Shown: positions 1 to 64,000 of the stretch, piece by piece
Position numbering within the stretch: the first letter of the stretch is position 1
Layout of the letters: each line of letters begins with the position of its first letter
Assembly: GCA_000091205.1 (NCBI GenBank)
Contig: AP006500.2
Reading direction: 5' to 3' (one strand)
From: Cyanidioschyzon merolae
Lineage: Eukaryota
Length of the DNA stretch: 64,000 nt
The notes under the pieces: generated by a model
What the model saw: only the letters and a program-made list of their open reading frames with translations
Database searches by the model: none
What the model was told of the DNA's origin: nothing
Translations under genes and position numbers: made by a program

Positions 1-972
1 CGGACCCCATGAGTGACCTGCATGGCCATGGTCAGTTCAAGCGCGCTCCAATAGGTCTACATTGAATCCGGTTCATTGGTGGACTAAAAAGGATACAGTA
101 TCTGTGGGCGGCCTGAGCAGGCACCGCTGAGGCCCTGGACCCGAACTCTCAGGCAGTGATGATGTGAACGGCCTCGAGGGCGCGCAGGAGCTTGCGCGCG
201 ATGAACGTCGGTATCGCGCACTGCGTGCGTGAAGATTGCGTGGCTGCGGCAACAACGCTTGAGACGCATTGACGTTTCCAGGAGGAAGCATCAGCAGAAA
301 CGATTCCTTTCAGAAACGAATGAGAGGCGTCTCTTTGGTCGCGCTTCACCGCGGCGTCCAATGTTGCTTGCGCCGAGCTATGATTCTTTGCAGCGTACGC
401 ACGACTGGCGGGGTGGTGCTGGTGCAGCAAAACAGGCACAGAGGATGCCTGGGTTCATGGCAAATGTACTTGTCATTGGGATCGATTCCCGGGTCAGAAA
501 CGCGACACTCTTGTTTTGGCGTCGTGCCCGAGAGGTGTCTCTAGGAGCAGGAACACTCGGATGAGCTGGGTCCACAGCGTCTGCGTTGCCGCATACAGTG
601 TCAACTGCGCAGGGCTAGTCCCCTGGCACCGAGAAACGCCAGGACGGACGTCTTGTGCAAGAAGCGGACCGGTAGGACGAGCGCATGCAGCAGCCGCGGA
701 TACGCCTGCTTGGGCGCCACCGAAAGGCGCGACCTGTGCACCCTCGTGATGCACGGATTTCGCCACGAATGGGCGCCCAGGTGATGCCGGGCACCCGCTC
801 ATGAGCTTAGTGTTGCGTCATTGCGGGAAGCGCGGGCCCAGGTGCTCGCTGTGTCGTCACAATGGTGCCGGGCGCCCGCGGATACCGGTAGTTGTGCGTC
901 CTTGCGGGATGCACGGGCCCAGGTCTTCTCAGGTGATGGAGCGTTCTGCAAGCCAATCTTCACCCTTGCGGT

Positions 973-1746
973 TTACCAACACGTATACCCTGCATCCGCC
1001 AGGACAATCGCGCCAGTCATTAGACTGGAGGCATCGGATGCGAGGAACAGAACCACGGACGCTACCTCTTCGGGACGACCTACCCGATGTGTTGGCGTCA
1101 TATCAATCCATATCTTGTAAAAGGAATCATCGCTTAGCTGTTGGCGAATCAGCGGCGTCTCGATATACGTCGGGGCGACGGCATTGACGCGGACCCCGCG
1201 GGTCGCCCATTCAGCAGCCAGGGACCTCGTCAGATGATGTACGGCCGCTTTGGTCACGTTGTAAGCGGTCTGCAACTGCGGACGGTTGGCAATCTCTCCG
1301 GACATGGATCCGATATTCACGATACACCCTTGTCCTCGTTCAAGCATGCGACGCCCAAAACTTCGACAACAATAAAAAACGCCATCGACATTGACCTTCA
1401 TGTGACGGTGCCAGTGCTCATCGGTCATATGTTCGGTCGCCTGTCCCATGATGTTAATGCCAGCATTATTCACGAGAATATCGATTTGACCGTGCTCTTT
1501 CTGAATGCGCTCCGCAGCCGTCTCAACTGCGGCCGGGTCTGTGACGTCGACCTGCACGCCTGACGCCAAAATGCCCCGACTCTGCAGGTACTTGAGCGCT
1601 TGGTCAATTCGCTCGGGAACGAGCTCGGCAAGGACGACTTTGGCGCCAGCTTCACCCAGCGCCTCTGCACAGCAAAGTCCAATACCTTGGCCACCGCCGG
1701 TTATGACTGCTACACGTCCATCTAGACGGTACTTCTCGAGGTACAT
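973..1746 (-). CDS. Short-chain dehydrogenase/reductase (SDR) family oxidoreductase
   Basis: 257-aa ORF with an N-terminal Rossmann motif (VITGGGQGIG), an NNAG motif and the catalytic YNVTK (YxxxK) motif. Overall layout is a classical SDR. Confidence 0.85.
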   Translation of the reverse strand: MYLEKYRLDGRVAVITGGGQGIGLCCAEALGEAGAKVVLAELVPERIDQALKYLQSRGILASGVQVDVTDPAAVETAAERIQKEHGQIDILVNNAGINIMGQATEHMTDEHWHRHMKVNVDGVFYCCRSFGRRMLERGQGCIVNIGSMSGEIANRPQLQTAYNVTKAAVHHLTRSLAAEWATRGVRVNAVAPTYIETPLIRQQLSDDSFYKIWIDMTPTHRVGRPEEVASVVLFLASDASSLMTGAIVLADAGYTCW

Positions 1747-1987
1747 AGAGGGGAAACGGGTTAGATCACTTGGTTAATTCAAGCACAAAAGGCACCTGCT
1801 GTGACTACGATTTCTCAACACTCACACTTGACAAAGCGCTGAGCTTGGTTGATGCGTTTGCACGGCGCCTGATACCCAGTGAACACGCACAACCTCACGC
1901 AAGCGTTCTGCTCGCAGAGACGCTCATACAGCCCGGGGTCACCGCGTTACCGATCGCTGCGGCGAGATGCATGCGCCTCGACATCGA

Positions 1988-1988
<1 letters not shown>

Positions 1989-2059
<71 letters not shown>
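1989..2059. repeat. (GCGT)n microsatellite, about 17 units
   Basis: Perfect tetranucleotide run gcgtgcgtgcgt... visible directly in the sequence. Confidence 0.95.
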
Positions 2060-3384
2060 GTTGACACGGCGTCCAGTTCCATGCATCGATTCTAGGTACC
2101 ACTTATATCAGCAGAACATGCAGTGGGGCAGGTCGATTGACTTGCTGCTCGGATGTACACAAAAAAAGACGGGTTTCTTCCTGCTGCCGTCAACATCACC
2201 ATATCCAGCCTTTGTCTCCGACTATTTCCGTATCCTCGCTTGTGTTCCGTTTTAAATGAGCCGCTGAGCTTGCTCGTCTCAAACTCGATTGTCGGCAGTC
2301 AATGGATGTTGATGGCAGTTTGTTCAAGACCCGATTTCGCTGTTCCCACTGCGGCTGTCGACGTATTCCAAAGACAGGCGAAAGCTCCGACCGAAGCCTC
2401 GCTTGCTATTTTCATCTTCTTCGTATAGAGCCGCGCTGTGCTCCTGGCATCGTCGATACCTGGCTGTGGTCTGGTGCCGTCCGGTGCCCAGCACGCTCTC
2501 TACTCCTCCTCCGAGAGCCGCCCAGTGGCGCACGAATACGTGCATCATCGAGCGCTGCATGCCCTCGACGAGTACCCAAGGATACCGTCGATGCCCTCGT
2601 CCGTAACCGCCGGCATTGCCGTACACTGTGATCACGCGCTTGTTCTTTGCGATCCCAGCGGCACGTAATCCGACCGATACACGTGCGAGCGAACGCTCTC
2701 CCTTTCGATCGATGATTCGTGGAACGCGATGTTGTACGTGACGAACCGAGCACCGAAAGAGGAGCCCTGGCAACAGGTCAAGTCGCGATACGTTGATCCG
2801 TGTACGCTCCTCGCTTGTGCCGAGCAGTGACGCTCGATCCACCGGCAGCGGTACCTCCGATGACTCGAGTCCCGGTCCAAGATACTTGTCTATGCAGCCT
2901 GGAGAGACGGGATCGTCTCGGGACGTATCCCGTCAGGGGCGTCACCTTGGTGCAGCGTCCCGCTTCGTCGATCGCTATCGAGACAGGAGGATTTGCTTTT
3001 CGAACGGAATCGACTATTGGACGCGAGCGTTGCACTGAACTTGCGATAAGATCTTTTGTGGCAGTCGTGCGCAGGCGACGTCGAGTATCTATCATTGTCC
3101 ATCAATCGACCGGAATCACAGCGCCCGCGATTCTCCATGAAATACCCAGACAGGGATCTTGAAGAGTGTACGGTACGGGGATGCTGCACATCAGCACAGG
3201 AGCACACTGGAGGCTCGTACATATCCATTGCTTAATGATATCGGATATTTTACGAACGCATCTTCGATGACACTCCGCGAATCATTTTGACTCCAGCAAC
3301 GCAACGAATTCCATCCGCAAGTATTCTTCGAATATATCACTCGGAAAAGACGCCCCCGCATCCTAGAACTAGGTATGGATCCGA

Positions 3385-5229
3385 ATGCTCGTGTTGCTGC
3401 ACTTTGAAATTAGAGCCTGTTCATCAAAAGAAAAAGTTCGCAAGAAAACCGAAAAAAAGAGCCGCAGCGCCATCGGTAGCATATGCCTTTTCCCATCTGA
3501 CACTGGTGGCGTGTGCCGAGTAGTACTCGACTGCTCGCTTGCGCTCACACACTGGACACGTCGAGCTCTGGTTAGGCATATTCCGCGTCGAAGAATGACC
3601 TTTCTTCAAGCTCCAGTCACGTTTTCAAAGGCGCGTCCGCGACCTTGTCGGGGGTTTGTGTCACCACATCCTGAGTATACTCGGAACGCGAGTCGTTTCT
3701 CTCAACGAGTTCCGTTGGAACGTCGACGTTGCCGCGTGCATACCGTGCTTCGACTCGAGCTGTCGGGTGACGCTTTCGACAAATTTGGAGACAGCTGTAG
3801 AGAGACACCTGCTATAACTGCAACGCCGGGCGAGCAGCGTGAGTCGGGGAGTTTTCGCGAGCGCTACGCTTCGCGCCTGCCTGCGTGGCTCCTCACCCGC
3901 CTCGAGTCGGTCGGTTTTCACCGTTATACGCCTATCCAGAAAGCAGCATTGGACCATTTTCTGGGTACAGACGAGTCAGCACAAGGCGAAGAGCGCGCCA
4001 GGGACGCTGTCGTTTTCGGAGAAACCGGCTCCGGCAAGACTCTGGCATACCTCATTCCGCTGCTGGCCACCGTGAAGCCTACCCGTTCAGCAGTGCAAGG
4101 CCTCGTGATTGTCCCTACTCCGGAACTCGCTGTGCAGGTATATCGCGTTGCTCGCCGTCTTGCTGTGGGATACCTAGCCACGACAGCACCTGCATCGTCG
4201 TCAGTGCCACGGCGCGACCGTTTCCTTATAGGCATTGCACTCAACGAGGCTAGTGTCGATCGACAACGTCGCTTCTTTCGGAACGCACCGCCGAGAATCC
4301 TCATCGGCATCGCGGACCGCATTGAGGCTCTTGCGAGATCCAACAAGCTCCGTCTGCACTCCGTCCGCATGGCCGTTATAGACGAGGTTGATGTGAGCGT
4401 CGGGGAGCCCGCCTACCGGGCAAGCCTTCACGCGCTCCTGAACGTGTACTGCATGTCGAGGATCGAGGGACGGCGCACCACAGTGTTCGTTTCGGCAACG
4501 ATCCCCCAGTATCGACATTTCATGGACTATGCACGCCAGCAGGGATGGATGGATGGCGACATCAAAATCCTCGCAACAAAGTCGAGTCCCATGGACGCCG
4601 CACCGCAGGTGCAAGCCGTCCATGCCGCGACTCTCCGGGCCAACGCAGAGGAAACGCCCGCTTCACCGAACGGCCTGGAGTTGGCGTTGCAGCGCACGAA
4701 CGCTCCAGGCGTCGCACAACTACCCGAACGAATCGAACATTTTTATGTCATCTGCACCGAATCGCGAAAAAAGTTGAAAGCGCTTGCTTTCCTTCTCGAA
4801 AGGGAACGCCCTTCGCTTACCCAGGTCATCATTTTTTGCAGTGAATCACGAAATCTTGACCAGATTGCGAACTATATCCATGTACAGGGTCTTTTTACGG
4901 AATCCGAAGTTGCAGTGTTGTCGACAGCGCTTCCGCTGCGACGCCGACGACTCGCTCTGGAGCGCTTTCGCTGCGGCGAGGTCCGAGCGCTTTTCTCCAC
5001 CGATCTGGCGTCACGCGGTTTGGACATACCCGAAACGAGTCATGTGATCAACTTTGACTTACCCGAGACCGCAGAGCAGTATGCCCATCGAGTAGGACGC
5101 ACGGGAAGACTCGGTCGGCGGGGTCGCGCGATCTCGATAATCGTCCCTGGGGAACGATTCGTGCTTCAGCGCTATAGCAATCGCTTCCGCATCGATTTCA
5201 CGGATTGGACCCAAACTTCCCAGAGCTGA
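3385..5229 (+). CDS. DEAD-box-family RNA helicase with DEVD variant of motif II
   Basis: Q motif (GFHRYTPIQ), motif I (GETGSGKT), motif Ia (PTPELA), motif II as VIDEVD, motif III (SAT) and motif VI (HRVGRTGR). The ORF track starts at 3385, but the real start is more likely the Met near 3594 (MTFLQAP...), which is followed by an Arg-rich presequence-like stretch. Confidence 0.8.
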   Translation: MLVLLHFEIRACSSKEKVRKKTEKKSRSAIGSICLFPSDTGGVCRVVLDCSLALTHWTRRALVRHIPRRRMTFLQAPVTFSKARPRPCRGFVSPHPEYTRNASRFSQRVPLERRRCRVHTVLRLELSGDAFDKFGDSCRETPAITATPGEQRESGSFRERYASRLPAWLLTRLESVGFHRYTPIQKAALDHFLGTDESAQGEERARDAVVFGETGSGKTLAYLIPLLATVKPTRSAVQGLVIVPTPELAVQVYRVARRLAVGYLATTAPASSSVPRRDRFLIGIALNEASVDRQRRFFRNAPPRILIGIADRIEALARSNKLRLHSVRMAVIDEVDVSVGEPAYRASLHALLNVYCMSRIEGRRTTVFVSATIPQYRHFMDYARQQGWMDGDIKILATKSSPMDAAPQVQAVHAATLRANAEETPASPNGLELALQRTNAPGVAQLPERIEHFYVICTESRKKLKALAFLLERERPSLTQVIIFCSESRNLDQIANYIHVQGLFTESEVAVLSTALPLRRRRLALERFRCGEVRALFSTDLASRGLDIPETSHVINFDLPETAEQYAHRVGRTGRLGRRGRAISIIVPGERFVLQRYSNRFRIDFTDWTQTSQS

Positions 5230-5440
5230 CAGCGCAGCATACTAGAGTTAATATCCGTTTGGGCACGACGCCGTCAATGTGGCGTTTCCTCTTCAACGAG
5301 GCACACGAGAAGCGCCATGCGATAACCGTTGCCCTACGCGCAACTGGAGCGGAACCGTAATTCTCATGCATAAGCCGTCGACGAATACCCAAGGCAGCGG
5401 CGTCATAATAGATGAACGCTGAACCTATCCCGTTCGACGC

Positions 5441-8400
5441 TTACAGTGCATCTAGACGGAGCACCGTAACGGACACTTGCATGCCGTCCGTGGCGTCCTC
5501 CGAGGTGACTTGTGGACTCGTGCGCGCCGCCGTCTCTGGGACCTCGGCAGCTGCTTCCGTCAGCAGGCGCTCTATGGCCTCATCGGAGAACGTCTTGGAT
5601 GCGTTCTCGTCGTCAATGCTCAGTCGCACACCGTGGCGAACGAGTCCGCGCATGGTGGCCCGCGACAGCGTCTCACGATGGGTCGCGATCCACTGGAGAA
5701 TCCGCGGTAGCGGTGCCAGATGGAGCTGGATGAACTGACAGAGCTCACTTGCGTACGGGAGCGGATGGAAACCCAGCACTTCTTCCAGATTACCGATAAG
5801 GGTCTTGGCATCTACCAGCGCCTGGCTCACGCATTGAATGTCTACACTGGTGACGGGAATCTGTGCGATGCCGTCCTGAACGGCAACAAGTACGCCAAAA
5901 ACGCAGGCGCGCCACAATGGCTCCTCGGCATGCGCCGGTAGTCCTCGGGATTCGTGCAGCATGCGCAAACGAGCCGTTATCTGGGCTACATATGGACTAG
6001 CCCGCGAAACGGAGACCGCATCCTCATTCCCGCCTGCAGAGGCTTCTCCAAGCGTTTCATGCACAGCGCCTTCTGCCGACGGTGAGACCGGGCTCTGTCC
6101 CTGGGTAATAGACTGCCACCAGGGTGCCTTTTTCTGTTTCAACTGTTGAACGACGTTGCGCGTGATCTCTGCGGTATCCACGAGCGCCGGTGCCAGGGAA
6201 CGGTACAATGCCAGTTGCAGCGCATCGGCGAGGCCACGTAGCTGGTTCGCTCTACCAAGAGCCTCGGCGACAAACGCGTTTCGCCATCGGCTTTCCGGTC
6301 GGTATGCAACCTGTGTTTGTTCCTGAAAGGTGGCCGCTGTCTCCAGAGTCAGCGCAGCGACCTGTCCTATGGTCCAGGCCGACTCCACAGCGCAACAAAA
6401 CTTGCTCAAATTGAGTTCCGACCGCGGTCGTTGGAGCGCTGTTGACGACGCTGCACTGGATCCCGGTTCATGTAGAAAGTGTGCCAAAAGTGCTCGCTGG
6501 TACGCACTCAGTGCTGGCCGCAAGCTTTCATACTTTTCCAGTTGAACGAGACTACCGCCTAGAATACCCGTTGCCATGAAGCACGGCGCGTAGACGACAC
6601 CGAGCAGGTACATCGCAAAAAGTGCGATTTGCTGAATCGCTTCCGCAAATAGACCAGCTGGGGCAACATTTGCATATTCAGATGGTGCATACAGCATCGA
6701 TGCGAGCGTGCCAATGCATTCGATCCCAAATACCGATGCGCCCGTAAATGTATAGTCGTCGGGTATAGAATAACCCTCATCACGATGCAAGCGCTCCCAG
6801 ATAATAGACAGGAGATCTTCAACGCGCAAAGAGGCTAGCTCGTGGGTAAGCACCTTCACCACGAGGCACGAATCCGGATCCGCATCTGGTACTGCATACC
6901 AGGCGCGAATCGTCTCCCAGTAAGAACGCCAAGTCTCCGGTACAAAGCGATTCTGATCGAGCTGCATCTGGTTGCGCGTGTCAGTATTTCCCAGCGACTG
7001 AACGCTGATTGCTTGCCAGTCATTGGGAGTCGCAAATATCTCCATGAAGCGCGACTCAATATCACGTTTGAACAGATCAATATAACTCTTGAGGAGAGGC
7101 TTCACGATATTCTCGTGGATCGTAGCGAGCGGCAACGTGCGCTGCTTCCTCTGTCGAGTACCACGCAGGAGGCGTTCTGCATTCAGCTCCAAACTCGATG
7201 TGCGCACTACCGAGCCGTTCGGGCTTGCAGTAACCATTGAATGCTTCCTTGGTGCAGTCGCATCGAAGCTATAGATACCAGCGGCGCGTCCATCAGCGTC
7301 TTCCGGGAAGTGATCATCGGCTGCAATGGATATCCACTGTGTCTCCAGAGCGTGCAGCACCAGTTGGGAGCGCCAAAGCTCCGCCAGCGTCACTACAGGA
7401 TAGGTATCGTGTTCAGCGACAAGCTGATTCGCCATGAAATCGCAGTCCGCGTCGAGTCGAGCTTGCAGTGCCTCCCAAACGATGCTTCGAAATCGTTTGC
7501 TGATCCTGGGGTGTTCGAAAAGCTGTCGCACTGGGTAACAGATTGCTGAGAGAAATCCAGCCCAGCAGTCTAGAAACTCCCACGGATTCCGTGGTCTCGA
7601 GGCCAGTTCCCCACCAGATGGAGCGGTGTTGCTTGGCACATGTTGCGATTTTGGCGTCCGTGGTGCCAACGCGTTGGCATGGGCGCCTGCAGCCTGCCAT
7701 ACGTTCGTAAAGCTCGCAAGCAACGGCGACGCCACCGCAGCCTCTCTTTTGGATAACTCGTTTAAAGTCGCACCGGAGGCTTGCCTCCATTGTGCGCATT
7801 CGAGCGCCCTTGCACGAATCTCGGCAAGCACATGCTCCAAGGCATATGCGAAACGCTCGGCTAGGACCAACTCAGCGCCGAGATTCTCATAGGCGTTCCA
7901 GACGGCCTGGAATACTTCCGCATCGAACTTGCAACAGAGACCCTGCACCTGCTCGAACATGCACTGAAGCGATCGAGCGGCAAGGTCCATGAACACGTCT
8001 GAGAAATCTCTAAATATTCTTCCCTTTCGAACGACAGATCCAAGTTCTCTACGGAGAAGGCTCGAACGATACAGCAGATCGAATGACTTGCAAAGACGAT
8101 TCGCTTCATCATACTGATGCAGACGCAGCGCATCTCGCACTTCGTCTAAGAGCTGCTGCATCCGTCGAATAGTTTCAAGACTCTGTACAACCGAACGCAG
8201 AAATGAACGCTTGCTTACTTTGCGTTCGAATAGCTCTTCTGATACGTGCAGTTCTTTTCTTGAGCGACGAATAAGGTTCGAGTTTTCAGAAAGCGTCCCG
8301 AGTGCTTTCGACAAAGCGTCCGACACCAAATCCAGTGCGAGCGTTCGCTGCGCAACAGCTTCCGGGCCGGCCCGCAGTCGGACGTAGCGATTACTTCCCA

Positions 8401-9076
8401 AAGCCTGCGCTTGGTAGAGATGAGCCGTGTAACAGTCCAGCTGCTCGGTTGCTCGACCTAACTCATCAATGGCTTCGGTAAGGGCGCTCAAATTGATTAT
8501 CATTTTGCCATCAGCTCGTCGTCGAGATGCACGCATTAGAGCCTCCTGCAGCAAACTCGACGGTGTAACGCTTTCAATGACTTTGAGCTCGGACGCTTTT
8601 TCGTTGGACTCCTTGGCGCCGGCAGCGGCAACGGCACGTTCCACCGTGCTCAAGGAGACGTGCAACGACTTGAGCTGACGAAAAGACAGCTTTTTCGTGC
8701 CTCTCTCCGAACTTGCTGCTTGTCGGTTGCCGTCCTCGGTCGTGTCACTGTGGCGAGGCCGTTCGGGAACGACGGCAGCCGCTGTCGCTCGGGACTGGTT
8801 TTGCCGTGCATTGTAAGCGCGGCAAGTGCTCTCGTACTCAGAATTACAGTGCGAAAACGAGCCAGTGCCTACCGTGGAGCTGCCTGAACCGCCAACGGAT
8901 CCTAACAAACGTAACTCTTTCGCCAGAGGTTCGAACGGGCGTCCCGCAATGTGAAGCTGCTCTGCTGAGAACGAGCGACCGACCCGGAGCCCCCGGGAGT
9001 GGCGTGTTTTTTCGGAGTTCCACGAACCAACGTGCTCACCGGTTTCACGGGGCCGTTCGTGAAGAGATTCCATCAA
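5441..9076 (-). CDS. Large conserved hypothetical protein (1211 aa), function not assignable from sequence
   Basis: Long uninterrupted ORF with coding-like composition and helical, coiled-coil-like stretches. I recognise no catalytic motif. A vesicle-tethering-complex subunit is only a weak guess. Confidence 0.55.
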   Translation of the reverse strand: MMESLHERPRETGEHVGSWNSEKTRHSRGLRVGRSFSAEQLHIAGRPFEPLAKELRLLGSVGGSGSSTVGTGSFSHCNSEYESTCRAYNARQNQSRATAAAVVPERPRHSDTTEDGNRQAASSERGTKKLSFRQLKSLHVSLSTVERAVAAAGAKESNEKASELKVIESVTPSSLLQEALMRASRRRADGKMIINLSALTEAIDELGRATEQLDCYTAHLYQAQALGSNRYVRLRAGPEAVAQRTLALDLVSDALSKALGTLSENSNLIRRSRKELHVSEELFERKVSKRSFLRSVVQSLETIRRMQQLLDEVRDALRLHQYDEANRLCKSFDLLYRSSLLRRELGSVVRKGRIFRDFSDVFMDLAARSLQCMFEQVQGLCCKFDAEVFQAVWNAYENLGAELVLAERFAYALEHVLAEIRARALECAQWRQASGATLNELSKREAAVASPLLASFTNVWQAAGAHANALAPRTPKSQHVPSNTAPSGGELASRPRNPWEFLDCWAGFLSAICYPVRQLFEHPRISKRFRSIVWEALQARLDADCDFMANQLVAEHDTYPVVTLAELWRSQLVLHALETQWISIAADDHFPEDADGRAAGIYSFDATAPRKHSMVTASPNGSVVRTSSLELNAERLLRGTRQRKQRTLPLATIHENIVKPLLKSYIDLFKRDIESRFMEIFATPNDWQAISVQSLGNTDTRNQMQLDQNRFVPETWRSYWETIRAWYAVPDADPDSCLVVKVLTHELASLRVEDLLSIIWERLHRDEGYSIPDDYTFTGASVFGIECIGTLASMLYAPSEYANVAPAGLFAEAIQQIALFAMYLLGVVYAPCFMATGILGGSLVQLEKYESLRPALSAYQRALLAHFLHEPGSSAASSTALQRPRSELNLSKFCCAVESAWTIGQVAALTLETAATFQEQTQVAYRPESRWRNAFVAEALGRANQLRGLADALQLALYRSLAPALVDTAEITRNVVQQLKQKKAPWWQSITQGQSPVSPSAEGAVHETLGEASAGGNEDAVSVSRASPYVAQITARLRMLHESRGLPAHAEEPLWRACVFGVLVAVQDGIAQIPVTSVDIQCVSQALVDAKTLIGNLEEVLGFHPLPYASELCQFIQLHLAPLPRILQWIATHRETLSRATMRGLVRHGVRLSIDDENASKTFSDEAIERLLTEAAAEVPETAARTSPQVTSEDATDGMQVSVTVLRLDAL

Positions 9077-9333
9077 AAGGTAGCATAATCAAGTCGGCAC
9101 AGCACGCACCAACAACGCCTTTCGAAAGAGAAACGTTGTCACCGGGCGTGTATAGTAGTGGCGAGTGACCTGCCCTAGACAAGAAGTCTCCAACTGAGGT
9201 GCAGACGCCTCTCCGTCTTTTTGGACCGGCCACCCACCACTTCTTCAAACTTTTTCTCATATAGTTCTACTTTGAGAGGTTTTCCAATAAAATTCTCTCG
9301 TATCAGCTCTGGAGGTCTATTCTCCAGCACCGC

Positions 9334-11419
9334 CTATTTCCTTACATTGATAGCGGCGTTAAAGTCTCGGTTCACGAATTCCATACGTTTCTTGCCATCA
9401 CTGGTTGTACTTATTAGTGCAAGTAGTCCACGAACTTTCGCTCTCATTTCCATTTGCTCTTCCGTCAGCGGTCCGTACCATTTCATATCCTCAGGGCTCC
9501 TCTGGCACTGTTCCATCTCGACCCCCTGAAGTGTGCATCCCGGTTCATGGTGTGGATAAGACGTTCGAAACTCATCAACAGGTATCGTGACAAAACGCCG
9601 TGCGCACTCCTAGTACGTTCTTGTCTTTGGAGCTGGAGTAGTCCCTTTTTGGATCTTCCAGCGCCCTGCTCTGTATGCTACTACGAGCCTCCGACTTTGA
9701 TCCTCTTTGAGGGCGCTCAGTTGATTGAAAAAGTTCGCGAACGCCCGCCGCTTACCGCAATATAAATTCATTCGCAAAAGAGCCCAACTGGGATTTGTAT
9801 ACTCCTCCCACAGTGCATCCCAATGAGGAACACGTACATTCATGAACTTCCGAAAAGCTTGTAAGCCCGCTCCTCGGCTCGTCACCTCGCTCAAAGCTTC
9901 CAGGTGATCCTTCATTCCTGAATTCCACGTAACAATTTTCTTCCTCACATTCATTATACCGGATTCTCGATAGTATCTCGCTCTCGAGAACCTCAATAGA
10001 CGCAAGTCTTTCTGACGTAAGTTGCCGTCAATGCCGTCTTCCCCACATTTGAGTGCGGCGATGGTAACGATATTCGTGTTCCCGGGGTCCGCGCCAACGA
10101 CCAAGTCGTTATCTTGCACTTTCTGTGTCGCAGGACCCGCCTGCTTCTCATCTTCATTCTTCGTCGCGGGCGGAGCTGGACGATCTGTCTTCAAGCGCCG
10201 ATTGTGCACACTCAAGGCTACTCCATCGGTTTCGATCATCCCAGCGAATACCTTTTGTTTGCTGACTTTGAGACGTTTGAAATCGAAGATATTCTTCCAG
10301 TACTTCTCCCGGTTTTCGCCGGAGAATCCCTCCTTGCTGACACCGAACTCGGGACTGATCTCGCTAATGATGCCGTAAAGGATTCTGGACTCGATAGTAA
10401 CAAAATGTGACTTGATGTTGCACATTGGAACCACGTTGAAGCGCTTCCCCATTAGGAACGCCTTCCGTCTCTCCCACTCTTCATTTTTTCCCTCAATCAG
10501 CTTCATCTCCGCCTTGCGCTCGAGTTCTCGACTCAGCGACACGAAATACCGCAGGATAAAGGGATGCCATCCTTTTCATAATTGATACCCTTTTTTGTGG
10601 ATGCATCAGCCCCAGAACCGCACGGTGCTCTTGAATAGCCGCACAGATCACAGAAGCTTTATTCTCTCCCTCGCATGATGTCTTCTTGTGGACGAATTCC
10701 ATTTCCTGTTCATTCTTACTATCGTTCGTGATGCTATCGATGATGGCCCATATCCTTTTGCGAGAGAGGCCCGGGTACAGCGCAAAGATGAAGCCTATCA
10801 TGAAGCGTTTGAGGTTCATAGTCATATGGTTCTTCCGGTACGTGAGGTACTTCGTCGCTCCGTAGGTGTAAATATCCCGGTTACCCATGTATCGAGTACC
10901 CTCGACGCGGAATTCCACGAAATTTTCGTAGAGGGCGTGCACTGGCTCATTATCCCTCCGCGCCTGCCGTGTACCAACCATCAGGTGGCGAACGAAGGTC
11001 TTGTTGAAAATTCCTCCGGAACCTCGACTGTTTTGATTTCCGTCGCGTTGCGATACATCTCCTTCACCAAATGCATTAGCCCTTACGAAGCGTGTATAAT
11101 ACTCATGGATTACGAATCGACACGGTTTCCGATGGCTTCTCGCATCTTCTCCTTATACGGATCTTTAATATGTCCAAGAAGACAGGCTTTCACGACCATC
11201 TCGTCGTACTGTCGTCTTTCTTGCAGTCTTCGACGTAAGGCCTCCCCCTTTTGCCTCTTTTCCGCTTCCTTTTCCTCTCGACTTGGCACTGTTTCTTGTT
11301 TTTTTTTTCTGGCAGCCGGCGACAATTGGTCCCCATGATCGTCGACTTGATTTTTCAATTCTTTCCTTTTTAATTTTTGAATATGAACGCTCTTTGAAAG
11401 CCTCTACTATAACCAGCAA
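9334..11419 (-). pseudogene. Fanzor / TnpB-like RuvC nuclease gene (eukaryotic OMEGA-type RNA-guided nuclease family), disrupted
   Basis: Minus-strand reading gives RuvC-I-like [18 protein letters not shown], then ...FVTIPVDEFRTSYPHHEPGC...C (the TSx-Cys/His zinc-finger segment), then RuvC-III ...GKKRMEFVNRDFNAAINVRK* ending at 9334. The frame is interrupted by an in-frame TAG at 9610-9612 and changes frame near 10493-10575. A Lys/Arg/Glu-rich N-terminal extension lies at 11110-11419. Combined length about 600-690 aa. Confidence 0.7.
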
Positions 11420-12423
11420 AAAATCACTTAAAAACTTTTGTTTGAGGTTTGAAACACAATCGAATTGAAAAACTATACTTTGCTACGACTTTAACGCAAA
11501 GACCACTTGTAAGTTACAGCAACGCGCTGATGATCTGGATCTCATTCCCCGTCAACGGCGACGTACACATCGTGAAAGCCTGATATGGAGGTGCGTGTAT
11601 CGACCGTGCTTAATAGAAAAGAACAAAAACAAACAATTGACTAGCAATTCGATGATATTTTCGTTCAACTCTCATGGTATATGTTAAAAGGAGGAAAAAC
11701 TTTCCATGTTGTCGAAAGCTTACGATCTAGGCGGAAGGTCCCGCGACCCTGACGCCTTTGCCGGGCTCGCGCTTGGTGCCCCCAACAATGACTGGTGCTT
11801 TGGTTAGATATGAGCAGCTCGTACACAACACACTTTATTCTGGGACTAGGAGCGGGTAGACTGCCTCTGGGCGTCGCACTGGTCGGGTTGCTCTCCTTGC
11901 ACATCGCTTCGCGCTGCTCCAAAAGGTACGTCTTTCTGCGCAGTTTGCATGCTCCGAGAATGACAATGTATCCCGACTCCGCGTCGAATGGACTACGCCT
12001 CGAGCCGACGCCCTCAGCTGGTATAGCAAAGCAGTTCTATCTCCATGCTGGATGCGCACCAGCCGTAAAAGCGCTTTGGCGGGTGCATCAAGGCAGGTAC
12101 TCGGCGTCAGAATAGAACGTACAAAAGGACCGGTACATCCGAAAGGAAGTGCAAGTGATGAAACTTGGAGGTAGGGTGCAGCATGATAATCGATTTTCCA
12201 ATTATCAATATCCGTCCCGCAATCTGGGATCATCCGTGGTCAACGTAAGCGGTTTGTCATTGGAAACAAAATCAACGCAAAAGACGCCATTGGGTTTGTG
12301 CACGCGTTTCGGGACGCCTCAGCTTTCTTGTTGTTTGTGAACAGTTTCTCTAGTATCCGGTTCTGCTTCTTTGCTTTTTTGCTGTCATCCCGCTATCTCA
12401 GAAAGTTCTGAGTCGAGCTGTGT

Positions 12424-13167
12424 TTGTGTGTGCGTGCGAGCTCCTGCATGGAAGCACCGACAGCTTCCAGCGATGCTGCTCTATCGAGCCCGGTGGAGTC
12501 GCGGGACGCGCGGCTGCCCGCGGACTCCCTCGAGGCCACAGCTGCGCTGCTGGAGGCACTCTCACGAGTAAAGGAACTGGAAGGAGAACTGGCCAACGAA
12601 CGCCGTCGGCGTATTGCTTTGGAAAACGAAGTGCAACAGCAGAAAGCGCTGAACGTACGCATCCAGCAGCAGCTGGAAGCCGAAGAAGAGGCCCTAACGA
12701 ACCGCCTGAACAAACGCCTCAGCGAGCTTCGTTTAGAGAAAGAACAGCTCGCTCGTGATATTGAACGAGAGGAGGAGTACTTAACTAATACGCTCCAGCA
12801 GCGCTTGGAGCAACTGAAAAAGGAGAAAATCGACATGGAGAACGCTTTAGAGGCAGAGCAGGAGGCTATTGTCAACCGCCTCCAGCGCGAAGTACAGAAA
12901 CTTCAAAAGGAAAAAGCAGCGTTGGAAAAGCAGCTGAGTCAGTATGCACGCTCGAGCTTGGATCTACCGCCCGCAACACCGAGTGACTCCGAAAGCGAGC
13001 GCGACATTGTTCGCAGGCGGCGTTCATTCAGCCGCGACTCCAGTCCACGTGTATCCGCTGCCGCTTTCCGGGCACGTCTGGAGCAGACTCGTCTAGCCGG
13101 CCATAGCAGTTCAAGTGCGCACACCACACCACCTGGTACGCCGCCTCGTCCGAAAGATCAAGCATGA
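12424..13167 (+). CDS. CCDC6: CCDC6-like coiled-coil protein (DUF2046 family)
   Basis: Repeated EEE(A/Y)LTN(R/T)L...LxxEKxxLE heptad blocks (EEEALTNRLNKRLSELRLEKEQL; EEEYLTNTLQQRLEQLKKEKIDMENALEAEQEAIVNRLQREVQKLQKEK) match the signature repeat of CCDC6. The likely start is the Met at about 12447. Confidence 0.75.
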   Translation: MCVRASSCMEAPTASSDAALSSPVESRDARLPADSLEATAALLEALSRVKELEGELANERRRRIALENEVQQQKALNVRIQQQLEAEEEALTNRLNKRLSELRLEKEQLARDIEREEEYLTNTLQQRLEQLKKEKIDMENALEAEQEAIVNRLQREVQKLQKEKAALEKQLSQYARSSLDLPPATPSDSESERDIVRRRRSFSRDSSPRVSAAAFRARLEQTRLAGHSSSSAHTTPPGTPPRPKDQA

Positions 13168-13902
13168 TATGACGAGTGGAGTGCGGAATGGGCGTAGCCA
13201 CGAAGCCTTCGACACCCTCGGGTCGCTTCACCAAAGGCCCGCGCCCATGCTCCCATGCATCCGTCGGAAATCGTCGTCACCTTCACACATTCGCAGTTGT
13301 ATTGAATCTCATTCTTGCTGTCATCCATGACGAAGAAGGATTCCATGCGGAGCGTATTTTCGCGTAATGAACTCTTTCGTGTTTGCCGCTTAAACCGACG
13401 ATACGATTCACGAGAAACGCTTGAAAAGTAGCGCACGCGTGGAAACAGATTTTGCGGTCACAGAGCGGATACATAGAAGCGTGCATTTCGTGTTCACAAA
13501 AGCTCTGTGCACCTGTGTTGCCCTAAATCTTGCCTCGTTCTCACCGCCACGTTTCTAAAATAGCAAGCTAGAGGAGGAGTTGTTTTGCCGCCTCAGCCAC
13601 TGCACTGACGTTCTGCACCCACACCTACTGCCGTTACCGGACGATACCGGGGCTGCATGAACCACGGTCAACGTCGTCACTCGGATGCCGCCACAGAGAA
13701 CATCCTTGGTAACGCCACGGTCCGGATGTCGAAGGCGCTTTGCCTATGAAGCGCGTCCTAGCGTCGATCAGCATACACACCCGACGGGTTTTCCATGCAT
13801 GGTCCAGCCACGAAACAACTCGGACTCCAAGATATATGCGCTCGAGTCCCAAACTTGGTTCCTTCCTGTGAACAAATCCCGTCGCGACACCGCTCTATTC
13901 AA

Positions 13903-14916
13903 CTACCCCATCCGGATCGCCAAGAAAGCAACGAACCATAGCGCGATGGCAACCGCTACCAATAGCCACTGGGAGCAGATGGAGCGCACCCGTTCGTTCA
14001 CGTAGGTCTGCAGCCTTCCCTGCTGCGTTCGGACACTCTCCAGATTCCGCTCCAACTTGGGTTGCATCCGATCCAATATCTCATTGTCTCGCGTCACCGA
14101 TTCTTCAATCTGTTCTGCATGCTCACGTATGCGACCTACGGTATCCGATAAGACCTCAACGTACCTGTCCTGAAGCTGGAAATGCGCGAGAACCCCATCT
14201 GGTGCTTTGATGGCATATCGCGAGCTCGTCGATGAGACTTGTCCGGTGGGGTCCGCTGCGACCGATGGAAGCTCCAACCAGGTATGCTCCTTGCCAGGGT
14301 GGCTTCGTCGGCGTCGCAGTACAGGCTGTTTGATTTCCTGCCCTTCTTCTCGTTTCGTTTCCATAGGCTCAAACAACTTAAAAAAAGGAGCGTATTCCGC
14401 GAGCGTCTCAGCAACGACGGTCTCGGGGTCGGACTGCTCCCTCCGAGGCAACGCTTCGGCAGACGCCAGGCGCTCCACTCCAGGCGCTGCCTCGGTCACT
14501 TTGTCTAGTCGTCGCTCGACGAGCTTGTCTAGCTTATTGAACCATTGCAGAAAGGCGTCAAGTTGGCCCTCGATATCAACGCTTGGCAGTTCACCGTCCG
14601 GAGACTGTCGGCGCAAAGCCGTAACCACCTCTTTGAGAGCGACTAGGTACACCCTGAGATGCTCAGTACGCACGAGCAACTTGCCAAGCGTAGGTACGCT
14701 CACCGTTGTATCCGCGTTATTCGGGATGGAATGCAGTAGGTCTTCGAGTTCTCGCAAACGGTTCCCGATGGTTCCAGTGAGCTTCTTGGAGACGCGCCTC
14801 AGCTCTGCAGGCGAACCCGTGAGCAGGTCCCGAGCGATGCACGCTTTGGGTACTTGCACTCTTTCCAGAACCGGCTGGTGTCCGAGACTTGAGCCTTTTC
14901 GCAGCATCATTCTCAA
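13903..14916 (-). CDS. Tail-anchored membrane protein with SNARE-like C-terminal coiled coil
   Basis: 337-aa ORF with a single C-terminal transmembrane segment (WLLVAVAIALWFVAFLAI) directly after a heptad-like helical region (EQIEESVTRDNEILDRMQPKLERNLESVRTQQGRLQTYVNERV). This is t-SNARE-like (syntaxin-18/Use1/Sec20), but the family is uncertain. Confidence 0.45.
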   Translation of the reverse strand: MRMMLRKGSSLGHQPVLERVQVPKACIARDLLTGSPAELRRVSKKLTGTIGNRLRELEDLLHSIPNNADTTVSVPTLGKLLVRTEHLRVYLVALKEVVTALRRQSPDGELPSVDIEGQLDAFLQWFNKLDKLVERRLDKVTEAAPGVERLASAEALPRREQSDPETVVAETLAEYAPFFKLFEPMETKREEGQEIKQPVLRRRRSHPGKEHTWLELPSVAADPTGQVSSTSSRYAIKAPDGVLAHFQLQDRYVEVLSDTVGRIREHAEQIEESVTRDNEILDRMQPKLERNLESVRTQQGRLQTYVNERVRSICSQWLLVAVAIALWFVAFLAIRMG

Positions 14917-17899
14917 CCAGCAGAAACGGAGATGAGTTCCGTGGACGCATACATCAGCGAGGCAGCGTCCCGTTGGGAAGACCCGAACCGCTAGACAATG
15001 TTAGAACACGTTCGCAGCAACGCCTGATGCGGGTGCAGCGAAGCGGTACACTTCTACGGCGAGTTTCGGTGTATGAAAGTGCCCTGAAAGCGATCTTTAG
15101 AGTGTGCTGGCCATGGCGCTGCGGTGCAAACTACCTGTAATGTGACAGGAACGTCTAGGAAACGGAAACGTTCTAATACAGTAAAAGCAAACCTAAGATT
15201 ACGTGAATCCTCGTCACCAAAATCGGTGTAAAATAGAACGGATCCACTACTCCAACCCAGACGTTCACAAACTAGTGCGGGTCTATCGCTGCTCTAGTGA
15301 CCACTAACCTCTGCGGACTTTTTCTGAGACAAATCGTTTCCCTCTCTCTTATCTGCGGCTTTAAAGATGCCAGTCTCTCACGTCCGTCTATTTCTGTTGT
15401 TAGCAGTCGAAGGATGTGGATCACACTTTTGAAATCCCTATTCCGCAGTTTCCGAAAACTGTGCACGCATTCCGAGCATAGGGAAAAGTTACGAGCAACA
15501 CATCGTTTGCGGTTTTCATCTTTTTGGTGCAGAGGCTCGATGCACGCTTCGCAGCAATGACACTCGGGTGCGTTCAGGTGTTTTTGTATGTCCACTAAAC
15601 GTCTTCTTCCGAAGGCTGCCGCACTGCGGCGCGCGAAGGCTTGCTACATCGTTTAGTACAGTCCCATAACGGGCACAGAAGGCTGGCTTCGATTTCCTCG
15701 ACAGTTCCACGTCCGGTAACGGACCCAATAATCGCCGGCTTCCTTTGGGCGATCACCTGAGCGAGTACGACGTCCGCTGTATGTGCAAGCGCATGCTGTT
15801 CTGCCCGATAAAGGATTCTTGGAACGCGCTTTTTTCAACGATGACACGAGTGTTGGAAGGGAAATAGGGGCAAGAGAAGAAGTCGAGAAATTTCGATACA
15901 TCTACGCCTCCTTCGTGCGAAGCGCTGGCGCACTCTCCTCTATCGCAATGGATCGTGTTGATGACTCAGGTCCAATTACCAGACCCGTTTCCGTTCAGGC
16001 AGAAGAGACCGGAGCACCTGGGAGCATATACCGTGAAAGGTGCCATGCTACTGTCGAGCGTCATTTCCTCGATGGCTTCAAGGAGAGGAGGATTTGTGTT
16101 TCGAACGGAATCGCCTCTTTGAAATGACATACGCAGTGAGCTTTCAGCATGGGCTTGAAAAATAATCTTCAAGGAGCAACGTCGGGATACTTTCCTTGTC
16201 AATCCCCGTACGCGAAATGCCGCATCTACCAGTTGCCTTGAGACACGAAGATCGAAAACATGAACCATGCGTGATTCGAGCTTGCATTATGTGAGGAAAA
16301 GAGAAGCGTCGAAAGTTGTACATTTGAATTGGATAGTGATACAGCCTGTTTTACGAACTCTTGTTCAATGGCGTCGCGAATCATCTTGACTCCGGTGACG
16401 TAAAGTAATCCAACGGCAAAGCGTGGAAGGAGCCGCTCCTGAAATACGTCCGAGAATCCTCAAACGATCATTGAATATGTAAGCCCTAACTGCTGCACTT
16501 CGAATGGCGACGCTGATCATCAAACAATTTCGAACAAAAATCTCAAGCAGGACATAGTGAGCAGTTCAACGTTCCATGGATATCTGACTCACGTGGCACA
16601 TATGCGAGTGGGCTCTCGGGATTGCTGTTGGCCAGCAGCTCATTCAATACGTATGCTTCTCGACGCTTGCCGACGCGTTGCGTCAAATATGAAGCGCTTG
16701 GACATGGAAGTACTCTCCTAGCCGCCGATCAAAACAGCGCCAGCGAAGATCCCTCTTTTGACTCACCAATATTGCACCTAACAAACGCAACGAAAGGGCC
16801 GCTGCTGCAGCGGCCACCACACGCTTGGTGCTGGGGGACACACGACGCTGGCTTCCTTGCTGGCGATGTTTCCGTATTTCATGACGAAGAACTACACGAA
16901 GAAAATCATAAAGTTCGTGTCGCCTTTGCGCTTTCCATAACGGAAAGCAGGCAGATGGTCCACCTGGCTGGCCCTGGTATTGGATCAGTTCCCCTAAGGT
17001 CTTTGTCAAGAATTGCAAGCGGATCGGAAGCGTTCTAGCTGAGGATCTCGATGCTCGCGCATAAGAATATCAACCCCATGCAACATATGGGCGCCGCATC
17101 AAACATACCTGGCCTGTCTTTCCTCCTGGTGTCAAGTCGCAGAACTTGAATGTCCCTCCTTGCATAAAAAAGCGCGAGAGAAAAGCGTGAGTATACGCGA
17201 CGCTTCCCGACGGACTCCAATCCTTGGTTTGCACGCGGCAAGTACTTCACTGTTGATCGGGCTATGTGCAGCAAGCGATGTGCGCCTAACAGACACAGGG
17301 TACCAGCAGCCTCCCGCAAGTCCTGCGGTAGCTGGCAACAACCTACATGGTATCGCCCTCGCTGCTCAGCAGCAGCGCGCCAATTGAAAGCACCTATGGC
17401 CCGCTTCTGCAGCAGACGCGCTCTGTGGTAAAGCAAAGCCGTTCTGACTCCTTGCTACGACCGCACCAGCGATATAGGCGCTATCGGGGCTGCTCAGGGC
17501 AGGCACGCAGCCCAAGATAGAACGTGGAAAATACCTAGGAGGGAACGTATCGGTCGTGGAACTCATACGGAACGATGGACGTTTGGCCAATCGATACTAT
17601 AAAGCCCTCAATTGGTAAACCTGGGTCTCTCTCTCCCTGTATATATGTACATATGCGTGTGGGTGTCAAAGATGTTTCCGACAATAAAAAGAAACAGAGC
17701 ATCTGTCGAGAGCCCCTGCATGCCTCGTCGAAGCGTCTCCCAGGAAAGCGCCCGTGTCATCGATCAGGAGGGATTACTTGGGGGTGCTTTGGTAGGCACC
17801 CCCGAAATGTCGCGACGCGCGCTGTTGCCCAGTCGCAATCTCGATTCGTGAACGTACCTACGCTCTAGATTCTCTTCTGGGTCGAAAACTCACTCAGTT

Positions 17900-20800
17900 A
17901 TGACGGGAGAGAGTGTGAGTGTGCAATACCAGCCCGACGGAGTTGCCATCATCGTTTTTTCTGCTCCTCCAGTGAATGCGCTTTCGGTGAACCTACGGCG
18001 TTTGCTGGCTTTGAACGTCGCGAACGTTGTTGCTGATCGGCGGGCGAAGGCGATCGTGCTGTATGGTGGCGAGAGCACCTTCTCGGCCGGGGCTGACGTC
18101 GGCGAGTTCCCTGAAAAGCTTGGAAGTGCGGAGAATATTATCTCTTTGGATACGGAGCCGTTCAAGACGCTGCTAGAGACTAGTCCGAAGCCGACTGTGG
18201 CCTGTATCACAGGCACAGCGCTTGGCGGAGGCCTGGAGCTCGCCCTCGCGTGCCACTTTCGCGTTGCTCTATCGGATGCAAAGCTTGGACTTCCGGAGCT
18301 CAGACTGGGCCTTATCCCCGGTCTTGGTGGTACCCAGCGTCTTCCCAGACTGATCGGCGTTGAGCCAGCACTCGATATGATTATGCACTCGCGAATCATT
18401 GACGGCGAGGAAGCGCATCGCTGCGGGCTCGTCGACCGTCTCGTTCCAGCGAGTCGTCGAGAGACGTTACTGCGAGAGGCCTGTGCTGTAGCCCTGGAAG
18501 TCGCCTCAGATCCTCAAAAGATGCCGCCACCGCTATTAACCCGAACGGACAAGCTTGGGAATGCCGACGTTGAGAAAATTCGCAGCAAGTATCTGCCGAG
18601 AGCTGTAGAAATGCGGCAGAAAACTGGTCAGATCCAGTTTGAAAGCTGTGTCCGAGCTGTCCTCGAAGGCATTGAGCGTGGTGGTGGCGATGCTGGCTGG
18701 GCACTAGAAGCGGAGCTTTTTCGACAGTGCGCGGCGTCGGAGGCATCACGAGCTCTCATTCATGTCTTTCTTGCCTCGCGAAGAACAGTGACGAATTTTA
18801 AGGCAGAGCCGCACCTTCATGAGCCTCGGACAGTTGCGGTGATCGGCGGTGGCCTCATGGGAAGCGGGATTGCAGCATGTATCCTACAAAATGGTGGACG
18901 CGTCGTCTTGAAAGAAGTCAATGAAAATGCCCTTGCTGCAGCTATACAGCGTATTGAGGCTATCTTGAGCCGCGCCAAGGTCGACACCGCGGATGCCAGG
19001 CGGCGACTTCAAGGCACGATCGAATTCGACAAAAAGCTTTTCAGTGATGTAGACCTCGTCGTCGAGGCAGCCGTCGAAAATGTACAAGCGAAGCAAGGCA
19101 TCTTTCGATCGCTGGCGGAATGCACGGGACCACACTGCATTCTGGCGACCAACACCAGCACGATCAACTTGGACTTGATCGGTGAAGCGATTCCGCAAGT
19201 CCATAAGGAAGGGCGTCTGATTGGTGCACACTTCTTCAGTCCTGCACATGTTATGCCACTCCTGGAAATTGTACGTGCGAACCGCACCAGAAACCGCGCA
19301 GTGCAGATGGTGCTTGCGTTTGCGAAACATCTGCGGAAAACACCAATCATTGTGGGCAACTGCGCCGGTTTTGCCGTGAACCGAATGTACTTCCCCCAGA
19401 CCCAAATGGCGTTCTTTCTCACTGAGTACCTCGGTATTCATCCATACGACATCGATCGTGCATGTCAAGAGGTGCTTGGTCTGCCAATGGGACCCTTCGG
19501 CCTTGCGGATCTCGTCGGTCTCGACATCTGTGATTCTGTGAACCAGGTTTTTAGCATGTCGTATCCCGAGCGAGTTTGTAGCCTCAGCATCGCGGGCAAG
19601 TTGATTGAGATGGGCAGAAAAGGTCAGAAGAGCGGTGCTGGCTTTTACCGCTACGGTGCGGATCATCGCAAACCGATCGAAGATAGGGAGATGTTGGATC
19701 CGCTCCTTGCCTCTATGACGCCGCCACCGCTGCGCGAGCCATTAACGCCGTTAGACATCGTGCAGATGATTTTCTTCCCGGTCGTCAACGAGGCCATGCG
19801 GGTTCTCGAGGAGCGTATTGCCGACAAAGCAGCTGACCTCGACGTTGCATCGGTGCTTGGCTACGGTTTTCCGGCCTATCGAGGTGGCCTGCTCTACTGG
19901 GCTCAGCATCTTCCCGGCGGGCCGCGTCTCATCCTGGAGCGCCTGCGCGAATGGGATACACGATTCGGTACGCAGTGCCCGCTATTCGCTCCGTCGTTTG
20001 CCCTCGAATGTGCGCTAAGGTCAACTGAACCTGTGCTGGAGCGGCCTCCTCGTCCTCGTTTAGCGACAGGCTCGGACGACGATATCGTGTTCGTGGCCGC
20101 TGTTCGCACCGCGATCGGAAAAGCGGGGCGCGGCCTCCTGAAGGATACGCTCCCCGAAGACATGCTTGCGCCGCTCATCGGGGCGCTCTTGGATCGATCA
20201 GCTGTGAAACCCGCCGAGGTCGGAGACGTTATCGTCGGAACCGCCCTACCTCGTGGTGATGCGGCTGCTGTGAGTTTGCGCGTCGCTGCGCTGTGTGCTG
20301 GCCTTCCTGATACCGTTCCAGTGCGGCTGGTAAATAGGCTGTGTGCGTCGGGGTTGCAGGCTATCGCTGACGCTGCCGCTGCCATTCAGCGAGGCGATTA
20401 TGGTATCGCTATAGCCGGGGGTGTGGAATCCATGTCGATGAATGCTATCCAGTTAAGTCTGGAGCGCAGAAGTCACCGCCTAGCGAGTTGCGCAGCAGCA
20501 GAGGATGCCTATCTCAGTATGGGAGACACCTCGGAAAACGTTGCAGCGCGCTTTGCGATCAGTCGAGCAGCGCAGGATCGCTTCGCAGCTTCGAGTCATG
20601 CTCGAGCGTCACGTGCATCGCTTTCGGGACGCTTCGAGCGAGAAATCCTTCCCATTTCGACACAAGTGTATCCCACCAGGAAAGCGGCGAAGCAAGCAGA
20701 CGGGAACCTCTCCACGGCGGAACGCGCGCCCGCAGTCCCACAACCGGTTGTGGCGCAACGCGATGAGGGTATTCGCTTGGGCGTCACCACTGGAGCGTTG

Positions 20801-21337
20801 GCCAAGCTCCCGCCAGTCTTCCGAAAGCAGGGTACCACTACAGCTGGGAATAGCTCCCAAGTCAGCGATGGAGCGGCACTGGTACTCTTAATGAAGCGCA
20901 GCGAGGCACGGCGGCGGGGTCTCCGGCCGCTGGGAACGTTCCGGGCCTTTGCGGTTGCAGGCGTGCCGCCAGCAATCATGGGCATAGGACCCGCGGCCGC
21001 TATTCCGAAGCTACTTTCGCAGGCTGGAGTCGAAGCTAATTTGATTGATCTATACGAAATCAATGAAGCATTTGCCTCTCAGGCGGAATACTGTGTCCAG
21101 AAACTTGGACTCAACCGAGACGTTCTCAATGTGAATGGCGGTGCAATTGCACTCGGTCATCCGTTGGGCATGTCCGGCGCTCGTCTCTGTGTGACGCTCT
21201 TGCACGAGCTTGCTATCCGGGAGGGGCGCTATGGCGTGGTCAGTATGTGTGTTGGTACCGGGATGGGAGCCGCTGCTCTACTGGAACGATGTGAAGATGA
21301 CGGTTTTGATGAGCGACGGTTGCGAGCAGCACTTTAA
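17900..21337 (+). CDS. Single-polypeptide trifunctional fatty-acid beta-oxidation enzyme: enoyl-CoA hydratase + 3-hydroxyacyl-CoA dehydrogenase + 3-ketoacyl-CoA thiolase (FadB-FadA-like fusion)
   Basis: N-terminal crotonase fold (…ACITGTALGGGLELALACHFRVA…). Central NAD-binding 3-HAD domain (VIGGGLMGSGIA…; HFFSPAHVMPLLEIV). C-terminal thiolase with N-terminal thiolase signature (DDDIVFVAAVRTAIGKAGRG), active-site Cys region (NRLCASGLQAIADAA) and C-terminal signature (NVNGGAIALGHPLGMSGARL). All are in one continuous 1145-aa ORF. Confidence 0.85.
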   Translation: MTGESVSVQYQPDGVAIIVFSAPPVNALSVNLRRLLALNVANVVADRRAKAIVLYGGESTFSAGADVGEFPEKLGSAENIISLDTEPFKTLLETSPKPTVACITGTALGGGLELALACHFRVALSDAKLGLPELRLGLIPGLGGTQRLPRLIGVEPALDMIMHSRIIDGEEAHRCGLVDRLVPASRRETLLREACAVALEVASDPQKMPPPLLTRTDKLGNADVEKIRSKYLPRAVEMRQKTGQIQFESCVRAVLEGIERGGGDAGWALEAELFRQCAASEASRALIHVFLASRRTVTNFKAEPHLHEPRTVAVIGGGLMGSGIAACILQNGGRVVLKEVNENALAAAIQRIEAILSRAKVDTADARRRLQGTIEFDKKLFSDVDLVVEAAVENVQAKQGIFRSLAECTGPHCILATNTSTINLDLIGEAIPQVHKEGRLIGAHFFSPAHVMPLLEIVRANRTRNRAVQMVLAFAKHLRKTPIIVGNCAGFAVNRMYFPQTQMAFFLTEYLGIHPYDIDRACQEVLGLPMGPFGLADLVGLDICDSVNQVFSMSYPERVCSLSIAGKLIEMGRKGQKSGAGFYRYGADHRKPIEDREMLDPLLASMTPPPLREPLTPLDIVQMIFFPVVNEAMRVLEERIADKAADLDVASVLGYGFPAYRGGLLYWAQHLPGGPRLILERLREWDTRFGTQCPLFAPSFALECALRSTEPVLERPPRPRLATGSDDDIVFVAAVRTAIGKAGRGLLKDTLPEDMLAPLIGALLDRSAVKPAEVGDVIVGTALPRGDAAAVSLRVAALCAGLPDTVPVRLVNRLCASGLQAIADAAAAIQRGDYGIAIAGGVESMSMNAIQLSLERRSHRLASCAAAEDAYLSMGDTSENVAARFAISRAAQDRFAASSHARASRASLSGRFEREILPISTQVYPTRKAAKQADGNLSTAERAPAVPQPVVAQRDEGIRLGVTTGALAKLPPVFRKQGTTTAGNSSQVSDGAALVLLMKRSEARRRGLRPLGTFRAFAVAGVPPAIMGIGPAAAIPKLLSQAGVEANLIDLYEINEAFASQAEYCVQKLGLNRDVLNVNGGAIALGHPLGMSGARLCVTLLHELAIREGRYGVVSMCVGTGMGAAALLERCEDDGFDERRLRAAL

Positions 21338-21760
21338 AACGATCAGAGCGCTATGTTAAGCGCGCTTACACAGGTACGAATGCGGCATTCTTGCGAGGAT
21401 CATGTCGACAGCGAAGAAATCGGGATCAGGTGAATTAATCGGGATGAGCTGGATTCGATGCACCCGCGAGCATCTAGTCGGCTTCCGGGAAACGGGGAAC
21501 GGATTGATCAACCGATTCTTCTGGCCCGGTATGCGAGCGGGCCCCAAGTCGGCTGCCGAGAAACGGACTTTTGGTCGACCCAGCGAGTTTCGCGACCTAG
21601 AGCCTTGCCGTGGGCGCTCGTAGCAATCCAGCATGTAGTACAATGGTGAACGCGCGAAAACAGGACAGATTTGCGGCACCGTCATGGGTATGCGCCCAAT
21701 TTTATCGATAACAAAGTCAATGCGAGCTGAAAGCGTAATACGAATATCTAAAACACCGTA

Positions 21761-24700
21761 CTCAGACCAGTGAATCCTGGAACACCTGGACCAGCAGCCC
21801 ATATTTGTTTCCGATCGTCTCTCTCGCAGATATGCAACTGACAGTGGCGTCCTTTGGATATGCAAAAAGTCGCGGATAGTCGTCCCGCTGGCACTGCTAG
21901 CTTGCGCGGAGACGGTCTTGAATGTACAAGTCATTCATTCTGTGATCAACAGGCGGGTCAGTCTCGCTTGAGCGGGTCGTTCTCCTGCCGCTCATGATCC
22001 CAAAATAGGGCCTTCCAAGTGCTATCGACATGACTGTCTCTCCATCAGTGTACGCCAGTCCATAGATGCTCAAAGAAACGGTATCAGAAAACCCACTGGA
22101 TGCGAATTTTCCATACCCTTGATATGAGCCGTGGTGAAGCGACATGGATGGGCAAAGAGAAAAAAAGGTGCCTCCCCAGGAGACCGTCACGAGCTGGACA
22201 ATTTCGATTCCGCATTGATAGGCGAACGCTTATGACAGGAGCGACCGGTACTCGCCTCTCTCGGTAACAGCTCTTTCGTGAAAAACGGAGGATCTAAACG
22301 TAGATACGCAAAGCGGTGCCAAAAATTCCTCTCGTAAAGCCTCGACCGGTGAGCGTAGCGACGACAACATCAGCCCCAGCGGCGATTCAAGCATGTAGTC
22401 GCCTGAGTCTCGGCAAACAGGCAGACTCAAGCAACACGTCTGCCTCCCTTCTTCGAAGCACTCTGTGGCCTCTGCTTCTCGCGTTATTCTGTCCTGCGGG
22501 TAGGCCACGTTGCTTGCTGTGACGCAAAGGCGCTCCACGAGTGCGCAGCTGAGACGAGCGTTGAGCTGGTGTTCGCTTCAGCCTGGAAGTGCACGCTCAG
22601 TCCAGTTGGAAGCGTCTTCTCTGTCCTCCGTCGCCATGCTTTCCCTCAGGATGCGTTCCATAAAAACGTTCGGATGCGTGACGCTGTCCTTGGACAAGTC
22701 GTTTTCAGTCTTCGTCAGCGTTGAACGACTCTGGTGCTGAGCGGGTCGCCTGCGGGGAGGGATCGGTGAAGCGCGCCTCAGGCGTTTGGCACGCTCGCGG
22801 CTGAGAAGCTCGTGGAAAAGGCAGCTGCGGGATCGGAAACATATATACGCGGGGAGGCAAGTTGCTGGCTCGCCGTCCATCCACGGGGTCTGACTGCCGG
22901 TGTAAGAAAATGGAAGTGGAGTGCGACGTGCACATCCACGCTACCCGCCACGAAAGGAGAATGCGAAGCAACCACCTGACAGAAAAGAGAAGGATCCCAG
23001 CCGCAAAGAGGACGACGAGAGTCAGGAAGGAAACCCTGCGCACTGGAAAGGCCAGTCCGAAACCAGCGCCTACACGTCGGTGCCAGAACGCATCAACGGA
23101 AAAAATTCTCCGAGTACGTGAGATGCCCAGGGCTATTAGGTATTGCGTAGAATGTGGTTGACGGAAGGCCCGCCTAGCTCTCCCCGAATGGATGCCCCTC
23201 GTGCAGCAACTGGCGGGAAGGGTTTCGGAGGCAGCGCTGCCAGCAGTTCGCATTCGTAGGGAGTTTTTGGTCAAACCCTCGAGCGACAGCACTAGGAATG
23301 CTCCGCTCCGAGCATGCCAGCGGGCCTGTTCGTGGTGTCGTTGACCAATACACACGCTGGCCGGCATCCGTTTCTGCGCTGCACTACATGGTTGCTCGGC
23401 CCATGGACAGCGTAGGTGCCAGGAAAAGTTTCGCCCAAACCTCAGAACCTATAGCCAAGAGCGGGTCCGTGGCGACTACCCTACGAGGCGCACCCCAGAG
23501 GCGTTGTACTCGTTGCGTCCACAGCGTTGTGGTCGACGAAATGTTGGCGACTGACGCAAGCGGCTCTTGGGATGTCCGTGGAGGCACGTGACGAGCTGGC
23601 TCCGGACGAGAAGGTGCTGGAAGCGAGCTCGGAGATGTCGCATCGAGAACGAGCGACGCTCCAGATCGTCCGAGCTCATGGAGTAGGTTTCTGTTCCGGA
23701 GCTGGGCACGTCGTCTCGGAAGGATTACGCGGGCGTTGACCTGGCCTAACTTGCATCCTGCGCTGCTAGGTTTTCGCGAACGCGGCGCTCCACCGCAAGG
23801 CAGACCCTCTGGTCGTATGTGAGCGCCTTTGCATCCTCAAACCCCTGGTCGATACGGTCCCCGCATTTCGGGGCAAAGCCCATGATACCACCGTGCATAT
23901 TTGTGTGGTGTACGACGTCCTCAGTGGTCTACGATGTGTGCGCACGAGCAGCTAGGGGGCACTCTGCCTATTTCGGGCAGAGCGTTGGCGGGGCTCGTTC
24001 AACGCCACTCGTTGGCTGGGAAAACACGGAAAGCGATGTACAGGGGCCTTGGGGACGCGCACGGCACATCAAACAGCATGCACTTTGCGAAACCGCGGCC
24101 CGATGGGAGCAACGAGACTCATATTCAACCGCTTACGGAAAACGAACGTGAAGGCTTCGTGGTGCGCGTGGATGCCGTTTCTGAGGGCGCCGTGGCCGTC
24201 ACCGTGCCCGTTCGTCACGGGGCAGCGCCAGAGACCTGAACGGAAAGCAAATGAGTCTGCTCCACGCCTCCAGGGCTCGGTATCATCCGGAGTTGGACGT
24301 GAACGACGCCAGCAGGCGTACCAACTCGTGGAATGACGACGTAAAGACCTGTCGTGACGCGCTGAGTACGGTATCGGGCAAAAGGAGATGCACTGCGCAC
24401 CTCATTCATAACGGGTATGAGCGACTAGATCGCTCATGCGGACGAGCCATGGCAGAGGAACGCGGGACCGAGCTCGAGTCTCCAACAGTCGCAACCGCTC
24501 GCGGGCACGAGGCGGGTATTCGCAAGCTTCCTCAAAGCACTGGAAACGGAACTGGCCGATCGGTTGCATCTTATAAAGATAGTGCATGGCGGTGGACGCG
24601 CTCTAGTTGCAGAACTGGACTGTCGTCGATAACGCACAAGGGATCCGCGAACCGGCACTGAAGTGCTCTCAGTGATGAGCTCTGGACGAGATTCTCACAT

Positions 24701-25185
24701 CGCGAGCACAGAGACACGCTGAAACTGCCGCTGGAGACGATTTGGAAACGGAGCCGGACGTATGAGATGACGTACGCTGAGTTCATTGAGCTCCAGGTGG
24801 CAATGCAGTCACAGTTGAGACGCTTGCTGTGGAGTGTCTCCATCACGAACGGGAAACGCGTCCAGTTTCTGAACCGAGATTTGAGCGCCCACATCAGCAT
24901 CTGGAACTGCGTCGTTCTTCAGGAGCGTCCATCGGCTTTACTTCAGGCGAGGCTTCGATTCGATTGTTTAGTATGCAGTGTGGGTATTGTGCTGGAATGC
25001 TGCGGACTCTCGATGAAAAACATCATGTATCATCAGAGCGGCGATTAAGTCCCCGCTTGGAGCAAGCCACTTGTATGGTACGGTCTGCACTGTATCAAGG
25101 CTGGACTGCCATATACCTTCGCCACGAACAATGCTCGTGGGTAATTGTCGAACACTCATCGTATTCCTTACTTGGGTATTACGGA
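21761..25185. repeat. 3.4-kb dispersed repeat R, copy 1 (no intact ORF)
   Basis: Near-identical to 39046-42468 and to 63229-64000. ORF-track entries are duplicated between copies with only point differences. Longest ORF is 220 aa with no recognisable domain. Confidence 0.9.
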
Positions 25186-26071
25186 TGAGACTCCGTACAA
25201 AGCAATACGCCTGTTTGATCATCGTATTTGACTCGTTTGCATCGAGTTGCTACTGCTGTTTTACACAGAAGCTTGCATAGTTTTATCGTGCATTGCCATG
25301 TGCGGTCGATGCGCTGGCTCACTGAAGTACCTGCGTCCATGCAGTGTAGACGCGATGCACCTCCAGGACCAGCGGCAAGGCAAACGACGCAGCGCTGTGT
25401 CATTCACGACTAGGAAGAGGCTTTGCACTGCTCGCAGCTGGTGTCCCAGGTCTTTGGATGCTAGGATGCTACAACTCTGCTCCAGATGTGTGCGTTCCCA
25501 AACCAGGATTGTAACGTGAAATGAGCTGCTCTCGCGGACCTTTCTGCTTCATAGAGCCCATAGTGCACCCGAGTGACACCAATCAATGTCAATCGTTTCA
25601 CACAAGATCCCAGGTCAGACGGAACGACTTTGCTCCAAAAATGACGCATACTTCGATGCGTACAATCAGAGTCCCACCGGTGCACTGGGAGACGTTTCAG
25701 GGCTACATACGAAAAAGCGCCGGCAGCTGAAGCTCGCACCGCCCACACCGTAAACCTATCACTTGGCGCCTTGTGGCGTCACCTGAAAACAAAGCAGTTG
25801 CGGCGAGCTCAATGCACCACGGTTGGCGCTAATGGCTATGGTAGGCACGGTGACGGAACGCAGAGCTCCGCAGCGGAAGGGCGGGTCTCTCGGTCGAACA
25901 GGAAGCCGCGCATATTCTTTACAGTGGACGCAGCTCATACCGTGTTTCGCAGTGCTGGCACGGATGCCGCGAAAGGACGCGGGTACGTAGCATAATGATT
26001 CAGATCAGACGAAAGGAGGAGCCTCGCCATCAAACGGTCGCTGGAACCTAACGCGACTCCTGTAACGTTGT

Positions 26072-27808
26072 CTAGAGTTCTCGTGCTCCGAGCAGTAACG
26101 CTCGATCGTCTATGGCAACCACTGCATCTTCTGTCTGTTGTTGTTGTTGGTGCATCCAGCGGGTCATAATCGGATTGGTCTCGGTGGTGGTCTCGTCCTC
26201 GGGACCCGTATCATGACCAGGTACCGTGTCGGGTGCATCCTCCGCACTTTTGATCAAACCGGACAGGTATGTTGCGCTATCCAACGTTGCAGCTAAAGGA
26301 AATTCGCTAAGATCGGCATTACACTGGGCTGATTGCGTTTCTGGCCGCGACAGCGAAGCCGTCTCTTGCGTCTCCTCGAGGGCACCGTACCCGTCGATGC
26401 TGCGCTCCCTATCGGAATCTGACGCTCCATAGGCGAATCGCAAAATCCGTCCAAAAAACAATCCCTGGACGAGAATCGACCAGACGACACCGATATAGGT
26501 CAGCATGAAGAGCAAATGATTGAAGCTCCTGGTCACCGCCTGTCCAGAAGCTTCCAACGCACCGGGAGCAGCGAGTGCCAGGGCGATAGATACTCCACCG
26601 CGCAAACCTGACCAAATGATTATCGCTACAGAATCGATTCTATATACCGCACGACGGTGCCGAGGTTCGTGAACAGCATCCCCGAACAACCGCCAACGGC
26701 GACCTCGTGACCAGTAGCGCCAGCAGCGGCTGCTCAACATCACCGCCGCCAGACTGAGCACCACCGAGGCCGCTCGAGCGATCATCGTGATAAGAATCGT
26801 GATGCAAGCTACAAGCAGCGTGCTTTTCCAGGATGAGGTCGGGCTCCAAACAACCGCCGAGAGACCTATGAGAAGAAAGAGCATTCCGTTAAGTGTTTCA
26901 TCGATGAATTTCCAGATGTGGAGCAATCGCTTCTCACCTCGTCGAGTAAAGGCTGTACCGCGTCCGCGGCTACTCATGACAATGCCAGCAAACACAGCTG
27001 CCAACGGTACGGATGCGTGTACATAGGAGCAAAAAACTTCCAAATTCAATACCAGCACAACTGAGGTCGTCACCTCCAGTAACGCATCCTCCACCATTCC
27101 GATAACATGACAGGCAAGCAGACCGAATGCGAAACCAATAGCGACACCGCCGAGGGCCTCTACTAGAAACACCCGCAGGACTCGAAAAACTGCACTGCAG
27201 TAAGTGCAGGGTTCTGTTGATTTCCCCGACCGAATTAGAACGACGTAGAGAATGACGCTCACAGCGTCGTTGAAGAGCGACTCGCCCAGGATGGCAAAGC
27301 GGGTAGCATCTGGAACTTGGCGGCGATACTTTTTCAGGATACTCATTACCGCAACTGGATCCGTGGGCGAAATAATCGCCCCAAACAGCAGTGCCTCACG
27401 GAAACTGAGCGCATAGAGGCTGGCCAGCCCACCGTAGGTCAGGACGCCTACCAAGAGCGCAGACAGGAGCGTCGAGAGTACCGAGAGCGCGAACACCGTT
27501 ACCCGAATGCGCCGGAACTCTCGCACATCAACGTGCAGTGCAGTCGCAAACAACAGAAATCCCAGGAAATAATCCAGTAAAAGTTCTGGGAATTCGTAGA
27601 TCACTTCAGTAAAACGATCCACTTCCTGCTGCAGGGGCGGCACCACCAGCGCCAGCTGCTTCAACACAAACGAGAGCACAAGTGCAACCAGCGAATTCAG
27701 CACTACCTGCGGTATTTGGAAGACTCGCTCGTTGACCAGTCGAAGGATCCACGTTGTGGTGAGTAGAAGATCCAGAATGACGACCGCTGTAGCGATCATC
27801 AGGAACAA
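26072..27808 (-). CDS. Na+/H+ exchanger, CPA1 (NHE/NhaP) family
   Basis: Polytopic membrane protein, 578 aa, with the NHE signature FGESLFNDAVSVILY and multiple TM helices. The C-terminal hydrophilic tail is acidic. Confidence 0.8.
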   Translation of the reverse strand: MFLMIATAVVILDLLLTTTWILRLVNERVFQIPQVVLNSLVALVLSFVLKQLALVVPPLQQEVDRFTEVIYEFPELLLDYFLGFLLFATALHVDVREFRRIRVTVFALSVLSTLLSALLVGVLTYGGLASLYALSFREALLFGAIISPTDPVAVMSILKKYRRQVPDATRFAILGESLFNDAVSVILYVVLIRSGKSTEPCTYCSAVFRVLRVFLVEALGGVAIGFAFGLLACHVIGMVEDALLEVTTSVVLVLNLEVFCSYVHASVPLAAVFAGIVMSSRGRGTAFTRRGEKRLLHIWKFIDETLNGMLFLLIGLSAVVWSPTSSWKSTLLVACITILITMIARAASVVLSLAAVMLSSRCWRYWSRGRRWRLFGDAVHEPRHRRAVYRIDSVAIIIWSGLRGGVSIALALAAPGALEASGQAVTRSFNHLLFMLTYIGVVWSILVQGLFFGRILRFAYGASDSDRERSIDGYGALEETQETASLSRPETQSAQCNADLSEFPLAATLDSATYLSGLIKSAEDAPDTVPGHDTGPEDETTTETNPIMTRWMHQQQQQTEDAVVAIDDRALLLGAREL

Positions 27809-28286
27809 CGCTTTCTAAGCGCTTGCATGAGGCGGTGCAGGCCGAAAACGCTACCAACAGTCTACCATGTGGATCATCTGCGGTTCGCGTCAGAATCGTT
27901 TTGGAGTTCACGTGCCTAACTGTAGGCTTGACGCGTTTTACGACTAGAATATTTTTCAAAAAGGAGCGATTATCGACAAGGACTAAACAGATTTTTCACA
28001 TGAGTACCAGCAACCTTCCTAGGAAGTGTTCCAAGCTGGCACGCATGTCGTGATCGACCAGGAGATAACAGACTTGATTAGACAAGTGACGGCGTTCGTT
28101 CAAGGAAGTGTTGCAAGCTAGTTGGCAGGTGCCAGCACTGGACACAGCTCAAGCTTTTTCGTACTAGCCTGTAAAACCGCCACGAGCAGTCGCCCGTGCA
28201 ATACGAGGTACTGCAGAAAGCGCTCCGAGGTCCCTGAAAAAGCACAGCTGGCGTAGAGTCGCAAGACGTGTTCGAATGCAAACCTT

Positions 28287-29168
28287 TTGCCGTTTGGAGC
28301 ACTTTCTGTGGAAACGCACGCCATGGGTGCCGAAGACTCTTCACTTTGCGCGGAGCTCTATCGATTTCTGAGGCTGCTGGTTCACAATCTACTCTACGCT
28401 GCGAAGGTGTACCCCGAGCAGTACTTTACTCAGCAAATAGCGTTCAACTTGACGACTCGAGTCGCCACCGTGGACTGCCTCGAGCGCTACATCACTGAGC
28501 ACATCGCGTTGCTCCACCGCGGCCAACGCCCTATAGGTACTGTCCATGAGATGATTGTTTCCATTCAAGAGCTTCCAGAACAACAGGATATGAACCCGAC
28601 GGTCGAATCTGTGGCGAAGCAGACCTCTCAGAATGGAGCAGAGGCGCAGCTGGCATCAAATACGGATCCCTGTCATTCGATGCTCGAGCTTGTTCGTCTT
28701 CGAGTGCTTCTCCCAGATCTTGAGGCACTCGAGGCCCTTGAAGCAACACCAGATAAGTGGAAGCTTCTCGAAGCCTATCGGTCCCGTTTTCGCCTCGTGC
28801 TCTGTCGAGTATTGACGTATCCGTGGCCACCACTCGCGGCACCAGTTTCGCTTGAAACATGGCGTCGAACATTCCGCCTCTATTTTCGTCTTAGTATGCC
28901 AGAGAAACAAGACGATACTGGTCTGATTCTAGAGACGCTTCGAGAACCTATCATATCAGAACGGGAGAGCGCACCGTCCACCAGCGAGAAAGAGCCCGCG
29001 AATGACGCTCGCGCTCTTCTTTATGCCAGTCAGAGGTTTGGCTTTCCGAGGGGCGTTTCCGTCCCTTTATGTGATGACGCAATAACAACACTCGACGGTG
29101 CTTCGAGCTTTCCTCCGAAACTGTCGCTTTTTGTTTTCATTGAAGAGCCACCCTTGGTGCCGATCTGA
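28287..29168 (+). CDS. HORMA-domain-like protein (Mad2/Rev7/p31comet-like fold)
   Basis: N-terminal segment LCAELYRFLRLLVHNLLYAAKVYPEQYFTQQIAFNLTTRVATVDCLERYITEHIALL matches the HORMA N-terminal consensus (…ILYxRxVYPxxxF…vxxxPxLxxYI…). The rest is not diagnostic. Confidence 0.4.
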   Translation: MPFGALSVETHAMGAEDSSLCAELYRFLRLLVHNLLYAAKVYPEQYFTQQIAFNLTTRVATVDCLERYITEHIALLHRGQRPIGTVHEMIVSIQELPEQQDMNPTVESVAKQTSQNGAEAQLASNTDPCHSMLELVRLRVLLPDLEALEALEATPDKWKLLEAYRSRFRLVLCRVLTYPWPPLAAPVSLETWRRTFRLYFRLSMPEKQDDTGLILETLREPIISERESAPSTSEKEPANDARALLYASQRFGFPRGVSVPLCDDAITTLDGASSFPPKLSLFVFIEEPPLVPI

Positions 29169-30689
29169 ATGAGAAACGGTTGCTTCATATGCAACGTATA
29201 CACACGCGTTGACGATTCTATCTTCATGCACTTGCCGGGAATACGATTGGGTCGAAGGATTGATGTAGGCGTTCCATCCAATGATATACTGCACTATGCG
29301 CTGGCTAGGATGAATGCTGAGCTTGCCGGCAACGTACCATGCAAAGATGGCGCTCACAATGTGCCGGCGAGTATGGACAGAAATGTGGCAGGCGAGCGAT
29401 CCAATGCCTCGTGTAATACAGTTCACATTGCGACTTGCATGCAAGAATAAAATAGAATGGGTCCACTGACTCGAGCGTTCACGCTAGATTTCGCGTTTGG
29501 TCCATTGTTCGTCAACACCAGTCTTTGCGGGTTTCGTCTGCGACTGCATCCGTTGCGTATTTGTCATCTCCGGGATTTAACGACAACACAGTCTTTGGAA
29601 TCTCCCTAGCTCCGTCGTTCGCTGTCAAGGAATGATGATAATAGTTTTCAAGTCCAGATGACGCTACGAACACCCGGTCCGTTGCTCGACCGAGCGAACG
29701 TTGTTCGAAGCTTCCACGCAGTATTCGTTTCCTCGCACGCTCTTTGTTTTCGGTGTACTTTCCTGTAATTTCGAATGTGACGTTTGCGCCAAAGCGGCGA
29801 AGAGGTGTTCAGTCGAGAACAGTAACGCGGAAGAAAAAGAGCCGGTCGACGACATGGAGTTCATGAAGCGAATCATGTACTTTTTCGCTCGAGGCTTCGA
29901 AGGAAATCATGTATGGCTAGATGAACGAACAGCGGCTGAAGGCAGAGAATGGTGCCAAGGCAAAGGAAAAAGCAAGAAACGGTACATTCGCGATACGGCG
30001 AGGAGATGGATCGTTCAGCGTCGAGACGGATGACGTGGGCGTAGTCATCCTGATCAACAGCGAACTTGGTTCACGCTTCACGAGCCCCTGAGAGCTCAAA
30101 CGCACTCGTGCTCAGAAGAGGAAATACGCGTAGGACCAGCGCATATTTGAGGTGTATCGACTCATAGAGATGCTTCCCAATGCGATCTGCATCTGCATTG
30201 ATCCAGGAAGAACGAACCTTGATACCTGCGCTTCCGTGAGATTCGAAGGAGGGTCCGATTCCGCTGTGGGAACCGACGACGCTCCGTGAATGTTCGTATG
30301 GAACCCTCTGACCCTCAAATACGCTCAGGAGTTTCGCTCGCGCATCTGGAGTGTTCTTCTCAGCAGAAGAGAACAAAACGAGTGAATTGTCCAATGACTG
30401 AGCAAACGAAACAGATGGGAATAGCAGAAACCTTGGCCGCACAGTGGATAGCGATGCCCACGAGCGGTTCACGTACTATGGTCCCGTCATGCTCATTGAC
30501 TCGTGTTGTGGGAATAATACACGAAAAACGAAGAGCGTTCGAGGAAGCGGATGGTGAGTTATCGAATGGAATCATTTGCGGTCCCGTTTGCAGCGGACAG
30601 AGCACTCGTCCGTAAGATCGCTCAGAAGAAGCGCGTGACCGTCAGGTACGGCACCAAGCGCGAAAACGGTAGATGATATCCAGGAACTC

Positions 30690-31030
30690 TCCTGTCTTCG
30701 TAAAGTGCATATAGAGGGCGATGAAGGATGTGCTCAAGCCCCACACGGCGACGTTCGAAGGCGACGATGTGGTGGACACACGGAAATAATTGACTTCCCT
30801 CGAGTTTCACGGCTGCGAAGGGCATACCAAGGCTGTTTCCAAGGAAGATGAAAATAAGAGTCGGAACGTGAATCGCTACTTTCACGTATGCATAAAATAC
30901 GCAGAAACACGGCCGGAAGCAGTAAAATCGGGATTTTAACGCAGCCATCAACATCCATCAACTGCGAACAACGGAGCTGGTGGGGCAGGAAAGACCAGCA
31001 TTCTAAAAGCCTGAGACAAGAACGCATTGA
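30690..31030 (+). repeat. Partial copy of the ~1.4-kb IR-arm repeat family
   Basis: About 300 nt align with 49400-49700 and with 38440-38700. Matching blocks: cacggctgcgaagggcataccaaggctgtttccaaggaagatgaaaataagagtcggaacg // cacgcctgtgcagagggcagcgagactgtgtccaaagaagatgacaagagcaattgaaacg, and cgtatgcataaaatacgcagaaacacggccggaagcag // cctgtgcatgaaatgcgtctaaacaggccgcaag. Confidence 0.6.
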
Positions 31031-31554
31031 GCAAGCAGTCATAGAGAAAACCGGCAAACACTAGCGTTGCTATTGATTGCGAGAGACAAAAACCTTGGTG
31101 TACAAGCCAAGTGAGAGGGCCCATTCCATTTTATGCTGGCATGGTTGCAGGATACAATCCACATATAGAATTATCTGAGCAGACGAATGGATTCGTCTAC
31201 CAGAGCATGCGACCACACACAGACGTGTCAACGGGGACAAACGCAAGCCGTGCTGCAGACGCTCTGCCTCCGTCCGAACGAAAAGGCCGCGCTTGCCTGC
31301 AGGTGGCATGTTCATGCTGCTGGCCCCGACTCTGAAGCGTTTGCTTAAAGACGTGCGGCGCACAGACCCGTGATAAAGCGCTGCAGCAAATGTCGCAAGT
31401 TAACCTACCGTACGCAGGTACCCGAAATCCAGTTTGGTTTCCGCGCTTCGCTCAGAATATGCACGGCTCAAGCGCAGCGATCACTTAAGTCGCTAGGAAC
31501 AGTCCACAAGCGCACACTGCCTTCATGGCGGTACGTCAGCAGCCCGCTCGCTCT

Positions 31555-34500
31555 TTAAGCAATCTTCAAAGGCTTGTCGTTCAGGTATCTCAGTCGCGAT
31601 GTCGCTCTCCGCTTGGTAGCGTTCGAATCATGATGCTCTAGACCAATAAAATTGTGGACATAAGTATCATCGTTCTCGACAATGCAATCCTGCAGGTTGA
31701 TGAGCCCCCGACGCAGCAGTTTCTCTTCCGCCGAAAGCATGGTAGCAGTGTCAACCGCGGCTCCCGTGACGCCCTCTGCAACGCTCGGCTGGCGACCGTT
31801 CGACACAGCCAACTCGGATATCTTTTCAGTGCTTGGTCGCCCTGACTTGGTGGTCTCCGAATGATTCACAGGTTGTTCACCGTGGTGAGCTTTTTCGGTG
31901 TTTTCTGGAGAGCCCAGCGCAGCGGATCGCTCGCTCTCTTCGTGCCCATTGGGTTGCAGGTAGATCACGGGATGCCGCTCCGCTGGACGTACATACAGCA
32001 GGCGCCATTGTCGGAACTCGTTTTCAGGTAGCTGGAGACGTTCTTGAATAAGCGTTTGGAGCTGTTGAACAGGCAAAGTGCCATGGATCTCAGGCGACGG
32101 CACCCGCAGCAAAAACGGCAATCCGAAACTGTTCACCGTCGCAAGACCGCCAGCGGCGTAGTTCTCATCTTGCTGGATCCCGTACAACGGTGGTGACGCA
32201 CTCTTCGATATGTGCGCAACTCGAATGAGCACACAGCCTTGGCGGGAGAGCTCTTCAGGGGTCTCATGAGGCGGAACCGGTTCCGCCAGAATCTCAAAGT
32301 TTTCGCGGTTGCTATCCGGACCCAGAACCGTAACAGTGCGGTCCAAGGGTACGATACCAGCAATTATTTTCTTCTGCCACAGTTCGTGCACTCGTATGCC
32401 TGCGTATTGCGACTGCAACGCCGTACGCTCCGTGACGGACAATTTCGACTCCAGTTCCCGAATCAGGTCCCCGTAGGTAGCGTTCAGCGGCAAGGCGAGC
32501 AGAATTTTTCGTCCAATCATATCGATCGGCGTTGGTCGCCAAGTTATCGTCACTTCCTGCTTGCCCTCGAAGGCTTCCGCATCGGTATCGATGAACTCAT
32601 AGAACAATTTCACAATTCGTTGTTTGGATACGATGCATTCGAGTATTTTCCGCGTTCGAGCACCGCTCATAGGGATCGGATCGGAATCTCTCGGATAGAG
32701 AAAGTCATCTAGCGATGAAAAGCCTCTTCGATGAAAGCGAACTCGGCTAGGTCGCAGATCCTCGGCAGTGACTCCGCAAGTCTGCATCAAATCTAGACCC
32801 TGCTGCTGCTGATGCAGATTGCGCAGTTTCGCGACCAGCAGAGTTCCTAACCCATACTGCGTCAACTGCGTGGATACGTTTCGTAATAGGATCTCTGATG
32901 CATTCTGCTGATCTGAGCCGGGTCCCGATGCGACGGATCCCCCGCGAGAAGGTTCCTCGGTGAGAGGCTCGTCTCCTGCAGCACCGCTCATTCTCTGAAG
33001 AGTAAGCGGAACCAGTCGAACATCGCAACGGTGCCGGAGAAAGTCCCGCGCATCCCAAAACATATGCCGGTAGAGCGCGTTTGCTTGTTCCTCAACTGAG
33101 AGATCCGGATCCTGCAAGATACTTGCGAGCAGCGCAGCACTGGATACCGGTGCTTCGGAATTGTTGCCCGACTCGTTCACGTTCAGTGCCCGAGCCGTCT
33201 GATCAGTTTGCTGCCGAATAGGTGATCGTCTTCCGAATATGATAATATCTCCGCTTTGCAACTGATTACGGGCGGTCGAGAGCGCCACGTCAGAGACGAT
33301 CTCCTTGGCATCCTGACTTGTGACTTCCTCATACCAATAGAGTTCCGACAGCGGTACGCGGGGCAACACATTGCGCTCTCTGAGTAAAGCTACTAGATTC
33401 TGCATCGTGAGATGCATCGGCACAACATCCCAGCCGAGGACGCGAAGCTCGGGAGATTCCCGAGCCGGTGGATCTGCCGATTCATACCATTTGAAGAGCA
33501 TGAGACACTCTCGTTTGTCAAACAGGGCCGCCAAGCGGACCGGTTCCTGGCGGACGTCGATGAACAAGTTCACCGCATGGATCGAGCTACCCATGCTACC
33601 GGGACTTGCCCCAGCTTGATTGTTGCGGGCGATTGCTCGATCATTCCATGCCCTCTCGAGTGGCTCCTCATGGTTTCCATCGTTGAGAAGGCGACTTGGC
33701 CGAATGGTCTGATTGATGCGCGCCACAAACGTCCAAACGAGCATTCTCTGGCAAGCGTCCCCGTCGAAGTTCTCGTTCGACAGCGCACTGCTCGCATCGA
33801 TGCCTTCAGGACTGAGTACCTCTTTCAAGAGCATTTGCTTGAATTCACCCAAAAGCATACTACGTCGAACCCGTAGAATGAGGCCCTGATTCAGATCCGT
33901 CCAGTCCAGTCCGTGATAGCCCTTCTGCATTGCCGGCGTAATCAGGCGGATGTTCATCATCTGGCGCAGCTCCTCTCGTTCGCGAATCTTTTTCTCTTCC
34001 AGCTCCTTTTCCAAAGCGATTCGCTGCCGCAACGCCTCCGGGACATCAGCCTCTGTGGACGCACCCAAGTAAATGTGCGCATCCTTCTTGCGAACGTACT
34101 GGAGCATGTAAGCATTGGTAAAGCGACGTTGTGGCGGAAAGGGTACACCGTTCGCCGCGAGTGGTGCCCCAAAGTTGTCTTCAACGGCTTCAGACTCCGT
34201 AACGCGCAGGACTCGTTCGTCATCGAATTTGAACCAAATCTTAGAGCCCTCCTCCGTTCCAGGGTCCGGCCTGATATAGGCGTGGTAGTGACCTCCATGT
34301 ACGTCGCCCATATGAACTAGAACCGCATGCAACACATAAATGTATTCTTCATCGTCGGCTCCAGTGGAGCCATCTACAAACTCACCCAGTTTGATTTCCG
34401 GGTAGAATTCATAGCGATCGTTGATTTTCACCATCATATCACGATTGAAGTCGTACTCAAATCTTTTCAAGTGAAGCTGGAGAACCGGTGGTAACTTGAT

Positions 34501-36405
34501 GAACTGGACCCCCATTTTTGCATCCTGTAGACCGAATCCATCCGCGTAGTACTTGTTGTCGCCCTCTAACGTCTCCACCTCGATGTACTTCCGAAAAGAG
34601 TCGTACAGATCCTTGCATCCCTTCACGTTCAAAGATAGGTCATAGAAGCACTCATCGTGCGAACTCTCAAAATCGACATGAACACATTTGATAAAGCGCT
34701 TCGCCTGACCCTGAAAGAGGCGCGCGATCGTGCCCTCCAAAGGTGTGCCTTTCATGCGCTCCTCCAGTGTATCGCAGAGCAGTCGATTCAGTTCCTGCGC
34801 ATCGTGCTGTGTGAAGGCATCGGCGTCCGTCCAACCGAAAGCGTTTGTTAGCTCTTTGGTGGTCACACATTGGTCTTCATGTTGAAGATCAAAGAACACC
34901 CGCTGGAGCGCAAAAGTGAGCGGCGTCCCCGTAGAAGTCTCGGATGCAGGTGCCTGGCTGTCGAGGCCCCGATCCACCATTTCAGCCGCTTCACCTTCAA
35001 GCGGTGGCAGGGGCAACTCATAAACTGCGCGCCGGAACGCCCCGATGTTGTACAGCGTCTGAAGTAGGGAGTTCATATAACAAGTTGCGCCTTGATTCCT
35101 GAGACCCACAAAACCCGTCTCTCTCTTGGAGTCGTACTGCTCACTGAAAGTATACGAGTCCTTGTCGAACTCGATCCAGACGCGAAAGATAATCTGATCG
35201 TGAATGAGCCATCCAAAGCGGGGACTTTCCAACTCTGCACATGGGGCGAACTCTTGAAAGCCCCAGTCACTCTCCCGTGGCGAAAACATGTGTCCAGCCA
35301 TCTCACGCCGAATAATCGGCGGACGCACTCCAGTTTGATTCTTCAGTGCGAGCTGGAAGCGCGCATGTGATCGCCAACTCTTTTTCTGCTCCTCCCTAGC
35401 AGAGTCGAGCGGGCTACACTCCAGAAAAACAGACATGAATTTTCCCTCTGGGTCGCCGTTACCGCGTGGAAAAATCAGCAAGCGCCACTGGAACCCAAAG
35501 GCCTCCAGCCAAGGCGATGTGACGCGAAGTCGACCGGCTACGCCACCACCTCCACTACGCTGGTCCATATTCTGTCTGTACACCGGGCTCCGCAGCAGTT
35601 TGGTCACATCTCTGAGCACATATTCGAAAACAACGATAGCATTGGAAACGAGTCTACTGCATAGGTCCCGGTGGTTCCGCGTGTCCAGCTCCATATCGAT
35701 AAAGTCGCTCTCCGGCACACTGGGAACGCTGCGCATTGGACGTGCGGGCCCGATCTCATCGAAGGAGCCAGCGGTAGAGGAATCCGCAGCATTTTCCACA
35801 TCCACCACACCAGAACGAATCAGAGGCCGCATATGATCCAGACGATCGGTCGTACCGTCACTGTCTTCGCAGTTACCGTCGCCATGACTGGTTGAGGATA
35901 CAAACGAGTCCTCCTCCACGTCGTCCTCGCCTTCGCAGTCTCCCGTCTCATCGTCAGCGCGAACCCCGTAGGGCTCGGAACCCCTGTCTGGTGCTGCTAG
36001 GGAAAAGTACGGGTTCAGGGGCTGTCTTCGGACTGCTGCAGGCGCGGCTATCCGCCGCTGCGTTGTTGTTTCCCCGAGGAACGTCAACTCATCGTCACCG
36101 ACGCAGACCCACGGTTGTGTCTCGGGGCTTTGTGAACGATCCAACAACTGTTCACCGCCAGTATTCTTATCTATCCGGGCCGAATCGGGCAACATCGTCT
36201 CCATAGGAACATCTTGCGGGGAAGCGCTCAACGGCTGTTGTTCCGCAGCCGCGGGAGCGCCCAGTGCCCGAGGCTGCCGCATATCACCTGTTTGCGCAGG
36301 TGTCCGACGAGCTTGGTTCCTCATCGGAGAGCAAACTCCAGTATTCCGACTCTTATTCCTTCCAGAAAAGTTGCTCTCCCAGTTCAAAGAGTTCCCAAAC
36401 TCCAA
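31555..36405 (-). CDS. USP7: Ubiquitin carboxyl-terminal hydrolase, USP7/HAUSP-type (MATH domain + USP catalytic domain + long C-terminal UBL region)
   Basis: MATH/TRAF-like domain (GFQWRLLIFPRGNG…WGFQEF). USP Cys box (GLRNQGATCYMNSLLQTLY) and His box (GGHYHAYIRPD…WFKFDDERV). 1616 aa. Confidence 0.85.
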   Translation of the reverse strand: MEFGNSLNWESNFSGRNKSRNTGVCSPMRNQARRTPAQTGDMRQPRALGAPAAAEQQPLSASPQDVPMETMLPDSARIDKNTGGEQLLDRSQSPETQPWVCVGDDELTFLGETTTQRRIAAPAAVRRQPLNPYFSLAAPDRGSEPYGVRADDETGDCEGEDDVEEDSFVSSTSHGDGNCEDSDGTTDRLDHMRPLIRSGVVDVENAADSSTAGSFDEIGPARPMRSVPSVPESDFIDMELDTRNHRDLCSRLVSNAIVVFEYVLRDVTKLLRSPVYRQNMDQRSGGGGVAGRLRVTSPWLEAFGFQWRLLIFPRGNGDPEGKFMSVFLECSPLDSAREEQKKSWRSHARFQLALKNQTGVRPPIIRREMAGHMFSPRESDWGFQEFAPCAELESPRFGWLIHDQIIFRVWIEFDKDSYTFSEQYDSKRETGFVGLRNQGATCYMNSLLQTLYNIGAFRRAVYELPLPPLEGEAAEMVDRGLDSQAPASETSTGTPLTFALQRVFFDLQHEDQCVTTKELTNAFGWTDADAFTQHDAQELNRLLCDTLEERMKGTPLEGTIARLFQGQAKRFIKCVHVDFESSHDECFYDLSLNVKGCKDLYDSFRKYIEVETLEGDNKYYADGFGLQDAKMGVQFIKLPPVLQLHLKRFEYDFNRDMMVKINDRYEFYPEIKLGEFVDGSTGADDEEYIYVLHAVLVHMGDVHGGHYHAYIRPDPGTEEGSKIWFKFDDERVLRVTESEAVEDNFGAPLAANGVPFPPQRRFTNAYMLQYVRKKDAHIYLGASTEADVPEALRQRIALEKELEEKKIREREELRQMMNIRLITPAMQKGYHGLDWTDLNQGLILRVRRSMLLGEFKQMLLKEVLSPEGIDASSALSNENFDGDACQRMLVWTFVARINQTIRPSRLLNDGNHEEPLERAWNDRAIARNNQAGASPGSMGSSIHAVNLFIDVRQEPVRLAALFDKRECLMLFKWYESADPPARESPELRVLGWDVVPMHLTMQNLVALLRERNVLPRVPLSELYWYEEVTSQDAKEIVSDVALSTARNQLQSGDIIIFGRRSPIRQQTDQTARALNVNESGNNSEAPVSSAALLASILQDPDLSVEEQANALYRHMFWDARDFLRHRCDVRLVPLTLQRMSGAAGDEPLTEEPSRGGSVASGPGSDQQNASEILLRNVSTQLTQYGLGTLLVAKLRNLHQQQQGLDLMQTCGVTAEDLRPSRVRFHRRGFSSLDDFLYPRDSDPIPMSGARTRKILECIVSKQRIVKLFYEFIDTDAEAFEGKQEVTITWRPTPIDMIGRKILLALPLNATYGDLIRELESKLSVTERTALQSQYAGIRVHELWQKKIIAGIVPLDRTVTVLGPDSNRENFEILAEPVPPHETPEELSRQGCVLIRVAHISKSASPPLYGIQQDENYAAGGLATVNSFGLPFLLRVPSPEIHGTLPVQQLQTLIQERLQLPENEFRQWRLLYVRPAERHPVIYLQPNGHEESERSAALGSPENTEKAHHGEQPVNHSETTKSGRPSTEKISELAVSNGRQPSVAEGVTGAAVDTATMLSAEEKLLRRGLINLQDCIVENDDTYVHNFIGLEHHDSNATKRRATSRLRYLNDKPLKIA

Positions 36406-37519
36406 AAAGCCGTATTATCTGGGCCAGGCACCCCTACTGTGCAGCTCTCAAGAAGCACCGCAGAATGACAGGCACCAACGACAGCAGCACTGATTCTGAT
36501 CAATCAGAGCGTGCTGCTGCGCTCCGGACGGGTGCTGTGCGCTGAGCGCAGTACACCTGCCTTTCTAGAGGCGTATCGGGATATCGCTTTCTTTATCGTG
36601 AGGTATCCCAGATCCCTGGTTATCAGAGTGTATCCGGGTTGGATCAGCACCTTCAGTGACACTCGTTGGCTTCCATGGTAACTGAGCGGGCTGGGGCGTA
36701 CTGGAGCTGTTCTTCGTAAAGGCGCTAGCAGCGATCGGCTCTCTCGCCGTTTGAAAGGTGCGGTCTGGCGGGTTTCTTTCGCTTCAAGTCTGCTTTGTTT
36801 GGAGCGTTTCTGAGAACGAGAGCCTAAAACCAGGTCATTGTGGCACATGGGGACGGAAACGTTGAAACTGACCAAGGGCTGCAAAAGTGCGGGGCGATAA
36901 ACTTGGGGAAACACCGCTTCTGGAATCGACACATGTTCCAGCGGACGCTGTGCGCTTTGGGCTATCTCTGTTGAACGATACTTCGGTAAATTTGGCAGGT
37001 TGATAAAGCTCGAAAGAATTTTCCCAAATAGGTTTTTCGGAAAAGAACAGGTATCTTTTTGGGCATTTGCATGAAATGTCGATGCACAAGTCCTGGGGAA
37101 CCCAGCGCTGCTGGCTCACGCCGTGTGAAAGATAAAAACGTTGTTGGTTATTGTAGTAAATCTGGGGTTCGAGAGCACTGCGGCTTGTCGGCATTGTCTT
37201 CAAGGGGGCATGGGATTACGCTTGCGTCCGCATTCCGTTGAACTTTCGCCGGTGAAGACGAACTCGCAGCTTTTACAGTTTCATCCATGAGTGCATTTGG
37301 CTTGCGAAATTTATCATCTCTGCTCAGATCTTCTCAGTGTCTCCATATGCTTGAAAGTTCTATTTGTGTAAAACTCTAGAAAACCGTCTATGCAGTTACC
37401 ACTGCAGGTTTGAACAGGTCTACGGAACATGCGACATATGAACGAGCGGCAGCGTATTGACGTGCCCGCTTCCATTTGCTCTGAACAACTGTTGCATCGA
37501 ACCAGTCGTCTTTTTCCTG

Positions 37520-38800
37520 TCTTTGTGTTTCGGTGGAACATTTATTGAGATGTGCTGCCTCGGCATTCGAAGTGCGGCAATAATTGCTGACGGATTCATA
37601 TGTTGTTATAGGATTCATAGTCGACTTTTCGGATTGGCTCCTTAGATTCTTTGCTGCTGGATTTTTCCCGTCACTGTTATCAAGCTGATTCGCCACGATG
37701 TCGAATCATAATTCATAAAGTAGCGGATATACTTATCCAATTTGTACGTACAAGCCTCCACCTATCTCCTTTCCTTCAATACAGCATACCCGAATTGCCT
37801 AATCTCCATATTTTCGATGGTTGTATTCAAAACAGCTCTCGGATGTCGCAATACGCACCGCTGGACTCACGACAAAAGGTACTCAACATCGCCCCCTGAC
37901 GAGTCGTTCACAAATTCATACAGTAACCTCACTGAAGCTGTCACAAACCAATCGAATCCGTTCGAAAAATAAACCCGCCCTTCTTTGTGGCAATCGACGA
38001 AACAAAATTAAAAAGCAGCTTAATCCCTTGATGGGGCATGCCACCAGAGAAAAACATATATTTTGTTTGCGTGGAAAAGGGTATTGGATTCTAACTTGAA
38101 GGCACGAAGCAATCGCTTGAGGTGAAGAGTGCGTCAACGCTTCGCTCGAAAGGAGTTTAGATGGAGCGAGATTTCACAACTTCAACACCAGTCAAGATTT
38201 TCGCTCGGGTGCTATTTCTATGATAAACAATATCATTGTCCACAGTGACACAGAATGCGACACAGTGCGCTCGCGTGTGAAGCGGATAGAGTCCTTGCAC
38301 AGGCAATCGCCTAGAAGAAGCAAATGATTCCGGGATATGGGAGCGGGCGCGGGAATGAACGAGGGTGTCCAGGCAAGCCTTCTGTACCCATCAAGGGCAT
38401 TAACCGTGCCCTGAGACGGGTCTTCATGCGCCGTCATGTGACCATCTGTGACGGACGTGTGGTGGACATACGGAAATACCTCTAGGTCGTCACATGTCGC
38501 GGCTGCGAAGGGCACACCGATGCCGTGTACGAAGAAAATGTAACAGCAGTCGAAGCGTACGTCTCAATTTCCGCCAGTGCGGAAATACGTAGAAAACAGC
38601 AAGAAGCCTCGAATTCAGGACTTGAACGTTGCGATCAATACCCATGGACGGCTGACCACGCAGCTGGAGGAAGAAGAAAGACCGGCGTACATAAAGGCGG
38701 ATATGAAAAAAAATGGAAATGAAGCAATCGCAGTGAAAGACCCGAAAGGCAAGTATTGAAAACAATCGAAAGACCCCAAAACTTACCGGTGTAAGCACGA
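37520..38800 (+). repeat. Diverged copy (E1) of the ~1.4-kb IR-arm repeat family
   Basis: Block-wise co-linear similarity to 48336-49747 over about 1.3 kb. Examples: tcgaagtgcggcaataattgctgacggattcatatg // tcgaattgcagtaatacgggcatacagattcatata; caccgctggactcacgacaaaaggtactcaacatcgcccc // cgccgctggactggcgaagaatgctgcttgacgtcgcccc; ctttgtggcaatcgacgaaac // ctttgtggtcatcgacgaagc; ccttctgtacccatcaagggcattaaccgtgc // ccttctgtacccttcaagcgcatgaaccgagc. Confidence 0.6.
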
Positions 38801-39045
38801 ATGAGCTAGTCGGAGTTGCACCATTTCGTTCTGAAAAGTGTGGATAATTTGCACGCAGTTTGTTCCGTTGTCAACAGTGATGCCTCGCCAGATTTCTGAG
38901 CATCTCGACGATGCATGACAGCACAAGGAAGTTTCGGTGTTGCTATTCAGACTCTAATTATAAATATGACCAAGAGCACCACCGATCAAACAGCTATGCT
39001 GGCCGAGGCCGCGGAGTCCACGAATGCGGCTGACGGTGCGCTAAA

Positions 39046-42000
39046 CTCAGACCAGTGAATCCTGGAACACCTGGACCAGCAGCCCATATTTGTTTCCGAT
39101 CGTCTCTCTCGCAGATATGCAACTGACAGTGGCGTCCTTTGGATATGCAAAAAGTCGCGGATAGTCGTCCCGCTGGCACTGCTAGCTTGCGCGGAGACGG
39201 TCTTGAATGTACAAGTCATTCATTCTGTGATCAACAGGCGGGTCAGTCTCGCTTGAGCGGGTCGTTCTCCTGCCGCTCATGATCCCAAAATAGGGCCTTC
39301 CAAGTGCTATCGACATGACTGTCTCTCCATCAGTGTACGCCAGTCCACAGATGCTCAAAGAAACGGTATCAGAAAACCCACTGGATGCGAATTTTCCATA
39401 CCCTTGATATGAGCCGTGGTGAAGCGACATGGATGGGCAAAGAGAAAAAAAGGTGCCTCCCCAGGAGACCGTCACGAGCTGGACATTTTCGATTCCGCAT
39501 TGATAGGCGAACGCTTATGACAGGAGCGACCGGTACTCGCCTCTCTCGGCAACAGCTCTTTCGTGAAAAACGGAGGATCTAACCGTAGATACGCAAAGCG
39601 GTGCGAAATGCCTCTCGTAAAGCCTCGACCGGTGAGCGTAGCGACGACAACATCAGCCCCAGCGGCGATTCAAGCATGTAGTCGCCTGAGTATCGGCAAA
39701 CAGGCAGACTCAAGCAACACGTCTGCCTCCCTTCTTCGAAGCACTCTGTGGCCTCTGCTTCTCGCGTTATTCTGTCCTGCGGGTAGGCCACGTTGCTTGC
39801 TGTGACGCAAAGGCGCTCCACGAGTGCGCAGCTGAGACGAGCGTTGAGCTGGTGTTCGCTTCAGCCTGGAAGTGCACGCTCAGTCCAGTTGGAAGCGTCT
39901 TCTCTGTCCTCCGTCGCCATGCTTTCCCTCAGGATGCGTTCCATAAAAACGCTCGGATGCGTGACGCTGTCCTTGGACAAGTCGTTTTCAGTCTTCGTCA
40001 GCGTTGAACGACTCTGGTGCTGAGCGGGTCGCCTGCGGGGAGGGATCGGTGAAGCGCGCCTCAGGCGTTTGGCACGCTCGCGGCTGAGAAGCTCGTGGAA
40101 AAGGCAGCTGCGGGATCGGAAACATATATACGCGGGGAGGCAAGTTGCTGGCTCGCCGTCCATCCACGGGGTCTGACTGCCGGTGTAAGAAAATGGAAGT
40201 GGAGTGCGACGTGCACATCCACGCTACCCGCCACGAAAGGAGAATGCGAAGCAACCACCTGACAGAAAAGAGAAGGATCCCAGCCGCAAAGAGGACGACG
40301 AGAGTCAGGAAGGAAACCCTGCGCACTGGAAAGGCCAGTCCGAAACCAGCGCCTACACGTCGGTGCCAGAACGCATCAACGGAAAAAATTCTCCGAGTAC
40401 GTGAGATGCCCAGGGCTATTAGGTATTGCGTAGAATGTGGTTGTCGGAAGGCTCGCCTAGCTCTCCCCGAATGGATGCCCCTCGTGCAGCAACTGGCGGC
40501 AAGGGTTTCGGAGGCAGCGCTGCCAGCAGTTCGCATTCGTAGGGAGTTTTTGGTCAAACCCTCGAGCGACAGCACTAGGAATGCTCCGCTCCGAGCATGC
40601 CAGCGGGCCTGTTCGTGGTGTCATTGACCAATACACACGCTGGCCGGCATCCGTTTCTGCGCTGCACTACATGGTTGCTCGGCCCATGGACAGCGTAGGT
40701 GCCAGGAAAAGTTTCGCCCAAACCTCAGAACCCATAGCCAAGAGCGGGTCCGTGGCGACTACCCTACGAGGCGCACCCCAGAGGCGTTGTACTCGTTGCG
40801 TCCACAGCGTTGTGGTCGACGAAATGTTGGCGACTGACGCAAGCGGCTCTTGGGATGTCCGTGGAGGCACGTGACGAGCTGGCTCCGGACGAGAAGGTGC
40901 TGGAAGCGAGCTCGGAGATGTCGCATCGAGAACGAGCGACGCTCCAGATCGTCCGAGCTCATGGAGTAGGTTTCTGTTCCGGAGCTGGGCACGTCGTCTC
41001 GGAAGGATTACGCGGGCGTTGACCTGGCCTAACTTGCATCCTGCGCTGCTAGGTTTTCGCGAACGCGGCGCTCCACCGCAAGGCAGACCCTCTGGTCGTA
41101 TGTGAGCGCCTTTGCATCCTCAAACCCCTGGTCGATACGGTCCCCGCATTTCGGGGCAAAGCCCATGATACCACCGTGCATATTTGTGTGGTGTACGACG
41201 TCCTCAGTGGTCTACGATGTGTGCGCACGAGCAGCTAGGGGGCACTCTACCTATTTCGGGCAGAGCGTTGGCGGGGCTCGTTCATCGCCACTCGTTGGCT
41301 GGGAAAACACGGAAAGCGATGTACAGGGGCCTTGGAGACGCGCACGGCACATCAAACAGCATGCACTTTGCGAAACCCCGGCCCGCTCGGAGCAACGAGA
41401 CTCATATTCAACCGCTTACGGAAAACGAACGTGAAGGCTTCGTGGTGCGCGTGGATGCCGTTTCTGAGGGCGCCGTGGCCGTCACCGTGCCCGTTCGTCA
41501 CGGGGCAGCGCCAGAGACCTGAACGGAAAGCAAATGAGTCTGCTCCACGCCTCCAGGGCCCGGTATCATCCGGAGTTGGACGTGAACGACGCCAGCAGGC
41601 GTACCAACTCGTGGAATGACGACGTAAAGACCTGTCGTGACGCGCTGAGTACGGTATCGGGCAAAAGGAGATGCACTGCGCACCTCATTCATAACGGGTA
41701 TGAGCGACTAGATCGCTCATGCGGACGAGCCATGGCAGAGGAACGCGGGACCGAGCTCGAGTCTCCAACAGTCGCAACCGCTCGCGGGCACGAGGCGGGT
41801 ATTCGCAAGCTTCCTCAAAGCACTGGAAACGGAACTGGCCGATCGGTTGCATCTTATAAAGATAGTGCATGGCGGTGGACGCGCTCTAGTTGCAGAACTG
41901 GACTGTCGTCGATAACGCACAAGGGATCCGCGAACCGGCACTGAAGTGCTCTCGGTGATGAGCTCTGGACGAGATTCTCACATCGCGAGCACAGAGACAC

Positions 42001-42468
42001 GCTGAAACTGCCGGTGAAGACGATTTGGAAACGGAGCCAGACGTATGAGATGACGTACGCTGAGTTCATTGAGCTCCAGGTGGCAATGCACTCACAGTTG
42101 AGACGCTTGCTGTGGAGTGTCTCCATCACGAACGGGAAACGCGTCCAGTTTCTGAACCGAGATTTGAGCGCCCATATCAGCATCTGGAACTGCATCGTTC
42201 TTCAGGAGCGTCCATCGGCTTTACTTCAGGCGAGGCTTCGATTCGATTGTCTAGTATGCAGTGTGGGTATTGTGCTGGAATGCTGCGGACTCTCGATGAA
42301 AAACATCATGTATCATCAGAGCGGCGATTAAGTCCCCGCTTGGAGCAAGCCACTTGTATGGTACGGTCTGCACTGTATCAAGGCCGGACTGCCATATACC
42401 TTCGCCACGAACAATGTTCGTGGGTAATTGTGGAACACTCATCGTATTCCTTACTTGGGTATTACGGA
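39046..42468. repeat. 3.4-kb dispersed repeat R, copy 2
   Basis: Full-length direct copy of 21761-25185 with about 98-99% identity, inferred from duplicated ORF translations that differ only by point substitutions. Flanks are unrelated. Confidence 0.9.
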
Positions 42469-42784
42469 GTATAGCGCTGTAGCAAACGAGGCTGGCGCTG
42501 CAGTGCGTGGCATTCAAACATGACTCTGCGCTGGCCTTGAATTTCGTCCGGGCGGCATTCCGGTACAGTCTCGAAAACTTTCTCTGTGCAGCAGCGTGCA
42601 GCTGTCTGCAACTTTAGTTTGAGTTACCGCGCTATTACGTTCATATTCTGTACAGCACTCTTTTGCAGCGGTAGAGCTAGTTCTCTGTACAGCTGCGTAC
42701 TTTTATATATATATGAATACGCTCTGCGGGGCGAAAATGTTTCGCGAACATGAGGTAAACTCATGTCCAGTCACCGACGCCTTC

Positions 42785-43230
42785 CGGCCTTTATTGGCCG
42801 GCCCCGTGCCATCGGTGTCAGCTTCTCGTTGTTAACTTCAAGTACAAGAGGCTGCCCCAAAAAGCTCGCCCGCGTTAGCTCCTCGGGTGTTGTCTTCAGC
42901 GCCGCATATCCTTTAATATTGATGGCGGCGTTAAAGTGACTTTTCAATTACTCCCTGCGTCTAATGCCTCTGGTGGAACTCACCAATGCAGGGATTCCTC
43001 AAAATTCGTGCCCTCTGCGCTGGTACGGTATCATCATCATCCCGTCCGTTAAACACCGTTTCTCGCATACCTACCGTGTTCTTTTCCGCCCCACGGTCTG
43101 CAAGGCGAGGTCTCCTTTCGATTTTTTCCGCCAGACAGCTATGACTCGCCTCCAGGATCCCTGACAGCCGTATCAATGACGCTCCCTTCGATTTTGTATT
43201 TTTGAAAATGAACGCATTTCATATGCATCT
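42785..43230 (-). mobile_element. Degraded 3' portion of a Fanzor/TnpB-like element (RuvC-III region + downstream module)
   Basis: Minus strand encodes …GEFHQRH / (frameshift) SHFNAAINIKGYAALKTTPEELTRASFLGQPL…. This is homologous at protein and DNA level to 9334-9400, to 45560-45700 and to 58560-58720. It is interrupted by a stop and a frameshift. Confidence 0.6.
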
Positions 43231-44499
43231 GTGCTATATATCGTGGTAAAGGATTTGATAACATTGAACTGAGTGCGGAACGCAATTTAAGTGAGAACTA
43301 TGAACTTATGTAGCGTTAAATGTTACACAGGCACATGCTTGATGCAAAATTCGGGAGCGGCGCCCAATGATGTTTCTTGTACAGTTGCAGAAAGATTTAT
43401 TCAACTTTGTTTAGCTTAAGCTTTTCCCGAGATGTGAGCATCGCGCGTCTCCTGCACGGGGACCCTGAAGCGCTGCCTTGCACGTCTTCCGGCATAGAAT
43501 ACTTTCAGTGTTTGCTTGGCAGTCAGTTCTGAAACGGGGAGAGAGGCATCGCGACGAAGACGCCGCAGTGTAAGCTGCGAAGAACACTGACAAGTTTATG
43601 GTGCACGCTGTAGCACCAGCGCTTCGAGTTGTGCGCTTTTTGGAGAAGTCGTGCTACGGTCTCTTTCAGGCTCCTTGTTCCCGGGGTTGCAGCACGTTAC
43701 GACCACCTGGTGCTGGACGGGCTAGTAACGTGAGAGCACCTCGCGAGCTGCCGTTTGAGAAAGAAGAGCACGCAGTGGGTTTACCGCGCCTCGCTTCTCT
43801 GGGCACCGCAGCCGTTGTGGGTCCAGCGGCAGCTTTTGTCTCCGCTATGGTGATATCGTATGCCCTGACTTTTTGGCAACACTCCACTAACCTAAACAAG
43901 TCCAAATCAAGAGGCTAAGGACGCTCAGACAGGAGCATTCTGTGCACTTGGACTCTTCGGGACTCCCGGCAAGCCGCGGGTGACGAGCGCGCCCCGGCTA
44001 CAACGCAGCAACCGAAGTGGAACAGATGAAAGGCGTTTCTTGGAAAAAATTTCTGGCAAAGAACTCAAATTTTCGATACGCATAATCTCCCCGATGTTTC
44101 GGACTTAGGTACAGGGCTGGTCGTGAAGCACAGAGGTTTTGTCTTTCTATCGAACTTCGAAAAGTTGCTTATCCGGCGCGAAATCCGCATGCAATGCCTT
44201 CCGGGCCATTCTATCCAGCAGATAAGCGTCATAGAGGCGTTTCACGACGCTTTCGCTACTCTTACCTCATTTCAGAGCTTATCAACCTGAACGATTCCAT
44301 TTCAGAATGGAAATCAAGACCTTTCGTAGCCGATACCATCGAGCTGCGCAGAAAAGCGGTATATGTTGCGTGGTTCCCAACTGCGTATCCCTTTCAACTA
44401 AGTTTAATTTCACCTCCGCTACCGCGCTTACCACGAGATCAAAACCACTAGGCACAGTACCGTACAAATCGTAGACGAATTGCCTGTAGAATATATTTT

Positions 44500-45290
44500 T
44501 ACTGAACAGTGCAAGGAGAACTGCAATTACCCTGCAGGTCAGTCACACCATATTACTCGCGTGGTGGTAGAGCACTTTAAGAAAGAGTTACATGCGCTCC
44601 GCATCAAAACCCGATATTCTCAAAGAGCACTTGCGTTTAATGGTAGAGAATGACCTGTTAATCACCTGACTGAAAGCAAAAGCGAGGATCGTGGTCGCCA
44701 CCTGCTTCTCTGTTTCTCAACCGGTAGTTCATGTAATGCTGAAAAACTGGCAAACAGTCGCAAAAAATCCCTGTTCACTCAAGGCCATCTTTTTACCGAC
44801 ATCGCAGTTAAAACAAAGTTCCTGGAACGTCATTATCGGCATGAAACAGAGGGGCGTCGGTTTGTTGTTTCAGTCGATGAGACTCCCTTCGGACAAGACG
44901 GTCGGGTCGTTGATGAGTATTCGAGGTGAAGGGAGCCCATTGTCTGTGCGATCGGACTCAAAGAGAACGACGATATTATCTGTTCTAGCTGTAGTGGATT
45001 CAAGTGGCGGCCTGGGTTTTGCTGGAACAGAAGGCCCTCACAACAGCACCAACAACTTTGTCGAATCATTGAAGACTTTTCCCAGACGTCCGGCGACTTC
45101 GTTCTGTTGGACAACGTGGTACTTCGCCATTCCCGTTGCGTTCGGGCTTTTGCCGAGGCTATCGGAGTAGAGATGCTTTTCATTCCTTCGTACGCTCCGC
45201 GGTTCAACCGCATCGAAGGAGAGTTTTCTATCAAAAAAAGCAATGCACGCACCACTATTCGAATCGATGATGCGTTCAGCACACGGTGAC
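44500..45290 (+). pseudogene. Tc1/mariner (IS630-superfamily) DDE transposase remnant, frameshifted
   Basis: Across three frames: …RRFVVSVDETPFGQDG… (DE motif), …AGTEGPHNSTNNFVESLKTFPRRPATS… and …LLDNVVLRHSRCVRAFAEAIGVEMLFIPSYAPRFNRIEGEFS… (the characteristic C-terminal DNaxiH…LPpYSPdLNPIE block containing the third acidic residue). Several frameshifts. Confidence 0.65.
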
Positions 45291-45366
45291 ACGCCGGAGC
45301 CAATTTTATTTTGCTTGCGCAAATACTGCTCTTTTGGGGAAGGTCCCCACCTGAAGACATAACGAA

Positions 45367-45745
45367 GTGCGTTCATTTGAAGAAATAAAAAATCTTAGGA
45401 ATGAGCTGGGGTGTACACTTGAGAAGTTCGAGATAAAGAAACGCCAGCGGGCGCTTCGGCGAAAGAAAAATACGGAGAGCTTACAGAGCAGCATATGGCA
45501 CGAAAGGCGCAAGTTCGAATACTACTTGTACTCGGAACACGAGCGGCGGCAAGAAACGCATGGAGCTCGTGATCCGAGGCTTGAACGCTGCTATCAATAT
45601 CAGGAGATATTCTGTGTTGAAAACAAGGCCCGCAGGGATAACGCGTGCCAATTTTGTGGGATTGCCTCTCAGAGTCAAAATGCTCAAGGACGAGCTGATA
45701 CCGATAGCAGGGGGCCGGCGAAAAAGATATCGGAAGGTGTCACAA
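45367..45745 (+). mobile_element. Fanzor/TnpB-like 3' remnant, co-linear with the adjacent Tc1/mariner transposase remnant
   Basis: Plus strand encodes …LGCTLEKFE… (compare PGCTLQGVE in the 9334 copy) and, after a frameshift, TSGGKKRMELVIRGLNAAINIRRYSVLKTRPAGITRANFVGLPLRV. Compare TSDGKKRMEFVNRDFNAAINV and NAAINIKGYAALKTTPEELTRASFLGQPL in the other copies. The 3' end gataccgatagcagggggccggcgaaaaagatatcggaagg matches gacaccgatggcacggggccggccaataaaggccggaagg in the 42785 copy (read in revcomp). Confidence 0.65.
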
Positions 45746-45903
45746 CGTCGCTGGAAAGACATACATTCTATGCCAGGAAAGTATTTTCGTGGCGCCGACA
45801 TGAGCGCCGCCTGCACCTGCAATCCTACCCGCTGATCCGAAGAGCGCTCTACGCATACGCTCTGGGCTATTTTCTGCAGCTTTCTTGAGGTTTAGCACAT
45901 ATA

Positions 45904-47283
45904 TTGTACAGCTTTATGTGGCAGACTGGGCTGCACTCGTCGACGTCTTTATATTGGAGTTGTACGCTTGGAGCAACTGGCACTTCGACAGGAAAGCCAG
46001 CCTCGGTCGCGCACCGCTGCTCAGTCTCAGCAGCGGGCTTCCGCGCTGCCCCGATGCCGTGTATCCGTCGTGGTGTCTGCACGTCACGCACGCACTCGAG
46101 GACTTCAAATCCCTTGAAGATGCAACGGAACACTGATCCGGCGGGCAATAGCATAGGAATCGAACCGACTGTGCGAGTAGAGGACGTATACAAGTCGTTC
46201 CAAGATAAAAAGAAAAGCCTCTTCTCTTGGCGTTTTGAAGCGTTGACAGTTCCGGCTCTCAGGGGGGTGTCCCTTGACGTTTACGCTGGTGAAGTCTTCG
46301 GTTTACTTGGCCCGAACTCTTCGGGCAAGACAACGCTCTTACGTTGCATGTCGACTTTGTGCAAGCCAGATCGAGGTGCTGTGTACGTGTTAGGCAAACA
46401 TACGGTGCGAGAGTCCTTTGCGGTGCGGCATTGCATAGGAGTGGTCTTTCAAGACGCCGGTGTTGATAAAATTCTCACTGGGCGTGAGCATATGGAACTC
46501 TTTGGAAACTTGTACCACATGCCACCCGCTCATTTGCGTCGTCGCATTGATGAACTTGTCGGCATGCTAGAACTCGAGCCCTACGTGGATCGCCTAACGG
46601 GCACCTATTCGGGAGGAATCAAGAGGCGCCTCGATCTCGCTCTAGGGCTGCTGCATGAACCTTCAGTTCTGTTGCTTGATGAGCCCACGGTCGGCTTAGA
46701 TCTTAGCAGCCGGCGAGTTATCTGGAATGCTGTTCGAAAATATGCTACAGCGGGGAATACGATTGTTTTCACGTCTCACTACTTAGAAGAAGTTGAGATT
46801 CTGGCTGACCGAGTCGCTATTCTGGATGAGGGGGTCTCGATCGCGGTCGGTTCGCCGCCAGACCTGAAACGCCAAATCGGTGGTAGACGGTTCACGATTC
46901 GAGTGGAGGAGTTTTGTCCAGAAAATATTGCCCAGGCGGCTCTGGAGGCGCTACGAAGCGAGGGCATCGTAGAGAGGGCGCAGATCAATGCATTTGATTA
47001 CAATGCGCTCGAGCTATTTGTTGAGCCGGAGCTGCTGGATCAGCTAGGTATTGATCCTTCGTTGAACGAGGATGAAGCCTATTCGGTGTACGCGGAAAGA
47101 ATTCGTCAGACACTGAAAGGAAAAGGATTTGATCTCTTCGGTATTACGGAACGAGGTGTGAGTCTGAGCGATGTCTATATGTCGTTTGCTGGGCGCGATT
47201 TTCGCGCTGCAGATGAAGCCGCGCGATTGGATGCAAGCACGAAAAAGCGGAAACCAAAGCGCCGTTCCAGCTTGGAAAGCTAG
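45904..47283 (+). CDS. ABC transporter ATP-binding protein (ATPase-only, ABC-2/DrrA/CcmA-like) with C-terminal extension
   Basis: Walker A (GLLGPNSSGKTT), ABC signature (YSGGIKRRLDLA), Walker B (LLLDEPTVGLD) and H-loop (FTSHY). The probable true start is the Met at about 46120 (MQRNTDPAG…). The upstream part of the ORF overlaps the TE remnant. Confidence 0.8.
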   Translation: MYSFMWQTGLHSSTSLYWSCTLGATGTSTGKPASVAHRCSVSAAGFRAAPMPCIRRGVCTSRTHSRTSNPLKMQRNTDPAGNSIGIEPTVRVEDVYKSFQDKKKSLFSWRFEALTVPALRGVSLDVYAGEVFGLLGPNSSGKTTLLRCMSTLCKPDRGAVYVLGKHTVRESFAVRHCIGVVFQDAGVDKILTGREHMELFGNLYHMPPAHLRRRIDELVGMLELEPYVDRLTGTYSGGIKRRLDLALGLLHEPSVLLLDEPTVGLDLSSRRVIWNAVRKYATAGNTIVFTSHYLEEVEILADRVAILDEGVSIAVGSPPDLKRQIGGRRFTIRVEEFCPENIAQAALEALRSEGIVERAQINAFDYNALELFVEPELLDQLGIDPSLNEDEAYSVYAERIRQTLKGKGFDLFGITERGVSLSDVYMSFAGRDFRAADEAARLDASTKKRKPKRRSSLES

Positions 47284-48335
47284 CGTCTCGGAAACCTCTG
47301 AAGAGCAGTCCGTGATGCTGCCCGCATCAGAGGTCTATTCGAAGACAGCGGTCCCGGTAAGTGGACGCCAACACTTTTTTCGGATGCAGTTATATCCGCC
47401 AGCGCGGCTCATATAGCCGCGTACACGCGAGCACGTGGCATTTATCAATCGCAGAAAGCCGACTGGCTGCGATCGAAATTCAACTCCGTGACTGCTCTCT
47501 TGGGAGCAGTCTTTCCACTGCTTTTTTGCGCTCTTTGTATTGTCCAGGCGAGATTCACTGCAGCTCATGCGATGAACGTATGAATGGCGGCCCGCCTGGC
47601 ACCAACGCCTGCAAGCAAGAGCAACGATAGGCCGCATCCACCGTAGAACAGGCAGTACGCGCATCCTAGTAAGACCACTGCGGCTTCGAGCTACCGCAGC
47701 AGAAACTCTGTATCCGCACTAGTTACTGGACCTGGTTGAGACTTTCTCACGCAATGGTCGCCTGCATGCTGTACATTGGTCTTCCTTGTCACTGTTGCTC
47801 TCTCCTATGCACAGCAAGTGCGGGTTGGCCAGGACTTGATATGAGTCTTACTGCGGTGCTGCTGTTTCTCTCGCCGAAACGGCTCGTCTGCGTTTTTTTC
47901 TGAAAGAGCATGAGCTTTCTCATACGAAACCGTTCAGGAAACTTCACTTGAATTTTCCTGCTTTGTGAACTTATCCTCTCGGTAACAGAGGTGTTTCCTG
48001 AACAGAGCGTATCTGTAAAGCGGTGTTGCGCTATAGGACCCGGCAGGTAACCCCGGCAGCTATTGTGGAGAGTCTGTGCTGCGGGGCATAACGTCCAAGC
48101 CTGGTCGCACATCGTAACTCGTTGCGTAGATAGGTCAAAAACCTGTTTTCCTGTGTCGCTGTGAGCCTCACCTGTGCACGTTCCTGCGCAGCGGGGAATG
48201 GTATATGGGACGGCAGTGCGAGGCAGGGCAAACGAATGCGGCATTTTTCGCAGGCAACGGGGAGCCCAACCTGGCCAGACTCTACAGTCGTCAATGCTGG
48301 ACGAAACCTGGATTCTCCAAGGCTTGTACGCCGGT

Positions 48336-49747
48336 GCCAAGGTTAAAAAGGAACACTGACCTTATCGGACTGCTGCTACCTATCGATTCCTTAACCTACC
48401 TTGAATGGATGCTTGGCCTCGAAAGTCGAATTGCAGTAATACGGGCATACAGATTCATATACAGTTCTGAGAAGTTCGGTGGTCTGTTCGACTTGACTCC
48501 TTCGACGCTTTGCCGCTAGAATGCGTTACGGATCCGAAATAAAGATGGTACGCGACGCCCTCGAACAGGGTTCGTTATTCGACCTGCATCGTTGTCCAAT
48601 TCACATGTTCAACCTCAACTGTGCTGCTTTCCTTATACGCAGCAGGCTGAAAGCACGCATCCTTCAAGTTTCCGATCATTCTATTTCAAGGCGACTCGAG
48701 GGCGCAGCAGTTCGCGCCGCTGGACTGGCGAAGAATGCTGCTTGACGTCGCCCCTGAGGAAATGCTCAGAAGCTCATAGCGAAAAGTCACTGAAATTCTC
48801 ACGATAAATAATCGATTGCGTTCGAGAGTCGAATCCTCCCCTCTTTGTGGTCATCGACGAAGCAGCATTCGACGGCAGCGCAATAGATCTCACGGGAGAT
48901 GCTTTCATATGTCACCGTCTCTTCTGTTTGCATGGAAAGGGTCTTGGACTTTGAGTTGAGGCATCGCAGCGATTGCTTCCAGTAGAGCCTGCGTCACCGC
49001 TTTGCGGTAAGGGACCGTAAAAGGATCGAAATTTCTCGACTTTTACCCTAGCGAGGTGTCTCCTCCCCGCACTAGTGCCGTCGTGGGCAGCATCGCGCGA
49101 CGCAAACCCTCCGTCCAATGAACAGCGAGCGCTGGTGTTTGCATCGGGCAGAGTACTCGCGGACATGGTCGCCCAGAAGAACCCCGTGATTTAAGGGTAC
49201 AGCACCGGGCGCGGAAACCGCGGAGCGCATCCTGGGGCGCCTTCTGTACCCTTCAAGCGCATGAACCGAGCGCATGAACCGAGCGCATGAACCGAGCGCA
49301 TGAACCGAGCGCATGAACCGAGCGCATGAACCGAGCGCTGAAGCGAGCCCTCACGCGCTGCAGGGTGAGCCTCGTTGGCGAAGGAGGCGTACTCCTTATA
49401 TGCGACCATCTAAGCGCATCCATGCGTCACGCCTGTGCAGAGGGCAGCGAGACTGTGTCCAAAGAAGATGACAAGAGCAATTGAAACGCAGATCGCAACC
49501 TCAGCCTGTGCATGAAATGCGTCTAAACAGGCCGCAAGTAACGTGGCTCGGACTGTACTGCTGCCAGCAATACTCCCCCATTGGTGACAATAGAACTTCA
49601 GGGATAGGTGAGACCAGCGTATTCAAAGGCGAGCTTGAGAGCAACGAAAGAGAAGCAGTCGCTGAACGGTCAGTGAAAAGCTGGTTTTCATGGCAATTAC
49701 GAGGGACTCAAACTCTAGGGTGTGCTTGTGAGTTCCCTGAGTGCATC
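48336..49747 (+). repeat. Left arm (E2) of a 1.4-kb inverted repeat flanking tsaE
   Basis: Reverse-complement identical or near-identical to 51344-52755. ORF-track proteins are duplicated on opposite strands (for example 48521..48745+ equals 52346..52570-, and 49191..49409- equals 51682..51900+). Outer boundary is at gccaaggttaaaaagg; inner boundary at …gagttccctgagtgcatc. Confidence 0.9.
49259..49336. repeat. Tandem repeat (GCATGAACCGAGC)x6 inside the IR arm. Mirror copy at 51755-51832
   Basis: Six perfect 13-nt units read directly. In the diverged copy E1 the unit corresponds to a single-copy segment gggcattaaccgtgc. Confidence 0.95.
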
Positions 49748-49989
49748 AGTCTTATTTTTATGTGGCACATGTACAAGGCACGCTTCGTCGGAGCAGGCAA
49801 TGGAAGCTCGCCTCACGACCGACGGTGGATTCTGCAACGAGCTGCATAACGCGCTGCGGTCTGTTCGTAGCAGCATTTATGTTGCTAGTGGTGCTTTCTC
49901 GAGCTGAGGACGAAAGCTGCTTCCTTAGAAGGACACGGGGTGGCGATCGAAGTCCACGCTGAAGTCAGCGACTTCCTTCTGGCATTTCT

Positions 49990-50670
49990 ATGCGAAGAAA
50001 CACGCTGAGTGGCTTTCTCCCTCTGCTTAGGGTAAGGGCACGAAAAGCGACTGTTTCGCAACAACCCTCCTCGATGAGCGTTTTCGCACAGTACTCGTCT
50101 CAGCAGCACCAGCAGTGCTCCTCTATAGAGCGGGTGAGTTGTCGCCGTTTCCGCTTAGAGTCTCCACCTGATACTTGGAGGCTAGGCGCTGCGCTGGCTC
50201 GCCTTGCACGGCCTGGCGATGTGTTTCTGCTTCAGGGCAGCCTCGGAGCCGGAAAGACGACATTGGCTCGGGGCTTTATTCAAGAGTTTCTGAACGATCC
50301 CGAACTTGAAGTTGTCTCACCTACGTATCTTCTGGACGTGACCTATCCGGACTACGAGAACAAGGCCAAAGTTCCTGGTGTAGTTCTTCATCATCTGGAC
50401 TTGTATAGGCTGGAGAACGCTGACGATCGCCCAATTGCGGACTTTGCCGATATATTCACCCATCAAATATGCTTGGTCGAATGGCCAGAGCGCCTGGGAA
50501 AGTATTCAACACCAGAAGAATTCTTGCAGATCCGCTTCTCCTTCGTAGCGGGCGCGGATGGGCCTCGCGTTATTGAATCATCTGGTTTTGCGAGTCACAA
50601 GCACCTGGAGAATCCACGCTGGTCACAGGCACGCATCGATCAAATACAATGGCAATGTTCAGCAGCTTAG
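49990..50670 (+). CDS. tsaE: tRNA threonylcarbamoyladenosine (t6A) biosynthesis protein TsaE (YjeE-type ATPase) with N-terminal extension
   Basis: P-loop LQGSLGAGKTTLARG, SPTYLLDVTY, HLDLYRLEN and ICLVEWPE blocks match the bacterial/plastid TsaE family. A 55-60-aa Arg/Ser-rich N-terminal extension suggests organelle targeting. Confidence 0.8.
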   Translation: MRRNTLSGFLPLLRVRARKATVSQQPSSMSVFAQYSSQQHQQCSSIERVSCRRFRLESPPDTWRLGAALARLARPGDVFLLQGSLGAGKTTLARGFIQEFLNDPELEVVSPTYLLDVTYPDYENKAKVPGVVLHHLDLYRLENADDRPIADFADIFTHQICLVEWPERLGKYSTPEEFLQIRFSFVAGADGPRVIESSGFASHKHLENPRWSQARIDQIQWQCSAA

Positions 50671-51343
50671 ATATGCCGAGAGCCTCCGAAGCTTTCGAGG
50701 AGACCACCATTGCGTAGACCCTGACGCACACCTCGGGTGTGATTGGACCGGCTCTCTGTGCGTCTTCAACGCTTTTCTCGTTGCCGCAGAGACGAGCACA
50801 TATGTGGCATGGCTGTTTCATGCTGCCTCGATCTCTTATATACTGGAGTGCGAGCAGGCCCTATCATCAAGTCGACACCGTGTGCGTCGTTCTAGCGCTG
50901 CCGCTTGATGGAGTTCTCCGTAGAAAGCAGCCATGTGAACTTTCGTGGCAATGCACATATCCGTTCCGCAAGCGTGCTACTTGTTCAAACTGCTACATAT
51001 GGGAATTTTCAGTCTTTGCCGACGCATAAATCTTCGAAAGATGGACGCACATGTTAAGGAGAACGAAAGATCTTTCAAGATCCACGAAACCGCGAAATAT
51101 GAACGCGGCATTAGCAGCGTCGGAAGCAGTCTAGCCCAACGACTACCCAACGACTCTTCTGTGGTATATCTTCGAATGACTTCTGTCCATTGTCGCGTGA
51201 TAAGAGTTGATGGTATGGCAGTATCCGTAGATAATAATCACAGCGCAATGTCGTGTGTTCGACATGAGTTGCGGAGGCACCCCGCAACGTTTGTTCGTTG
51301 TCTTCGTCTCATGCTTACTCTCGTGAGAGAATAAAGTAAAGCA

Positions 51344-52755
51344 GATGCACTCAGGGAACTCACAAGCACACCCTAGAGTTTGAGTCCCTCGTAATTGCCA
51401 TGAAAACCAGCTTTTCACTGACCGTTCAGCGACTGCTTCTCTTTCGTTGCTCTCAAGCTCGCCTTTGAATACGCTGGTCTCACCTATCCCTGAAGTTCTA
51501 TTGTCACCAATGGGGGAGTATTGCTGGCAGCAGTACAGTCCGAGCCACGTTACTTGCGGCCTGTTTAGACGCATTTCATGCACAGGCTGAGGTTGCGATC
51601 TGCGTTTCAATTGCTCTTGTCATCTTCTTTGGACACAGTCTCGCTGCCCTCTGCACAGGCGTGACGCATGGATGCGCTTAGATGGTCGCATATAAGGAGT
51701 ACGCCTCCTTCGCCAACGAGGCTCACCCTGCAGCGCGTGAGGGCTCGCTTCAGCGCTCGGTTCATGCGCTCGGTTCATGCGCTCGGTTCATGCGCTCGGT
51801 TCATGCGCTCGGTTCATGCGCTCGGTTCATGCGCTTGAAGGGTACAGAAGGCGCCCCAGGATGCGCTCCGCGGTTTCCGCGCCCGGTGCTGTACCCTTAA
51901 ATCACGGGGTTCTTCTGGGCGACCATGTCCGCGAGTACTCTGCCCGATGCAAACACCAGCGCTCGCTGTTCATTGGACGGAGGGTTTGCGTCGCGCGATG
52001 CTGCCCACGACGGCACTAGTGCGGGGAGGAGACACCTCGCTAGGGTAAAAGTCGAGAAATTTCGATCCTTTTACGGTCCCTTACCGCAAAGCGGTGACGC
52101 AGGCTCTACTGGAAGCAATCGCTGCGATGCCTCAACTCAAAGTCCAAGACCCTTTCCATGCAAACAGAAGAGACGGTGACATATGAAAGCATCTCCCGTG
52201 AGATCTATTGCGCTGCCGTCGAATGCTGCTTCGTCGATGACCACAAAGAGGGGAGGATTCGACTCTCGAACGCAATCGATTATTTATCGTGAGAATTTCA
52301 GTGACTTTTCGCTATGAGCTTCTGAGCATTTCCTCAGGGGCGACGTCAAGCAGCATTCTTCGCCAGTCCAGCGGCGCGAACTGCTGCGCCCTCGAGTCGC
52401 CTTGAAATAGAATGATCGGAAACTTGAAGGATGCGTGCTTTCAGCCTGCTGCGTATAAGGAAAGCAGCACAGTTGAGGTTGAACATGTGAATTGGACAAC
52501 GATGCAGGTCGAATAACGAACCCTGTTCGAGGGCGTCGCGTACCATCTTTATTTCGGATCCGTAACGCATTCTAGCGGCAAAGCGTCGAAGGAGTCAAGT
52601 CGAACAGACCACCGAACTTCTCAGAACTGTATATGAATCTGTATGCCCGTATTACTGCAATTCGACTTTCGAGGCCAAGCATCCATTCAAGGTAGGTTAA
52701 GGAATCGATAGGTAGCAGCAGTCCGATAAGGTCAGTGTTCCTTTTTAACCTTGGC
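51344..52755 (-). repeat. Right arm (E3) of the 1.4-kb inverted repeat flanking tsaE
   Basis: Reverse complement of 48336-49747; see that feature. Confidence 0.9.
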
Positions 52756-53009
52756 GACAAAGTCGCGAAATGTGTTATCTAAACGAGAAGCGTTTTATTA
52801 TCAATATCGTCTTCGCGTACTTGTGGGTACATGAAGAACCGTCCAAATGCATCGGTGACGCAGTTGAAGAGGATATCTTTGGGCAATCAGTACTGGTCAG
52901 CGCTCGCAGCTAAAACGTTTTCCTCAATCCGATGTCTGAACGAGTTTGACTTGTACGACGCCTGGTACTGGGCGTGTTTCGTACAGAGTACTGAGCACTC
53001 TGTGATTAT

Positions 53010-54881
53010 GTGTGCTTGGGGACACGCATTTTGTTTGGAGAAACTCCTTTGCCGTGGGCGCGTGAGCTTTTTGGGACTCTGAGAACCACAGCGGACTGGA
53101 GACGTCTAGTGAACCAAAGCTCAAAAAAGCCAATCGCTCAGGTTCTTCCTACGAGGAACGGCACCAAACCGTCTGCGAGCATGGTAGACCGTAGGATAGC
53201 TAATTCAGGCCAGGTGAGGGGCCTCTCTTCTTCACTTGAGAGCACTGGTTGGAAAGCGCTTTCGAAGAGAAAACTTTGTTTGGTTATTTTCATTCTGCTT
53301 CCCCTGCTTAACATAGTACAGACACGAATTTACTCTCGGGAGCAAGCGCACCACGTACCCGCGGCAAAGTCGCCGAGACATCACGACCTGTTGTCGCTAA
53401 GAGAAATACTGCATCTTCTTGAAAAACATGAAAAAGAAATCCATGAGAAACATAGAGCATCACGCGACACGGTAACCGTCGTTCTGAACGTGTTCCTTCG
53501 ACCGGGAGCATTCCGTCGCGTCCTCGATGGAATCGGAAGTCAGACTGCTCTGCAAAGCATCACTCATGTAAACGTTCTTGCCTTGGGGTCCCCATTCGTC
53601 CATCAGTATGGGAAGCTTCTTGAAGAGTACCGCAAGACTGCGAGTTGGACATCGGAGGTTTCTATTTCCCTCGTGACATCGGAGCCGACTTTCAACCCCG
53701 GTTATTTTGGACGTTTTCTGCTGTCGATGAATCTGAATACAACTTTCACGCTCATTTTAGATGATGACGTTGTGCTGGGAGCGCGATACCTGGAGCTGTG
53801 TCTGCGTTGGGCCCGCTCTATCGACAAACATGCTGTGCTTGGCCAGCGCGGGGCGCGATATTACAGAAACGAACTTCGAAAGCGCTCATTGTTTGGCCTT
53901 GGCAAGCGCCTTTCTCCGAATAAATATCATGATTTTTTCGGGGAACACGGCCTACTGCGGGACACTGATGTGCTCTTCTCCGCTTGGTTCTTGCGGACGA
54001 AGTGGATTCTCAAGATGTTCGCGGAGGAGCCCCTCACCTGGGCCACCGCCGAGGATATCCATTTAGGTATGTTGCTTCGTCAGCGCTTCGGCATAAGAAT
54101 GGTCGCCTTACCGGTAGATCCCCAGTTGCCAGAATTTCGACTCAATCATGACCAATCCCTGGAAATAACGAACCGTTCTTGGTCGGACGAGAATACAGCA
54201 CTGGTTCGCCTTCGTGATGCAGCGGTGGATATGTGGCTTTCGAGAGAGCTTCATGGTCAACTTTTGAATCCACTGCTATACTCCTGGACCAGAAAAGATG
54301 TTTTTTGGTACAGCATGCCTGTGAAACGAGGTGCAGGAGCGCTATCTGCCTACTCGTCATCCCAACGGAAGAATCGCAGCGGACGCCTACATGTTCTGTG
54401 GCGTCCCTTTGCCTGCAAACGGCTTCGTTTCGCTCCGAACGATTCTGTCCCAATGATATCGCTGCCATACTGTCGCCGCTTACGCTACCGACGACCTCGT
54501 ATCGGCATTGCAAAGTCATACTTCGGGCTCTGGAATAGCGGTTATTTAGCGGACTGCATGTTCTGGGGTGATCGAAATGGGGCTTCATACCATGAGTTTC
54601 TGGGCTATACCCTCGATATTCGAGGCCAAGATGAATGGATCCTAGACGGGATTTTGTATGGAAATACCTACGGCCGCGTTCGGCTCTGGGATGTCCGCCG
54701 GAACGCACTGATCATCGATGAATATCTCGAACAGAACGTAACCCTGCGACTGAAGCGCGTTACAGTTGTGCCACCGACGACCATTATAGCCCTCTTTTCA
54801 GAACGTCTGGATGACGGTGTACGAGCAGCACAGCGGAAATTGTTTGATGAAATTCGAATCTTACCGAAGGATGGCACGTAA
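53010..54881 (+). CDS. Type II membrane protein, putative GT-A-fold glycosyltransferase
   Basis: N-terminal signal-anchor (LCLVIFILLPLLNIV) after a short cytosolic segment, giving Golgi-type topology. Contains a DxD-like motif (TLILDDDVVLG). The likely start is the Met MVDRRIANSG at about 53177. The family is not assignable. Confidence 0.4.
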   Translation: MCLGTRILFGETPLPWARELFGTLRTTADWRRLVNQSSKKPIAQVLPTRNGTKPSASMVDRRIANSGQVRGLSSSLESTGWKALSKRKLCLVIFILLPLLNIVQTRIYSREQAHHVPAAKSPRHHDLLSLREILHLLEKHEKEIHEKHRASRDTVTVVLNVFLRPGAFRRVLDGIGSQTALQSITHVNVLALGSPFVHQYGKLLEEYRKTASWTSEVSISLVTSEPTFNPGYFGRFLLSMNLNTTFTLILDDDVVLGARYLELCLRWARSIDKHAVLGQRGARYYRNELRKRSLFGLGKRLSPNKYHDFFGEHGLLRDTDVLFSAWFLRTKWILKMFAEEPLTWATAEDIHLGMLLRQRFGIRMVALPVDPQLPEFRLNHDQSLEITNRSWSDENTALVRLRDAAVDMWLSRELHGQLLNPLLYSWTRKDVFWYSMPVKRGAGALSAYSSSQRKNRSGRLHVLWRPFACKRLRFAPNDSVPMISLPYCRRLRYRRPRIGIAKSYFGLWNSGYLADCMFWGDRNGASYHEFLGYTLDIRGQDEWILDGILYGNTYGRVRLWDVRRNALIIDEYLEQNVTLRLKRVTVVPPTTIIALFSERLDDGVRAAQRKLFDEIRILPKDGT

Positions 54882-57800
54882 CAGGACTTAGGAGAGCACT
54901 GTCCGAGAATGCTGATCAATTTTTGAATGGGCTCCAACTATGCAAAGGGATCATCATTGATCATTTTCATGCGAATTGCACATCTGAGCCTCGTGCAGAC
55001 CATAAACTCTCAAGCCGTTTCTGCGCCCATGCTAGAATGGCATGGAACGGGTCCTCTAAATAGGGTGGATACAATAACATTTGGATCGCTTCCCATTGTC
55101 GAGAGCATCAGCACGTGCTGGCTTTTGCAACCAATATTTCCTTTTCATCTCTCTTATATCTGGCTTCAAGTGCGCAAGTCTCTCCTTTCCTGTTGCTCGA
55201 TTGACAGCGATCGAAGGACTCTGATGGAACTCTTACATTCCGGATTTCTCCGCGTCTGGCTGCTTTTCACACATATCGCACTATGGCGGAACCTGCGATC
55301 TACGCCTCACCTGCCAGCATCATTTTCTTCGTATACGGCCTCGGTGCCCCGTCGCAGCCGCGATACTCGGCCCTGTAATCAGGAATTTCCATATGTCCTC
55401 CATTTCTCTTTATCCGGGAGCCGGCCAGTGGTGCATCAAGACCTGCTTCATGACACGCTATTTGCCTTTGACGGGTACACGAGGCTCCATTCGGTGATCT
55501 GCTCTGTTTTCCCGCCCGATGGCGCATCCTATGATGAAGGACTTATTGTGAGCGATCCCCTCGGCAACTGTTCTCTCCGCTGCAAATGCCACCGCATTCT
55601 CTTCACTCGATAGCTTTGCATCTTTTCCCATGCGCGCTCGTCGTTGAATAATTACTCTTCTCACAAAAGTGCAGACGTGCGTGGCTGGATGCGAAGTTTT
55701 GTAGCCACTCGTAACCATCTTGTGCCCACATATTCCATCTGCGTGCGTTCATACGGCAAAGGGTTCCCAAACTCCCTTCTGTTTCGCCCGCTCGCTCATC
55801 GCGCAATGCCCACATTCGTTCCCTACCAGTGAAACAAATATTGTGGGTACCCGAATAGAGCGTACGGATATGGTTAGAAGTCAGAGACTTCGAAATTTAT
55901 GGCCCCAGATCCTCTTCAGTTATGACGGGGAGGCTTCAGGGTCAGACCCTCTTTCGAGTCTCACGGAGGCGCAGAAATTATTATCCGCGCTCCCTCTGTC
56001 CAGGCCGATACGGATTATATCGGGGAACAAGTTCGCGAATCCATGTATTTGAATGCCCTTTGTTTCTCCGCGTTTTTGCCTTCTGAACAGTGTGTCTTTG
56101 AGGTCCGAGGGGGCCTTTAAGAGTGGGGGACATTCTGAATTGATGAGAATGCATAAATCGATGCCAAGGGACACGGAAAAGGACAATAAGTTTCCAAGCA
56201 GTCGTGCGACCACCCCGCTCCTCCGATTTTTCTTTCCCTTCGCATCTTTCTCTGCAATCCGTCGCTTTTCCTATTTCCAGGTGTTCTTGAGGGTCTCCGC
56301 AGCTCTGAGAGATAAGAATGTAGTTTGCTTGATGAACTTCATATCGTCCATCACGACCTTTGATTTTTTGACGCTCGTGTTCTGTATCGTCCCCTTCCGC
56401 TCCGCTCTCGCACGGGCGGTGCCTCCATAACGAGACGCAAATAGGGCTCCTCGAGGACTGGAAACTAGGAAGACAGAGATGCTTTTATATAAGGTGAAAA
56501 TTTCTTCCTCGTATCCTCTCAAACAGCACTAGAGACGCATAAGCGCCATCGCATTCTTGTGCAGGCTACTTCCGAGCTGTAAATCCATTTGCTTCTCGGC
56601 ACCTGGGCCTTGGGGAATACCGGACAGCGATTGATCATGCTCTCTATTCTCCGAGCCGATGAGTCTGGACGAAGCGCTGGTTATAAAGAGCTCCTTCTTA
56701 CTGTCCAGAGTCGTGACCAAGTCGTCAACCATATGTCTTTACGTTATCGCATGCTTGAGGTACTGGTAGAGATGGGCTCTGGCATGGTGCCGGATCATCG
56801 TGCATATCGACTCCCAAGTGCTTTACGAGTTATCCTGGCCGCTTTGAGTTACCAAGATACGAAGAGTTTCAAATGCTATGAATGCATTCAGCTGGGAAAC
56901 TGAAGTGCATTCAGCGTCGATGAACTCACGCAGCCGAGGAGATGGATCTTGTATGCACTCGTGGAGAATGGCAACTAAAAAGGCTGTCTGAGTCCATAGC
57001 GCCTCCCTGAAGTCGCCAAATTTTAGAAGGTCCTCAGCACTCTCGAGTTACACAGTCTTGATTGTGATTTAAGAGTACTGCGGGAGCTAGCTACAAATGA
57101 GAGAGGTTTTCCCGTATGCGAGCTATGCGTTTAGGCAGGAGAAAGTACGTTCTTAACATTCCCTTCAGACCGACGTGGATTAGAGCAGCAATGAGCGCAG
57201 CCGCTTGTGCGAGAGAACAGGCGGACCATAGGCTTCGTACATGAAGGTGCCCTGTCTGAGAGGGGTATATTTCTGGAGAACCGGTACGCACATCTTTTCA
57301 AAGCGCTCGAGGCTTGAATAATTGCTCTTCCAGAGCTTTCCCCGGCAGAACATATGTCCCTGTGCTGGGTGCTTCTTTTGATGAACACGCTTGAGATATA
57401 CGTTCCTCATGCCTTGTTCATCTTTTTCTGATACCGCCTTGGAAAGTCGCCATCCGCAAATGGGAAAGATTTAAGGAAAACAAGTGCCGAAGAACTTAGC
57501 GTGTTCAGTCGCGGAGCCCATAGCACCGAGCACCAGTTCGTGTCGAGAACAATCCGATTTTCTGAAGCTTGTATTTGTTTTCCTGAATCTTTTCTTCGCG
57601 GCCTTGAAGACGTCTTCAATCGGGTCGGGCCCTCTAGACTATGTGGCAGTGCATGAAATATCCAATCCTCTGTTCTCTGCTGTTTTCCAAACAGAGTAGG
57701 ATTTCAGAACGCGATGTTGTTCAGAGTGAAACGAGTATCGGAGGGAAAATCTAGGTTGCTGACAATGTCGACCAAGTTTGCTCCTTCCAGGCTCACTTTG

Positions 57801-58549
57801 TGCAAAGCGGAGACGTAGAATTCCATGGAAATGATTGCAGCAGTGATTGGAGTTCGAACCCAGCATCCGTTTCCATGCAAGCAGAACAGACGGGATCCTG
57901 TAACTGCACATCTCGTAAGAGTAACTGGGCCACATTTGAATGGCGTTTCACTGATGGTAATGAAGAGAGGTGGATTCGACGTGCAAAATGAATCAATCAT
58001 GTGAAGAGGTAATTTGATTGAATTTTCTGCATGAGCTTGTGAGCAAAACGTGAATGAACGACATCGAGTTTTTTACTCGTCTATCCATCAGAGCGAATCT
58101 TGTGCCCACGTGTAGCCCAGAAACAGAACTTTCGAGTTCTTGAACACTCCGGAATTCGAGCATCCTGGTCATAAGGGAAATAGAAGAGTGAAGGGATGCA
58201 CGTATGAACTGTTTCATGATTTCGTATATTTTACAGACCCTTGTTTTACGACATCGCGGTTCTGCTTAATTTCGGTCATTCAACGAATTGCACCGGTAAA
58301 AAGTGGAAGGAACCACTCCGGAAAGAAAATCGAGAACTCTTAAACTACGTATGAATCCGTAAAATTTTAGTCATGATATTCGAATGTCGACAATGTTCAC
58401 CTGAAACATTTTCGGAGAAAAACAAAAGGTATGAGCAGACCGAGCTGTTCAGTGTTCTGTTCTAACCTGACACTGGTGTATATGTATGTTCAGTAAAACA
58501 ATAAACTTTCAAGGACCCTAGAGTGTCTATACACACCCAATCACATACG

Positions 58550-59040
58550 CCTCCCAGCATGTTTTGGCCGGTCTCCTGCTATCGGCCTCAGTTTCTCTTT
58601 TTACACGTCGACCCTGAGAGGCTGTCCCACAAAGTTTGCCTGCGTCAGCTCTTCGCGTCTCGTCTTCAGCGCCACACATCGTCTGACATTGACGGCGGCG
58701 TCTTATTCTCGGCTTAGAAAATCCTTGGGTTTATGGCGATTGGTTGAGGTCACTACTGCAAGGAATCGCAGAACAAGCGCCCTCTGTGCCACTGTACTCT
58801 CGTTATCGTCTCTTCGGGCGAAAAACTTTTCTCGCCTGCCTCCTCTTTTCCTCATCCTCTTCGTCACTTGCTCGTCTTCACTCGATGGTCAGGGACGGGA
58901 GGATCTTGAAGCTTCTCCGACATCAGGCAATGACGGCCCTGCAAAATCCCTGACTTCCATATCCATACCTCTAACTTGGATTTTGTACTTTTTAAAAATG
59001 ACGTACTTCGAGCTCATTTGCTATAAACCGCGAAAAGGCA
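58550..59040 (-). mobile_element. Degraded Fanzor/TnpB-like 3' remnant
   Basis: Minus strand encodes DAAVNVRRCVALKTRREELTQANFVGQPLRVDV*. About 450 bp of DNA are similar to 42785-43230, for example ggccggtctcctgctatcgg // ggccggccccgtgccatcgg, and atccctgacttccatatccatacc…gattttgtactttttaaaaatgac // atccctgacagccgtatcaatgac…gattttgtatttttgaaaatgaac. Confidence 0.55.
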
Positions 59041-59149
59041 TTTAATTACACGCACATGAGGTCGATCACACTTGAGGTGAAAGAATATTCGGACCCGCCA
59101 CAAAGCGGATCGATTTTGTGATGAGCGCACTGGCAACACCGCAAGTGAC

Positions 59150-59320
59150 TTTCCGTCGACGACCATGGAGCATCTCCGACCGCCAGTGGATCGAAATCAC
59201 TCCGTCCAACAGGAACAACGTGGAATCTTGCTGCTCATTTTCAAGATACAGTTTGTCTTTGAGCTCAATCCGGCGAGGAGGAGGAGGATACTTCCAGCCT
59301 TCTCACTCTCAATGGCCGAG
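59150..59320 (-). mobile_element. Further short Fanzor-like remnant (pre-RuvC-III region)
   Basis: Minus strand gives IELKDKLYLENEQQDSTLFLLDGVISIH…, resembling RRKFEYYLYSEHERRQ… / …GLLALISTTSDG… of the other copies. The antisense ORF shows the same characteristic LILIAAFK…VFEL pattern seen antisense to copies 1 and 4. Weak. Confidence 0.3.
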
Positions 59321-59521
59321 AATCCGATCCCAACGATGGTGCCAAGCCTTTTTCCTATTCCTTCGAGGTCCTCTTCTAAACGAGTGCCGTACCGGAAACC
59401 TCGTCTCCCGTGTGAGGTTCGGTCGAGATCCGAATTGCAAAAAATCCTTGAAACAGTGGGCCGTTGCCTCTGGGTACCGCTCTCCCTACAAAATTCAGCT
59501 ATTCTGAATGGCAGGCAACAT

Positions 59522-60943
59522 TCAAATTATGCAGCCAAAACGCATATCATTTGTGAGATCGGCAATTGTTTCAATGCCGTTCATATGCCGCAGACGGTAC
59601 AGGTGATGCTGGCATGGCTCGTTACGCGGAACCTGGACGCAGTCACCACGCTCTGTGAGCACAAAGGGCCACGCTACCGATGTGCTCATCGCGTGAGCAC
59701 ACATGCCAAAAGTGGAACCCACGGACAGAATTCGGTAGTGGCAGCGACTCAGCAAAATCAGCTCCGCAGCCGCTATGACATGCTCACGAATATCTGCGGG
59801 AACATCGCGCGCATCAAGCTCGGGATCCAAAAAGTGGAAGTGTGGCGCTTTCTCTAATTTTTGTAACTCGCTGAGAAGGGGCGAGGAATCAGATGCGATG
59901 AATAAATACACACTACTAGGGCTGAGAAGGTCCTCCAAGTTGCTCTTCACCAAAGAGATACAGCGGAGCATTGAGTACAATCGGTGTCCCCGCAGGCGAT
60001 ATCGCCGCCAACGCGGTGCGGATGCCTCGCTCCGGATGTGCACCCCAACGATCTTTGCACCCGGCATGGGAGAGCTTGTGCAAAGCATGCCTGTGCGCGC
60101 ACAAAAATGGTCCAGAATATTCTGTACAAAAGCGTTCGGCATCCAAACTCCATTGGAGACGCTACGAAATGCGGCTGCGCCAAGCTTTTCACACAAGAGC
60201 GGTCGTATATGCCGGTTCAGATATAGAGCCGGCACAAACCATTGGTTGCTCTCCACATCTAGAAATGGAGGCCTGACTCCTCGCCGACCTCTGAACCACC
60301 AAGTCGGATTCTCTTCAGCGATCATCTTGTATGGCTGGTCATACCCGGGCGAGATCCGCTGCCAAATAGAATCATGTTCGCGAACCCGCAGCAAAGATCG
60401 TTCCGCACGCGGGAACAGCGACGCATTGTCAAAGCTTTTATTCCATAACGCGGCTGCTGTCCCTGGGGTGAAAGCGCGTGTGAAGCGCTCGCTGTCTATA
60501 AAGAACGGTCTGTCCAGCGCTACGGACAAAACGTAGGCGGAAGCAAGGCCGAGCAACAGGTTCCCCCAGCCACCACGCTCTTCTGTATCGCGGTAAACGA
60601 CAGCACTCTCAGGCAAGGAATACGCTGTGACTTCCTTGCTGACGCGATGCAGTCCAAGGTTGAAACTTCCGCGAGAGTTGTTCCTGAAACGCTCGGAACA
60701 GAAAGGTACTGGCCAGTTTGGAAACGCGAGGCTGAAATCATACGGAAACCCCTGATTTCGTGGAGCAATTGCACACGATCCATTTTCTCGGCCGAGCACA
60801 TATATAAGTAGGTAAAGCAATAAAGCTAGCACTCGTCCAACTCGCTTACGACACAGAGTTAACATACTGACCGTGGCAGCATATGCTGCAGCCAAGTACC
60901 CGAGTGAATTGGCGTAATGTGCAATATCTGATCCAGAGCACAT
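59522..60943 (-). CDS. Type II membrane protein, possible fucosyltransferase-family glycosyltransferase
   Basis: N-terminal signal anchor (VLALLLYLLIYVLG). Segments GGWGNLLLGLASAYVLSVALDRPFFID and KIVGVHIRSEA loosely resemble motifs of the GT11/GT23/GT37/GT65 fucosyltransferase clan (GxxGNQ…, VGVHVRRGD). The call is low-confidence. Confidence 0.35.
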   Translation of the reverse strand: MCSGSDIAHYANSLGYLAAAYAATVSMLTLCRKRVGRVLALLLYLLIYVLGRENGSCAIAPRNQGFPYDFSLAFPNWPVPFCSERFRNNSRGSFNLGLHRVSKEVTAYSLPESAVVYRDTEERGGWGNLLLGLASAYVLSVALDRPFFIDSERFTRAFTPGTAAALWNKSFDNASLFPRAERSLLRVREHDSIWQRISPGYDQPYKMIAEENPTWWFRGRRGVRPPFLDVESNQWFVPALYLNRHIRPLLCEKLGAAAFRSVSNGVWMPNAFVQNILDHFCARTGMLCTSSPMPGAKIVGVHIRSEASAPRWRRYRLRGHRLYSMLRCISLVKSNLEDLLSPSSVYLFIASDSSPLLSELQKLEKAPHFHFLDPELDARDVPADIREHVIAAAELILLSRCHYRILSVGSTFGMCAHAMSTSVAWPFVLTERGDCVQVPRNEPCQHHLYRLRHMNGIETIADLTNDMRFGCII

Positions 60944-62089
60944 TTCTACTCATCCAGGTTTCAAGCGGAAGATTGGCATGCGTTCAACGTTCCTCGCGCA
61001 GCATCCAGCAGATTCGATTCAAAGCCACGTTGGTTTTCTGGGGGAACTCGGGATCCAAAGAAAGACGTCAGAGCATGGAAGAATACGAAACTCTTCGATG
61101 CAGTTCACAATGCGCTGTGCAGACCAAAAATCGATACAACGGGAGCCTTTCCTGATAAACAGCAACAGTCGGTCCAAAATAAACCGAGGCGAAAGAGGAC
61201 CATATGCAGCGCCTACCCGATCTTAGAAGTTGCAGGTAAAGCACTCTCCGTGGGACGTGTTTTATGCTTGAAATCCAGGTTTGTATGGGGTCCATCAAAA
61301 CAACATGCATCGATCACATCCTTATCGATAGGAAGCGCCTGGCTGTTCAGAGCGAGCCAAACGCATTAGGAAAACAGGTAGATGGTCGATTGATCAGCCG
61401 GGGTATTACAGTGGCTCTAAAACTAATATTCTCTCGACTGCGGGGGTAACCCGCTCGCACGCGCCCCTACATGCAGGAGGCGCCAAGTGTTCAGTTCTAT
61501 GCGAATGATATTAACACTCTTCAGGTTGGATAGTACGAGAGCTTTTCTCGTTATTCGAAACATCTTGTAGAGTAACAGCACCAGCATAATCTTCATTCGA
61601 ATGCAGCAAGACTCGAGATTCAACAAAATGCCGTCTCGGGCAGCATCAGGATTTCAAAAAGATGCGCAATAAATTTGTAATGCTGCTCGATCGATGCATC
61701 GTATCGGAATCCATCGTATGCAATTCTTGTCGATACCCAGGTAAAAGATGATGAGAGACCTCCAGATGCCTTGAAGTCCCGCGAGTACCAGCACAGTGGT
61801 TCTGTCGGCGGGGATAGTGGTACCAGTCAAGTGACCTTTGCGGTGCCGCGAATAGCGGAAGGGCTCCTTGCAAAACTGTACGAGCCGCTGCCGCGGTCAC
61901 GCACAGCAGCCGAACGGCTTGGTCGTAAGGTTATGGGCGTCGGCTCGAAGCTTTCGATTATGGAGCGGACCTGTGCGCATTCCTATTGATAGAGTGCATG
62001 TATGGATGTGCGTTCAAGGCTGCCGATCCCCGCGTGGATGTGTCCACATGCTCATCGATGGTGTACATCCGAAACGCTCGGCCTCTTCG

Positions 62090-63085
62090 TCAGAGCATTT
62101 CATCTTGGGGCCGATTCGCCGTTCGAACCTCTCTCGCCCATTTTTCCCAGTATGCAAGGTCACCACCATAGACAGCATGAAGATACTGGGCTACGATTCC
62201 GGTATCGACACCCATGTCGTCAAAACTGTATCCTTGATGATTTCCGTCATGAGCGCTTTTCAGGAGTGCGTCGGGAGTAAGTCCCCAGGGGTTCCCGTTT
62301 GTATGTTTCGGGCGCGATGATTCGTTATTTCGGCAACATCTTACTTTGACTCGGAAAGCGCTCCCTCTAATTACGAAGTTCTCTGGATCGAGTGACTGTA
62401 CCTTCTGAGAGGCAGCAGTTTCTGCGAAGACAACGAAACCATAACCCTTCGAGAGCCCTGTATGGTGGTCGACAACCACTCGAACAGCTTCGAGTGATCC
62501 GAAGCGTGAAAAGAACGCGCGCAGATCGTCCTCAGTACAAGCCTGGGGAAGTCCCGACACGTAAACCCTTCGTGACGGCTTCTCGCCCAGCCCGGATGGC
62601 CCATACCGTTGCGCAGTGTCCACAACAGTGTTGGACTCAGGATCTTCAGCAGACTTTGGGACAGCAACTTTCGTTTCCACTAATCGTCCATCCAGTTCGT
62701 GACGCTCCAAGGACGCCACAGCTTGCGCCACTCCCTCTTCTTCGAAAGTTACAAAACCGAAGCCTCGAGGTTGCCCTGTTTCACGATTTCGCATCACCAC
62801 CGCATCAATAACTTTACCGAAGCGTTCAAAGTAAGCAACAAGAGACGCCTCATTGGTGTCCCATGAGAGGCCTCCAACAAAAACTTTGCGCCTTTTATCT
62901 TTTCTTTCCATACTTAAGTTTAGAACAAGGCAGAATGGAGGCCTTGATTCCGCTCTACTGCGATTCAGATTTCGAAGTGGCCTTGTCAACGCTGGACGTA
63001 TTCGAACTCCCGATATAATCCGAGCAGTGAATTCTGAAACACCAGTACTGCCACATACTGTATTGTTTGCTTCTCCTGCAGGCAT
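62090..63085 (-). CDS. RNA-binding protein with two RRM domains (hnRNP A/B, Musashi, DAZAP1-like)
   Basis: RRM1 has RNP2 KVFVGGL and RNP1 RGFGFVTF. RRM2 has RNP2 RVYVSGL and RNP1 KGYGFVVF. The likely start is the Met at MERKDKRRKVFVGG (about 62911). The upstream 5' part of the ORF is probably untranslated. Confidence 0.8.
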   Translation of the reverse strand: MPAGEANNTVCGSTGVSEFTARIISGVRIRPALTRPLRNLNRSRAESRPPFCLVLNLSMERKDKRRKVFVGGLSWDTNEASLVAYFERFGKVIDAVVMRNRETGQPRGFGFVTFEEEGVAQAVASLERHELDGRLVETKVAVPKSAEDPESNTVVDTAQRYGPSGLGEKPSRRVYVSGLPQACTEDDLRAFFSRFGSLEAVRVVVDHHTGLSKGYGFVVFAETAASQKVQSLDPENFVIRGSAFRVKVRCCRNNESSRPKHTNGNPWGLTPDALLKSAHDGNHQGYSFDDMGVDTGIVAQYLHAVYGGDLAYWEKWAREVRTANRPQDEML

Positions 63086-63228
63086 GCAAACAAAGCAATG
63101 TGTCGGTTAGAGTCTGGGAAAGCCTCGGAAAAGCTTTTTGCTGCCAGTGCTAGACTTCGAGAACGCGGCTTCTCGAGTCACTTGTCACATGGTCAACAGC
63201 AGGGTGAACCGCCTTTCTCAGTACGATG

Positions 63229-64000
63229 CACAGATGCTCAAAGAAACGGTATCAGAAAACCCACTGGATGCGAATTTTCCATACCCTTGATATGAGCCGT
63301 GGTGAAGCGACATGGATGGGCAAAGAGAAAAAAAGGTGCCTCCCCAGGAGACCGTCACGAGCTGGACATTTTCGATTCCGCATTGATAGGCGAACGCTTA
63401 TGACAGGAGCGACCGGTACTCGCCTCTCTCGGTAACAGCTCTTTCGTGAAAAACGGAGGATCTAACCGTGGATACGCAAAGCGGTGCGAAACGCCTCTCG
63501 TAAAGCCTCGACCGGTGAGCGTAGCGACGACAACATCAGCCCCAGCGGCGATTCAAGCATGTAGTCGCCTGAGTATCGGCAAACAGGCAGACTCAAGCAA
63601 CACGTCTGCCTCCCTTCTTCGAAGCACTCTGTGGCCTCTGCTTCTCGCGTTATTCTGTCCTGCGGGTAGGCCACGTTGCTTGCTGTGACGCAAAGGCGCT
63701 CCACGAGTGCGCAGCTGAGACGAGCGTTGAGCTGGTGTTCGCTTCAGCCTGGAAGTGCACGCTCAGTCCAGTTGGAAGCGTCTTCTCTGTCCTCCGTCGC
63801 CATGCTTTCCCTCAGGATGCGTTCCATAAAAACGTTCGGATGCGTGACGCTGTCCTTGGACAAGTCGTTTTCAGTCTTCGTCAGCGTTGAACGACTCTGG
63901 TGCTGAGCGGGTCGCCTGCGGGGAGGGATCGGTAAAGCGCGCCTCAGGCGTTTGGCACGCTCGCGGCTGAGAAGCTCGTGGAAAAGGCAGCTGCGGGATC
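63229..64000. repeat. 3.4-kb dispersed repeat R, copy 3 (lacks first ~300 bp; runs off window end)
   Basis: Matches 39346-40120 and 22063-22840 nearly base for base. Begins at cacagatgctcaaagaaacggtatc…. Confidence 0.9.

Follow-up and report, generated by a model that had tools for sequence, protein, structure and literature searches.

Introduction

The Fanzor1 element CMe-1A was described from Cyanidioschyzon merolae by Bao and Jurka (2013, Mob DNA 4:12; PMC3627910). About 150 copies were reported for the genome, the ends of the element could not be defined and it was left unclassified; the paper contains neither a 3'-end structure nor an omega-RNA (PMC3627910). Among Fanzor1 systems with a characterized guide RNA, SL1 of the omega-RNA always comprises 7 bp, and SpuFz1 and PpFz1 have SL1 and SL2 only (Xu et al. 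2024, PMC11423790). The genome of Spizellomyces punctatus, the source of SpuFz1, also has "ghost" loci of ~550 nt (Saito et al. 2023, PMC10432273). Further points of comparison are the bacterial TnpB of ISDra2, a member of the IS200-IS605 group, and the Helitron2-borne Fanzor1 elements CRe-1/2/3 of Chlamydomonas (PMC3627910).

We analyzed a stretch of 64,000 nucleotides of C. merolae (contig AP006500.2), referred to as the window, in which an earlier note had placed a candidate omega-RNA and right-end region of Fanzor-like elements at positions 9195-9345. The proteins encoded in the window are identical to those of C. merolae 10D, a thermoacidophilic red alga that is amenable to genetic work.

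Results and Discussion

The window contains copies of the CMe-1A family

Seven Fanzor relics are present in the 64-kb window. The copies are members of the Fanzor1 family CMe-1A already known in this alga (PMC3627910), with which they share a length of ~3 kb, ~80% identity to the consensus, the lack of terminal inverted repeats and a 5' module of ~635 bp in common with TE-N2_CMe; in both data sets some relatives are intact. Together with 268 confirmed family matches on metagenome contigs, this describes a multicopy family carried on a mobile element.

Copy c1, all features of which lie on the minus strand, is a whole CMe-1A element of about 3.2 kb (9108-12278). Its limits were taken from blastn comparisons with 80 related loci, in which left ends clustered at about 12260-12278 or 11560-11574 and right ends at 9097-9114. 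These end clusters separate a core, from about 11574 to 9108, from a TE-N2_CMe-like 5' module that extends from 12278 to about 11600, in agreement with the published description (PMC3627910). On the 5' side the related loci are modular and carry at least three distinct modules upstream. The 5' module of c1 starts with a hairpin, and the T-rich run that precedes the TE-N2-like start may belong to the element. No transposase is encoded within the element.

The decayed Fanzor1 ORF of c1 (9175-11335) was reconstructed by three-frame translation and from the consensus ORF of 28 copies, which also gave the positions of the native stop and of the start codon (ATG). In c1 the ORF is interrupted by two in-frame stops and, near 10540, by one frameshift, and the same broken ORF occurs in an orthologous metagenome locus (L001). 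The native stop codon of the family ORF is the TAG at 9175-9177, directly behind the consensus C-terminus …RRLHVSWRRFV.

A profile built from 63 diverse family representatives matched the solved Fanzor1 chains PpFz1 (9cf0, E 2.7e-20), SpuFz1 (8gkh, E 9.6e-13) and GtFz1 (9cer, E 5.8e-6) in a search of PDB chains; with a narrow profile of close copies alone no Fanzor match was obtained in the PDB sequences. The split RuvC triad D…E…D is found in the C-terminal half of the family consensus, of c1 and of the 63 relatives. In the relatives the D, E and RD positions are near-invariant and align to the RuvC motifs of the solved Fanzors; both c1 and the consensus contain the motifs, NRDFNAAIN among them. 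Between RuvC-II and RuvC-III, the expected place of a C4 zinc-finger/TNB domain, the consensus reads …TSYTHHELGC…EKC… and not CxxC…CxxC. Pfam scans of c1 and close relatives assigned no family; PF07282 gave matches below the cut-off in three distant relatives (E 0.002-0.09), and a weak DUF8286 match is the sole precomputed Pfam annotation on record. An AlphaFold2 model calculated from a shallow alignment of 24 close sequences had a mean pLDDT of 32.6, too low for a fold to be read from it.

The interval 9195-9345 and the end of the reading frame

The 3' stretches of c1 and of three short copies, c2 to c4, had been regarded as homologous, and the alignment bears this out: it is gapless over 52 codons from NAAIN, with 58-74% nucleotide identity. 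Self-blastn of the window matched 9269-9548 with 45675-45401 (67%, E 5e-17), 42767-42931 with 58537-58701 (74%, E 2e-22) and 45585-45724 with 58701-58562 (70%, E 2e-10). The stretch is not common to all Fanzor-like copies, as had been proposed, since the relics at 24218-24937, 41501-42220 and about 30179-30976 lack it at the DNA level.

In our view 9195-9345 is quite probably the coding tail of a dead CMe-1A Fanzor1 copy, with a non-coding right-end module downstream of it. The earlier note had argued that the reading frame differs between copies and that conservation is therefore independent of coding. The frame is in fact the same in all four; c1 merely carries a premature TAG (9334-9336) at a Tyr/Cys codon that is TAT or TGT in the other copies, as seen in a codon alignment of c1 to c4 with family copies, and this stop made the frame appear to differ. 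The family consensus at this site reads AGATGTGCG. Behind the TAG (9336-9334) c1 stays in frame with AVLENRPPELIRENFIGKPLKVELYEKKFEEVVGGRSKK..., and its C-terminal tail codons read …VRK, stop, AVLENRPPELIRENFIGKPLKVELYEKKFEEVVGGRSKKTERRLH…. The tail is also translated in intact metagenomic relatives. In the codon alignment of c1 to c4 it shows a third-position excess and a dN/dS of 0.30-0.49; with a dS of 0.5-1.4 the synonymous sites are nearly saturated. Among family copies pi by codon position is 0.175/0.142/0.220, the third position being the most variable. The tail motif "NI.RC.....RP..L.R" hardly varies even among relatives that are 30-40% identical, and it can be aligned with the C-termini of the solved proteins PpFz1 and SpuFz1.

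In 59 non-redundant family copies the interval is conserved no better than the rest of the element, with a top-base frequency of 0.83-0.92 compared with 0.83-0.93 in the upstream coding sequence and a pi of 0.179 compared with 0.163; this is an outcome that the earlier note had named as refuting its reading. Diversity at four-fold degenerate sites is slightly lower in the tail, over the last 55 codons, than elsewhere in the gene (0.227 vs 0.288, one-sided p = 0.026), which would leave room for an RNA that overlaps the end of the ORF by a short distance; other 30-codon windows of the gene have a four-fold diversity as low or lower.

RNAalifold, applied to a 59-copy alignment of 9380-9085, gave essentially no consensus (-3.4 kcal/mol), which for the alignment as a whole is partly due to misalignment of the register of the terminal hairpin by MAFFT, and predicted no consensus structure in 9195-9345. 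The hairpin CCGGTC...GACGG, which the earlier note had described, showed no covariation, its pairing being reached by 253 of 500 shuffles; for a second candidate hairpin in the tail the number was 216 of 500. A stem ACGTC…GACGT in the last 12 codons was rejected by eye, as its variants are not compensatory.

The motif GGCCGG and the palindrome CCGGCC-N6-GGCCGG of c2, which the earlier note had described, are both present. In c1 the motif (9226-9231) is a Gly-Arg codon pair (GGC CGG) of the basic C-terminal tail by in-frame translation, and the region translates as GGRSKK, RGRPIK, GGRRKR and GDRPKH in the four copies; the c2 palindrome likewise sits inside the ORF remnant. GGCCGG is therefore coding and not, as had been supposed, the end of the element, which extends about 90-120 nt beyond it: the native stop of the c1 family lies at 9177-9175 and family similarity reaches about 9108.

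A structured module behind the native stop codon

About 70 nt past the native stop codon fold into two stem-loops. SL1 (9156-9177; UAGGGCG…CGCC.CUA) starts at the stop codon, has seven conserved base pairs and a one-base bulge, and was found in nearly all single-sequence folds. Its helix 1 is 84% paired across 52 copies and hardly varies; being conserved in sequence, SL1 gives no evidence from covariation. SL2 (9112-9139) is a terminal hairpin that comprises 10-18 bp in family members and reaches the right end. Compensatory changes were observed at 9 of 10 inner pairs of SL2, and none of 500 shuffles reached the observed values. The terminal stems have a mean length of 12.0 bp compared with 4.0 bp in a coding control, and many pairs on the sense strand are G:U. 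Hairpins form in nearly every copy despite differing sequences, and in 46 of 57 copies the folds of the sense strand are the more stable ones.

Since MAFFT does not keep the terminal hairpin in register, the module was described by a covariance model instead. With this model 82.5% of the cells of the whole structure are paired (32-61% in slid controls), double changes occur at 16 pairs (8.5±1.9 expected) and none of 500 shuffles reached the observed values on all five measures, in an alignment that was fitted to the structure of the model and is biased towards it. A scan of 8900-9500 against Rfam revealed no family match.

Similarity between family copies holds for about 65-70 nt beyond the stop codon and then drops to background, as in the flank at 9090-9107 (pi about 0.70). 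In dozens of independent insertions the end of SL2 coincides precisely with the limit of the mobile element. Solo copies of the module, 105-122 nt in length, occur elsewhere without the ORF; they begin 36 nt before the position of the stop codon.

The right end near 9108, the two stem-loops behind the stop codon and the short, internally deleted derivatives are new for CMe-1A. The expectation that a right end and an omega-RNA are located at the 3' end of the gene was thus correct in so far as a structured, covarying non-coding module is found there; the position had to be revised from 9195-9345 to 9177-9108. We regard 9177-9108 as the candidate scaffold and right end, which lies outside 9195-9345 except for a possible short overlap with the end of the ORF. 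As a by-product, CMe-1A, the ends of which could not be defined before, now has a mapped right end and a module of two hairpins with covariation.

The covariance model (R1) found no match at the 3' ends of c2 to c4, and RNAalifold detected no consensus fold in the 3' UTRs of five short elements; these old copies consequently neither support nor contradict the module.

Comparison with known omega-RNA systems

The protein of CMe-1A is homologous to SpuFz1 at the profile level (E 9.6e-13), and its module, as a candidate scaffold, resembles the SpuFz1 omega-RNA in position, in the presence of two stem-loops and in the seven pairs of SL1. Judged by these features, the module at 9177-9108 has the position and the stem-loop architecture of an omega-RNA, and the interval 9195-9345 does not. 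RNA expression, RNP formation and cleavage have been shown for SpuFz1, whereas the CMe-1A counterpart is predicted only. The SpuFz1 elements also differ in possessing 30-nt inverted repeats, which the CMe-1A family lacks.

With ISDra2 TnpB the element shares a RuvC nuclease and a candidate guide scaffold that extends from the gene's 3' end across the right end. In IS200-IS605 elements the hairpin at the right end is both a DNA signal and a part of the RNA. In contrast to ISDra2, CMe-1A has no TnpA and resides in a eukaryote, and whereas at least 100 nt of the TnpB scaffold lie within the ORF, no internal structure or covariation was found in the CMe-1A ORF. The elements CRe-1/2/3 resemble CMe-1A in their 3'-terminal hairpin, a T-rich 5' junction and an over-representation of 3' fragments with internal deletions (PMC3627910); CMe-1A differs from them in that no CTRR-like terminus and no asymmetric terminal inverted repeats were recognised.

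Possible roles of the module

The likeness of the four tails would be explained by inherited coding sequence that was under protein-level selection until each copy decayed. Copy c1 has the same frame as the others plus a nonsense mutation; 9195-9345 would contain no RNA element, and the right-end module of c1 would consist of the native stop (9177-9175), SL1 (9177-9156), the terminal SL2 (9139-9112) and a boundary near 9108. In active members this module may be transcribed as the scaffold of a Fanzor1 omega-RNA with the 15-20 nt flanking the right end as guide; by analogy with SpuFz1 (PMC10432273), 9090-9107 would be the putative guide site of c1 if an omega-RNA were made. The same hairpins may double as a DNA signal for the right end. 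As the nuclease gene is broken, the module in the window would be a relic. The interval 9195-9345 is explained in this way without new biology, and the case illustrates that a single nonsense mutation in a pseudogene can mimic frame-independent similarity between repeat copies.

We tentatively propose, at slightly less than even chances, that in Cyanidiales the CMe-1A elements have a compact gene for an omega-RNA (SL1 and SL2, about 70-110 nt) directly behind the stop codon, that "ghost" derivatives and solo 110-nt modules persist through intact copies acting in trans by means of flank-derived guides, and that intact copies still exist in acidic hot-spring populations. If this is true, the family would include an RNA-guided nuclease that is naturally adapted to heat and acid and has a very short guide scaffold. 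Intact relatives in hot-spring metagenomes could then be considered for development into a compact genome editor that tolerates heat, and the short derivatives would be a second example of "ghost" Fanzor loci.

A rather unlikely alternative, still to be taken seriously, is that the hairpins are purely a DNA signal for the right end or for termination by a single-strand transposase, of the Helitron/IS91 or the IS200/IS605 type, with no role as guide RNA. Near-terminal palindromes are typical DNA signals of rolling-circle and single-strand transposons as well, and the terminal palindrome of CMe-1A is located exactly at the 3' end. Strand-specific G:T pairs would also fit single-stranded DNA, and both the T-rich left flank and the hairpin that opens the 5' module point in this direction. 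So does the over-representation of 3' fragments, including head-to-head pairs (c2/c3 in the window and locus L051), the same overabundance being found for the Helitron-borne Fanzor1 of Chlamydomonas (PMC3627910). Against this reading, the ends of the element (…GGCGTTTGTTGT / …GGCGTTGATGGT) show no Helitron CTRR-3' terminus, and no inverted match to the 5' end was seen by eye in the sequence that precedes the 3' hairpin. Membership in Helitron or Helitron2 was therefore rejected: the hairpin is present, but neither CTRR nor asymmetric terminal inverted repeats were recognised. The element contains no transposase, and Bao and Jurka could not classify it (PMC3627910). In addition, the protein is a Fanzor1, and every tested Fanzor1 has an omega-RNA from that position (PMC10432273, PMC11423790). 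A DNA signal and a guide RNA are moreover mutually compatible.

We consider it improbable that 9195-9345, a stretch of ~150 nt within the end of the ORF that includes the GGCCGG hairpin, is itself an omega-RNA scaffold or right end conserved for its structure as RNA or DNA and not for the protein. Bacterial TnpB scaffolds do overlap the 3' end of the ORF, and so does the omega-RNA of GtFz1, by 17 codons (PMC10432273). The slightly lower four-fold diversity of the tail, the start of the solo modules 36 nt upstream of the stop codon and the perfect palindrome of c2, with one apparent compensatory change relative to c1, could be read in the same sense. The identical frame and the dN/dS of the four copies, the alignment of the tail to the C-termini of solved Fanzor1 proteins, conservation that does not exceed that of the remaining gene, the negative RNAalifold and shuffling results, and the continuation of the element beyond GGCCGG already largely refute this possibility. 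Ordinary 3'-UTR elements of the Fanzor mRNA, for example for 3'-end formation or stability, would fit hairpins directly behind the stop codon on the sense strand and are highly improbable, as SL2 ends at the element boundary in dozens of separate insertions, solo modules without an ORF exist, and we know of no such role at Fanzor loci.

Short copies in the window

Copies c2 to c4 have sizes of about 480-590 nt. Copy c2 (42724-43297, minus strand) is an internally deleted element of about 575 nt, identified by HMM and by alignment with c4 and three further loci (L035, L048 and L070). Its 5' part comprises a TATA-box promoter, the start codon and codons of the N-terminus, and is joined directly to the final ~100 codons and the 3' UTR. 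Around the ATG, this 5' part can be aligned to the full-length consensus (score 63, compared with 19.8±2.5 for shuffles), and the HMM match of c2 covers no more than the final ~80 residues. In c2 to c4 the match is confined to the 3' part because promoter and start, the last ~100 codons and the 3' UTR were kept. By their sequence, the three copies are best classified as short, internally deleted, non-autonomous derivatives comparable to "ghost" loci. Short CMe-1A copies and "ghost" Spu-1 are alike as derivatives of ~550-600 nt without the ORF that retain the 3' module, but the CMe-1A copies differ in that about 100 codons of the ORF end are retained.

Copy c3 (45364-45840, plus strand), recognised by sequence comparison, HMM and alignment, is a short 3' derivative in which the internal deletion is larger; it is arranged head-to-head with c2. 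Copy c4 (58491-59083, minus strand; HMM and alignment) is an internally deleted element of about 590 nt with the architecture of c2. The ORF at 59522-60943, tried as a possible N-terminal part of c4, was rejected as unrelated. The mini-ORF of c4 itself is in frame and contains three stops.

Interval 9195-9345 very likely encodes the protein tail of a Fanzor1 pseudogene

Self-blastn of the window confirmed that the four Fanzor-like stretches grouped by the earlier note are related (E-values 2e-10 to 2e-22). Copy 1 (9108-12278, minus strand) matches copy 3 with 67% identity (9269-9548 versus 45675-45401), copy 2 matches copy 4 with 74% (42767-42931 versus 58537-58701) and copies 3 and 4 share 70%. 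Anchored at NAAIN, all four align over 52 codons with zero gaps and 58-74% nucleotide identity, so their similarity is real; pairwise dN/dS is 0.30-0.49 at a dS of 0.5-1.4. The differing reading frame of copy 1, on which the earlier note had based conservation independent of coding, turned out to be a single TAG at 9336-9334, a codon that is TAT or TGT in the other copies. In one frame throughout, copy 1 reads NAAINVRK, stop, AVLENRPPELIRENFIGKPLKVELYEKKFEEVVGGRSKKTERR, and the corresponding frame of copy 2 reads NAAINIKGYAALKTTPEELTRASFLGQPLVLEVNNEKLTPMARGRPIKAGRRR followed by a stop. As a pseudogene, copy 1 carries one more in-frame stop and a frameshift farther upstream. The GGCCGG motif, near which the earlier note placed the element end, represents Gly-Arg codons within the basic tail, and the module is not common to all Fanzor-like copies, since three more relics in the window (24218-24937, 41501-42220 and ~30179-30976) lack it at the DNA level.

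The motifs of copy 1 include NRDFNAAIN; a Pfam search with this copy matched no family. A homology search identified 178 relatives, of which almost all come from JGI metagenomes, and in several intact ones the tail is translated without a break (e.g. P0007, …NVRKCAVLETRPPEWTRGNFFGQPLKVELYEKKLEAAVGGRSKETGRRLHVSWRLLG). An exhaustive profile search yielded 1,464 cluster representatives, and a profile built from 63 of them hits Fanzor1 proteins of solved structure from Parasitella parasitica (E 2.7e-20), Spizellomyces punctatus (E 9.6e-13) and Guillardia theta (E 5.8e-6). The tail motif FVNRDLNAALNIrrC…..RPeaLtR aligns to the very ends of PpFz1 (…RPPLFSRE) and SpuFz1 (…RPEVFSRS) at the C-terminus, which makes the tail a conserved portion of the Fanzor1 protein. 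The family of copy 1 is CMe-1A, which has been described with ~150 copies of ~3 kb, ~80% identical to the consensus and without terminal inverted repeats (Bao & Jurka 2013, PMC3627910). Just upstream of RuvC-I we observed a tandem unit of ~25 residues, DNDLVVDA.KHE..KEA.PATQEVQ (~10090-10170 in copy 1, consensus residues ~440-505), present once in copy 1, three times in the consensus and apparently up to about five times in the longest metagenomic proteins; the last unit continues into the catalytic GADPG motif.

Scanning metagenome contigs for family copies provided 80 loci. Using blastn of copy 1 against these, the right end was located at 9097-9114 and the left end at ~11560-11574, or at ~12260-12278 where a TE-N2-like module is attached. 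A consensus built from 28 full-length copies forms a single ORF of ~780 codons with its stop at 9177-9175; the interval 9195-9345 therefore lies wholly within the ORF. Across 59 non-redundant copies this interval (top-base 0.83-0.92, pi 0.179, codon positions 0.175/0.142/0.220) is not conserved above the rest of the element, as upstream coding sequence at 9480-9361 shows 0.83-0.93, 0.163 and 0.109/0.103/0.277. Codon periodicity is absent from the whole post-stop stretch (9177-9106, pi 0.35), its 3' part (9150-9106, top-base 0.62-0.74) and the sequence past the right end (beyond ~9105, top-base at background, pi 0.70). Diversity at four-fold sites is ~0.29 along the gene versus 0.23-0.25 in the tail, a weak dip (0.227 versus 0.288, one-sided p = 0.026) that other gene windows equal or surpass. 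Conservation no stronger than elsewhere in the element is an outcome that the earlier note had itself named as speaking against its RNA reading. The conservation in 9195-9345 is explained by protein coding and not by youth of the copies.

An RNA fold within the tail fared no better: RNAalifold of the 59-copy alignment gave a consensus of just -3.4 kcal/mol, and both hairpins that can be fitted to it, one of them the CCGGTC…GACGG hairpin of the earlier note, showed no more pairing than column shuffles (253/500) and no excess of compensatory changes (216/500). Taken together, the homology seen earlier was correct, its reading as omega-RNA or right end was not, and 9195-9345 very likely encodes the protein tail in a known family of Fanzor1 pseudogenes.

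Two stem-loops follow the native stop codon

In almost every copy, single-sequence folds revealed two hairpins in the ~70 nt 3' of the stop. SL1 starts at the stop codon itself (UAGGGCG…CGCC.CUA; 9177-9156 in copy 1), and SL2 (9139-9112 in copy 1), the terminal hairpin with 10-18 bp, finishes at the element boundary, near 9108 in that copy. The SL2 sequence varies among copies and folds every time, as in CGTCGTTCGA-CTT-TCGAACGGCG, AACGTTTTTC-TTTT-GAAAGGCGTT and CCGGCGAGCACGCGC-TCGT-GCGCGTGCTCGCCGG. A covariance model was built from 16 copies, and the alignment of 52 matches was fitted to it, a bias favouring structure: 82.5% of cells were paired versus 32-61% in slid controls, double-sided changes occurred in 16 of 25 pairs versus 8.5±1.9 in shuffles, and none of 500 shuffles attained the observed value on any of five measures. 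In this alignment nine of ten inner SL2 pairs carry compensatory changes, and SL1 comprises seven well-kept pairs with hardly any variation. Alignment-free folds gave a mean terminal stem of 12.0 bp versus 4.0 bp in coding sequence; these folds and the slid controls argue that the covariation signal is real. Overall diversity of the hairpin stretch (0.315) is at the level of four-fold sites: the sequence drifts and the pairing is retained.

The likely right end and guide-RNA scaffold lie directly downstream of 9195-9345. The module at 9177-9108 matches known Fanzor1 omega-RNAs in position, size and architecture. In these RNAs SL1 is reported always to contain seven base pairs, and those of SpuFz1 and PpFz1 to consist of SL1 and SL2 only (Xu et al., PMC11423790). 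Transcripts of the S. punctatus Fanzor extend 14-15 nt into the variable flank (Saito et al., PMC10432273). The resemblance is supported by the protein homology and is not proof of an RNA; Rfam contained no family matching the module. The chances that the hairpins would function as an omega-RNA are roughly even. The main alternative is a purely DNA-level right-end signal, which is compatible with an omega-RNA role. G:U pairing is frequent on the sense strand, whose folds are the more stable ones in 46 of 57 copies.

Solo copies of the module (105-122 nt; L026:312-431, L027:243-347 and L049:314-418, also L018:2-65, all metagenome loci) consist of the last 12 codons, SL1 and SL2, start abruptly after …GTTATTTT and are located ~1 kb upstream of some full Fanzor copies. 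They may represent a minimal cis-acting or RNA unit.

Short copies are internally deleted derivatives

The family HMM matches copies 2-4 in the last 80-120 residues only. Copies 2 and 4 and similar copies from three metagenome loci have a common 5' part with a TATA-like box, an ATG and N-terminal codons, and its first ~100 nt align around the consensus start codon (score 63 versus 19.8±2.5 shuffled). Copies 2-4 are consequently internally deleted derivatives of ~480-590 nt from an older subfamily, ~70% identical to one another, which explains why they match copy 1 in the 3' region only. They are comparable to the 134 "ghost" loci of ~550 nt in S. punctatus that lack the ORF and retain their ends (PMC10432273). 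The 3' UTRs of the short copies no longer have a common fold, and the covariance model does not detect copies 2-4. An ORF upstream of copy 4 was rejected as part of it because it is unrelated. Copies 2 (42724-43297, minus) and 3 (45364-45840, plus) are arranged head-to-head with right ends outward, 2 kb apart; the same arrangement, directly abutting, was seen for 3' fragments at metagenome locus L051 (3020-3445, minus; 3440-3979, plus).

Left side of the family and genomic neighbourhood

The 5' 635 bp of CMe-1A are common to TE-N2_CMe (PMC3627910), and in copy 1 a TE-N2_CMe-like module extends from 12278 to ~11600 (minus). This module adjoins further Fanzor copies in both orientations and is present on its own as well (L016, L061, L075, L081); other copies have instead a different, palindrome-rich upstream module (GGACACGTGTCC, GCGCTCAGTGAGCGC). 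With such interchangeable modules, the family has a mosaic left side. The TE-N2-like start CGATGACAAAACGTTTACATTGA can itself form a hairpin, and directly 5' of it a T-rich run TTTTT[C/T] is found in the window (~12279-12290, minus) and at other left junctions, with T at position -2 in 10/10 and at -4 in 9/10 family copies. The run may serve as a target or TAM-like motif, or it may just belong to the element.

The large ORFs of the window encode eukaryotic housekeeping proteins, namely USP7, a Vps54-like protein, a DEAD helicase and a fused enzyme of fatty-acid oxidation; two of the ORFs match exactly BAM82571 and BAM82567 from the 1.25-Mb chromosome of C. merolae strain 10D. Four hot-spring metagenome contigs (L001, L003-L005) contain the locus orthologous to 3610-16536 with 99.1% identity and carry copy 1 broken in the same way, with an identical stop after …KTRTY; insertion and decay are therefore older than the split of these strains.

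Self-blastn also detected a 3.4-kb segmental duplication (21760-25185 and 39045-42468, 99% identity) with a divergent Fanzor relic inside. A third partial copy lies at the window end (22061-22834 and 39346-40117 versus 63229-64000, 98.6-99.4% identical). An inverted repeat of 1.4 kb (48336-49758 versus 52755-51333, 99.7% identity) has ~1.6 kb between its arms. An old dispersed repeat family with 64-67% identity (15880-16521, 37549-38409, 48408-49271, 51820-52683 and also 2962-3144) is unrelated to the Fanzor copies.

Follow-up and report, generated by a model that had tools for sequence, protein, structure and literature searches.

In the 64,000-nucleotide stretch of DNA analyzed here (the window), positions 9116 to 12262 on the minus strand are, from their sequence, almost certainly a decayed full-length copy of CMe-1A, a Fanzor1-bearing element of Cyanidioschyzon merolae. 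Read from 12262 to 9116, this region matches the published 3169-bp CMe-1A consensus from end to end with 84.4% identity; consensus positions 1 to 3169 are all covered, with 3134 aligned positions, and both termini are present. The CMe-1A family comprises ~150 copies that are ~80% identical to the consensus, encodes a 734-amino-acid protein, and has neither inverted repeats nor a target-site duplication, and some of its copies still encode an intact protein (Bao & Jurka 2013, Mobile DNA 4:12, PMC3627910). The family and the identity of this locus are already known, having been catalogued in 2013 in the same genome, and the locus is an ordinary one. The absence of inverted repeats and the consensus identity of ~80% agree with the publication, and nothing categorical differs, although the window copy is disrupted whereas some of the published copies are intact. 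The region is best explained as one of the ~150 old CMe-1A copies present in the C. merolae 10D nuclear genome; CMe-1A is an element of ~3.2 kb without inverted repeats, and its sole gene encodes a Fanzor1 protein. An earlier note on this DNA, made without database searches, had not recognized the membership in the published family, and it placed the feature at 9334 to 11419, which is shorter than the whole element.

Coordinate mapping to the consensus divides the copy into four parts, all on the minus strand. The 5' segment (11619 to 12262) corresponds to consensus positions 1 to 635, and the consensus counterpart of these first 635 bp is 95% identical to a separate element, TE-N2_CMe (Bao & Jurka 2013, PMC3627910). 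It is followed by a 5' leader upstream of the Fanzor1 frame (11359 to 11618; consensus positions 636 to 905), by the pseudogene that remains of the Fanzor1 (CMe-1) frame (9175 to 11358), and by a noncoding 3' tail, which was delimited by copy comparison and extends from the native stop codon to the right end of the element (9116 to 9174). The native TAG of the frame lies at 9175 to 9177, and the TAG at 9334 to 9336, which had been taken as the C terminus of the protein, is a premature stop. Likewise, of the segment 11110 to 11419 previously described as a K/R/E-rich N-terminal low-complexity segment, the part from 11359 to 11419 belongs to the leader and is not coding. Similarity among the copies ends at ...GAAAGGCG, which is the right end of the element, and the ATG of the neighboring Vps54-like gene follows only 43 bp downstream of it. 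The ends of the CMe-1A copies carry no inverted repeats; they share only a weak CACGCACC, which was considered as an inverted repeat and judged to be due to chance, and the published description also reports none. The conceptual protein of the window copy is 76% identical over 726 amino acids to the 734-amino-acid CMe-1 consensus, and a tblastn search with intact relatives matched the locus with an E value of 6e-119; the resemblance is far beyond chance.

Alignment with the consensus reveals several lesions in the reading frame, all given here on the minus strand. The start codon is lost, with the consensus ATG replaced by TTG (11356 to 11358). Premature stops are found at 11110 to 11112 (TAA, consensus Tyr82, TAC), 11083 to 11085 (TAA, consensus Ser91, TCA), 9610 to 9612 (TAG, consensus Lys590, AAG), and 9334 to 9336 (TAG, consensus Cys682, TGT), and these were also examined in copies of the same locus. 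The frame is shifted by a 1-nt deletion at consensus position 1251 (11008 to 11012, near 11011) and by an 11-nt deletion at consensus position 1688 (10556 to 10576, near 10575). With its start codon lost, four premature stops, and two frameshifts, the window copy cannot make a nuclease, and the Fanzor1 gene at 9175 to 11358 is, by its sequence, dead. Two of these lesions, the TAG at 9610 to 9612 and the frame change near 10493 to 10575, which is the 11-nt deletion, were already listed in the earlier note; both TAA codons, the 1-nt deletion at ~11011, and the lost start codon were missed. The frame is well preserved over long stretches, and none of the three catalytic residues has been lost, as would be expected if the gene were intact and its disruption only apparent, owing to very short introns, programmed recoding, or errors of sequencing or assembly. 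This is very improbable. Each stop replaces a single consensus sense codon (TAC to TAA, TCA to TAA, AAG to TAG, and TGT to TAG) between conserved codons, and the frameshifts are deletions of 1 and 11 nt inside conserved coding sequence, which together exclude short introns, and the ATG is lost as well. The locus was assembled twice, independently, from metagenomes, and both versions carry identical lesions, stops included, which excludes an assembly error. In addition, the large neighboring genes in the window are uninterrupted open reading frames, and conserved residues of the remnant have been mutated too, for instance, AYGAG to AYRAG and TNLKNH to TYRKNH. Among the explanations offered previously, namely, a pseudogene, short introns, or an assembly error, only the first is retained.

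The two metagenome assemblies of this locus, L044 and L046, match the window over ~10 kb with 98.8% and 99.5% identity, respectively, and both carry the stops and the TTG of the window copy; the insertion at this locus is fixed in related strains. Relative to them, the element differs 2 to 3 times more often than its flanks, and the in-frame substitutions number 9, 12, and 18 at codon positions 1, 2, and 3, respectively. There is modest support for the view that drift without selection in the window copy began before closely related strains split. The pseudogene is not recent, contrary to what had been proposed, since it is 16% diverged from the family consensus. Almost all of the 47 distinct sister copies are disrupted too. 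Among the fetched metagenome loci, one copy (L001) has no stops across the whole match, and another (L019) retains a stop-free frame of 803 amino acids despite lesions elsewhere in its match. Across the 47 copies, conservation is higher at codon positions 1 and 2 than at position 3, indicating that the CMe-1A family long kept its coding capacity.

The 59-nt noncoding tail is similar among the copies up to the end of the element and, by analogy with characterized systems, lies where the end of a guide-RNA scaffold would be expected. Its last 23 nt (9116 to 9138) can form a hairpin, the pairing of which is present in 78% of cells, compared with 33 to 44% for most shifted controls. In the two registers of this hairpin the pairing was present, with no covariation above that of controls or shuffles. 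The RNAalifold consensus structure for the last 257 nt is weak (-13.7 kcal/mol, with a covariation term of +0.12), no Rfam match was obtained for the 3' end, and among the 47 copies the third codon positions are no better conserved at the 3' end than elsewhere. These data bear on the suggestion that only the coding part of the window copy is dead and that the element may still function as DNA or RNA, being moved or serving as a source of guide RNA, with the Fanzor1 protein supplied by one of the few intact CMe-1A copies. Such a role would be consistent with the presence of both consensus ends and the 3' tail, with the existence of copies encoding an intact protein (Bao & Jurka 2013, PMC3627910), with the stop-free frames of L001 and L019, and with the frequent pairing in the terminal hairpin, but it is unlikely. 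The copy has diverged from the consensus by 16%, its terminal hairpin carries a substitution that is absent from L044 and L046, and the insertion is fixed in related strains; neither covariation nor third-position conservation favors a 3' RNA structure, and the element has neither inverted repeats nor a target-site duplication. The window copy is much more probably a nonfunctional relic in the intergenic space between the Vps54-like gene and the CCDC6-like gene.

The earlier description of the copy as solo or nonautonomous is borne out, as no transposase lies inside the element. No similarity to a DDE_3 transposase was found within 9116 to 12262, nor were the other features of an autonomous Tc1/mariner element, namely, inverted repeats and a TA duplication. 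Fanzor1 genes are carried by Tc1/mariner elements such as PUl-1 of Pythium ultimum (Bao & Jurka 2013), and, similarly, intact relatives that are 40% identical (the P0043 group) are located on metagenome contigs immediately downstream of a DDE_3 transposase of the Tc1/mariner type. In contrast to such elements, the copy at 9116 to 12262 lacks a transposase, inverted repeats, and a TA duplication. Elsewhere in the window, decayed DDE_3 remnants adjoin Fanzor-like remnants. The five-member family that had been proposed for the window is mixed: besides the copy described here, it includes three short CMe-1-like fragments (45401 to 45755, 42776 to 43301, and 58544 to 59088), whereas two further members, at 23746 to 24994 and 41029 to 42277, are copies of a different decayed Fanzor-like sequence. 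These two are 99% identical to each other, lie within a 3.4-kb repeat, and are only 26% identical to the CMe-1-type copy. The 3.4-kb repeats were considered as young active mariner-Fanzor elements, and this was rejected, their coding remnants being heavily decayed and the 3.4-kb units themselves having no inverted repeats.

The assignment of the CMe-1 protein to Fanzor1, the eukaryotic homolog of TnpB, was made from sequence profiles and a modeled fold, two checks that the earlier note had suggested. A profile of 68 homologs searched against PDB sequences reached the Fanzor1 proteins of Parasitella (9CF0, E = 2.3e-19), Spizellomyces (8GKH, E = 1.4e-14), and Guillardia (9CER, E = 0.013), while a single-sequence search of PDB sequences with the relative P0043 gave no match, so that Fanzor1 was reached with the profile only. 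The fold was tested on P0043, an intact relative (~40% identical to the window copy and 43% to CMe-1), and not on the window copy itself. Its AlphaFold model (pLDDT of 88) matched solved Fanzor1 structures over the whole length in each of the top seven Foldseek hits, with E values of 1e-16 to 1e-17 and TM scores of 0.55 to 0.71, and its weaker matches were to Cas12f (E of ~1e-3 to 1e-4). In Pfam searches, the conceptual protein of the window copy had no match, and close homologs matched PF07282 (OrfB_Zn_ribbon / Cas12f1-like TNB) only below the threshold (P0001, E = 0.23); the distant relatives P0077 and P0108 scored 27.1 and 26.6 bits, above the curated cutoff of 26.3. The lack of a Pfam match in the window copy is what might be expected if its three motifs were a chance resemblance or if the locus were contaminating prokaryotic IS200/IS605 or IS607 DNA with a TnpB gene, an explanation that the other evidence makes exceedingly improbable. 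In both the profile and the fold searches, eukaryotic Fanzor1 proteins ranked well above Cas12f and other prokaryotic relatives, and the element has been published as a repeat of C. merolae. Moreover, the genes flanking it are those of a eukaryote (USP7 with a MATH domain, CCDC6-like, Vps54-like, and Use1), and the protein of one of them (17900 to 21334, 1145 amino acids) is 100% identical to a C. merolae protein (BAM82571.1/XP_005538607.1). The locus is accordingly not prokaryotic contamination, and the earlier call of a disrupted eukaryotic TnpB/Fanzor RuvC nuclease gene stands, with Fanzor1 as its specific type.

All three motifs noticed previously were confirmed in their order on the minus strand, together with the in-frame TAG at 9610 to 9612 and the frame change near 10575. 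RuvC-I is the GADPG at 10081 to 10095, in which D-P-G is invariant or nearly so among the 68 homologs and the catalytic Asp (GAC, 10087 to 10089) aligns with D383 of the Spizellomyces enzyme SpuFz1. The canonical RuvC-II position (9670 to 9672) is occupied by Gly in the family (VVAYGAGR), not by Glu, and by Arg in the window copy. A nearly invariant Glu lies 33 residues downstream of this site, in the DEFRT of VDEFRTS, for which VDEFRTSYPHHEPGC is present on the minus strand (Glu codon GAG, 9571 to 9573), and it aligns with E541 of SpuFz1 in a shared D-E-[FY]-x-T-S motif. From this alignment, the RuvC-II glutamate, which the earlier note did not place with certainty, is the Glu of VDEFRTS, which is shifted C-terminally, as is typical of Fanzors. 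RuvC-III is represented by NRDFNAAIN, for which NRDFNAAINVRK is present on the minus strand, and the catalytic Asp within NRDFNAA (codon GAC, 9364 to 9366) aligns with D606 of SpuFz1; R-D-x-N-A-x-N-I is nearly invariant in the family. The Asp, Glu, and Asp of the triad are themselves nearly invariant, and all three survive in the window copy. By inference from characterized Fanzor1 enzymes, an intact copy would encode a protein that takes up a guide RNA made from the element's 3' end and cuts matching DNA at a single RuvC site, to which DPG and NRD would each contribute their Asp and DEFRTS its shifted Glu.

The overall fold of P0043 is that of SpuFz1 (8GKH and 9CEU to 9CEZ), Parasitella 9CF0, and Guillardia 9CER, although the sequence identity between these proteins and the CMe-1 clade is only 11 to 16%. 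SpuFz1 and CMe-1 are both carried by transposons, but the SpuFz1 element has 30-nt inverted repeats whereas CMe-1A has none, and the guide RNA and nuclease activity have been demonstrated for SpuFz1 whereas those of CMe-1 are predicted by analogy. The prokaryotic TnpB (ISDra2) and Cas12f have the same RuvC fold as CMe-1, with the three RuvC segments in the same order. In these proteins, however, the RuvC-II Glu occupies its canonical position and a zinc ribbon is present, and they have neither the large helical N-terminal half nor the basic N-terminal region, modeled with low confidence, of the CMe-1 family.

As a single locus, the window copy is of little importance, being one of ~150 relics of a catalogued transposon family, and for annotation purposes 9116 to 12262 should be masked as CMe-1A. 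The clade to which it belongs is of some wider interest. The earlier note had described Cys/His zinc-finger residues after the TS motif, but no conserved zinc finger is present, and the whole clade is without the C4 zinc ribbon. No CxxC motif was found between RuvC-II and RuvC-III in any of the 68 aligned homologs, and none of the 177 relatives having both flanking motifs contains two CxxC motifs. The CMe-1 consensus has only two Cys residues in this segment, both at noncanonical positions. In contrast, the NUC domain of SpuFz1 has a CCCC zinc finger, and the CMe-1 clade is without CxxC pairs. The C4 zinc ribbon is part of the family-defining motif of Bao and Jurka, who nevertheless filed CMe-1 as Fanzor1 (2013, PMC3627910), and one paper states only that "many" Fanzors have a zinc finger; no explicit description of a zinc-finger-less Fanzor1 clade was found in the literature searched. 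Fold and profile evidence still places the clade with Fanzor1. A tentative and rather doubtful proposal is that CMe-1, together with at least ~170 protein clusters related to it, makes up a Fanzor1 lineage that has entirely lost the C4 zinc ribbon but has kept the triad and a confidently predicted Fanzor1 fold, and that its intact copies may be active. Cyanidioschyzon merolae is a thermoacidophile, and intact copies, if active, would be zinc-independent RNA-guided nucleases, possibly heat-tolerant ones. The zinc ribbon is usually treated as a signature of the family, and it is as a clade without this signature that CMe-1 has some interest beyond the locus itself.

The focal element, at 12262..9116 on the minus strand, is a member of the already known CMe-1A family and lies in the very genome from which CMe-1A was originally reported. 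Aligned with the consensus sequence from the supplementary file of Bao and Jurka (PMC3627910), it covers positions 1-3169 with an identity of 84.4%; its conceptual protein shares 75.9% identity, over 726 of 734 residues, with CMe-1, the Fanzor1 protein of the family. Bao and Jurka described a 3169-bp consensus and approximately 150 copies, each ~80% identical to the consensus, with no inverted repeats, an undetermined target-site duplication, and a protein of 734 aa; over its initial 635 bp the consensus has 95% identity to a separate element, TE-N2_CMe (PMC3627910). The host is C. merolae 10D, as the product of 17900-21334, a 1145-aa fused beta-oxidation protein, is 100% identical to BAM82571.1/XP_005538607.1; other genes of the window are typically eukaryotic, uninterrupted ORFs. 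On the same strand is a 1211-aa Vps54-like ORF whose first ATG (9071-9073) lies just 43 bp downstream of the element's right end (9116), and the left end (12262) is ~160 bp from the start (12424) of a CCDC6-like ORF in divergent orientation. Because both ends are so close to genes, the relic occupies nearly the entire Vps54-like/CCDC6-like intergenic region, and presumably also the promoter space of both genes.

The Fanzor identity proposed in the earlier note is supported by both profile and structure. When a profile built from 68 homologues was run against every PDB sequence, it matched the Fanzor1 proteins of Parasitella parasitica (9CF0, E = 2.3e-19), Spizellomyces punctatus (8GKH, E = 1.4e-14), and Guillardia theta (9CER, E = 0.013). 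The AlphaFold2 model of P0043, an intact metagenomic relative, built from the 68-homologue alignment, has a mean pLDDT of 88 and a pTM of 0.85, and every one of its seven best PDB matches in Foldseek is a Fanzor1 structure (E, 1e-16 to 1e-17; TM, 0.55-0.71), with Cas12f far weaker in the same search (E, ~1e-3 to 1e-4). Translation of the minus strand of 9000-11800 in three frames recovered the motifs of the earlier note in their stated order, GxDPG, then VDEFRTSYPHHEPGC, then NRDFNAAINVRK, together with the basic N-terminal stretch. D-P-G, the Glu of DEFRT, and R-D-x-N-A-x-N-I are among the nearly invariant positions of the family alignment. By position in the HMMER alignment with the MBP-tagged chain of S. 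punctatus Fanzor1 (SpuFz1; offset, 394), the Asp of D-P-G, the Glu of DEFRT, and the Asp of R-D align with SpuFz1 D383, E541, and D606, which coordinate two magnesium ions (Saito et al.). The canonical RuvC-II position in the family is Gly (VVAYGAG), matching the rearranged catalytic site of Fanzors (Jiang et al.) and their signature of "DPG plus shifted glutamate" (Yoon et al.), so the catalytic Glu left unplaced in the earlier note is that of VDEFRTS, at 9571-9573.

The conceptual protein has 46 matches among public proteins, with 32-82% identity, all metagenomic and many fragmentary. Three relatives (P0042 to P0044; ~699 aa, ~40% identical) are intact, and a Tc1/mariner-type DDE_3 transposase is directly upstream of P0043 on several contigs. 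Profile searching added 79 more distant relatives, two of which score above the curated Pfam cut-off of the Cas12f1-like TNB domain (formerly OrfB_Zn_ribbon), and 3143 of 1.84 billion representative proteins reached an E value of ≤0.001 when these were searched exhaustively with a profile; a Pfam search of the window copy itself gave no match. Just upstream of RuvC-I is an acidic ~24-residue repeat (...ATQEVEDNDFIVD..KHEE.K..) whose unit number varies among copies, from one in the consensus and the window copy to 3-5 in P0001 (encoded at metagenome locus L001, 10001-12259), P0007, and P0024. This region, at ~10100-10180 in the window, where the window copy has a 12-nt in-frame deletion, is a variable-length linker.

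The zinc ribbon is the exception among these Fanzor1 features. A CCCC zinc finger is common to SpuFz1 and TnpB (Saito et al.), and the family motif of Bao and Jurka (PMC3627910) contains a C4 zinc finger. In the segment from the shifted Glu to RuvC-III, CxxC is present in none of the 68 aligned homologues, and 174 of the 177 relatives with both flanking motifs (among P0001 to P0251) have none there; none of the 177 has two CxxC pairs. The only common Cys there among CMe-1 relatives is that of RGLLWC, and the zinc-ribbon region is still predicted with a pLDDT of ~81-97. The residues read earlier as a zinc finger (THHELGC...C) are limited to the CMe-1 subfamily and occupy noncanonical positions. 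Judged from the aligned sequences, the C4 zinc ribbon is absent from the whole clade around CMe-1, and the profile, fold, and catalytic-residue evidence places this clade in Fanzor1. No explicit description of zinc-finger loss in the CMe-1 clade was found in the papers searched; Yoon et al. state only that "many" Fanzors have the motif.

The disruption of the frame is real, but its extents needed correcting and further lesions were added. The 726-residue conceptual protein requires read-through of several stops and two changes of frame. Relative to the CMe-1A consensus, the start codon is lost (ATG to TTG, 11356-11358), and the minus-strand frame then carries premature stops at Tyr82 (TAA, 11110-11112) and Ser91 (TAA, 11083-11085), a 1-nt frameshifting deletion near 11011, an 11-nt frameshifting deletion near 10575, the 12-nt in-frame deletion near 10177, and premature stops at Lys590 (TAG, 9610-9612) and Cys682 (TAG, 9334-9336); the native stop is retained (9175-9177), and several conserved residues are also replaced. 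The TAG at 9610-9612 and the frame change had been noticed earlier and were recovered in the three-frame translation, which puts the latter near 10560-10575. Two metagenome contigs, L044 and L046, hold the same locus with 98.8% and 99.5% identity to the window over ~10 kb and are from closely related strains. Both carry the same four stops and TTG, indicating that the lesions are real and predate the split of those strains; of the readings previously offered, a pseudogene, very short introns, or an assembly error, the pseudogene is the correct one. Differences from L044 and L046 are ~2-3 times more frequent in the element than in its flanks. The 39 in-frame substitutions (9, 12, and 18 at codon positions 1, 2, and 3) are not clearly different from uniform, a pattern consistent with neutral drift in what is a low-power test.

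The 71 related metagenome loci fetched hold 47 distinct CMe-1A copies, with a mean identity of 85% to the consensus. Nearly all of the fetched copies have stops or frameshifts; L001 reads through its whole match without a stop, and L019 has an 803-aa stop-free frame yet contains stops and frame changes inside the match. Across copies, conservation is ~0.88-0.92 at codon positions 1 and 2 versus ~0.80 at position 3, which indicates that much of the divergence accumulated in a period when selection acted on the protein, in agreement with the argument of Bao and Jurka (PMC3627910). The copies stay similar for 59 nt beyond the stop codon, and the similarity breaks off sharply at ...GAAAGGCG (window 9116), where the published consensus also ends. 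A hairpin is possible in the final 23 nt (78% of cells paired versus 33-44% for most shifted controls), with a second register that suits another subfamily; its covariation is no greater than in shuffles, and the RNAalifold consensus structure is weak. Third-position conservation across copies does not rise near the 3' end, and Rfam gave no match. By analogy with characterised Fanzors, a guide RNA would be expected at this end.

The window contains further repeats. A perfect inverted repeat of 1423 nt (48336-49758 and 51333-52755; 100% complementary, 1574 nt between arms), with a 13-nt tandem array (AGCGCATGAACCG)n in each arm (around 49256-49338 and 51753-51835), could be a long-inverted-end element, a palindromic duplication, or an assembly artefact. 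Two groups of short dispersed repeats with ~70-77% identity (2964-3042, 16065-16143, and 52230-52308; 15870-15937, 52039-52106, and 48985-49052), one of them adjacent to a weak match to DDE_3 (16520-15798, E = 4e-4), probably derive from another old DNA transposon.

The "five-member family" of the earlier note holds in part: CMe-1A-like fragments are present, but the two larger matches (23746-24994 and 41029-42277) are heavily decayed, Fanzor-like remnants that retain an FLNRDLSA motif and have only 26% protein identity to the CMe-1 group. Each sits ~190 bp before the right end of a 3.4-kb repeat (21760-25185 and 39045-42468, 99% identical), with a third, partial copy (63229-64000) beginning 300 bp into the unit and running off the window end. 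Each repeat copy also has a decayed Tc1/mariner-like DDE_3 remnant (e.g., 21852-22643), and neither inverted repeats nor obvious target duplications were found. Dead sequence in near-identical copies suggests that the repeat was recently duplicated or mobilised in trans. Aligning the consensus to the whole window gave a TE-N2_CMe-like 5' part at 17411-17624 (minus strand) and three CMe-1A matches with 67-72% identity. Two of these, on the minus strand (42776-43015 with 43116-43301, and 58544-58791 with 58867-59088), are short elements ~75% identical to each other, in which consensus 787-1007 (leader and frame start) is fused to 2833-3083 (frame end); they look like internally deleted, nonautonomous derivatives. 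The third (45401-45755, plus strand; 72% identical to consensus 2737-3096) is a CMe-1-like Fanzor C-terminal fragment directly after a DDE_3 remnant (44490-45283, plus strand) that shares as much as 34% identity with the transposase adjacent to P0043 (E = 6e-18). This transposase-then-Fanzor order resembles that of the metagenome contigs with P0043 and hints that the CMe-1 lineage may once have been carried by a Tc1/mariner-type element.

Follow-up and report, generated by a model that had tools for sequence, protein, structure and literature searches.

Introduction

The closest described system comes from the same organism as the DNA analysed here. Mori et al. 2016 (PMC4928187) reported that the MFP CMR380C of Cyanidioschyzon merolae contains ECH, HACDH and KAT domains in a single chain, as in Porphyridium, and left its compartment unclear. 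The same authors proposed that beta-oxidation is cytosolic in C. merolae. The acyl-CoA oxidase of this alga has been described as CMK115C, and C. merolae has been reported to lack PEX7 and PTS2 cargo (Gonzalez 2011, Kechasov 2020). A literature search for biochemistry on the fusion, or for its description in organisms other than red algae, returned only Mori et al. 2016.

We analysed a window of 64,000 nucleotides of C. merolae DNA (contig AP006500.2, assembly GCA_000091205.1). The complete gene of a trifunctional MFP-KAT fusion protein at 17900..21337 (+) is CMR380C itself: it shares its sequence and its ECH-HACDH-KAT chain with the three-domain red-algal MFP of Mori et al. 2016, with no difference. 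The original prediction had presented the fusion as possibly new. It is already known, however, since both the annotation of the C. merolae genome and Mori et al. 2016 had made it public, and GenBank names BAM82571.1 as a fusion protein; thus, it is no new entity. Our results indicate that CMR380C very probably encodes a genuine and functional single-chain trifunctional beta-oxidation enzyme, built from a peroxisomal-type MFP (plant MFP / MFE-1; hydratase and NAD-dependent L-3-hydroxyacyl-CoA dehydrogenase), a connector of ~20 residues and a peroxisomal-type KAT. Two questions are thereby sharpened, namely how far the fusion reaches beyond red algae and which role is played by the conserved RAAL/RAML end.

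Results

The gene is a single ORF of 1145 aa plus stop codon, with an ATG start and no internal stops, while both remaining frames contain stops in the junction region. By direct comparison, its product matches C. merolae 10D BAM82571.1/XP_005538607.1 with 100% identity. A search of the window gave neither tRNA nor Rfam matches. Crotonase, dehydrogenase and a complete thiolase do lie in this one ORF, as originally proposed: five Pfam domains, all matched far above their gathering scores, follow each other in the order ECH_1 (aa 13-206), 3HCDH_N (311-487), 3HCDH (490-585), Thiolase_N (729-1001) and Thiolase_C (1009-1130).

The N-terminal half starts with an enoyl-CoA hydratase/isomerase (crotonase) domain (aa 13-206; 17936..18517, +; ECH_1 3.2e-39), whose catalytic glutamates, Glu113 and Glu133, sit in GGGLE113LA and LPE133L, two motifs that every fused homologue conserves. 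A PROSITE-type ECH pattern matches aa 100-120. It is followed by the 3-hydroxyacyl-CoA dehydrogenase (18830..19654, +; 3HCDH_N 1.5e-46 and 3HCDH 1.2e-25), with the GxGxxG motif G316-G-G-L-M-G321, Ser420, His444, Glu456 and Asn494, the His-Glu dyad being present. The MFP part closes with a C-terminal helical domain (aa 586-707; 19655..20020, +), delimited by alignments to AtMFP2 (2wtb), rat MFE1 and the Amborella and Musa MFPs; these reach aa 691 with AtMFP2 and aa 707 with rat MFE1. The MFP part therefore stops where plant MFPs stop (~aa 707), and the structural model has a helix at 700-707. Directly after it there is no PTS1 such as plant MFPs have at this point, and the chain continues into connector and thiolase. 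Among solved structures, the N half scored 505 bits with AtMFP2, 322 with FadB and 265 with HADHA, and Foldseek gave a TM of 0.92 against AtMFP2.

The 3-ketoacyl-CoA thiolase (20084..21289, +; Thiolase_N 1.9e-65 and Thiolase_C 5.8e-45) carries the catalytic set Cys815, Asn1055, His1087 and Cys1117. It scored 418 bits with TIGR01930, against a cut-off of 240.55. Among solved structures, Arabidopsis KAT2 (2wu9) comes closest with 411 bits, FadA scoring 238. The three thiolase signatures noticed at first are present, PROSITE-type patterns matching at 811-829, 1077-1093 and 1112-1125. The thiolase part begins with DDDIVFV (726-732), aligned to residue 29 of the solved KAT2 chain, where the matched region starts; in this alignment it has no start region of its own and no PTS2 presequence.

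Both halves are thus nearest by descent to peroxisomal plant-type MFP2 and KAT2, and not to FadB+FadA or HADHA+HADHB, with which the original prediction had compared the protein as an alpha-beta fusion. None of the NCBIfam equivalog cut-offs for FadB, FadJ and FadA was reached (FadB 428 bits vs cut-off 870, FadA 303 vs 519), and fa_ox_alpha_mit scored 330 vs 965. On these scores, and on the better PDB matches to peroxisomal enzymes, we reject a FadBA/TFE-type origin.

The two halves are joined by a connector (aa 708-728; 20021..20083, +; ...STEPVLERPPRPRLATGSDDD), which alignment of the fused lineages places at the same position in all of them, with the consensus RPxLxxGxxDDIVIV. Of the ~30-aa linker first predicted, the quoted sequence is present, but its unstructured length is ~20 aa and not 30. 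The AF2 model, a monomer without inter-domain error map, has a pLDDT of 90.4 and a pTM of 0.90, and shows the connector as coil with block pLDDT values of 88-95. A connector so well ordered would fit a defined arrangement of the domains. No solved chain spanning both halves came up when the PDB was searched with Foldseek, the best TM normalised to the query being 0.56.

Such a connector could also be a cleavage site, the chain being a polyprotein-like precursor, possibly made to import the thiolase without PTS2/PEX7, which a protease then cuts into MFP and thiolase. The peroxisomal proteases Tysnd1/DEG15 cleave other beta-oxidation precursors, e.g. SCPx. In addition, the connector stands exactly in place of the MFP PTS1 and the thiolase PTS2 presequence, its R-P motif is conserved in red algae, and the lack of PEX7 and PTS2 cargo in C. 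merolae (Gonzalez 2011, Kechasov 2020) would suit such a route. Nevertheless, we consider this reading improbable. A short connector that the model shows as ordered speaks against it, and a conserved Cys-type PTS2 processing site is not visible in the connector alignment. Moreover, the fused proteins of Andalucia, Balamuthia and Heterolobosea bear an N-terminal PTS2-like motif, so compensation for a lost PTS2 route does not by itself account for the fusion. An uncleaved trifunctional chain remains our preferred reading.

Inactive crotonase or thiolase-like domains occur in other proteins, and one of the three modules could accordingly be a catalytically dead scaffold, leaving the protein only bi- or monofunctional. 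Nothing specific favours this idea, which we regard as very improbable and reject on the conservation of the catalytic residues: Glu113, Glu133, GxGxxG, Ser420, His444, Glu456, Asn494, Cys815, Asn1055, His1087 and Cys1117 are all present, and across 69 fused sequences the conservation of each is complete or at least 90%.

The same architecture was found in ~70 full-length fused homologues, several of them transcriptome contigs (MMETSP, Trinity, TSA) and others independent metagenome assemblies. Red-algal carriers are Galdieria, Cyanidium, Cyanidiococcus, Porphyridium, Chondrus, Pyropia, Hildenbrandia, Agarophyton and Gracilaria; outside red algae, it occurs in the glaucophyte Cyanophora, the jakobid Andalucia, the heterolobosean Heterolobosea sp. 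BB2 and the amoebozoan Balamuthia. The fused order is the same throughout, and the MFP-thiolase junction falls at a homologous alignment position in every lineage. The 1145-aa ORF itself recurs in ~10 independently assembled environmental variants, 1-4 substitutions apart. mRNA spanning the junction comes so far from species other than C. merolae. In Cyanidiococcus, a first assembly has two gene models of 752 and 300 aa, while a second one has a single ORF of 1144 aa. The split model is due to a frameshift: identity ends at aa 681, the reading is out of frame after that point, and the "thiolase gene" starts from the internal Met845. Thus, a merger of adjacent MFP and thiolase genes by assembly or annotation, through a stop or frameshift lost near 19950-20050, which the original prediction had raised as a general possibility and which the two Cyanidiococcus models might seem to favour, is hardly conceivable: besides the environmental variants, the constant junction, the frameshift behind the split and a thiolase part that lacks a start region or PTS2 presequence, the ORF is continuous in Cyanidium, in the second Cyanidiococcus assembly, in Galdieria and in dozens more red algae, RNA-derived contigs included. 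The fusion is not an assembly artefact.

Fusions of this kind are rare, as had been stated. Among the best 150 matches from a search of 1.84 billion representatives, no bacterial protein has the ECH-HAD-thiolase order, and only ~7 clusters span the junction. In a tree built by neighbour joining from the MFP half only (100 bootstraps), 99 replicates group the fused sequences of red algae as a clade. A clade of all fused proteins was recovered in none of the 100, and unfused eukaryotic MFPs are interspersed among the fused ones; this tree does not decide between a single fusion, multiple fusions or later fission.

Regarding the compartment, an in-frame stop 17 codons upstream of the ATG leaves no room for a hidden N-terminal presequence, which is thus excluded, in line with the prediction that no obvious one exists. 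Within its N-terminal 70 aa, the protein has no match to the PTS2 pattern R-[LIVQ]-x5-[HQ]-[LA]. The C-terminal tail (aa 1131-1145; 21290..21334, +) ends in R-L-R-A-A-L, which, as noted from the start, is not a canonical PTS1. It is PTS1-like and conserved, R-x-R-A-[A/M]-L being common to Cyanidioschyzon, Cyanidiococcus and Cyanidium. Gonzalez et al. 2011 had listed the C. merolae end, relative to the PTS1 consensus, as a "possible unknown derivative AAL". A C-terminal tripeptide of PTS1 type occurs in 58 of the 74 fused homologues, and most red-algal orthologues have a canonical PTS1, which suggests that the ancestral location was peroxisomal.

Published experiments did not place CMR380C in peroxisomes. 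GFP carrying its N-terminal peptide went to vesicles, GFP carrying its C-terminal peptide was cytosolic, and the published isolated-peroxisome proteome does not contain CMR380C. However, the same GFP assay was also negative for the oxidase, the sole beta-oxidation enzyme with a detected targeting signal (PTS1, in Gonzalez's table), and this failure suggests that the assay may lack sensitivity. We agree with the original prediction, and with Mori et al. 2016, that the compartment is unclear.

Discussion

Acyl-CoA oxidase (CMK115C) would make the 2-enoyl-CoA that serves as substrate for the fused chain. Judging from the residues present, it would be hydrated by Glu113/Glu133, oxidized by His444/Glu456 with NAD+ and cleaved thiolytically through a Cys815 acyl-enzyme, with His1087 and Cys1117. 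PMC12649381 lists CMA042C and CME087C as acetoacetyl-CoA (type II) thiolases; if this assignment is right, no KAT-type thiolase other than that of CMR380C would be present in the cell. Since thiolases are obligate dimers, the protein is most likely a homodimer via its thiolase domains, which would be a two-chain equivalent of the alpha2beta2 complex. It is tempting to propose that a fixed domain geometry could favour the hand-over of intermediates between active sites (channelling).

We hypothesize, tentatively and with more doubt than confidence, that the MFP-KAT fusion is an old eukaryotic architecture and not, as the literature has it, a red-algal peculiarity, that an N-terminal PTS2-like nonapeptide (RREVLLSHL, RQTVLLGHV) gave way in red algae, together with the loss of PEX7, to a C-terminal PTS1, and that R-x-R-A-[A/M]-L is a functional non-canonical PTS1. 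If this end did function as a PTS1, peroxisomes would be the site of beta-oxidation in C. merolae, against the cytosolic proposal of Mori et al. In any case, the missing canonical signal bears on the site of fatty-acid degradation in a cell without a PTS2 import route.

For substrate channelling, a covalent hydratase-dehydrogenase-thiolase chain is a natural experiment. Pathway engineering, e.g. of reverse beta-oxidation in a thermo-acidophile background, could also make use of such a compact module of three steps.

CMR380C differs from other known enzymes of this pathway in the way its modules are joined. Arabidopsis MFP2 (2wtb) and KAT2 (2wu9) share catalytic residues and domain folds with its two halves, but each is encoded by a gene of its own, MFP2 bearing a PTS1 and KAT2 a cleavable PTS2, while the fusion is one chain in which both internal signals are gone. 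The Candidatus Yanofskybacteria MAG protein MBI2064984.1 (P0169) also links a thiolase covalently to a 3-hydroxyacyl-CoA dehydrogenase; nevertheless, it is bacterial, has the thiolase first and no hydratase domain, and its thiolase part is 36% identical. FadB/FadA (FadJ/FadI) and HADHA/HADHB carry out in one assembly the three consecutive reactions predicted for the fusion; their alpha-type order puts ECH before HAD, as in the fusion, and their thiolase supplies a dimer, as is likely for CMR380C. These systems, however, consist of separate polypeptides held together non-covalently, whereas CMR380C encodes all three modules in a single ORF.

Identity and published record of CMR380C

The fusion gene CMR380C occupies window positions 17900..21337 (+) as one ORF with an ATG start and 1145 codons. 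All its Pfam domains score well over the gathering score: ECH_1 (aa 13-206), 3HCDH_N (aa 311-487) and 3HCDH (aa 490-585) in the multifunctional protein (MFP) half, and Thiolase_N (aa 729-1001) and Thiolase_C (aa 1009-1130) in the 3-ketoacyl-CoA thiolase (KAT) half, all on the + strand. The ORF and its domain order thus bear out the original prediction of hydratase, dehydrogenase and thiolase in a single 1145-aa polypeptide. The predicted linker sequence and the ...RLRAAL C-terminus were found in the translation, and the three thiolase signatures match, as does the crotonase signature (PROSITE-type patterns). The connector had been put at about 30 aa and is really of about 20 residues (708-728). 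Both alternative reading frames contain stops over the MFP-thiolase junction. An in-frame stop lies 17 codons before the ATG, leaving no space for an N-terminal presequence, and the original prediction had likewise seen no obvious one.

The translated ORF is identical at every residue to BAM82571.1/XP_005538607.1 of C. merolae strain 10D, encoded on a record of 1,253,087 bp and named a fusion protein in GenBank. Its locus, CMR380C, has been published as the multifunctional protein of C. merolae (Mori et al. 2016, Front Plant Sci 7:958, PMC4928187), with ECH, HACDH and KAT united in one polypeptide, an arrangement these authors also saw in Porphyridium. In that work, an N-terminal CMR380C peptide on GFP went to vesicles and a C-terminal one to the cytosol, no peroxisomal targeting signal (PTS) was detected, and the protein was not in the isolated-peroxisome proteome; because of these results a possibly cytosolic pathway was suggested. 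The C. merolae thiolase was tabulated earlier with a "possible unknown derivative AAL" of PTS1, the C-terminal signal, and the absence of Pex7, the import route for the N-terminal PTS2, was noted (Gonzalez et al. 2011, PMC3178647); the absence of PEX7 and of PTS2 cargo was later restated (Kechasov et al. 2020). Given the GenBank annotation and these three papers, every element of the finding, including the compartment puzzle, is already on record.

Genomic surroundings

The genes adjoining CMR380C are ordinary and have no relation to beta-oxidation. The window encodes a short-chain dehydrogenase/reductase (973-1746, -), a DEAD-box helicase (3385-5229, +), a Na+/H+ exchanger (26072-27808, -), a USP7-type ubiquitin hydrolase with a MATH domain (31555-36405, -), an ABC ATPase (45904-47283, +) and an RRM protein (62090-63085, -), plus a weak Use1-like match under the Pfam cut-off (13903-14916, -). 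Several long ORFs had no Pfam match (5441-9076, 9610-10542, 28287-29168, 53010-54881, 59522-60943).

A 1,423-nt inverted repeat, 100% complementary (48336-49758 and 51333-52755), flanks a 1,574-nt spacer carrying a 226-aa ORF (49990-50670, +; Pfam TsaE, 1e-27). No long ORF was found in the arms, each of which holds 7.2 tandem copies of a 13-bp unit (AGCGCATGAACCG; 49256-49348 and 51743-51835). An error-free palindrome this large around one gene is unusual. A perfect (TGCG)x18 microsatellite lies at 1988-2059. Finally, about 8 kb (36400-44700) of this otherwise compact, intron-poor genome lack an ORF of at least 200 aa on either strand, and scans for tRNAs and Rfam families gave no hit in it; the part at 40-42 kb is GC-rich (0.594).

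The fusion is intact and conserved

We considered whether an assembly error could have joined two genes. A search of 5.8 billion proteins found the same set of six Pfam families in about 70 full-length proteins, among them those of Cyanidium caldarium (64% identity), Cyanidiococcus (1144 aa), Galdieria, Porphyridium, Chondrus, Pyropia, Hildenbrandia, Agarophyton and Gracilaria, and the junction falls at the identical alignment position in all of them. This comparison of gene organisation in related taxa upholds the fused architecture. Several homologues come from RNA (MMETSP, Trinity and TSA contigs), so for these species at least, one mRNA runs across the junction. The same 1145-aa ORF also occurs in about ten environmental assemblies, with 1-4 amino-acid substitutions each. 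The only split annotation, 752 + 300 aa in the first Cyanidiococcus yangmingshanensis assembly (P0004/P0138), reflects a frameshift after residue 681, the second model beginning at internal Met845; a later assembly of that species has one 1144-aa protein (P0139). Sequencing errors break this gene up and do not produce it. On these grounds an artefact is rejected: the CMR380C fusion gene is real, intact and conserved.

Across 69 aligned fused proteins the catalytic residues are all present, invariant or at least 90% conserved: Glu113 and Glu133 in the hydratase, G316-x-G-x-x-G321, Ser420, His444, Glu456 and Asn494 in the dehydrogenase, and Cys815, Asn1055, His1087 and Cys1117 in the thiolase. 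The AlphaFold2 model built on this alignment (mean pLDDT 90.4, pTM 0.90) has connector blocks at pLDDT 88-95, consistent with two halves set in a defined arrangement and a connector that would be no floppy tether; we found no solved chain extending beyond the MFP half. Since thiolases are obligate dimers, CMR380C would be expected to form a homodimer, presumably organised by its thiolase domains. This predicted homodimer could perform steps 2-4 of beta-oxidation, downstream of acyl-CoA oxidase. The two stand-alone C. merolae thiolases are listed as acetoacetyl-CoA thiolase homologues (2025 survey, PMC12649381); if that listing is right, the fusion would hold the sole KAT-type thiolase of the cell.

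Targeting signals

Judged from their termini, the fused proteins have targeting signals sorted by lineage. A C-terminal [SAC][KRH][LMI] is present in 51 of 74, and GKL in 7 more; the named PTS1 carriers are mostly red algae, including Galdieria (SRL). PTS1 is missing from the non-red proteins, five of which have a thiolase-like PTS2 look-alike at the N-terminus, ahead of the hydratase domain: P0075 (RREVLLSHL), P0076 (RREVLLGHL), P0071 (RRELVLSHL), P0141 (RQTVLLGHV) and P0077 (RAQIVLRHL). All five nonapeptides miss the strict PTS2 consensus, deviating at position 2 or position 9. Homologues P0065, P0066, P0068 and P0074/P0140 (the last from Cyanophora) have neither PTS1 nor a PTS2-like motif, reflecting either wrong gene-model ends or different targeting.

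An R-x-R-A-[A/M]-L end, preceded by ten freely variable residues, is common to Cyanidioschyzon, its 79% relative, Cyanidiococcus and Cyanidium, which suggests that the end is under selection.

Distribution and origin of the fusion

The fusion is rare, as the original prediction held, yet occurs beyond red algae. When 1.84 billion representatives at 50% identity were searched, the best 150 included only about seven junction-spanning clusters, none of them from bacteria. Full-length fused proteins are also found in Cyanophora paradoxa, Andalucia godoyi, Heterolobosea sp. BB2 and Balamuthia mandrillaris. In neighbour-joining analysis of the MFP half, a single clade of all fused proteins was recovered in 0/100 replicates; the fusion may thus have arisen once or several times. 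No published account of this wider distribution, the lineage-sorted signals or the R-x-R-A-[A/M]-L end was found in a search that covered a minority of subscription journals. The remaining value of the finding lies in the broader distribution and the conserved non-canonical C-terminus, both testable.

Comparison with known enzymes

The N-terminal 717 residues match Arabidopsis peroxisomal MFP2 best (2wtb, 505 bits), followed at some remove by Pseudomonas FadB (322), rat MFE-1 (315) and human HADHA (265). The C-terminal 428 residues match Arabidopsis KAT2 best (2wu9, 411 bits) and are also near the glyoxysomal thiolase of sunflower and human ACAA1 (359), with FadA distant (238). None of the NCBIfam equivalog cut-offs for FadB, FadJ, FadA or mitochondrial alpha was reached by the protein, and that of the general acetyl-CoA C-acyltransferase model was passed. 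The original prediction spoke of an alpha-beta fusion; we reject joined bacterial (FadB+FadA) or mitochondrial (HADHA+HADHB) subunits, as the bit scores favour MFP2 and KAT2 and the equivalog cut-offs are missed. By sequence similarity, these results identify CMR380C as a peroxisomal-type MFP fused to a peroxisomal-type KAT.

A bacterial protein, P0169 (MBI2064984.1, Candidatus Yanofskybacteria MAG, 827 aa), is a thiolase-3-hydroxyacyl-CoA dehydrogenase fusion that lacks the hydratase domain of CMR380C and has its parts in the opposite order (thiolase aa 2-423, dehydrogenase aa 438-712). With respect to the plant enzymes, the MFP part of CMR380C ends at the same point as plant MFPs, the plant PTS1 being missing, and its thiolase part, beginning DDDIVFV, is aligned with the start of the solved Arabidopsis KAT2 chain and therefore comes without the PTS2 presequence.

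Follow-up and report, generated by a model that had tools for sequence, protein, structure and literature searches.

A long-dead insertion in Cyanidioschyzon merolae, probably derived from a composite IS630/Tc1/mariner-type transposon carrying a Fanzor1 gene

PUl-1 and PUl-2 of Pythium ultimum and PGv-1 are Mariner elements that carry a Fanzor1 gene (Bao & Jurka 2013, PMC3627910). In these elements a transposase of ~300 aa lies 5' of Fanzor1 on the same strand, within 3.4 to 3.8 kb bounded by short TIRs and TA duplications (PMC3627910). The riding of Fanzor1 in Tc1/mariner transposons is therefore already documented, and such an architecture is unsurprising in itself. The Fanzor1 element of C. 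merolae, CMe-1A, was described with ~150 copies and a 3169-bp consensus, as of "classification unknown" (Bao & Jurka 2013, PMC3627910) and without TIRs or TSDs (PMC3627910).

Within the window (the whole 64-kb stretch of C. merolae DNA analyzed here), a transposase remnant is followed by a piece of a CMe-1A-type Fanzor1 gene (Table 1). Exact matches to BAM82571.1 and BAM82567.1 assign the window to strain 10D. The 1,412 bp in question are very probably a single long-dead insertion, a non-autonomous derivative (form A) of a composite DNA transposon of the cut-and-paste type that belonged to the IS630/Tc1/mariner superfamily. The limits of the element, 44387 and 45798, are the positions at which homology begins and ends across the window and 34 independent loci. 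Over 1344 bp, the window copy and the form A consensus were 80.3% identical, and column identity was ∼0.80 within the element versus 0.41 to 0.43 in the flanks. Both halves of the unit were equally diverged from the consensus (0.81 to 0.82 for the transposase and 0.80 to 0.81 for the truncated Fanzor). The copy is now functionless.

Table 1. Positions in the window of the composite-derived element, its parts, and other CMe-1A-derived copies
Feature	Position	Strand	Description
Full-length frameshifted CMe-1A copy, transposase-less	9116..12260	-	83% identity to consensus 3-3169
MITE-like derivative, ~580 bp, no transposase	42722..43300	-	Reference 982-1075 + 2956-3233
Whole element, form A non-autonomous derivative of composite transposase + Fanzor1 transposon (probable)	44387..45798	+	1412 bp
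Left end and 5' UTR	44387..44454	+	Window ATCCCTTTCAACTAAGTTTAATTTCACC; family consensus TAGTCTTTCAACTCAATTTTGTTTCACCCC
DD34E IS630/Tc1/mariner-type transposase pseudogene, ~301 codons	44455..45362	+	DDE_3, NCBIfam IS630, tblastn
Intergenic spacer, transposase stop to Fanzor start, 38 bp	45363..45400	+	Equals CMe-1A consensus 868-905
Internally deleted Fanzor1 gene	45401..45755	+	Start ATG (consensus 906-908) fused to 2740-3096
Right end	45756..45798	+	Window ...CATTCTATGCCAGGAAAGTATTTTCGTGGCGCCGA; family consensus ...CCATGGTCGTGAAACATTTTTTGTTTCACTGA
Second MITE-like derivative, same structure as that at 42722..43300	58490..59087	-	Left end, spacer, start and end of Fanzor ORF, right end

The identity of the transposase remnant was established by profile matches. 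A frameshift-corrected translation of ∼44780-45290 matched the Pfam domain DDE_3 (PF13358; E=4.3e-14, 53 bits, cutoff 28.6), and a 234-aa reconstruction matched the NCBIfam IS630 transposase over profile positions 85-282 of 299 (E=6.8e-18), its score of 65 bits lying under the model cutoff of 100. The catalytic triad is formed by D at 44876-44878, D at 45110-45112 and E at 45215-45217, with the DD34E spacing of 34 residues from the second D to the E. Family homology extends from the position of the start codon, lost by a change of ATG to CAG at 44455-44457, to the ancestral TAA stop at 45360-45362. Thus, the original prediction recognized correctly a frameshifted C-terminal block (LLDNVV...IPSYAPRFNRIEGEF), and its end point at ∼45290 proved too early. 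At least four frame changes and three stop codons were found in the homology-carrying frames, and the reconstructed family protein matched the window in three frames (tblastn). The N-terminal region is broken, but it can be aligned to the N termini of two distant relatives, L020 and L027, which for their part matched HTH_Tnp_Tc3_2 at E=1.6e-5 and 1e-4, respectively, both under the gathering score. The subfamily (form A) consensus itself contains transposase frameshifts. When the reconstructed transposase was used in a word-indexed search of proteins, nothing was retrieved beyond the same locus in another strain, and only six proteins scored when an alignment of 26 sequences was used. Among 1.84 billion proteins searched with HMMER, many decayed ORFs with 45 to 56% identity were found, one of which (P0009) reads from the transposase through the spacer into the Fanzor start.

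The interval of ∼75 bp that had been noted between the two remnants is not a random spacer: its first part (45290-45362) is the tail of the transposase, and the remainder is the 38-bp spacer that precedes the Fanzor gene on the same strand, as predicted. This spacer gave its best alignment with the copy at 43 kb (∼10 standard deviations over shuffles) and scored ∼8 standard deviations over shuffles against the CMe-1A consensus. The predicted Fanzor-like C-terminal part was confirmed, the piece aligning to CMe-1A consensus 2737-3096 with 75% DNA identity (blastn, E=1e-47). It represents the 3' sixth of CMe-1A, comprising a degenerate zinc finger and the RuvC-III region, and the deletion joins coordinate 1016 to 2845 of the reference, a 3.2-kb reconstruction of the full-length element. 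The piece carries two frameshifting indels, and its catalytic RD has become RG (NRDFNAAINI is now IRGLNAAINI). The family consensus protein contains the split RuvC motifs GADPG, EFRTS and NRDFNAAINI; the complete split motif (D...[TS][TS]-zinc finger...RD) is missing in the window remnant, which has just the last part, with the RD altered. Judged by its sequence, then, the piece is a dead fragment and not a functional Fanzor1. When the CMe-1A-type Fanzor profile was compared with the PUl-1 Fanzor1, hhalign returned a probability of 98.2% (E=5e-14), and blastp gave E=4e-6. Pfam gave no significant match for the Fanzor pieces, the CMe-1A protein or the intact Fanzor homologues, and searching the PDB sequences with one protein or with a four-sequence profile yielded no match.

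To place the window copy among its relatives, a metagenome scan was performed with the family-consensus protein as the query, and the best 80 of at least 131 confirmed candidates were kept. These 80 loci formed 43 flank groups, 34 of them of C. merolae type; the survey thus refers to metagenome contigs from C. merolae-type strains and not to the 10D assembly itself. The host genes beside eight tested loci clustered at ≥90% identity with 10D proteins, one product being identical to BAM81760.1, and their 10D orthologues are distributed over at least seven different 10D sequence records. Among these best 80 loci, CMe-1A-type Fanzor sequence lay directly 3' of the transposase, on the same strand and after a spacer of ∼40 bp, in 30 of the 34 independent transposase copies. 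Sixteen of the 34 were form A copies with the exact deletion junction of the window, nine had a form B-like arrangement, four had other deletions, and one (L067) had a near-complete Fanzor that runs to the contig end, the locus being collinear with reference positions 2-2692. In the remaining four loci no Fanzor ORF sequence was detected; two of these were interrupted by TE-N2_CMe. L057, which was counted in this last group, retained the spacer together with ∼35 nt from the beginning of the ORF, and L069 only the right end. The transposase was broken in every one of the 35 C. merolae-type copies, and no open stretch exceeded 199 codons. Given that 16 copies share the exact junction of the window, the transposase and the truncated Fanzor multiplied together, as a single unit. 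Transposase and Fanzor constitute here a unit with common ends and a common junction, dispersed to many loci. This is the opposite of the outcome that had been set in advance as refuting the original prediction, namely that the two remnants would always be separate and have different flanks.

The ends of the family were less conspicuous. TA was enriched on both flanks across family copies: on the left, T was found in 15 of 20 copies (P=4e-6) and A in 12 of 20 (P=9e-4), and on the right, T in 10 and A in 9 of 18 copies, positions being scored without gaps. In the window copy the TA is eroded, the left-flank dinucleotide (44385-44386) being GT and the right one TG. The conserved left flank, ..T.TTA, is a candidate transposon-adjacent motif. 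In the family consensus, the two ends pair as a weak, imperfect TIR with 22 matches in 39 positions, which 18 of 1,000 shuffles equaled, and the parts common to both ends are only the terminal T.GTC and an inner GTTTCAC. The right end of the consensus, CCATGGTCGTGAAACATTTTTTGTTTCACTGA, closes in a small hairpin. TIRs had been anticipated at ∼44450 and ∼45760; both positions lie inside the element, and only inverted repeats at chance level were found within 43200-46200.

Distant relatives in other metagenomes provided a clearer view of the arrangement. Five loci (L020, L027, L031, L032 and L041) showed the same gene order and a short spacer, and in L020, L027 and L032 both the transposase and Fanzor1 were present as long ORFs. 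In L027 (contig Ga0209923_1001289), TIRs of 26 to 28 nt, with 20 of 26 positions matching, enclose both genes in intact form, a transposase of 300 aa (DDE_3, E=1e-27) and a Fanzor homologue of 702 aa; the left end of L027 reads TA followed by TACTCTGTGCATTGAATAATGAAACA, and the right end TGTTTCATTATTCATTTTCCCGGGTA followed by TA. Compared with the C. merolae versions, the relatives showed 45% identity in the transposase and 42% in Fanzor, values similar enough to indicate that the two genes diverged in parallel.

The composite also accounts for CMe-1A. Consensus positions 785-817 of CMe-1A aligned to the left terminus of the composite with a score of 22, versus 11 ± 1.3 for shuffles, and the alignment extends to ∼866, beyond which it resumes in the spacer that follows the transposase. 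In the copy at 9116-12260, the portion from consensus 785 onward is made up of the left end of the composite, the spacer and the Fanzor gene, and the 3' terminus is of a different type. On this sequence evidence, CMe-1A from position 785 corresponds to the composite with the transposase gene precisely deleted, from ∼12 nt before the ATG to the stop. Two other readings were discarded: CMe-1A 787-866 is no relic of the transposase 3' end, since it matches the left end of the composite, and a mariner element splitting a CMe-1A copy was rejected because no CMe-1A 5' sequence lies upstream of the transposase. In the MITE-like derivatives, the left end and the spacer lead into ∼60 nt from the start of the Fanzor ORF, after which come the final ∼230 nt of the ORF and the right end.

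Three other explanations were weighed. That an old mariner-like insertion merely came to lie beside an unrelated, 5'-truncated CMe-1A fragment might be suggested by the abundance of CMe-1A (∼150 copies; PMC3627910) and by the window itself, in which three further CMe-1A-derived copies lack a transposase and no second DDE_3 copy was found; but order, strand and spacer were the same in 30 of the 34 independent loci among the best 80, 16 of them with an identical deletion junction, the outer termini are common and the halves are equally diverged, so that such a coincidence is extremely improbable. The arrangement might instead be a secondary one, in which a Fanzor element landed once in or beside a mariner element within the Cyanidioschyzon lineage and the chimera was then amplified, Fanzor not being ancestral cargo. 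Fanzor elements are often chimeric (Bao & Jurka, PMC3627910), and two 3' termini exist, that of the composite and that of CMe-1A (L063 group). However, the gene order and short spacer were kept in all five relatives from other metagenomes, the divergence of the two genes is similar, and the L027 TIRs enclose both; we therefore consider this nesting improbable.

The unit could also be real and yet have been spread by a mechanism other than its DDE transposase, as might be the case for the TIR-less CMe-1A and TE-N2_CMe, the transposase being a passenger relic. In favor of this are the hardly detectable TIRs, the transposase frameshifts of the subfamily consensus, and the ∼150 copies reached by CMe-1A with no transposase gene and described without TIRs or TSDs (PMC3627910). 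In addition, the P-MITE survey reports MITEs in 40 of 41 plant species, Cyanidioschyzon being the sole exception. Against it, both flanks are enriched in TA, the termini show T.GTC/GAC.A symmetry, and the left end resembles the L027 TIR. Among Tc1/mariner elements, moreover, non-autonomous derivatives mobilized in trans are the rule. Spread by some other mechanism is thus improbable, and transposition by a DDE enzyme at TA sites would better fit the flanks and termini. The interpretation of the Fanzor family as former cargo of a mariner-like element, advanced in the original prediction, is accordingly upheld by the adjacency of the two genes, the shared junctions and the L027 composite.

Under the favored interpretation of a composite transposon, the ancestral element would have measured ∼3.2 to 3.5 kb and contained, in this order, a short left end, a DD34E transposase of ∼300 aa, a 40-bp spacer, a CMe-1A-type Fanzor1 of ∼730 aa and a right end. 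By analogy with bacterial TnpB, Fanzor and a guide RNA encoded at its 3' end may originally have cut the emptied donor sites, the element being restored by repair. Form A arose by an internal deletion that brought the Fanzor start codon directly against the final ∼360 nt of the gene, and the transposase frame of its master copy was already broken. With a transposase pseudogene as the master, the 1.4-kb unit would therefore have been moved by transposase supplied in trans, and each copy has since decayed neutrally to ∼80% of the consensus.

The deletion derivatives that arose independently number at least five (form A, form B, L012, L038/L056 and L043), and all of them retain the right end together with 275 nt or more from the 3' end of Fanzor; on the 5' side, to judge from CMe-1A, ∼80 nt suffices. 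One possible reading of this asymmetry is that a guide RNA required in cis is encoded in the 3' segment. In that case the derivatives would be non-autonomous elements that carry a guide RNA and are maintained in trans by Fanzor from CMe-1A copies with an intact ORF, an idea that we regard as tentative and on balance unlikely; if true, the non-autonomous derivatives of bacterial IS605 that bear guide RNAs would have an equivalent in eukaryotes. Folding of the 3' 247 nt of the consensus gave a z-score of -3.1 and that of the 3' 280 nt of CMe-1A one of -2.4, values that are thermodynamic only, the guide RNA being putative. Rfam gave no match in the window. Covariation is not to be expected in the putative guide RNA, because the copies are relics undergoing neutral decay.

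In genome annotations, 44387-45798 is best masked as a single transposon relic. Overlap with the neighboring ABC gene, which had been proposed, does not occur: the annotated ORF (BAM82575.1, 455 aa) starts at 45916, 117 bp beyond the element, and its start, for which 46120 had been proposed, lies in a region that was 99% identical in the strain comparison. The relic has no effect on that gene. Of wider interest, the only described Fanzor family of C. merolae, unclassified in 2013, is now tied to a DD34E IS630/Tc1/mariner-type composite, which is new. Also new is a natural deletion series, from the full composite to transposase plus truncated Fanzor, to Fanzor only (CMe-1A) and to a mini-element of ∼580 bp. 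The series shows which parts are dispensable for spread and could guide experiments on the contribution of Fanzor and its guide RNA to a cut-and-paste transposon.

Among known systems, the family is related to PUl-1, the two transposases matching at E=6e-15, although at low identity (29% between the transposases and 22 to 23% between the Fanzor proteins). In contrast to PUl-1, PUl-2 and PGv-1, every copy in C. merolae is dead and most have internal deletions, and their TIRs are nearly unrecognizable. The window copy has the DDE_3 domain and the DD34E spacing in common with IS630/Tc1 DD34E transposases (DDE_3, NF033545), and at ∼300 aa the family transposase is nearer to bacterial IS630 than to typical eukaryotic Tc1 (∼340 aa). 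The L027-type composites share with the family the gene order, the spacer and, at ∼45% and ∼42% identity, the transposase and Fanzor, and the left end of L027 (TA followed by TACTCTGTG...) resembles that of the family (TA followed by TAGTCTTTC...); L027 differs in having both ORFs intact, a clear TIR and TA on both sides. CMe-1A, for its part, is homologous to the composite over ∼80 nt of the left end, over the 38 bp of spacer that precede Fanzor and over the Fanzor gene itself, whereas it lacks a transposase, has TE-N2_CMe and a further ∼150 bp added 5', and differs in its last ∼70 nt. Finally, as in the bacterial IS200/IS605 TnpB-guide-RNA systems, the gene for an RNA-guided nuclease travels with a transposase, and the deletion derivatives keep the 3' part, which encodes the guide RNA in TnpB/Fanzor systems; the transposase is of the HUH or serine type there and of the DDE type here, where the guide RNA is putative.

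The frameshift-corrected transposase piece matched Pfam DDE_3 above the gathering score (E=4.3e-14) and NCBIfam IS630 with an E value of 6.8e-18, although below the cutoff of that model. The D/D/E triad is present, its second D and its E being separated by 34 residues, and the motifs quoted in the original prediction were visible in the three-frame translation of the window, so that the transposase remnant proposed there is real. Compared with the reconstructed family protein, it covers the entire gene of ∼301 codons, from the lost start to the ancestral stop, with at least four frame changes; three stop codons interrupt the homologous frames. The Fanzor-like remnant predicted downstream also proved to be real, belonging to CMe-1A, a published Fanzor1 family of C. 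merolae (∼150 copies, 3169-bp consensus) that was reported without a transposase, without TIRs and with its class unknown (Bao & Jurka 2013, PMC3627910). It showed 75% identity to positions 2737-3096 of the consensus, which was taken from the supplementary file of that paper, and it carries two frameshifting indels and a change of the catalytic RD to RG.

The two remnants lie in tandem, as predicted, but the 75-bp gap placed between them is not anonymous sequence: it consists of the frameshifted tail of the transposase and a CMe-1A-type spacer, which matches the 38 nt directly 5' of the CMe-1A start codon. Thus, the Fanzor piece is an internal deletion, with the ATG fused to CMe-1A consensus position 2737, and a simple 5' truncation was ruled out.

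Positions in the window of the element under study and of neighboring features
Feature	Position	Strand	Remark
Element under study	44387-45798	+	
Lost transposase start	44455-44457	+	
Catalytic D, D, E	44876, 45110, 45215	+	
Transposase tail	45290-45362	+	
Ancestral transposase stop	45360-45362	+	
Spacer	45363-45400	+	
Fanzor remnant	45401-45755	+	
ABC start, 10D annotation	45916		
ABC start, metagenome gene calls	46120		ATG
Mini-element	42722-43300	-	∼580-600 bp, CMe-1A-derived
Mini-element	58490-59087	-	∼580-600 bp, CMe-1A-derived
Full-length CMe-1A copy	9116-12260	-	83% identity to consensus
TE-N2_CMe copy	17411-17525	-	
3.4-kb direct repeat	21760-25185, 39045-42468		99.0% identity
Third, partial copy	63229-64000		98.6-99.4%
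1412-bp inverted repeat	48336-49747, 51344-52755		100%
TsaE gene	49990-50670		Pfam E=1e-27

When the reconstructed transposase was used as the query of a full HMMER search, 599 matches were obtained, including many short decayed ORFs at 45 to 56% identity and others that were intact (∼300 aa). One of the decayed ORFs, P0009, links the transposase tail to the first part of a CMe-1A-type Fanzor by way of the spacer described above, thus giving the first hint of a recurring junction. JGI metagenome contigs were scanned with the family-consensus protein, and the best 80 of 131 confirmed candidate loci were kept; these formed 43 groups by flanking sequence, 34 of which were of C. merolae type. In the eight loci tested, the adjoining host genes clustered with proteins of strain 10D at ≥90% identity, on at least seven 10D records, and one host gene beside a copy was identical to BAM81760.1. 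Thus, the copies are dispersed in C. merolae-type genomes, and their origin from a single duplicated segment was ruled out by these neighbors.

Homology began and stopped at the same two points in every copy, including that of the window. Identity to the consensus of form A, the subfamily that includes the window copy (1412 bp, 80.3% identical to it), was 0.81 to 0.82 in the transposase and 0.80 to 0.81 in the Fanzor part, and ∼0.42 in the flanks. These common ends and the flat identity across the element indicate that the two remnants are one insertion of one repeat unit. A CMe-1A-type Fanzor followed the transposase in 30 of the 34 C. merolae-type copies, in support of the composite transposon that had been predicted. 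Sixteen of them carried the exact junction of the window (reference 1016 joined to 2845, or CMe-1A 908 to 2737), nine resembled form B, another Fanzor deletion class (CMe-1A ∼970 joined to ∼2840), and four had deletion breakpoints of other kinds; the last, L067, was collinear with the full-length reconstruction, with the left end, the transposase and ∼1.7 kb of Fanzor up to the contig end. No Fanzor ORF sequence was detected in the other four, apart from the first ∼35 nt, kept together with the spacer, in L057; two are interrupted by TE-N2_CMe, and L069 has a larger deletion with the right end kept.

The transposase is already frameshifted in the form A consensus, and its longest open stretch was at most 199 codons in every sampled copy; thus, form A was non-autonomous, and among the sampled loci the family has died out. 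In the same consensus (equivalent to window 45287-45420), the frame after the premature TGA behind ...AFSTR is open across the spacer as far as the C-terminal frame of Fanzor, and it is traversed by P0009. This open frame could be due to chance or be a relic fusion ORF.

CMe-1A consensus positions 785-817 (TATAGTTTTTCAGTTCAATTGTGTTTCAACCC) matched the composite left terminus with a score of 22, versus 11 ± 1.3 for shuffles. The alignment runs to ∼866, omits the transposase gene and restarts at the post-stop spacer. Thus, from position 785, CMe-1A is the composite element minus its transposase gene, which was deleted. Its 5' side consists of TE-N2_CMe (635 bp) plus ∼150 bp, and its last ∼70 nt differ from the composite. 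No published link between CMe-1A and a transposase composite was found in the literature searched. The full-length CMe-1A copy of the window has its ORF broken by frameshifts. Both mini-elements begin at the same left end as the composite and also contain the spacer and the right end, between which only the first ∼60 nt and the last ∼230 nt of the Fanzor ORF are left; they share the form B deletion and lack a transposase. The one at 42722-43300 lies head-to-head with the element at 44387-45798, 1.1 kb apart. TE-N2_CMe occurred at fixed composite positions in five loci (L009, L058, L016, L033 and L034), either within codon ∼225 of the transposase, as in two loci of independent origin, or inverted and abutting the composite right end. 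This recurrent placement suggests that the association may be targeted or functional.

TnpB has been described as a homing nuclease that, directed by its guide RNA, re-establishes transposons after their excision, and the same role has been proposed for Fanzor. The consensus 3' region folded more stably than shuffles (z=-3.1; for CMe-1A, z=-2.4), terminating in a small hairpin, and at least five independent deletion classes retained the 3' end for at least 275 nt, while the 5' end needs only ∼80 nt. Both observations are suggestive of a 3' sequence that acts in cis, for instance a guide RNA.

The window, which is eukaryotic, has almost no introns, and its host genes include those for USP7, a Vps54-like protein and a peroxisomal multifunctional enzyme; no tRNA or Rfam family was found in its 64 kb. 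The products of two of its ORFs matched proteins BAM82571.1 and BAM82567.1 of C. merolae 10D exactly. The same locus, element included, was present at ∼99% identity in metagenome contigs L001 to L004, indicating that the insertion is fixed in related strains. The overlap of the remnant with the ABC ATPase ORF, part of the original prediction, was not borne out, since the start implied by the 10D annotation (BAM82575.1, 455 aa) lies 117 bp beyond the right end of the element. Gene calls of 23 metagenome contigs place it farther downstream; the region is 99% identical between strains, too alike for a comparison to tell the two starts apart.

Other repeats were present in the window. The 3.4-kb direct repeat, whose ORFs gave no Pfam match, represents either a multi-copy element that is still young or a segment duplicated recently. 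The arms of the perfect inverted repeat are separated by a 1596-bp spacer that contains the TsaE gene. L001 to L003 join 49284 to 51770 and then descend, with this spacer in the opposite orientation, owing to either flip-flop inversion or assembly ambiguity. Outside the window, at locus L085/L086, two separate DDE_3-bearing relics lie one on either side of the host gene BOP1/ERB1 (10001-12055 in that locus), so that these elements do cluster locally.

The family left end is TAGTCTTTCAACTCAATTTTGTTTCACCCC, preceded by T in 15 of 20 copies and A in 12 of 20, and the right end is ...GTGAAACATTTTTTGTTTCACTGA, followed after ∼3 nt by T (10 of 18 copies) and A (9 of 18). The dinucleotides flanking the window copy are GT (left) and TG (right). 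In an end-anchored alignment the consensus ends form a weak inverted repeat, 18 of 1000 shuffles scoring as well. Both genes are long ORFs in the distant metagenome relatives L020, L027 and L032, and both are present in L031 and L041, although cut by contig ends. These five are apparently composites that are still active, with an intact transposase of ∼300 aa followed by a Fanzor1 of ∼700 aa; some of the contigs came from a brine sample. L027 starts with TA and TACTCTGTGCATTGAATAATGAAACA, ends with TGTTTCATTATTCATTTTCCCGGGTA and TA, and encloses a 300-aa transposase (DDE_3, E=1e-27) and a 702-aa Fanzor homologue; a second transposase copy begins just past its right TIR.

The transposase of PUl-1, a Fanzor1-carrying Mariner (Bao & Jurka), matched that of the family (E=6e-15), and its Fanzor1 matched the profile of CMe-1A-type Fanzors (hhalign probability, 98.2%). 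Together with the TA at the flanks and the TIRs and TA of L027, this makes cut-and-paste at TA sites by a DD34E enzyme the best-supported mechanism, which we infer for the C. merolae copies. The composite architecture of transposase plus Fanzor is already known; what appears to be new is this particular family, together with its series of deletions and its connection to CMe-1A.

Follow-up and report, generated by a model that had tools for sequence, protein, structure and literature searches.

Two inverted copies of an old, dead transposon family flank tsaE in Cyanidioschyzon merolae

The perfect inverted repeat that surrounds tsaE in the 64,000-nucleotide stretch of DNA of the red alga Cyanidioschyzon merolae analysed here (the window) is made of two inverted, near full-length copies of an old and dead transposon family, about 1.45 kb long and bearing TIRs. 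This settles the identity of the repeat, a pair of dead transposon copies between which the gene has always stayed in place, and removes the readings based on gene capture and horizontal transfer. As an inverted-repeat structure it is of a known kind. The perfect identity of the arms is best explained, in our opinion, if two old insertions, resident on either side of an ancestral tsaE, had their interiors made identical by gene conversion, a scenario towards which we lean with only modest confidence.

The inverted repeat

Base-by-base comparison of positions 48336-49747 and 51344-52755 shows that they are exact reverse complements, with 0 mismatches over 1,412 nt, and chance cannot account for a perfect reverse complement of 1.4 kb. 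These are exactly the arm coordinates proposed in an earlier reading of the letters alone (hereafter the sequence-only reading), which had called the repeat near-perfect; the identity, once measured over the 1,412 nt, is 100%. A repeat-finder call is slightly longer (arms 48336-49758 and 51333-52755), and the 11 nt inward of the exact arms contain four mismatches between them. The flanks outside and inside the arms have no continued similarity to each other, their local alignment scores being those of shuffled sequence. No GC enrichment, a pointer to biased gene conversion, was seen in the arms.

Each arm contains a 13-nt tandem array (Table 1), already described as a 6x tandem 13-mer in each arm in the sequence-only reading, and found again here in a slightly different phase. 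This array is an expansion specific to the arm copy, since the other copies of the family have a single 13-nt unit at the same position; it adds 65 nt and shifts the old reading frame.

Table 1. Coordinates of the features at the tsaE locus (positions in the window)
Feature	Position	Strand	Remarks
Upstream neighbour, ABC-type ATPase, synteny anchor	45904..47283	+	Pfam ABC_tran
Left element copy, TIR to TIR, approximate	48326..49777	+	ends uncertain by ~6 nt
Left arm, exact repeat	48336..49747	+	interior of left element copy; decayed ORF on + strand
13-nt tandem array, left arm	49256..49348	+	unit AGCGCATGAACCG, 7.2 copies by TRF, 6 perfect units
Left copy's 3' terminal segment	49748..49773	+	outside perfect repeat; PWM -3.5 bits, p=0.024
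Unique spacer between arms	49748..51343	.	1,596 nt; segment that a crossover between the arms would invert
tsaE CDS, 226 aa	49990..50670	+	Pfam TsaE E=1e-27
Right element copy, TIR to TIR, approximate	51314..52765	-	ends uncertain by ~6 nt
Right copy's own 3' terminal segment (3' TIR)	51318..51343	-	outside perfect repeat; family-homologous
Right arm, exact repeat	51344..52755	-	interior of right element copy; decayed ORF on - strand
13-nt tandem array, right arm, mirror image	51743..51835	-	period 13, 7.2 copies by TRF, 6 perfect units
Downstream neighbour, conserved protein of ~580-620 aa, synteny anchor	53010..54881	+	no Pfam domain

The element family and the age of its copies

At least six further diverged copies of the arm family are present in the window, together with one on a related metagenomic contig (L004), and the case of arms unrelated to any other copy, which the sequence-only reading had allowed for, does not apply. 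All these copies match the arm over nearly its exact length, from arm positions ~-10..13 to 1353..1479. In the left copy, the homology to the family spans arm positions from ~-10 to ~+1433 (profile alignment 48334-49765), and in the right copy the profile alignment runs from 52751 to 51316, with pairwise nhmmer alignments reaching arm positions 1426-1479. The 5' end of the family consensus matches the reverse complement of its 3' end at 22 of 28 positions without gaps, a score reached by one in 2,000 shuffles; within single decayed copies these TIRs are weakly visible. The exact termini cannot be fixed at the divergence of the family, which bears on the question of a TA target-site duplication.

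The majority consensus of the copies restores one long ORF, collinear with the intact 449-aa protein P0129 (HTH, DDE_3 and Cas12f1-like TNB domains), the start of which is equivalent to an ATG at position 48409 in the left copy. The N-terminal half of this consensus ORF is that of an IS630/Tc1-like transposase, reduced to the HTH and, with a partial DDE_3 domain, about the first two-thirds of the DDE_3 transposase; its other half corresponds to the C-terminal, RuvC/zinc-finger part of a Fanzor1 (TnpB-like) nuclease. In the N-terminal half, protein P0130 matches copy p15 through its HTH and DDE_3 homology (E=1.6e-5). The DDE_3 domain of P0129 covers only profile positions 3-93 of 146 and does not include the full D,D,E/D triad: Fanzor sequence takes the place of the region following DNASIHK, where the third acidic residue would lie, whereas P0130, a complete relative, keeps this region.

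The C-terminal half is recognised by the Fanzor1-like protein P0123, which in tblastn matches the family consensus (E=2.9e-40) and the left arm itself at 49123-49272 (E=6.4e-11). The AlphaFold model of P0123 (pLDDT 58; core 70-89) has as its best PDB match SpuFz, the solved Spizellomyces Fanzor structure (9cey/8gkh, E=3.4e-7), followed by Cas12f; a sequence-profile search of the PDB gave no match. The family consensus carries a zinc finger and a RuvC-III motif (KCHGC...LCMKC...NRDFNAAINI) and hits Pfam PF07282 with E=0.0013, under the gathering score, which the homologues P0131, P0132 and P0140 pass. The arm family has neither the WED/REC region of the Fanzor N-terminus nor the RuvC-I aspartate (GxDPG motif), the HTH and DDE_3 segment being found instead. 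Canonical Fanzor relics with IDPGR or GADPGN are found at two other places in the window, 29939-31143 and 9277-10542. A search of positions 47000-54000 against Rfam gave no match, hence no omega RNA by this approach. The family is a TIR-bearing deletion-fusion that links part of an IS630/Tc1-like transposase to part of a Fanzor1 nuclease, which brings further detail on the poorly classified Fanzors of C. merolae.

The arm is of the same age as the remaining copies. Its pairwise identity to the other copies is 55-61%, the same range as between any two of them, and it is 70% identical to a leave-one-out consensus (67-70% for the others), to be compared with 100% between the two arms. All copies in the window are decayed. 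In the arm, all three frames have multiple stops, with frameshifts and in-frame stops inside conserved motifs in addition to the 65-nt array insertion, and the RuvC-III motif has become GSDCTAASN with stop codons close by. Since the elements are dead (stops, frameshifts and a truncated transposase) and as old as their family, the composite is very unlikely to be mobile today.

The two copies differ just beyond the perfect repeat. A PWM of the 3' tail was built from non-arm copies only, and true members of the family score 6-25 bits with it in leave-one-out tests. The 26-nt tail of the right copy scores 14.0 bits at offset 0 (empirical p=3.2e-4), and is ~50% identical to the tail of the left copy. 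The latter, too, is probably a family tail that has acquired small indels: its PWM score has p=0.024 and three of seven pairwise alignments extend past the boundary of the perfect repeat, but a gapped test of low power is not significant (p=0.12). In neither copy do the outer flanks show significant homology to the family.

Position of tsaE in other Cyanidiophyceae

The locus belongs to the nuclear DNA of C. merolae 10D, and tsaE is a housekeeping tRNA-modification gene of bacterial type. Its intact ORF is the sole supported gene between the arms, as the sequence-only reading had it, and the encoded protein matches one of C. merolae 10D at 100% identity. The P-loop is intact (GSLGAGKTT) and an N-terminal extension of ~55 aa suggests organelle targeting. 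The orthologues in other Cyanidiophyceae, at 51-58% identity, are the closest TsaE relatives.

Cyanidiococcus yangmingshanensis and a metagenomic lineage of Cyanidiales share the arrangement of C. merolae: an ABC ATPase, TsaE and a gene of 579-585 aa, all on the (+) strand. In Cyanidium caldarium, TsaE(+) is also followed by a (+)-strand gene, GST genes being found upstream, not the ABC gene. Among the individual loci of the relatives, the ABC neighbour is present in the same orientation at L001 and L005, and the counterpart of the downstream neighbour, which agrees in position and strand, is 579-585 aa long in L001 and L005-L008 and 520 aa long in L002; we infer the orthology of this downstream gene from position, strand and size, not from alignment. 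The ABC ORF of C. merolae is listed from a TTG and its real start is probably a later ATG. Neither an inverted repeat nor homology to the element was detected at the tsaE loci of the three lineages; these species are distant (TsaE 51-58% identical), and the absence of the element there could also correspond to its complete decay. The intergenic spacers around tsaE measure 1186/935 and 1341/732 nt in Cyanidiococcus and the metagenomic lineage, respectively, versus 2707/~2340 nt in C. merolae, such that each is shorter by about one arm length.

Since the order and orientation of tsaE are kept in relatives that do not have the repeat, the gene is in its ancestral place and, in the assembly, in its ancestral orientation, having been neither captured nor transferred. 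The sequence-only reading had seen here a layout resembling a composite transposon; the part that stands is the presence of two inverted copies of one mobile-element family, and the part contradicted by synteny is the capture of tsaE. The history of transfer that it had considered conceivable for the gene disagrees with the conserved neighbours and orientation in Cyanidiophyceae, as well as with the affiliation of TsaE to the same group.

Explanations of the arm identity and comparison with known systems

In the scenario that we favour, one copy of the element would have inserted upstream and another downstream of a resident tsaE, both in intergenic spacers, and the remainder of the family would have drifted to ~58% pairwise identity while intrachromosomal gene conversion, ongoing ever since the insertions or limited to a single recent event, homogenised the interiors of the two arms, neighbours separated by 1.6 kb. 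Divergence would have persisted only in the outermost TIR segments, where homology ends. With a crossover as its outcome, the same recombination may also invert the 1.6-kb spacer. Such an inversion, also put forward in the sequence-only reading, is plausible with an exact 1.4-kb inverted repeat in a recombination-proficient host, and C. merolae is known to integrate DNA via homologous recombination (PMC3764038, PMC8504449). Because the arms are identical, the inversion should be nearly neutral and should not act as a switch, the same 1.4 kb lying beside tsaE in either orientation. A bolder version, in which conversion has held the two relics identical while the family diverged by ~40%, with the essential tsaE continually flipped and both isomers present in cultures, is tentative and in our view rather doubtful. 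Several observations speak against the role given to conversion: the family tail of the left copy is marginal (p=0.024 ungapped, p=0.12 gapped), and, were this tail absent, the left copy could have been made recently from the right one with a slight truncation at its 3' end; identity drops abruptly from 100% to ~50%, where a simple model of continuous erosion might predict a gradient; the arms lack GC enrichment and the outer flanks lack significant homology to the family. The family copies were compared within the window and L004, and near-identical copies elsewhere in the genome would favour recent transposition.

One may instead imagine that a single old relic was recently duplicated in inverted orientation across tsaE, by mobilisation in trans by the transposase of another element or by a template switch during replication or repair, the arms being identical because they are young. 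This would account for 100% identity over 1,412 nt, including an equal copy number of an unstable 13-mer array, for the sharp boundaries with no gradient of divergence, and for the marginal homology of the left tail to the family; a 3.4-kb repeat with 99% identity elsewhere in the window indicates that young or homogenised duplicates do exist in the region. We nevertheless consider it unlikely, although not negligible. The right copy has its own family-type 26-nt 3' end, different from that of the left copy (p=3.2e-4), and this argues against a fresh copy, because the latter would share the tail or end in unrelated sequence. In addition, a random segment is unlikely to start ~10 nt from the 5' end of the element and to end at the inner border of its 3' TIR, and the arm, with its truncated transposase part, is as diverged from the consensus as the other copies and bears no sign of a recently active lineage. 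The pattern thus fits a fresh duplication less well than old insertions that were homogenised. Perfect identity is also the expected product of an artefactual duplication during clone-based assembly or finishing, one arm being absent from the cell or the two copies being less alike than they appear, and deleting either arm would bring the intergenic lengths near those of the relatives. We think that this is improbable: the source is the C. merolae 10D genome, whose assembly we take to be finished, each arm lies within its own unique flanks, the right junction runs into an element-type terminal sequence absent from the left, which mis-joined duplicate reads would not do, and both arms stop at element boundaries, not at arbitrary points.

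Two other proposals give the repeat an active role. An exact inverted repeat around one gene, in a host proficient in homologous recombination, recalls an invertible switch that would regulate tsaE or its neighbours by inversion of the spacer. This is highly improbable, as the locus has no gene for a site-specific recombinase, the arms are pseudogenised transposon copies that place the same 1.4 kb on each side of tsaE, with little regulatory change expected, and the relatives do not have the repeat. As for the capture of tsaE by a composite transposon, perhaps following horizontal transfer, with elements and gene moving or having moved together, it would explain why two inverted TIR-element copies with an IS630/Tc1-like transposase remnant surround a single gene of bacterial type. 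We find it scarcely credible, given that the orientation of tsaE and its downstream neighbour are the same in three lineages of Cyanidiophyceae, and the upstream ABC gene in two, all of them without elements, and that the closest relatives of TsaE are from the same group. Furthermore, the element ORFs are dead, the family transposase, without its third catalytic region, is not a functional one, and no second copy of the composite is known.

Our preferred explanation, homogenisation of two resident relics by gene conversion, would, if true, make this locus a natural reporter of intrachromosomal recombination in a model alga whose genetics uses homologous recombination.

Among known elements, those of C. 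merolae itself come closest to the arm family. Bao and Jurka (2013, PMC3627910) report an old Fanzor1 family there, its ~150 copies being ~80% identical to the consensus. CMe-1A/Fanzor1 is found in the same organism, its ~80%-to-consensus copies match the 55-61% pairwise identity observed here, and it shares with the arm family the C-terminal TnpB/Fanzor zinc finger and the RuvC-III motif RDFNAAINI, in line with the match of the homologue model to SpuFz. It differs in length (~3 kb versus ~1.45 kb, the comparison being with the published description, not with the Repbase consensus), in having a Fanzor N-terminus with RuvC-I where we find an IS630/Tc1-like HTH and a partial DDE_3, and in being reported without TIRs (PMC3627910), whereas the arm family has them at the consensus level. 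The HTH and DDE_3 of the N-terminal half and the TIRs of ~28 nt are those of IS630/Tc1/mariner elements, from which the family departs in that its DDE_3 extends no further than the second catalytic Asp and gives way to the C-terminal half of Fanzor, and in that its copies in the window are decayed.

Bacterial composite transposons of the Tn5/Tn10 type have two inverted IS copies around a cargo. The tsaE locus resembles them in its inverted copies of a TIR element, its DDE-type transposase remnant and its single cargo-like gene of bacterial type; unlike them, it is located on a eukaryotic nuclear chromosome, with tsaE at its ancestral position, elements that are inactive pseudogenes and no evidence that the unit moved. 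The human Y-chromosome palindromes and the plastid inverted repeats, in which arm-to-arm gene conversion is known, differ from the present locus in that its arms are 1.4 kb long, are dead transposons and not genes, bring no apparent selective benefit, and have their conversion deduced from a single genome. With these systems the locus has in common near-identical arms while unlinked sequence diverges, a unique spacer and sharp boundaries, and the likeness may extend to the inversion of the spacer by crossover between the arms. If conversion has operated over the long term, the tsaE locus would be a miniature case of concerted evolution, similar to that of Y palindromes, in a haploid alga of 16 Mb.

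The inverted repeat and its element family

The inverted repeat around tsaE, which a sequence-only reading had described as near-perfect, has exactly the coordinates it proposed and is in fact perfect: compared base by base, the two arms (see table) are reverse complements over 1,412 nt with zero mismatches, i.e. 100% identity. A repeat search of the window called them slightly longer, at 48336-49758 and 51333-52755, and there are four mismatches in the next 11 nt inward of the exact repeat. Beyond the arms, no flank-to-flank similarity was found on either side, alignment scores staying at the level of shuffled sequence. That reading was also right that tsaE is the sole gene between the arms and that each arm carries a 13-mer array. 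The TsaE ORF is 100% identical to a C. merolae 10D protein encoded on a 1.25-Mb sequence, the remaining ORFs of the window are ordinary eukaryotic genes (including USP7, a Na/H exchanger and a DEAD helicase), and the window belongs to a nuclear chromosome of C. merolae. One 1,145-aa ORF appears from its domains to hold an entire beta-oxidation cycle in one fused polypeptide. Neither an Rfam nor a tRNA scan of the locus gave a match, and the arms show no hint of an RNA gene.

Searches with tblastx, blastn and nhmmer recovered diverged copies of the arm unit elsewhere in the window, and a further one lies on a metagenomic Cyanidiales contig, which bears out the idea that the arms are mobile-element copies in inverted orientation. 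The family fills about 7 of the roughly 20 intergenic spacers of the window and, because it is so dense, copies in two adjacent spacers are unremarkable. The arm covers the whole family unit: aligned pairwise by nhmmer, it matches the other copies from positions ~-10..13 to 1353..1479 of the arm. Every copy has stop codons in every frame. In Pfam, the raw translations of the arm and three paralogues (six frames, stops masked) yielded nothing of use; homology emerged only once a majority consensus of the copies had been built, in which a long open frame is regained.

Features of the window discussed in the text
Feature	Position	Strand	Remarks
Left arm	48336-49747	+	
Right arm	51344-52755	-	
13-nt arrays	49256-49348 and 51743-51835		7.2 copies (TRF), six perfect
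Family ends (~28-nt TIRs), example	48326-48353 and 49750-49777		
Spacer between arms	49748-51343		1,596 nt; one supported gene
tsaE ORF	49990-50670	+	Pfam TsaE match, E=1e-27
Family copy	~2146-3504	-	tblastx/blastn/nhmmer
Family copy	~15227-16594	-	tblastx/blastn/nhmmer
Family copy	~37477-38803	+	tblastx/blastn/nhmmer
Split family copy (half-copies p57 and p55)	57679-58482 and 55024-55618	both -	halves ~2.06 kb apart
Inverted partial-copy pair	29436-29664 and 30577-31143	- and +	~0.9 kb apart
Further family copy	on L004 (metagenomic Cyanidiales contig)		
Canonical Fanzor1 relic	29939-31143	+	RuvC-I motif IDPGRTNL and NRDFNAAIN kept
Canonical Fanzor1 relic	9277-10542	-	RuvC-I motif and NRDFNAAIN kept; N-terminal 310-aa ORF still open at 9610-10542
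DDE_3 transposase relic	45092-45250	+	like P0130 residues 218-270, E=8.7e-5
3.4-kb unit, direct repeats	21760-25185 and 39045-42468		99.0% identity, 17 kb apart
3.4-kb unit, third copy	63229-64000		98.6-99.4%; cut by window end
Another dispersed repeat family	42767-43211, 58537-59001, 45401-45741, 9269-9548		67-74% identity; adjoins several element copies
Beta-oxidation ORF	17900-21337	+	enoyl-CoA hydratase, 3-hydroxyacyl-CoA dehydrogenase and thiolase domains

The two halves of the consensus protein

The C-terminal 290 aa of the consensus match metagenomic proteins P0121-P0129 (E=6e-38 to 8e-12). One of them, P0123, aligns by tblastn to the consensus with E=2.9e-40 and to the arm itself, at 49123-49272, with E=6.4e-11. 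These homologues carry the motifs GLDPGR, CxxC...CxxC and RNRDFNAAINI, and several match Pfam PF07282 (Cas12f1-like TNB). Neither the consensus nor a profile of the homologues found a relevant match among PDB sequences, and the Fanzor link to solved structures needed fold comparison: the AlphaFold model of P0123 (mean pLDDT 58; core 70-89) has as its best PDB match the solved Fanzor of Spizellomyces punctatus (9cey/8gkh, E=3.4e-7), followed by Cas12f. Two canonical Fanzor1 relics also lie in the window.

The N-terminal half does not belong to Fanzor. The consensus is collinear over its entire length with P0129, an uninterrupted 449-aa ORF in a Logan assembly (L003, 516-1865) whose start corresponds to an ATG at 48409 in the left arm. 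P0129 has HTH, DDE_3 (profile positions 3-93 of 146) and Cas12f1-like TNB domains in Pfam; its residues 1-239 match complete IS630/Tc1-like transposases such as P0130 (321 aa, 49% identical), and residues 232-434 match Fanzor1 C-termini such as P0131. Among the best 150 matches from 1.84 billion representative proteins searched, P0129 alone matched both halves. Because the consensus is collinear with this protein, whose halves match separate protein types, the arm family is a unit of ~1.45 kb with an ancestor that encoded a DDE_3-Fanzor1 fusion: two-thirds of a DDE_3 transposase, from its start, followed by the last half of a Fanzor1. The same layout is thus found in P0129, whose function is putative, and in the decayed C. 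merolae family. The fusion most likely originated when a Tc1/IS630-type element carrying both genes suffered an internal deletion.

The split copy is broken at the DDE_3/Fanzor junction (arm position ~780). The ~2-kb DNA between its halves was considered as the undeleted parental element and rejected: it is without transposase or Fanzor homology, neither a transposase C-terminus nor a Fanzor N-terminus being present. Elsewhere in the window, a short relic matches a complete DDE_3 transposase over the catalytic region at the C-terminus of the latter. At the consensus level the family has TIRs, CTCCACCAGTGTCAGATTAGAATAGAAC matching the reverse complement of the 3' end, CTACACCCATGTCAGAATAAAATGGAAC, at 22 of 28 positions, a score equalled in one of 2,000 shuffles; TA target-site duplications of the family were not established.

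Age and identity of the arms

With each of the other copies the arm shares 55-60% identity, just as these share 55-61% with one another, and its identity to a leave-one-out consensus (70%) is that of the other copies (67-70%). Stops interrupt conserved motifs in frame (PVI*GYSTGRGN and GRK*RGSDCTAASN), the ORF has several frameshifts, and the 13-mer has grown, in the arm specifically, from one unit to six, which lengthens it by 65 nt and throws it out of frame. On all these grounds the arm sequence is an old dead relic, and yet both arms are identical.

Informative as to the possible explanations is the sequence directly inside the repeat, facing the spacer. We scored it with a position-anchored PWM over 26 positions past the perfect-repeat boundary, derived from non-arm copies only (aligned without the arms), with leave-one-out controls. 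The right inner flank (51318-51343, - strand) reached 14.0 bits at offset 0 (empirical p=3.2e-4), a score like those of true family members when each is left out in turn (6-25 bits); the left one (49748-49773) scored -3.5 bits (p=0.024), and the two tails are ~50% identical. The perfect tract starts ~10 nt inside the 5' TIR and extends as far as the inner edge of the 3' TIR. Aligning the 3' tails with gaps and free ends gave no significant result, but with too little power, true family members themselves reaching only p ~0.03; a PWM test of the outer flanks was not significant either, and the GC content of the arms was uninformative as to biased gene conversion.

Since its termini are private while the interior is identical base for base, the right site at least, and probably both sites, would hold its own complete old element. 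We think that gene conversion between two resident copies is the best explanation of the identical arms: homogenisation would equalise the interior and spare the private termini, because conversion cannot reach the edge of homology. It may have gone on ever since two insertions that were close together in time, or may have taken place just once, recently, between copies that had already diverged. C. merolae is haploid. It also integrates DNA via homologous recombination (PMC3764038, PMC8504449), and from both facts we take the conversion machinery to be present. Had one arm instead been recently duplicated from the other, such a fresh copy would be expected to have a common tail or an unrelated end sequence, and a segmental duplication at random would hardly be expected to coincide with the element at both ends. 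A spurious duplication introduced in assembly is very improbable, given that each arm sits in unique flanks, that the arm ends coincide with element boundaries, and that the right junction enters element-type sequence missing from the left copy.

The inverted partial-copy pair has not been homogenised: it has ~225 nt of homologous positions in common, of which only short stretches align, at 78-82% identity. The 3.4-kb repeat unit, with no ORF above ~200 aa and no Pfam match for the single ORF tested, may represent either a non-coding element of recent date or a further homogenised repeat.

The tsaE locus in relatives and known elements

Cyanidiococcus yangmingshanensis (L001) has the order USP7(-), ABC(+), TsaE(+), 579-aa gene(+), and a metagenomic Cyanidiales lineage (L005-L008) has ABC(+), TsaE(+), 585-aa gene(+), 448-aa gene(-), RRM gene(-); the window has the gene order and orientations of both. 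In Cyanidium caldarium (L002), TsaE(+) precedes a 520-aa gene(+), with GST genes in place of the ABC gene on the upstream side. No inverted repeat surrounds TsaE at any of these loci and, when the arm and intergenic DNA were compared with them, only the TsaE CDS aligned, with no element similarity. The spacers beside tsaE measure 2,707 and ~2,340 nt in the window, against 1,186/935 nt in L001 and 1,341/732 nt in the metagenomic lineage, an excess of about one arm per side. The closest TsaE relatives are other Cyanidiophyceae (51-58% identity). The composite-transposon reading therefore holds for the inverted element copies and not for the capture of tsaE, which, together with a recent horizontal transfer of the gene, we reject because of this synteny, the element-free relatives and the affinities of TsaE. 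That the insertion is ancient, common to these relatives and decayed there past recognition, is conceivable, as they are distant, but their shorter spacers speak against it.

Judging from the conserved order, the assembly shows the ancestral orientation of the spacer. Inversion of the spacer by a crossover between exact 1.4-kb arms 1.6 kb apart, as the sequence-only reading proposed, would be mechanistically sound. As the arms are identical, tsaE would keep the same 1.4 kb on each side in either orientation; since, moreover, the arms are pseudogenes and no gene for a recombinase lies at the locus, it is unlikely that this is a regulatory switch.

One old Fanzor1 family has been reported in C. 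merolae, CMe-1A, with ~150 copies ~80% identical to a ~3 kb consensus (Bao and Jurka 2013, PMC3627910), and the Fanzor-like C-terminal half of the arm family agrees with it. CMe-1A was, however, reported without TIRs (PMC3627910), whereas the 1.45-kb family has them, at ~28 nt, in its consensus; either the two families differ, or it takes a consensus to reveal the TIRs. The structure around tsaE is one of transposon copies lying as an inverted repeat with their identity probably maintained by recombination, and such structures are already known.
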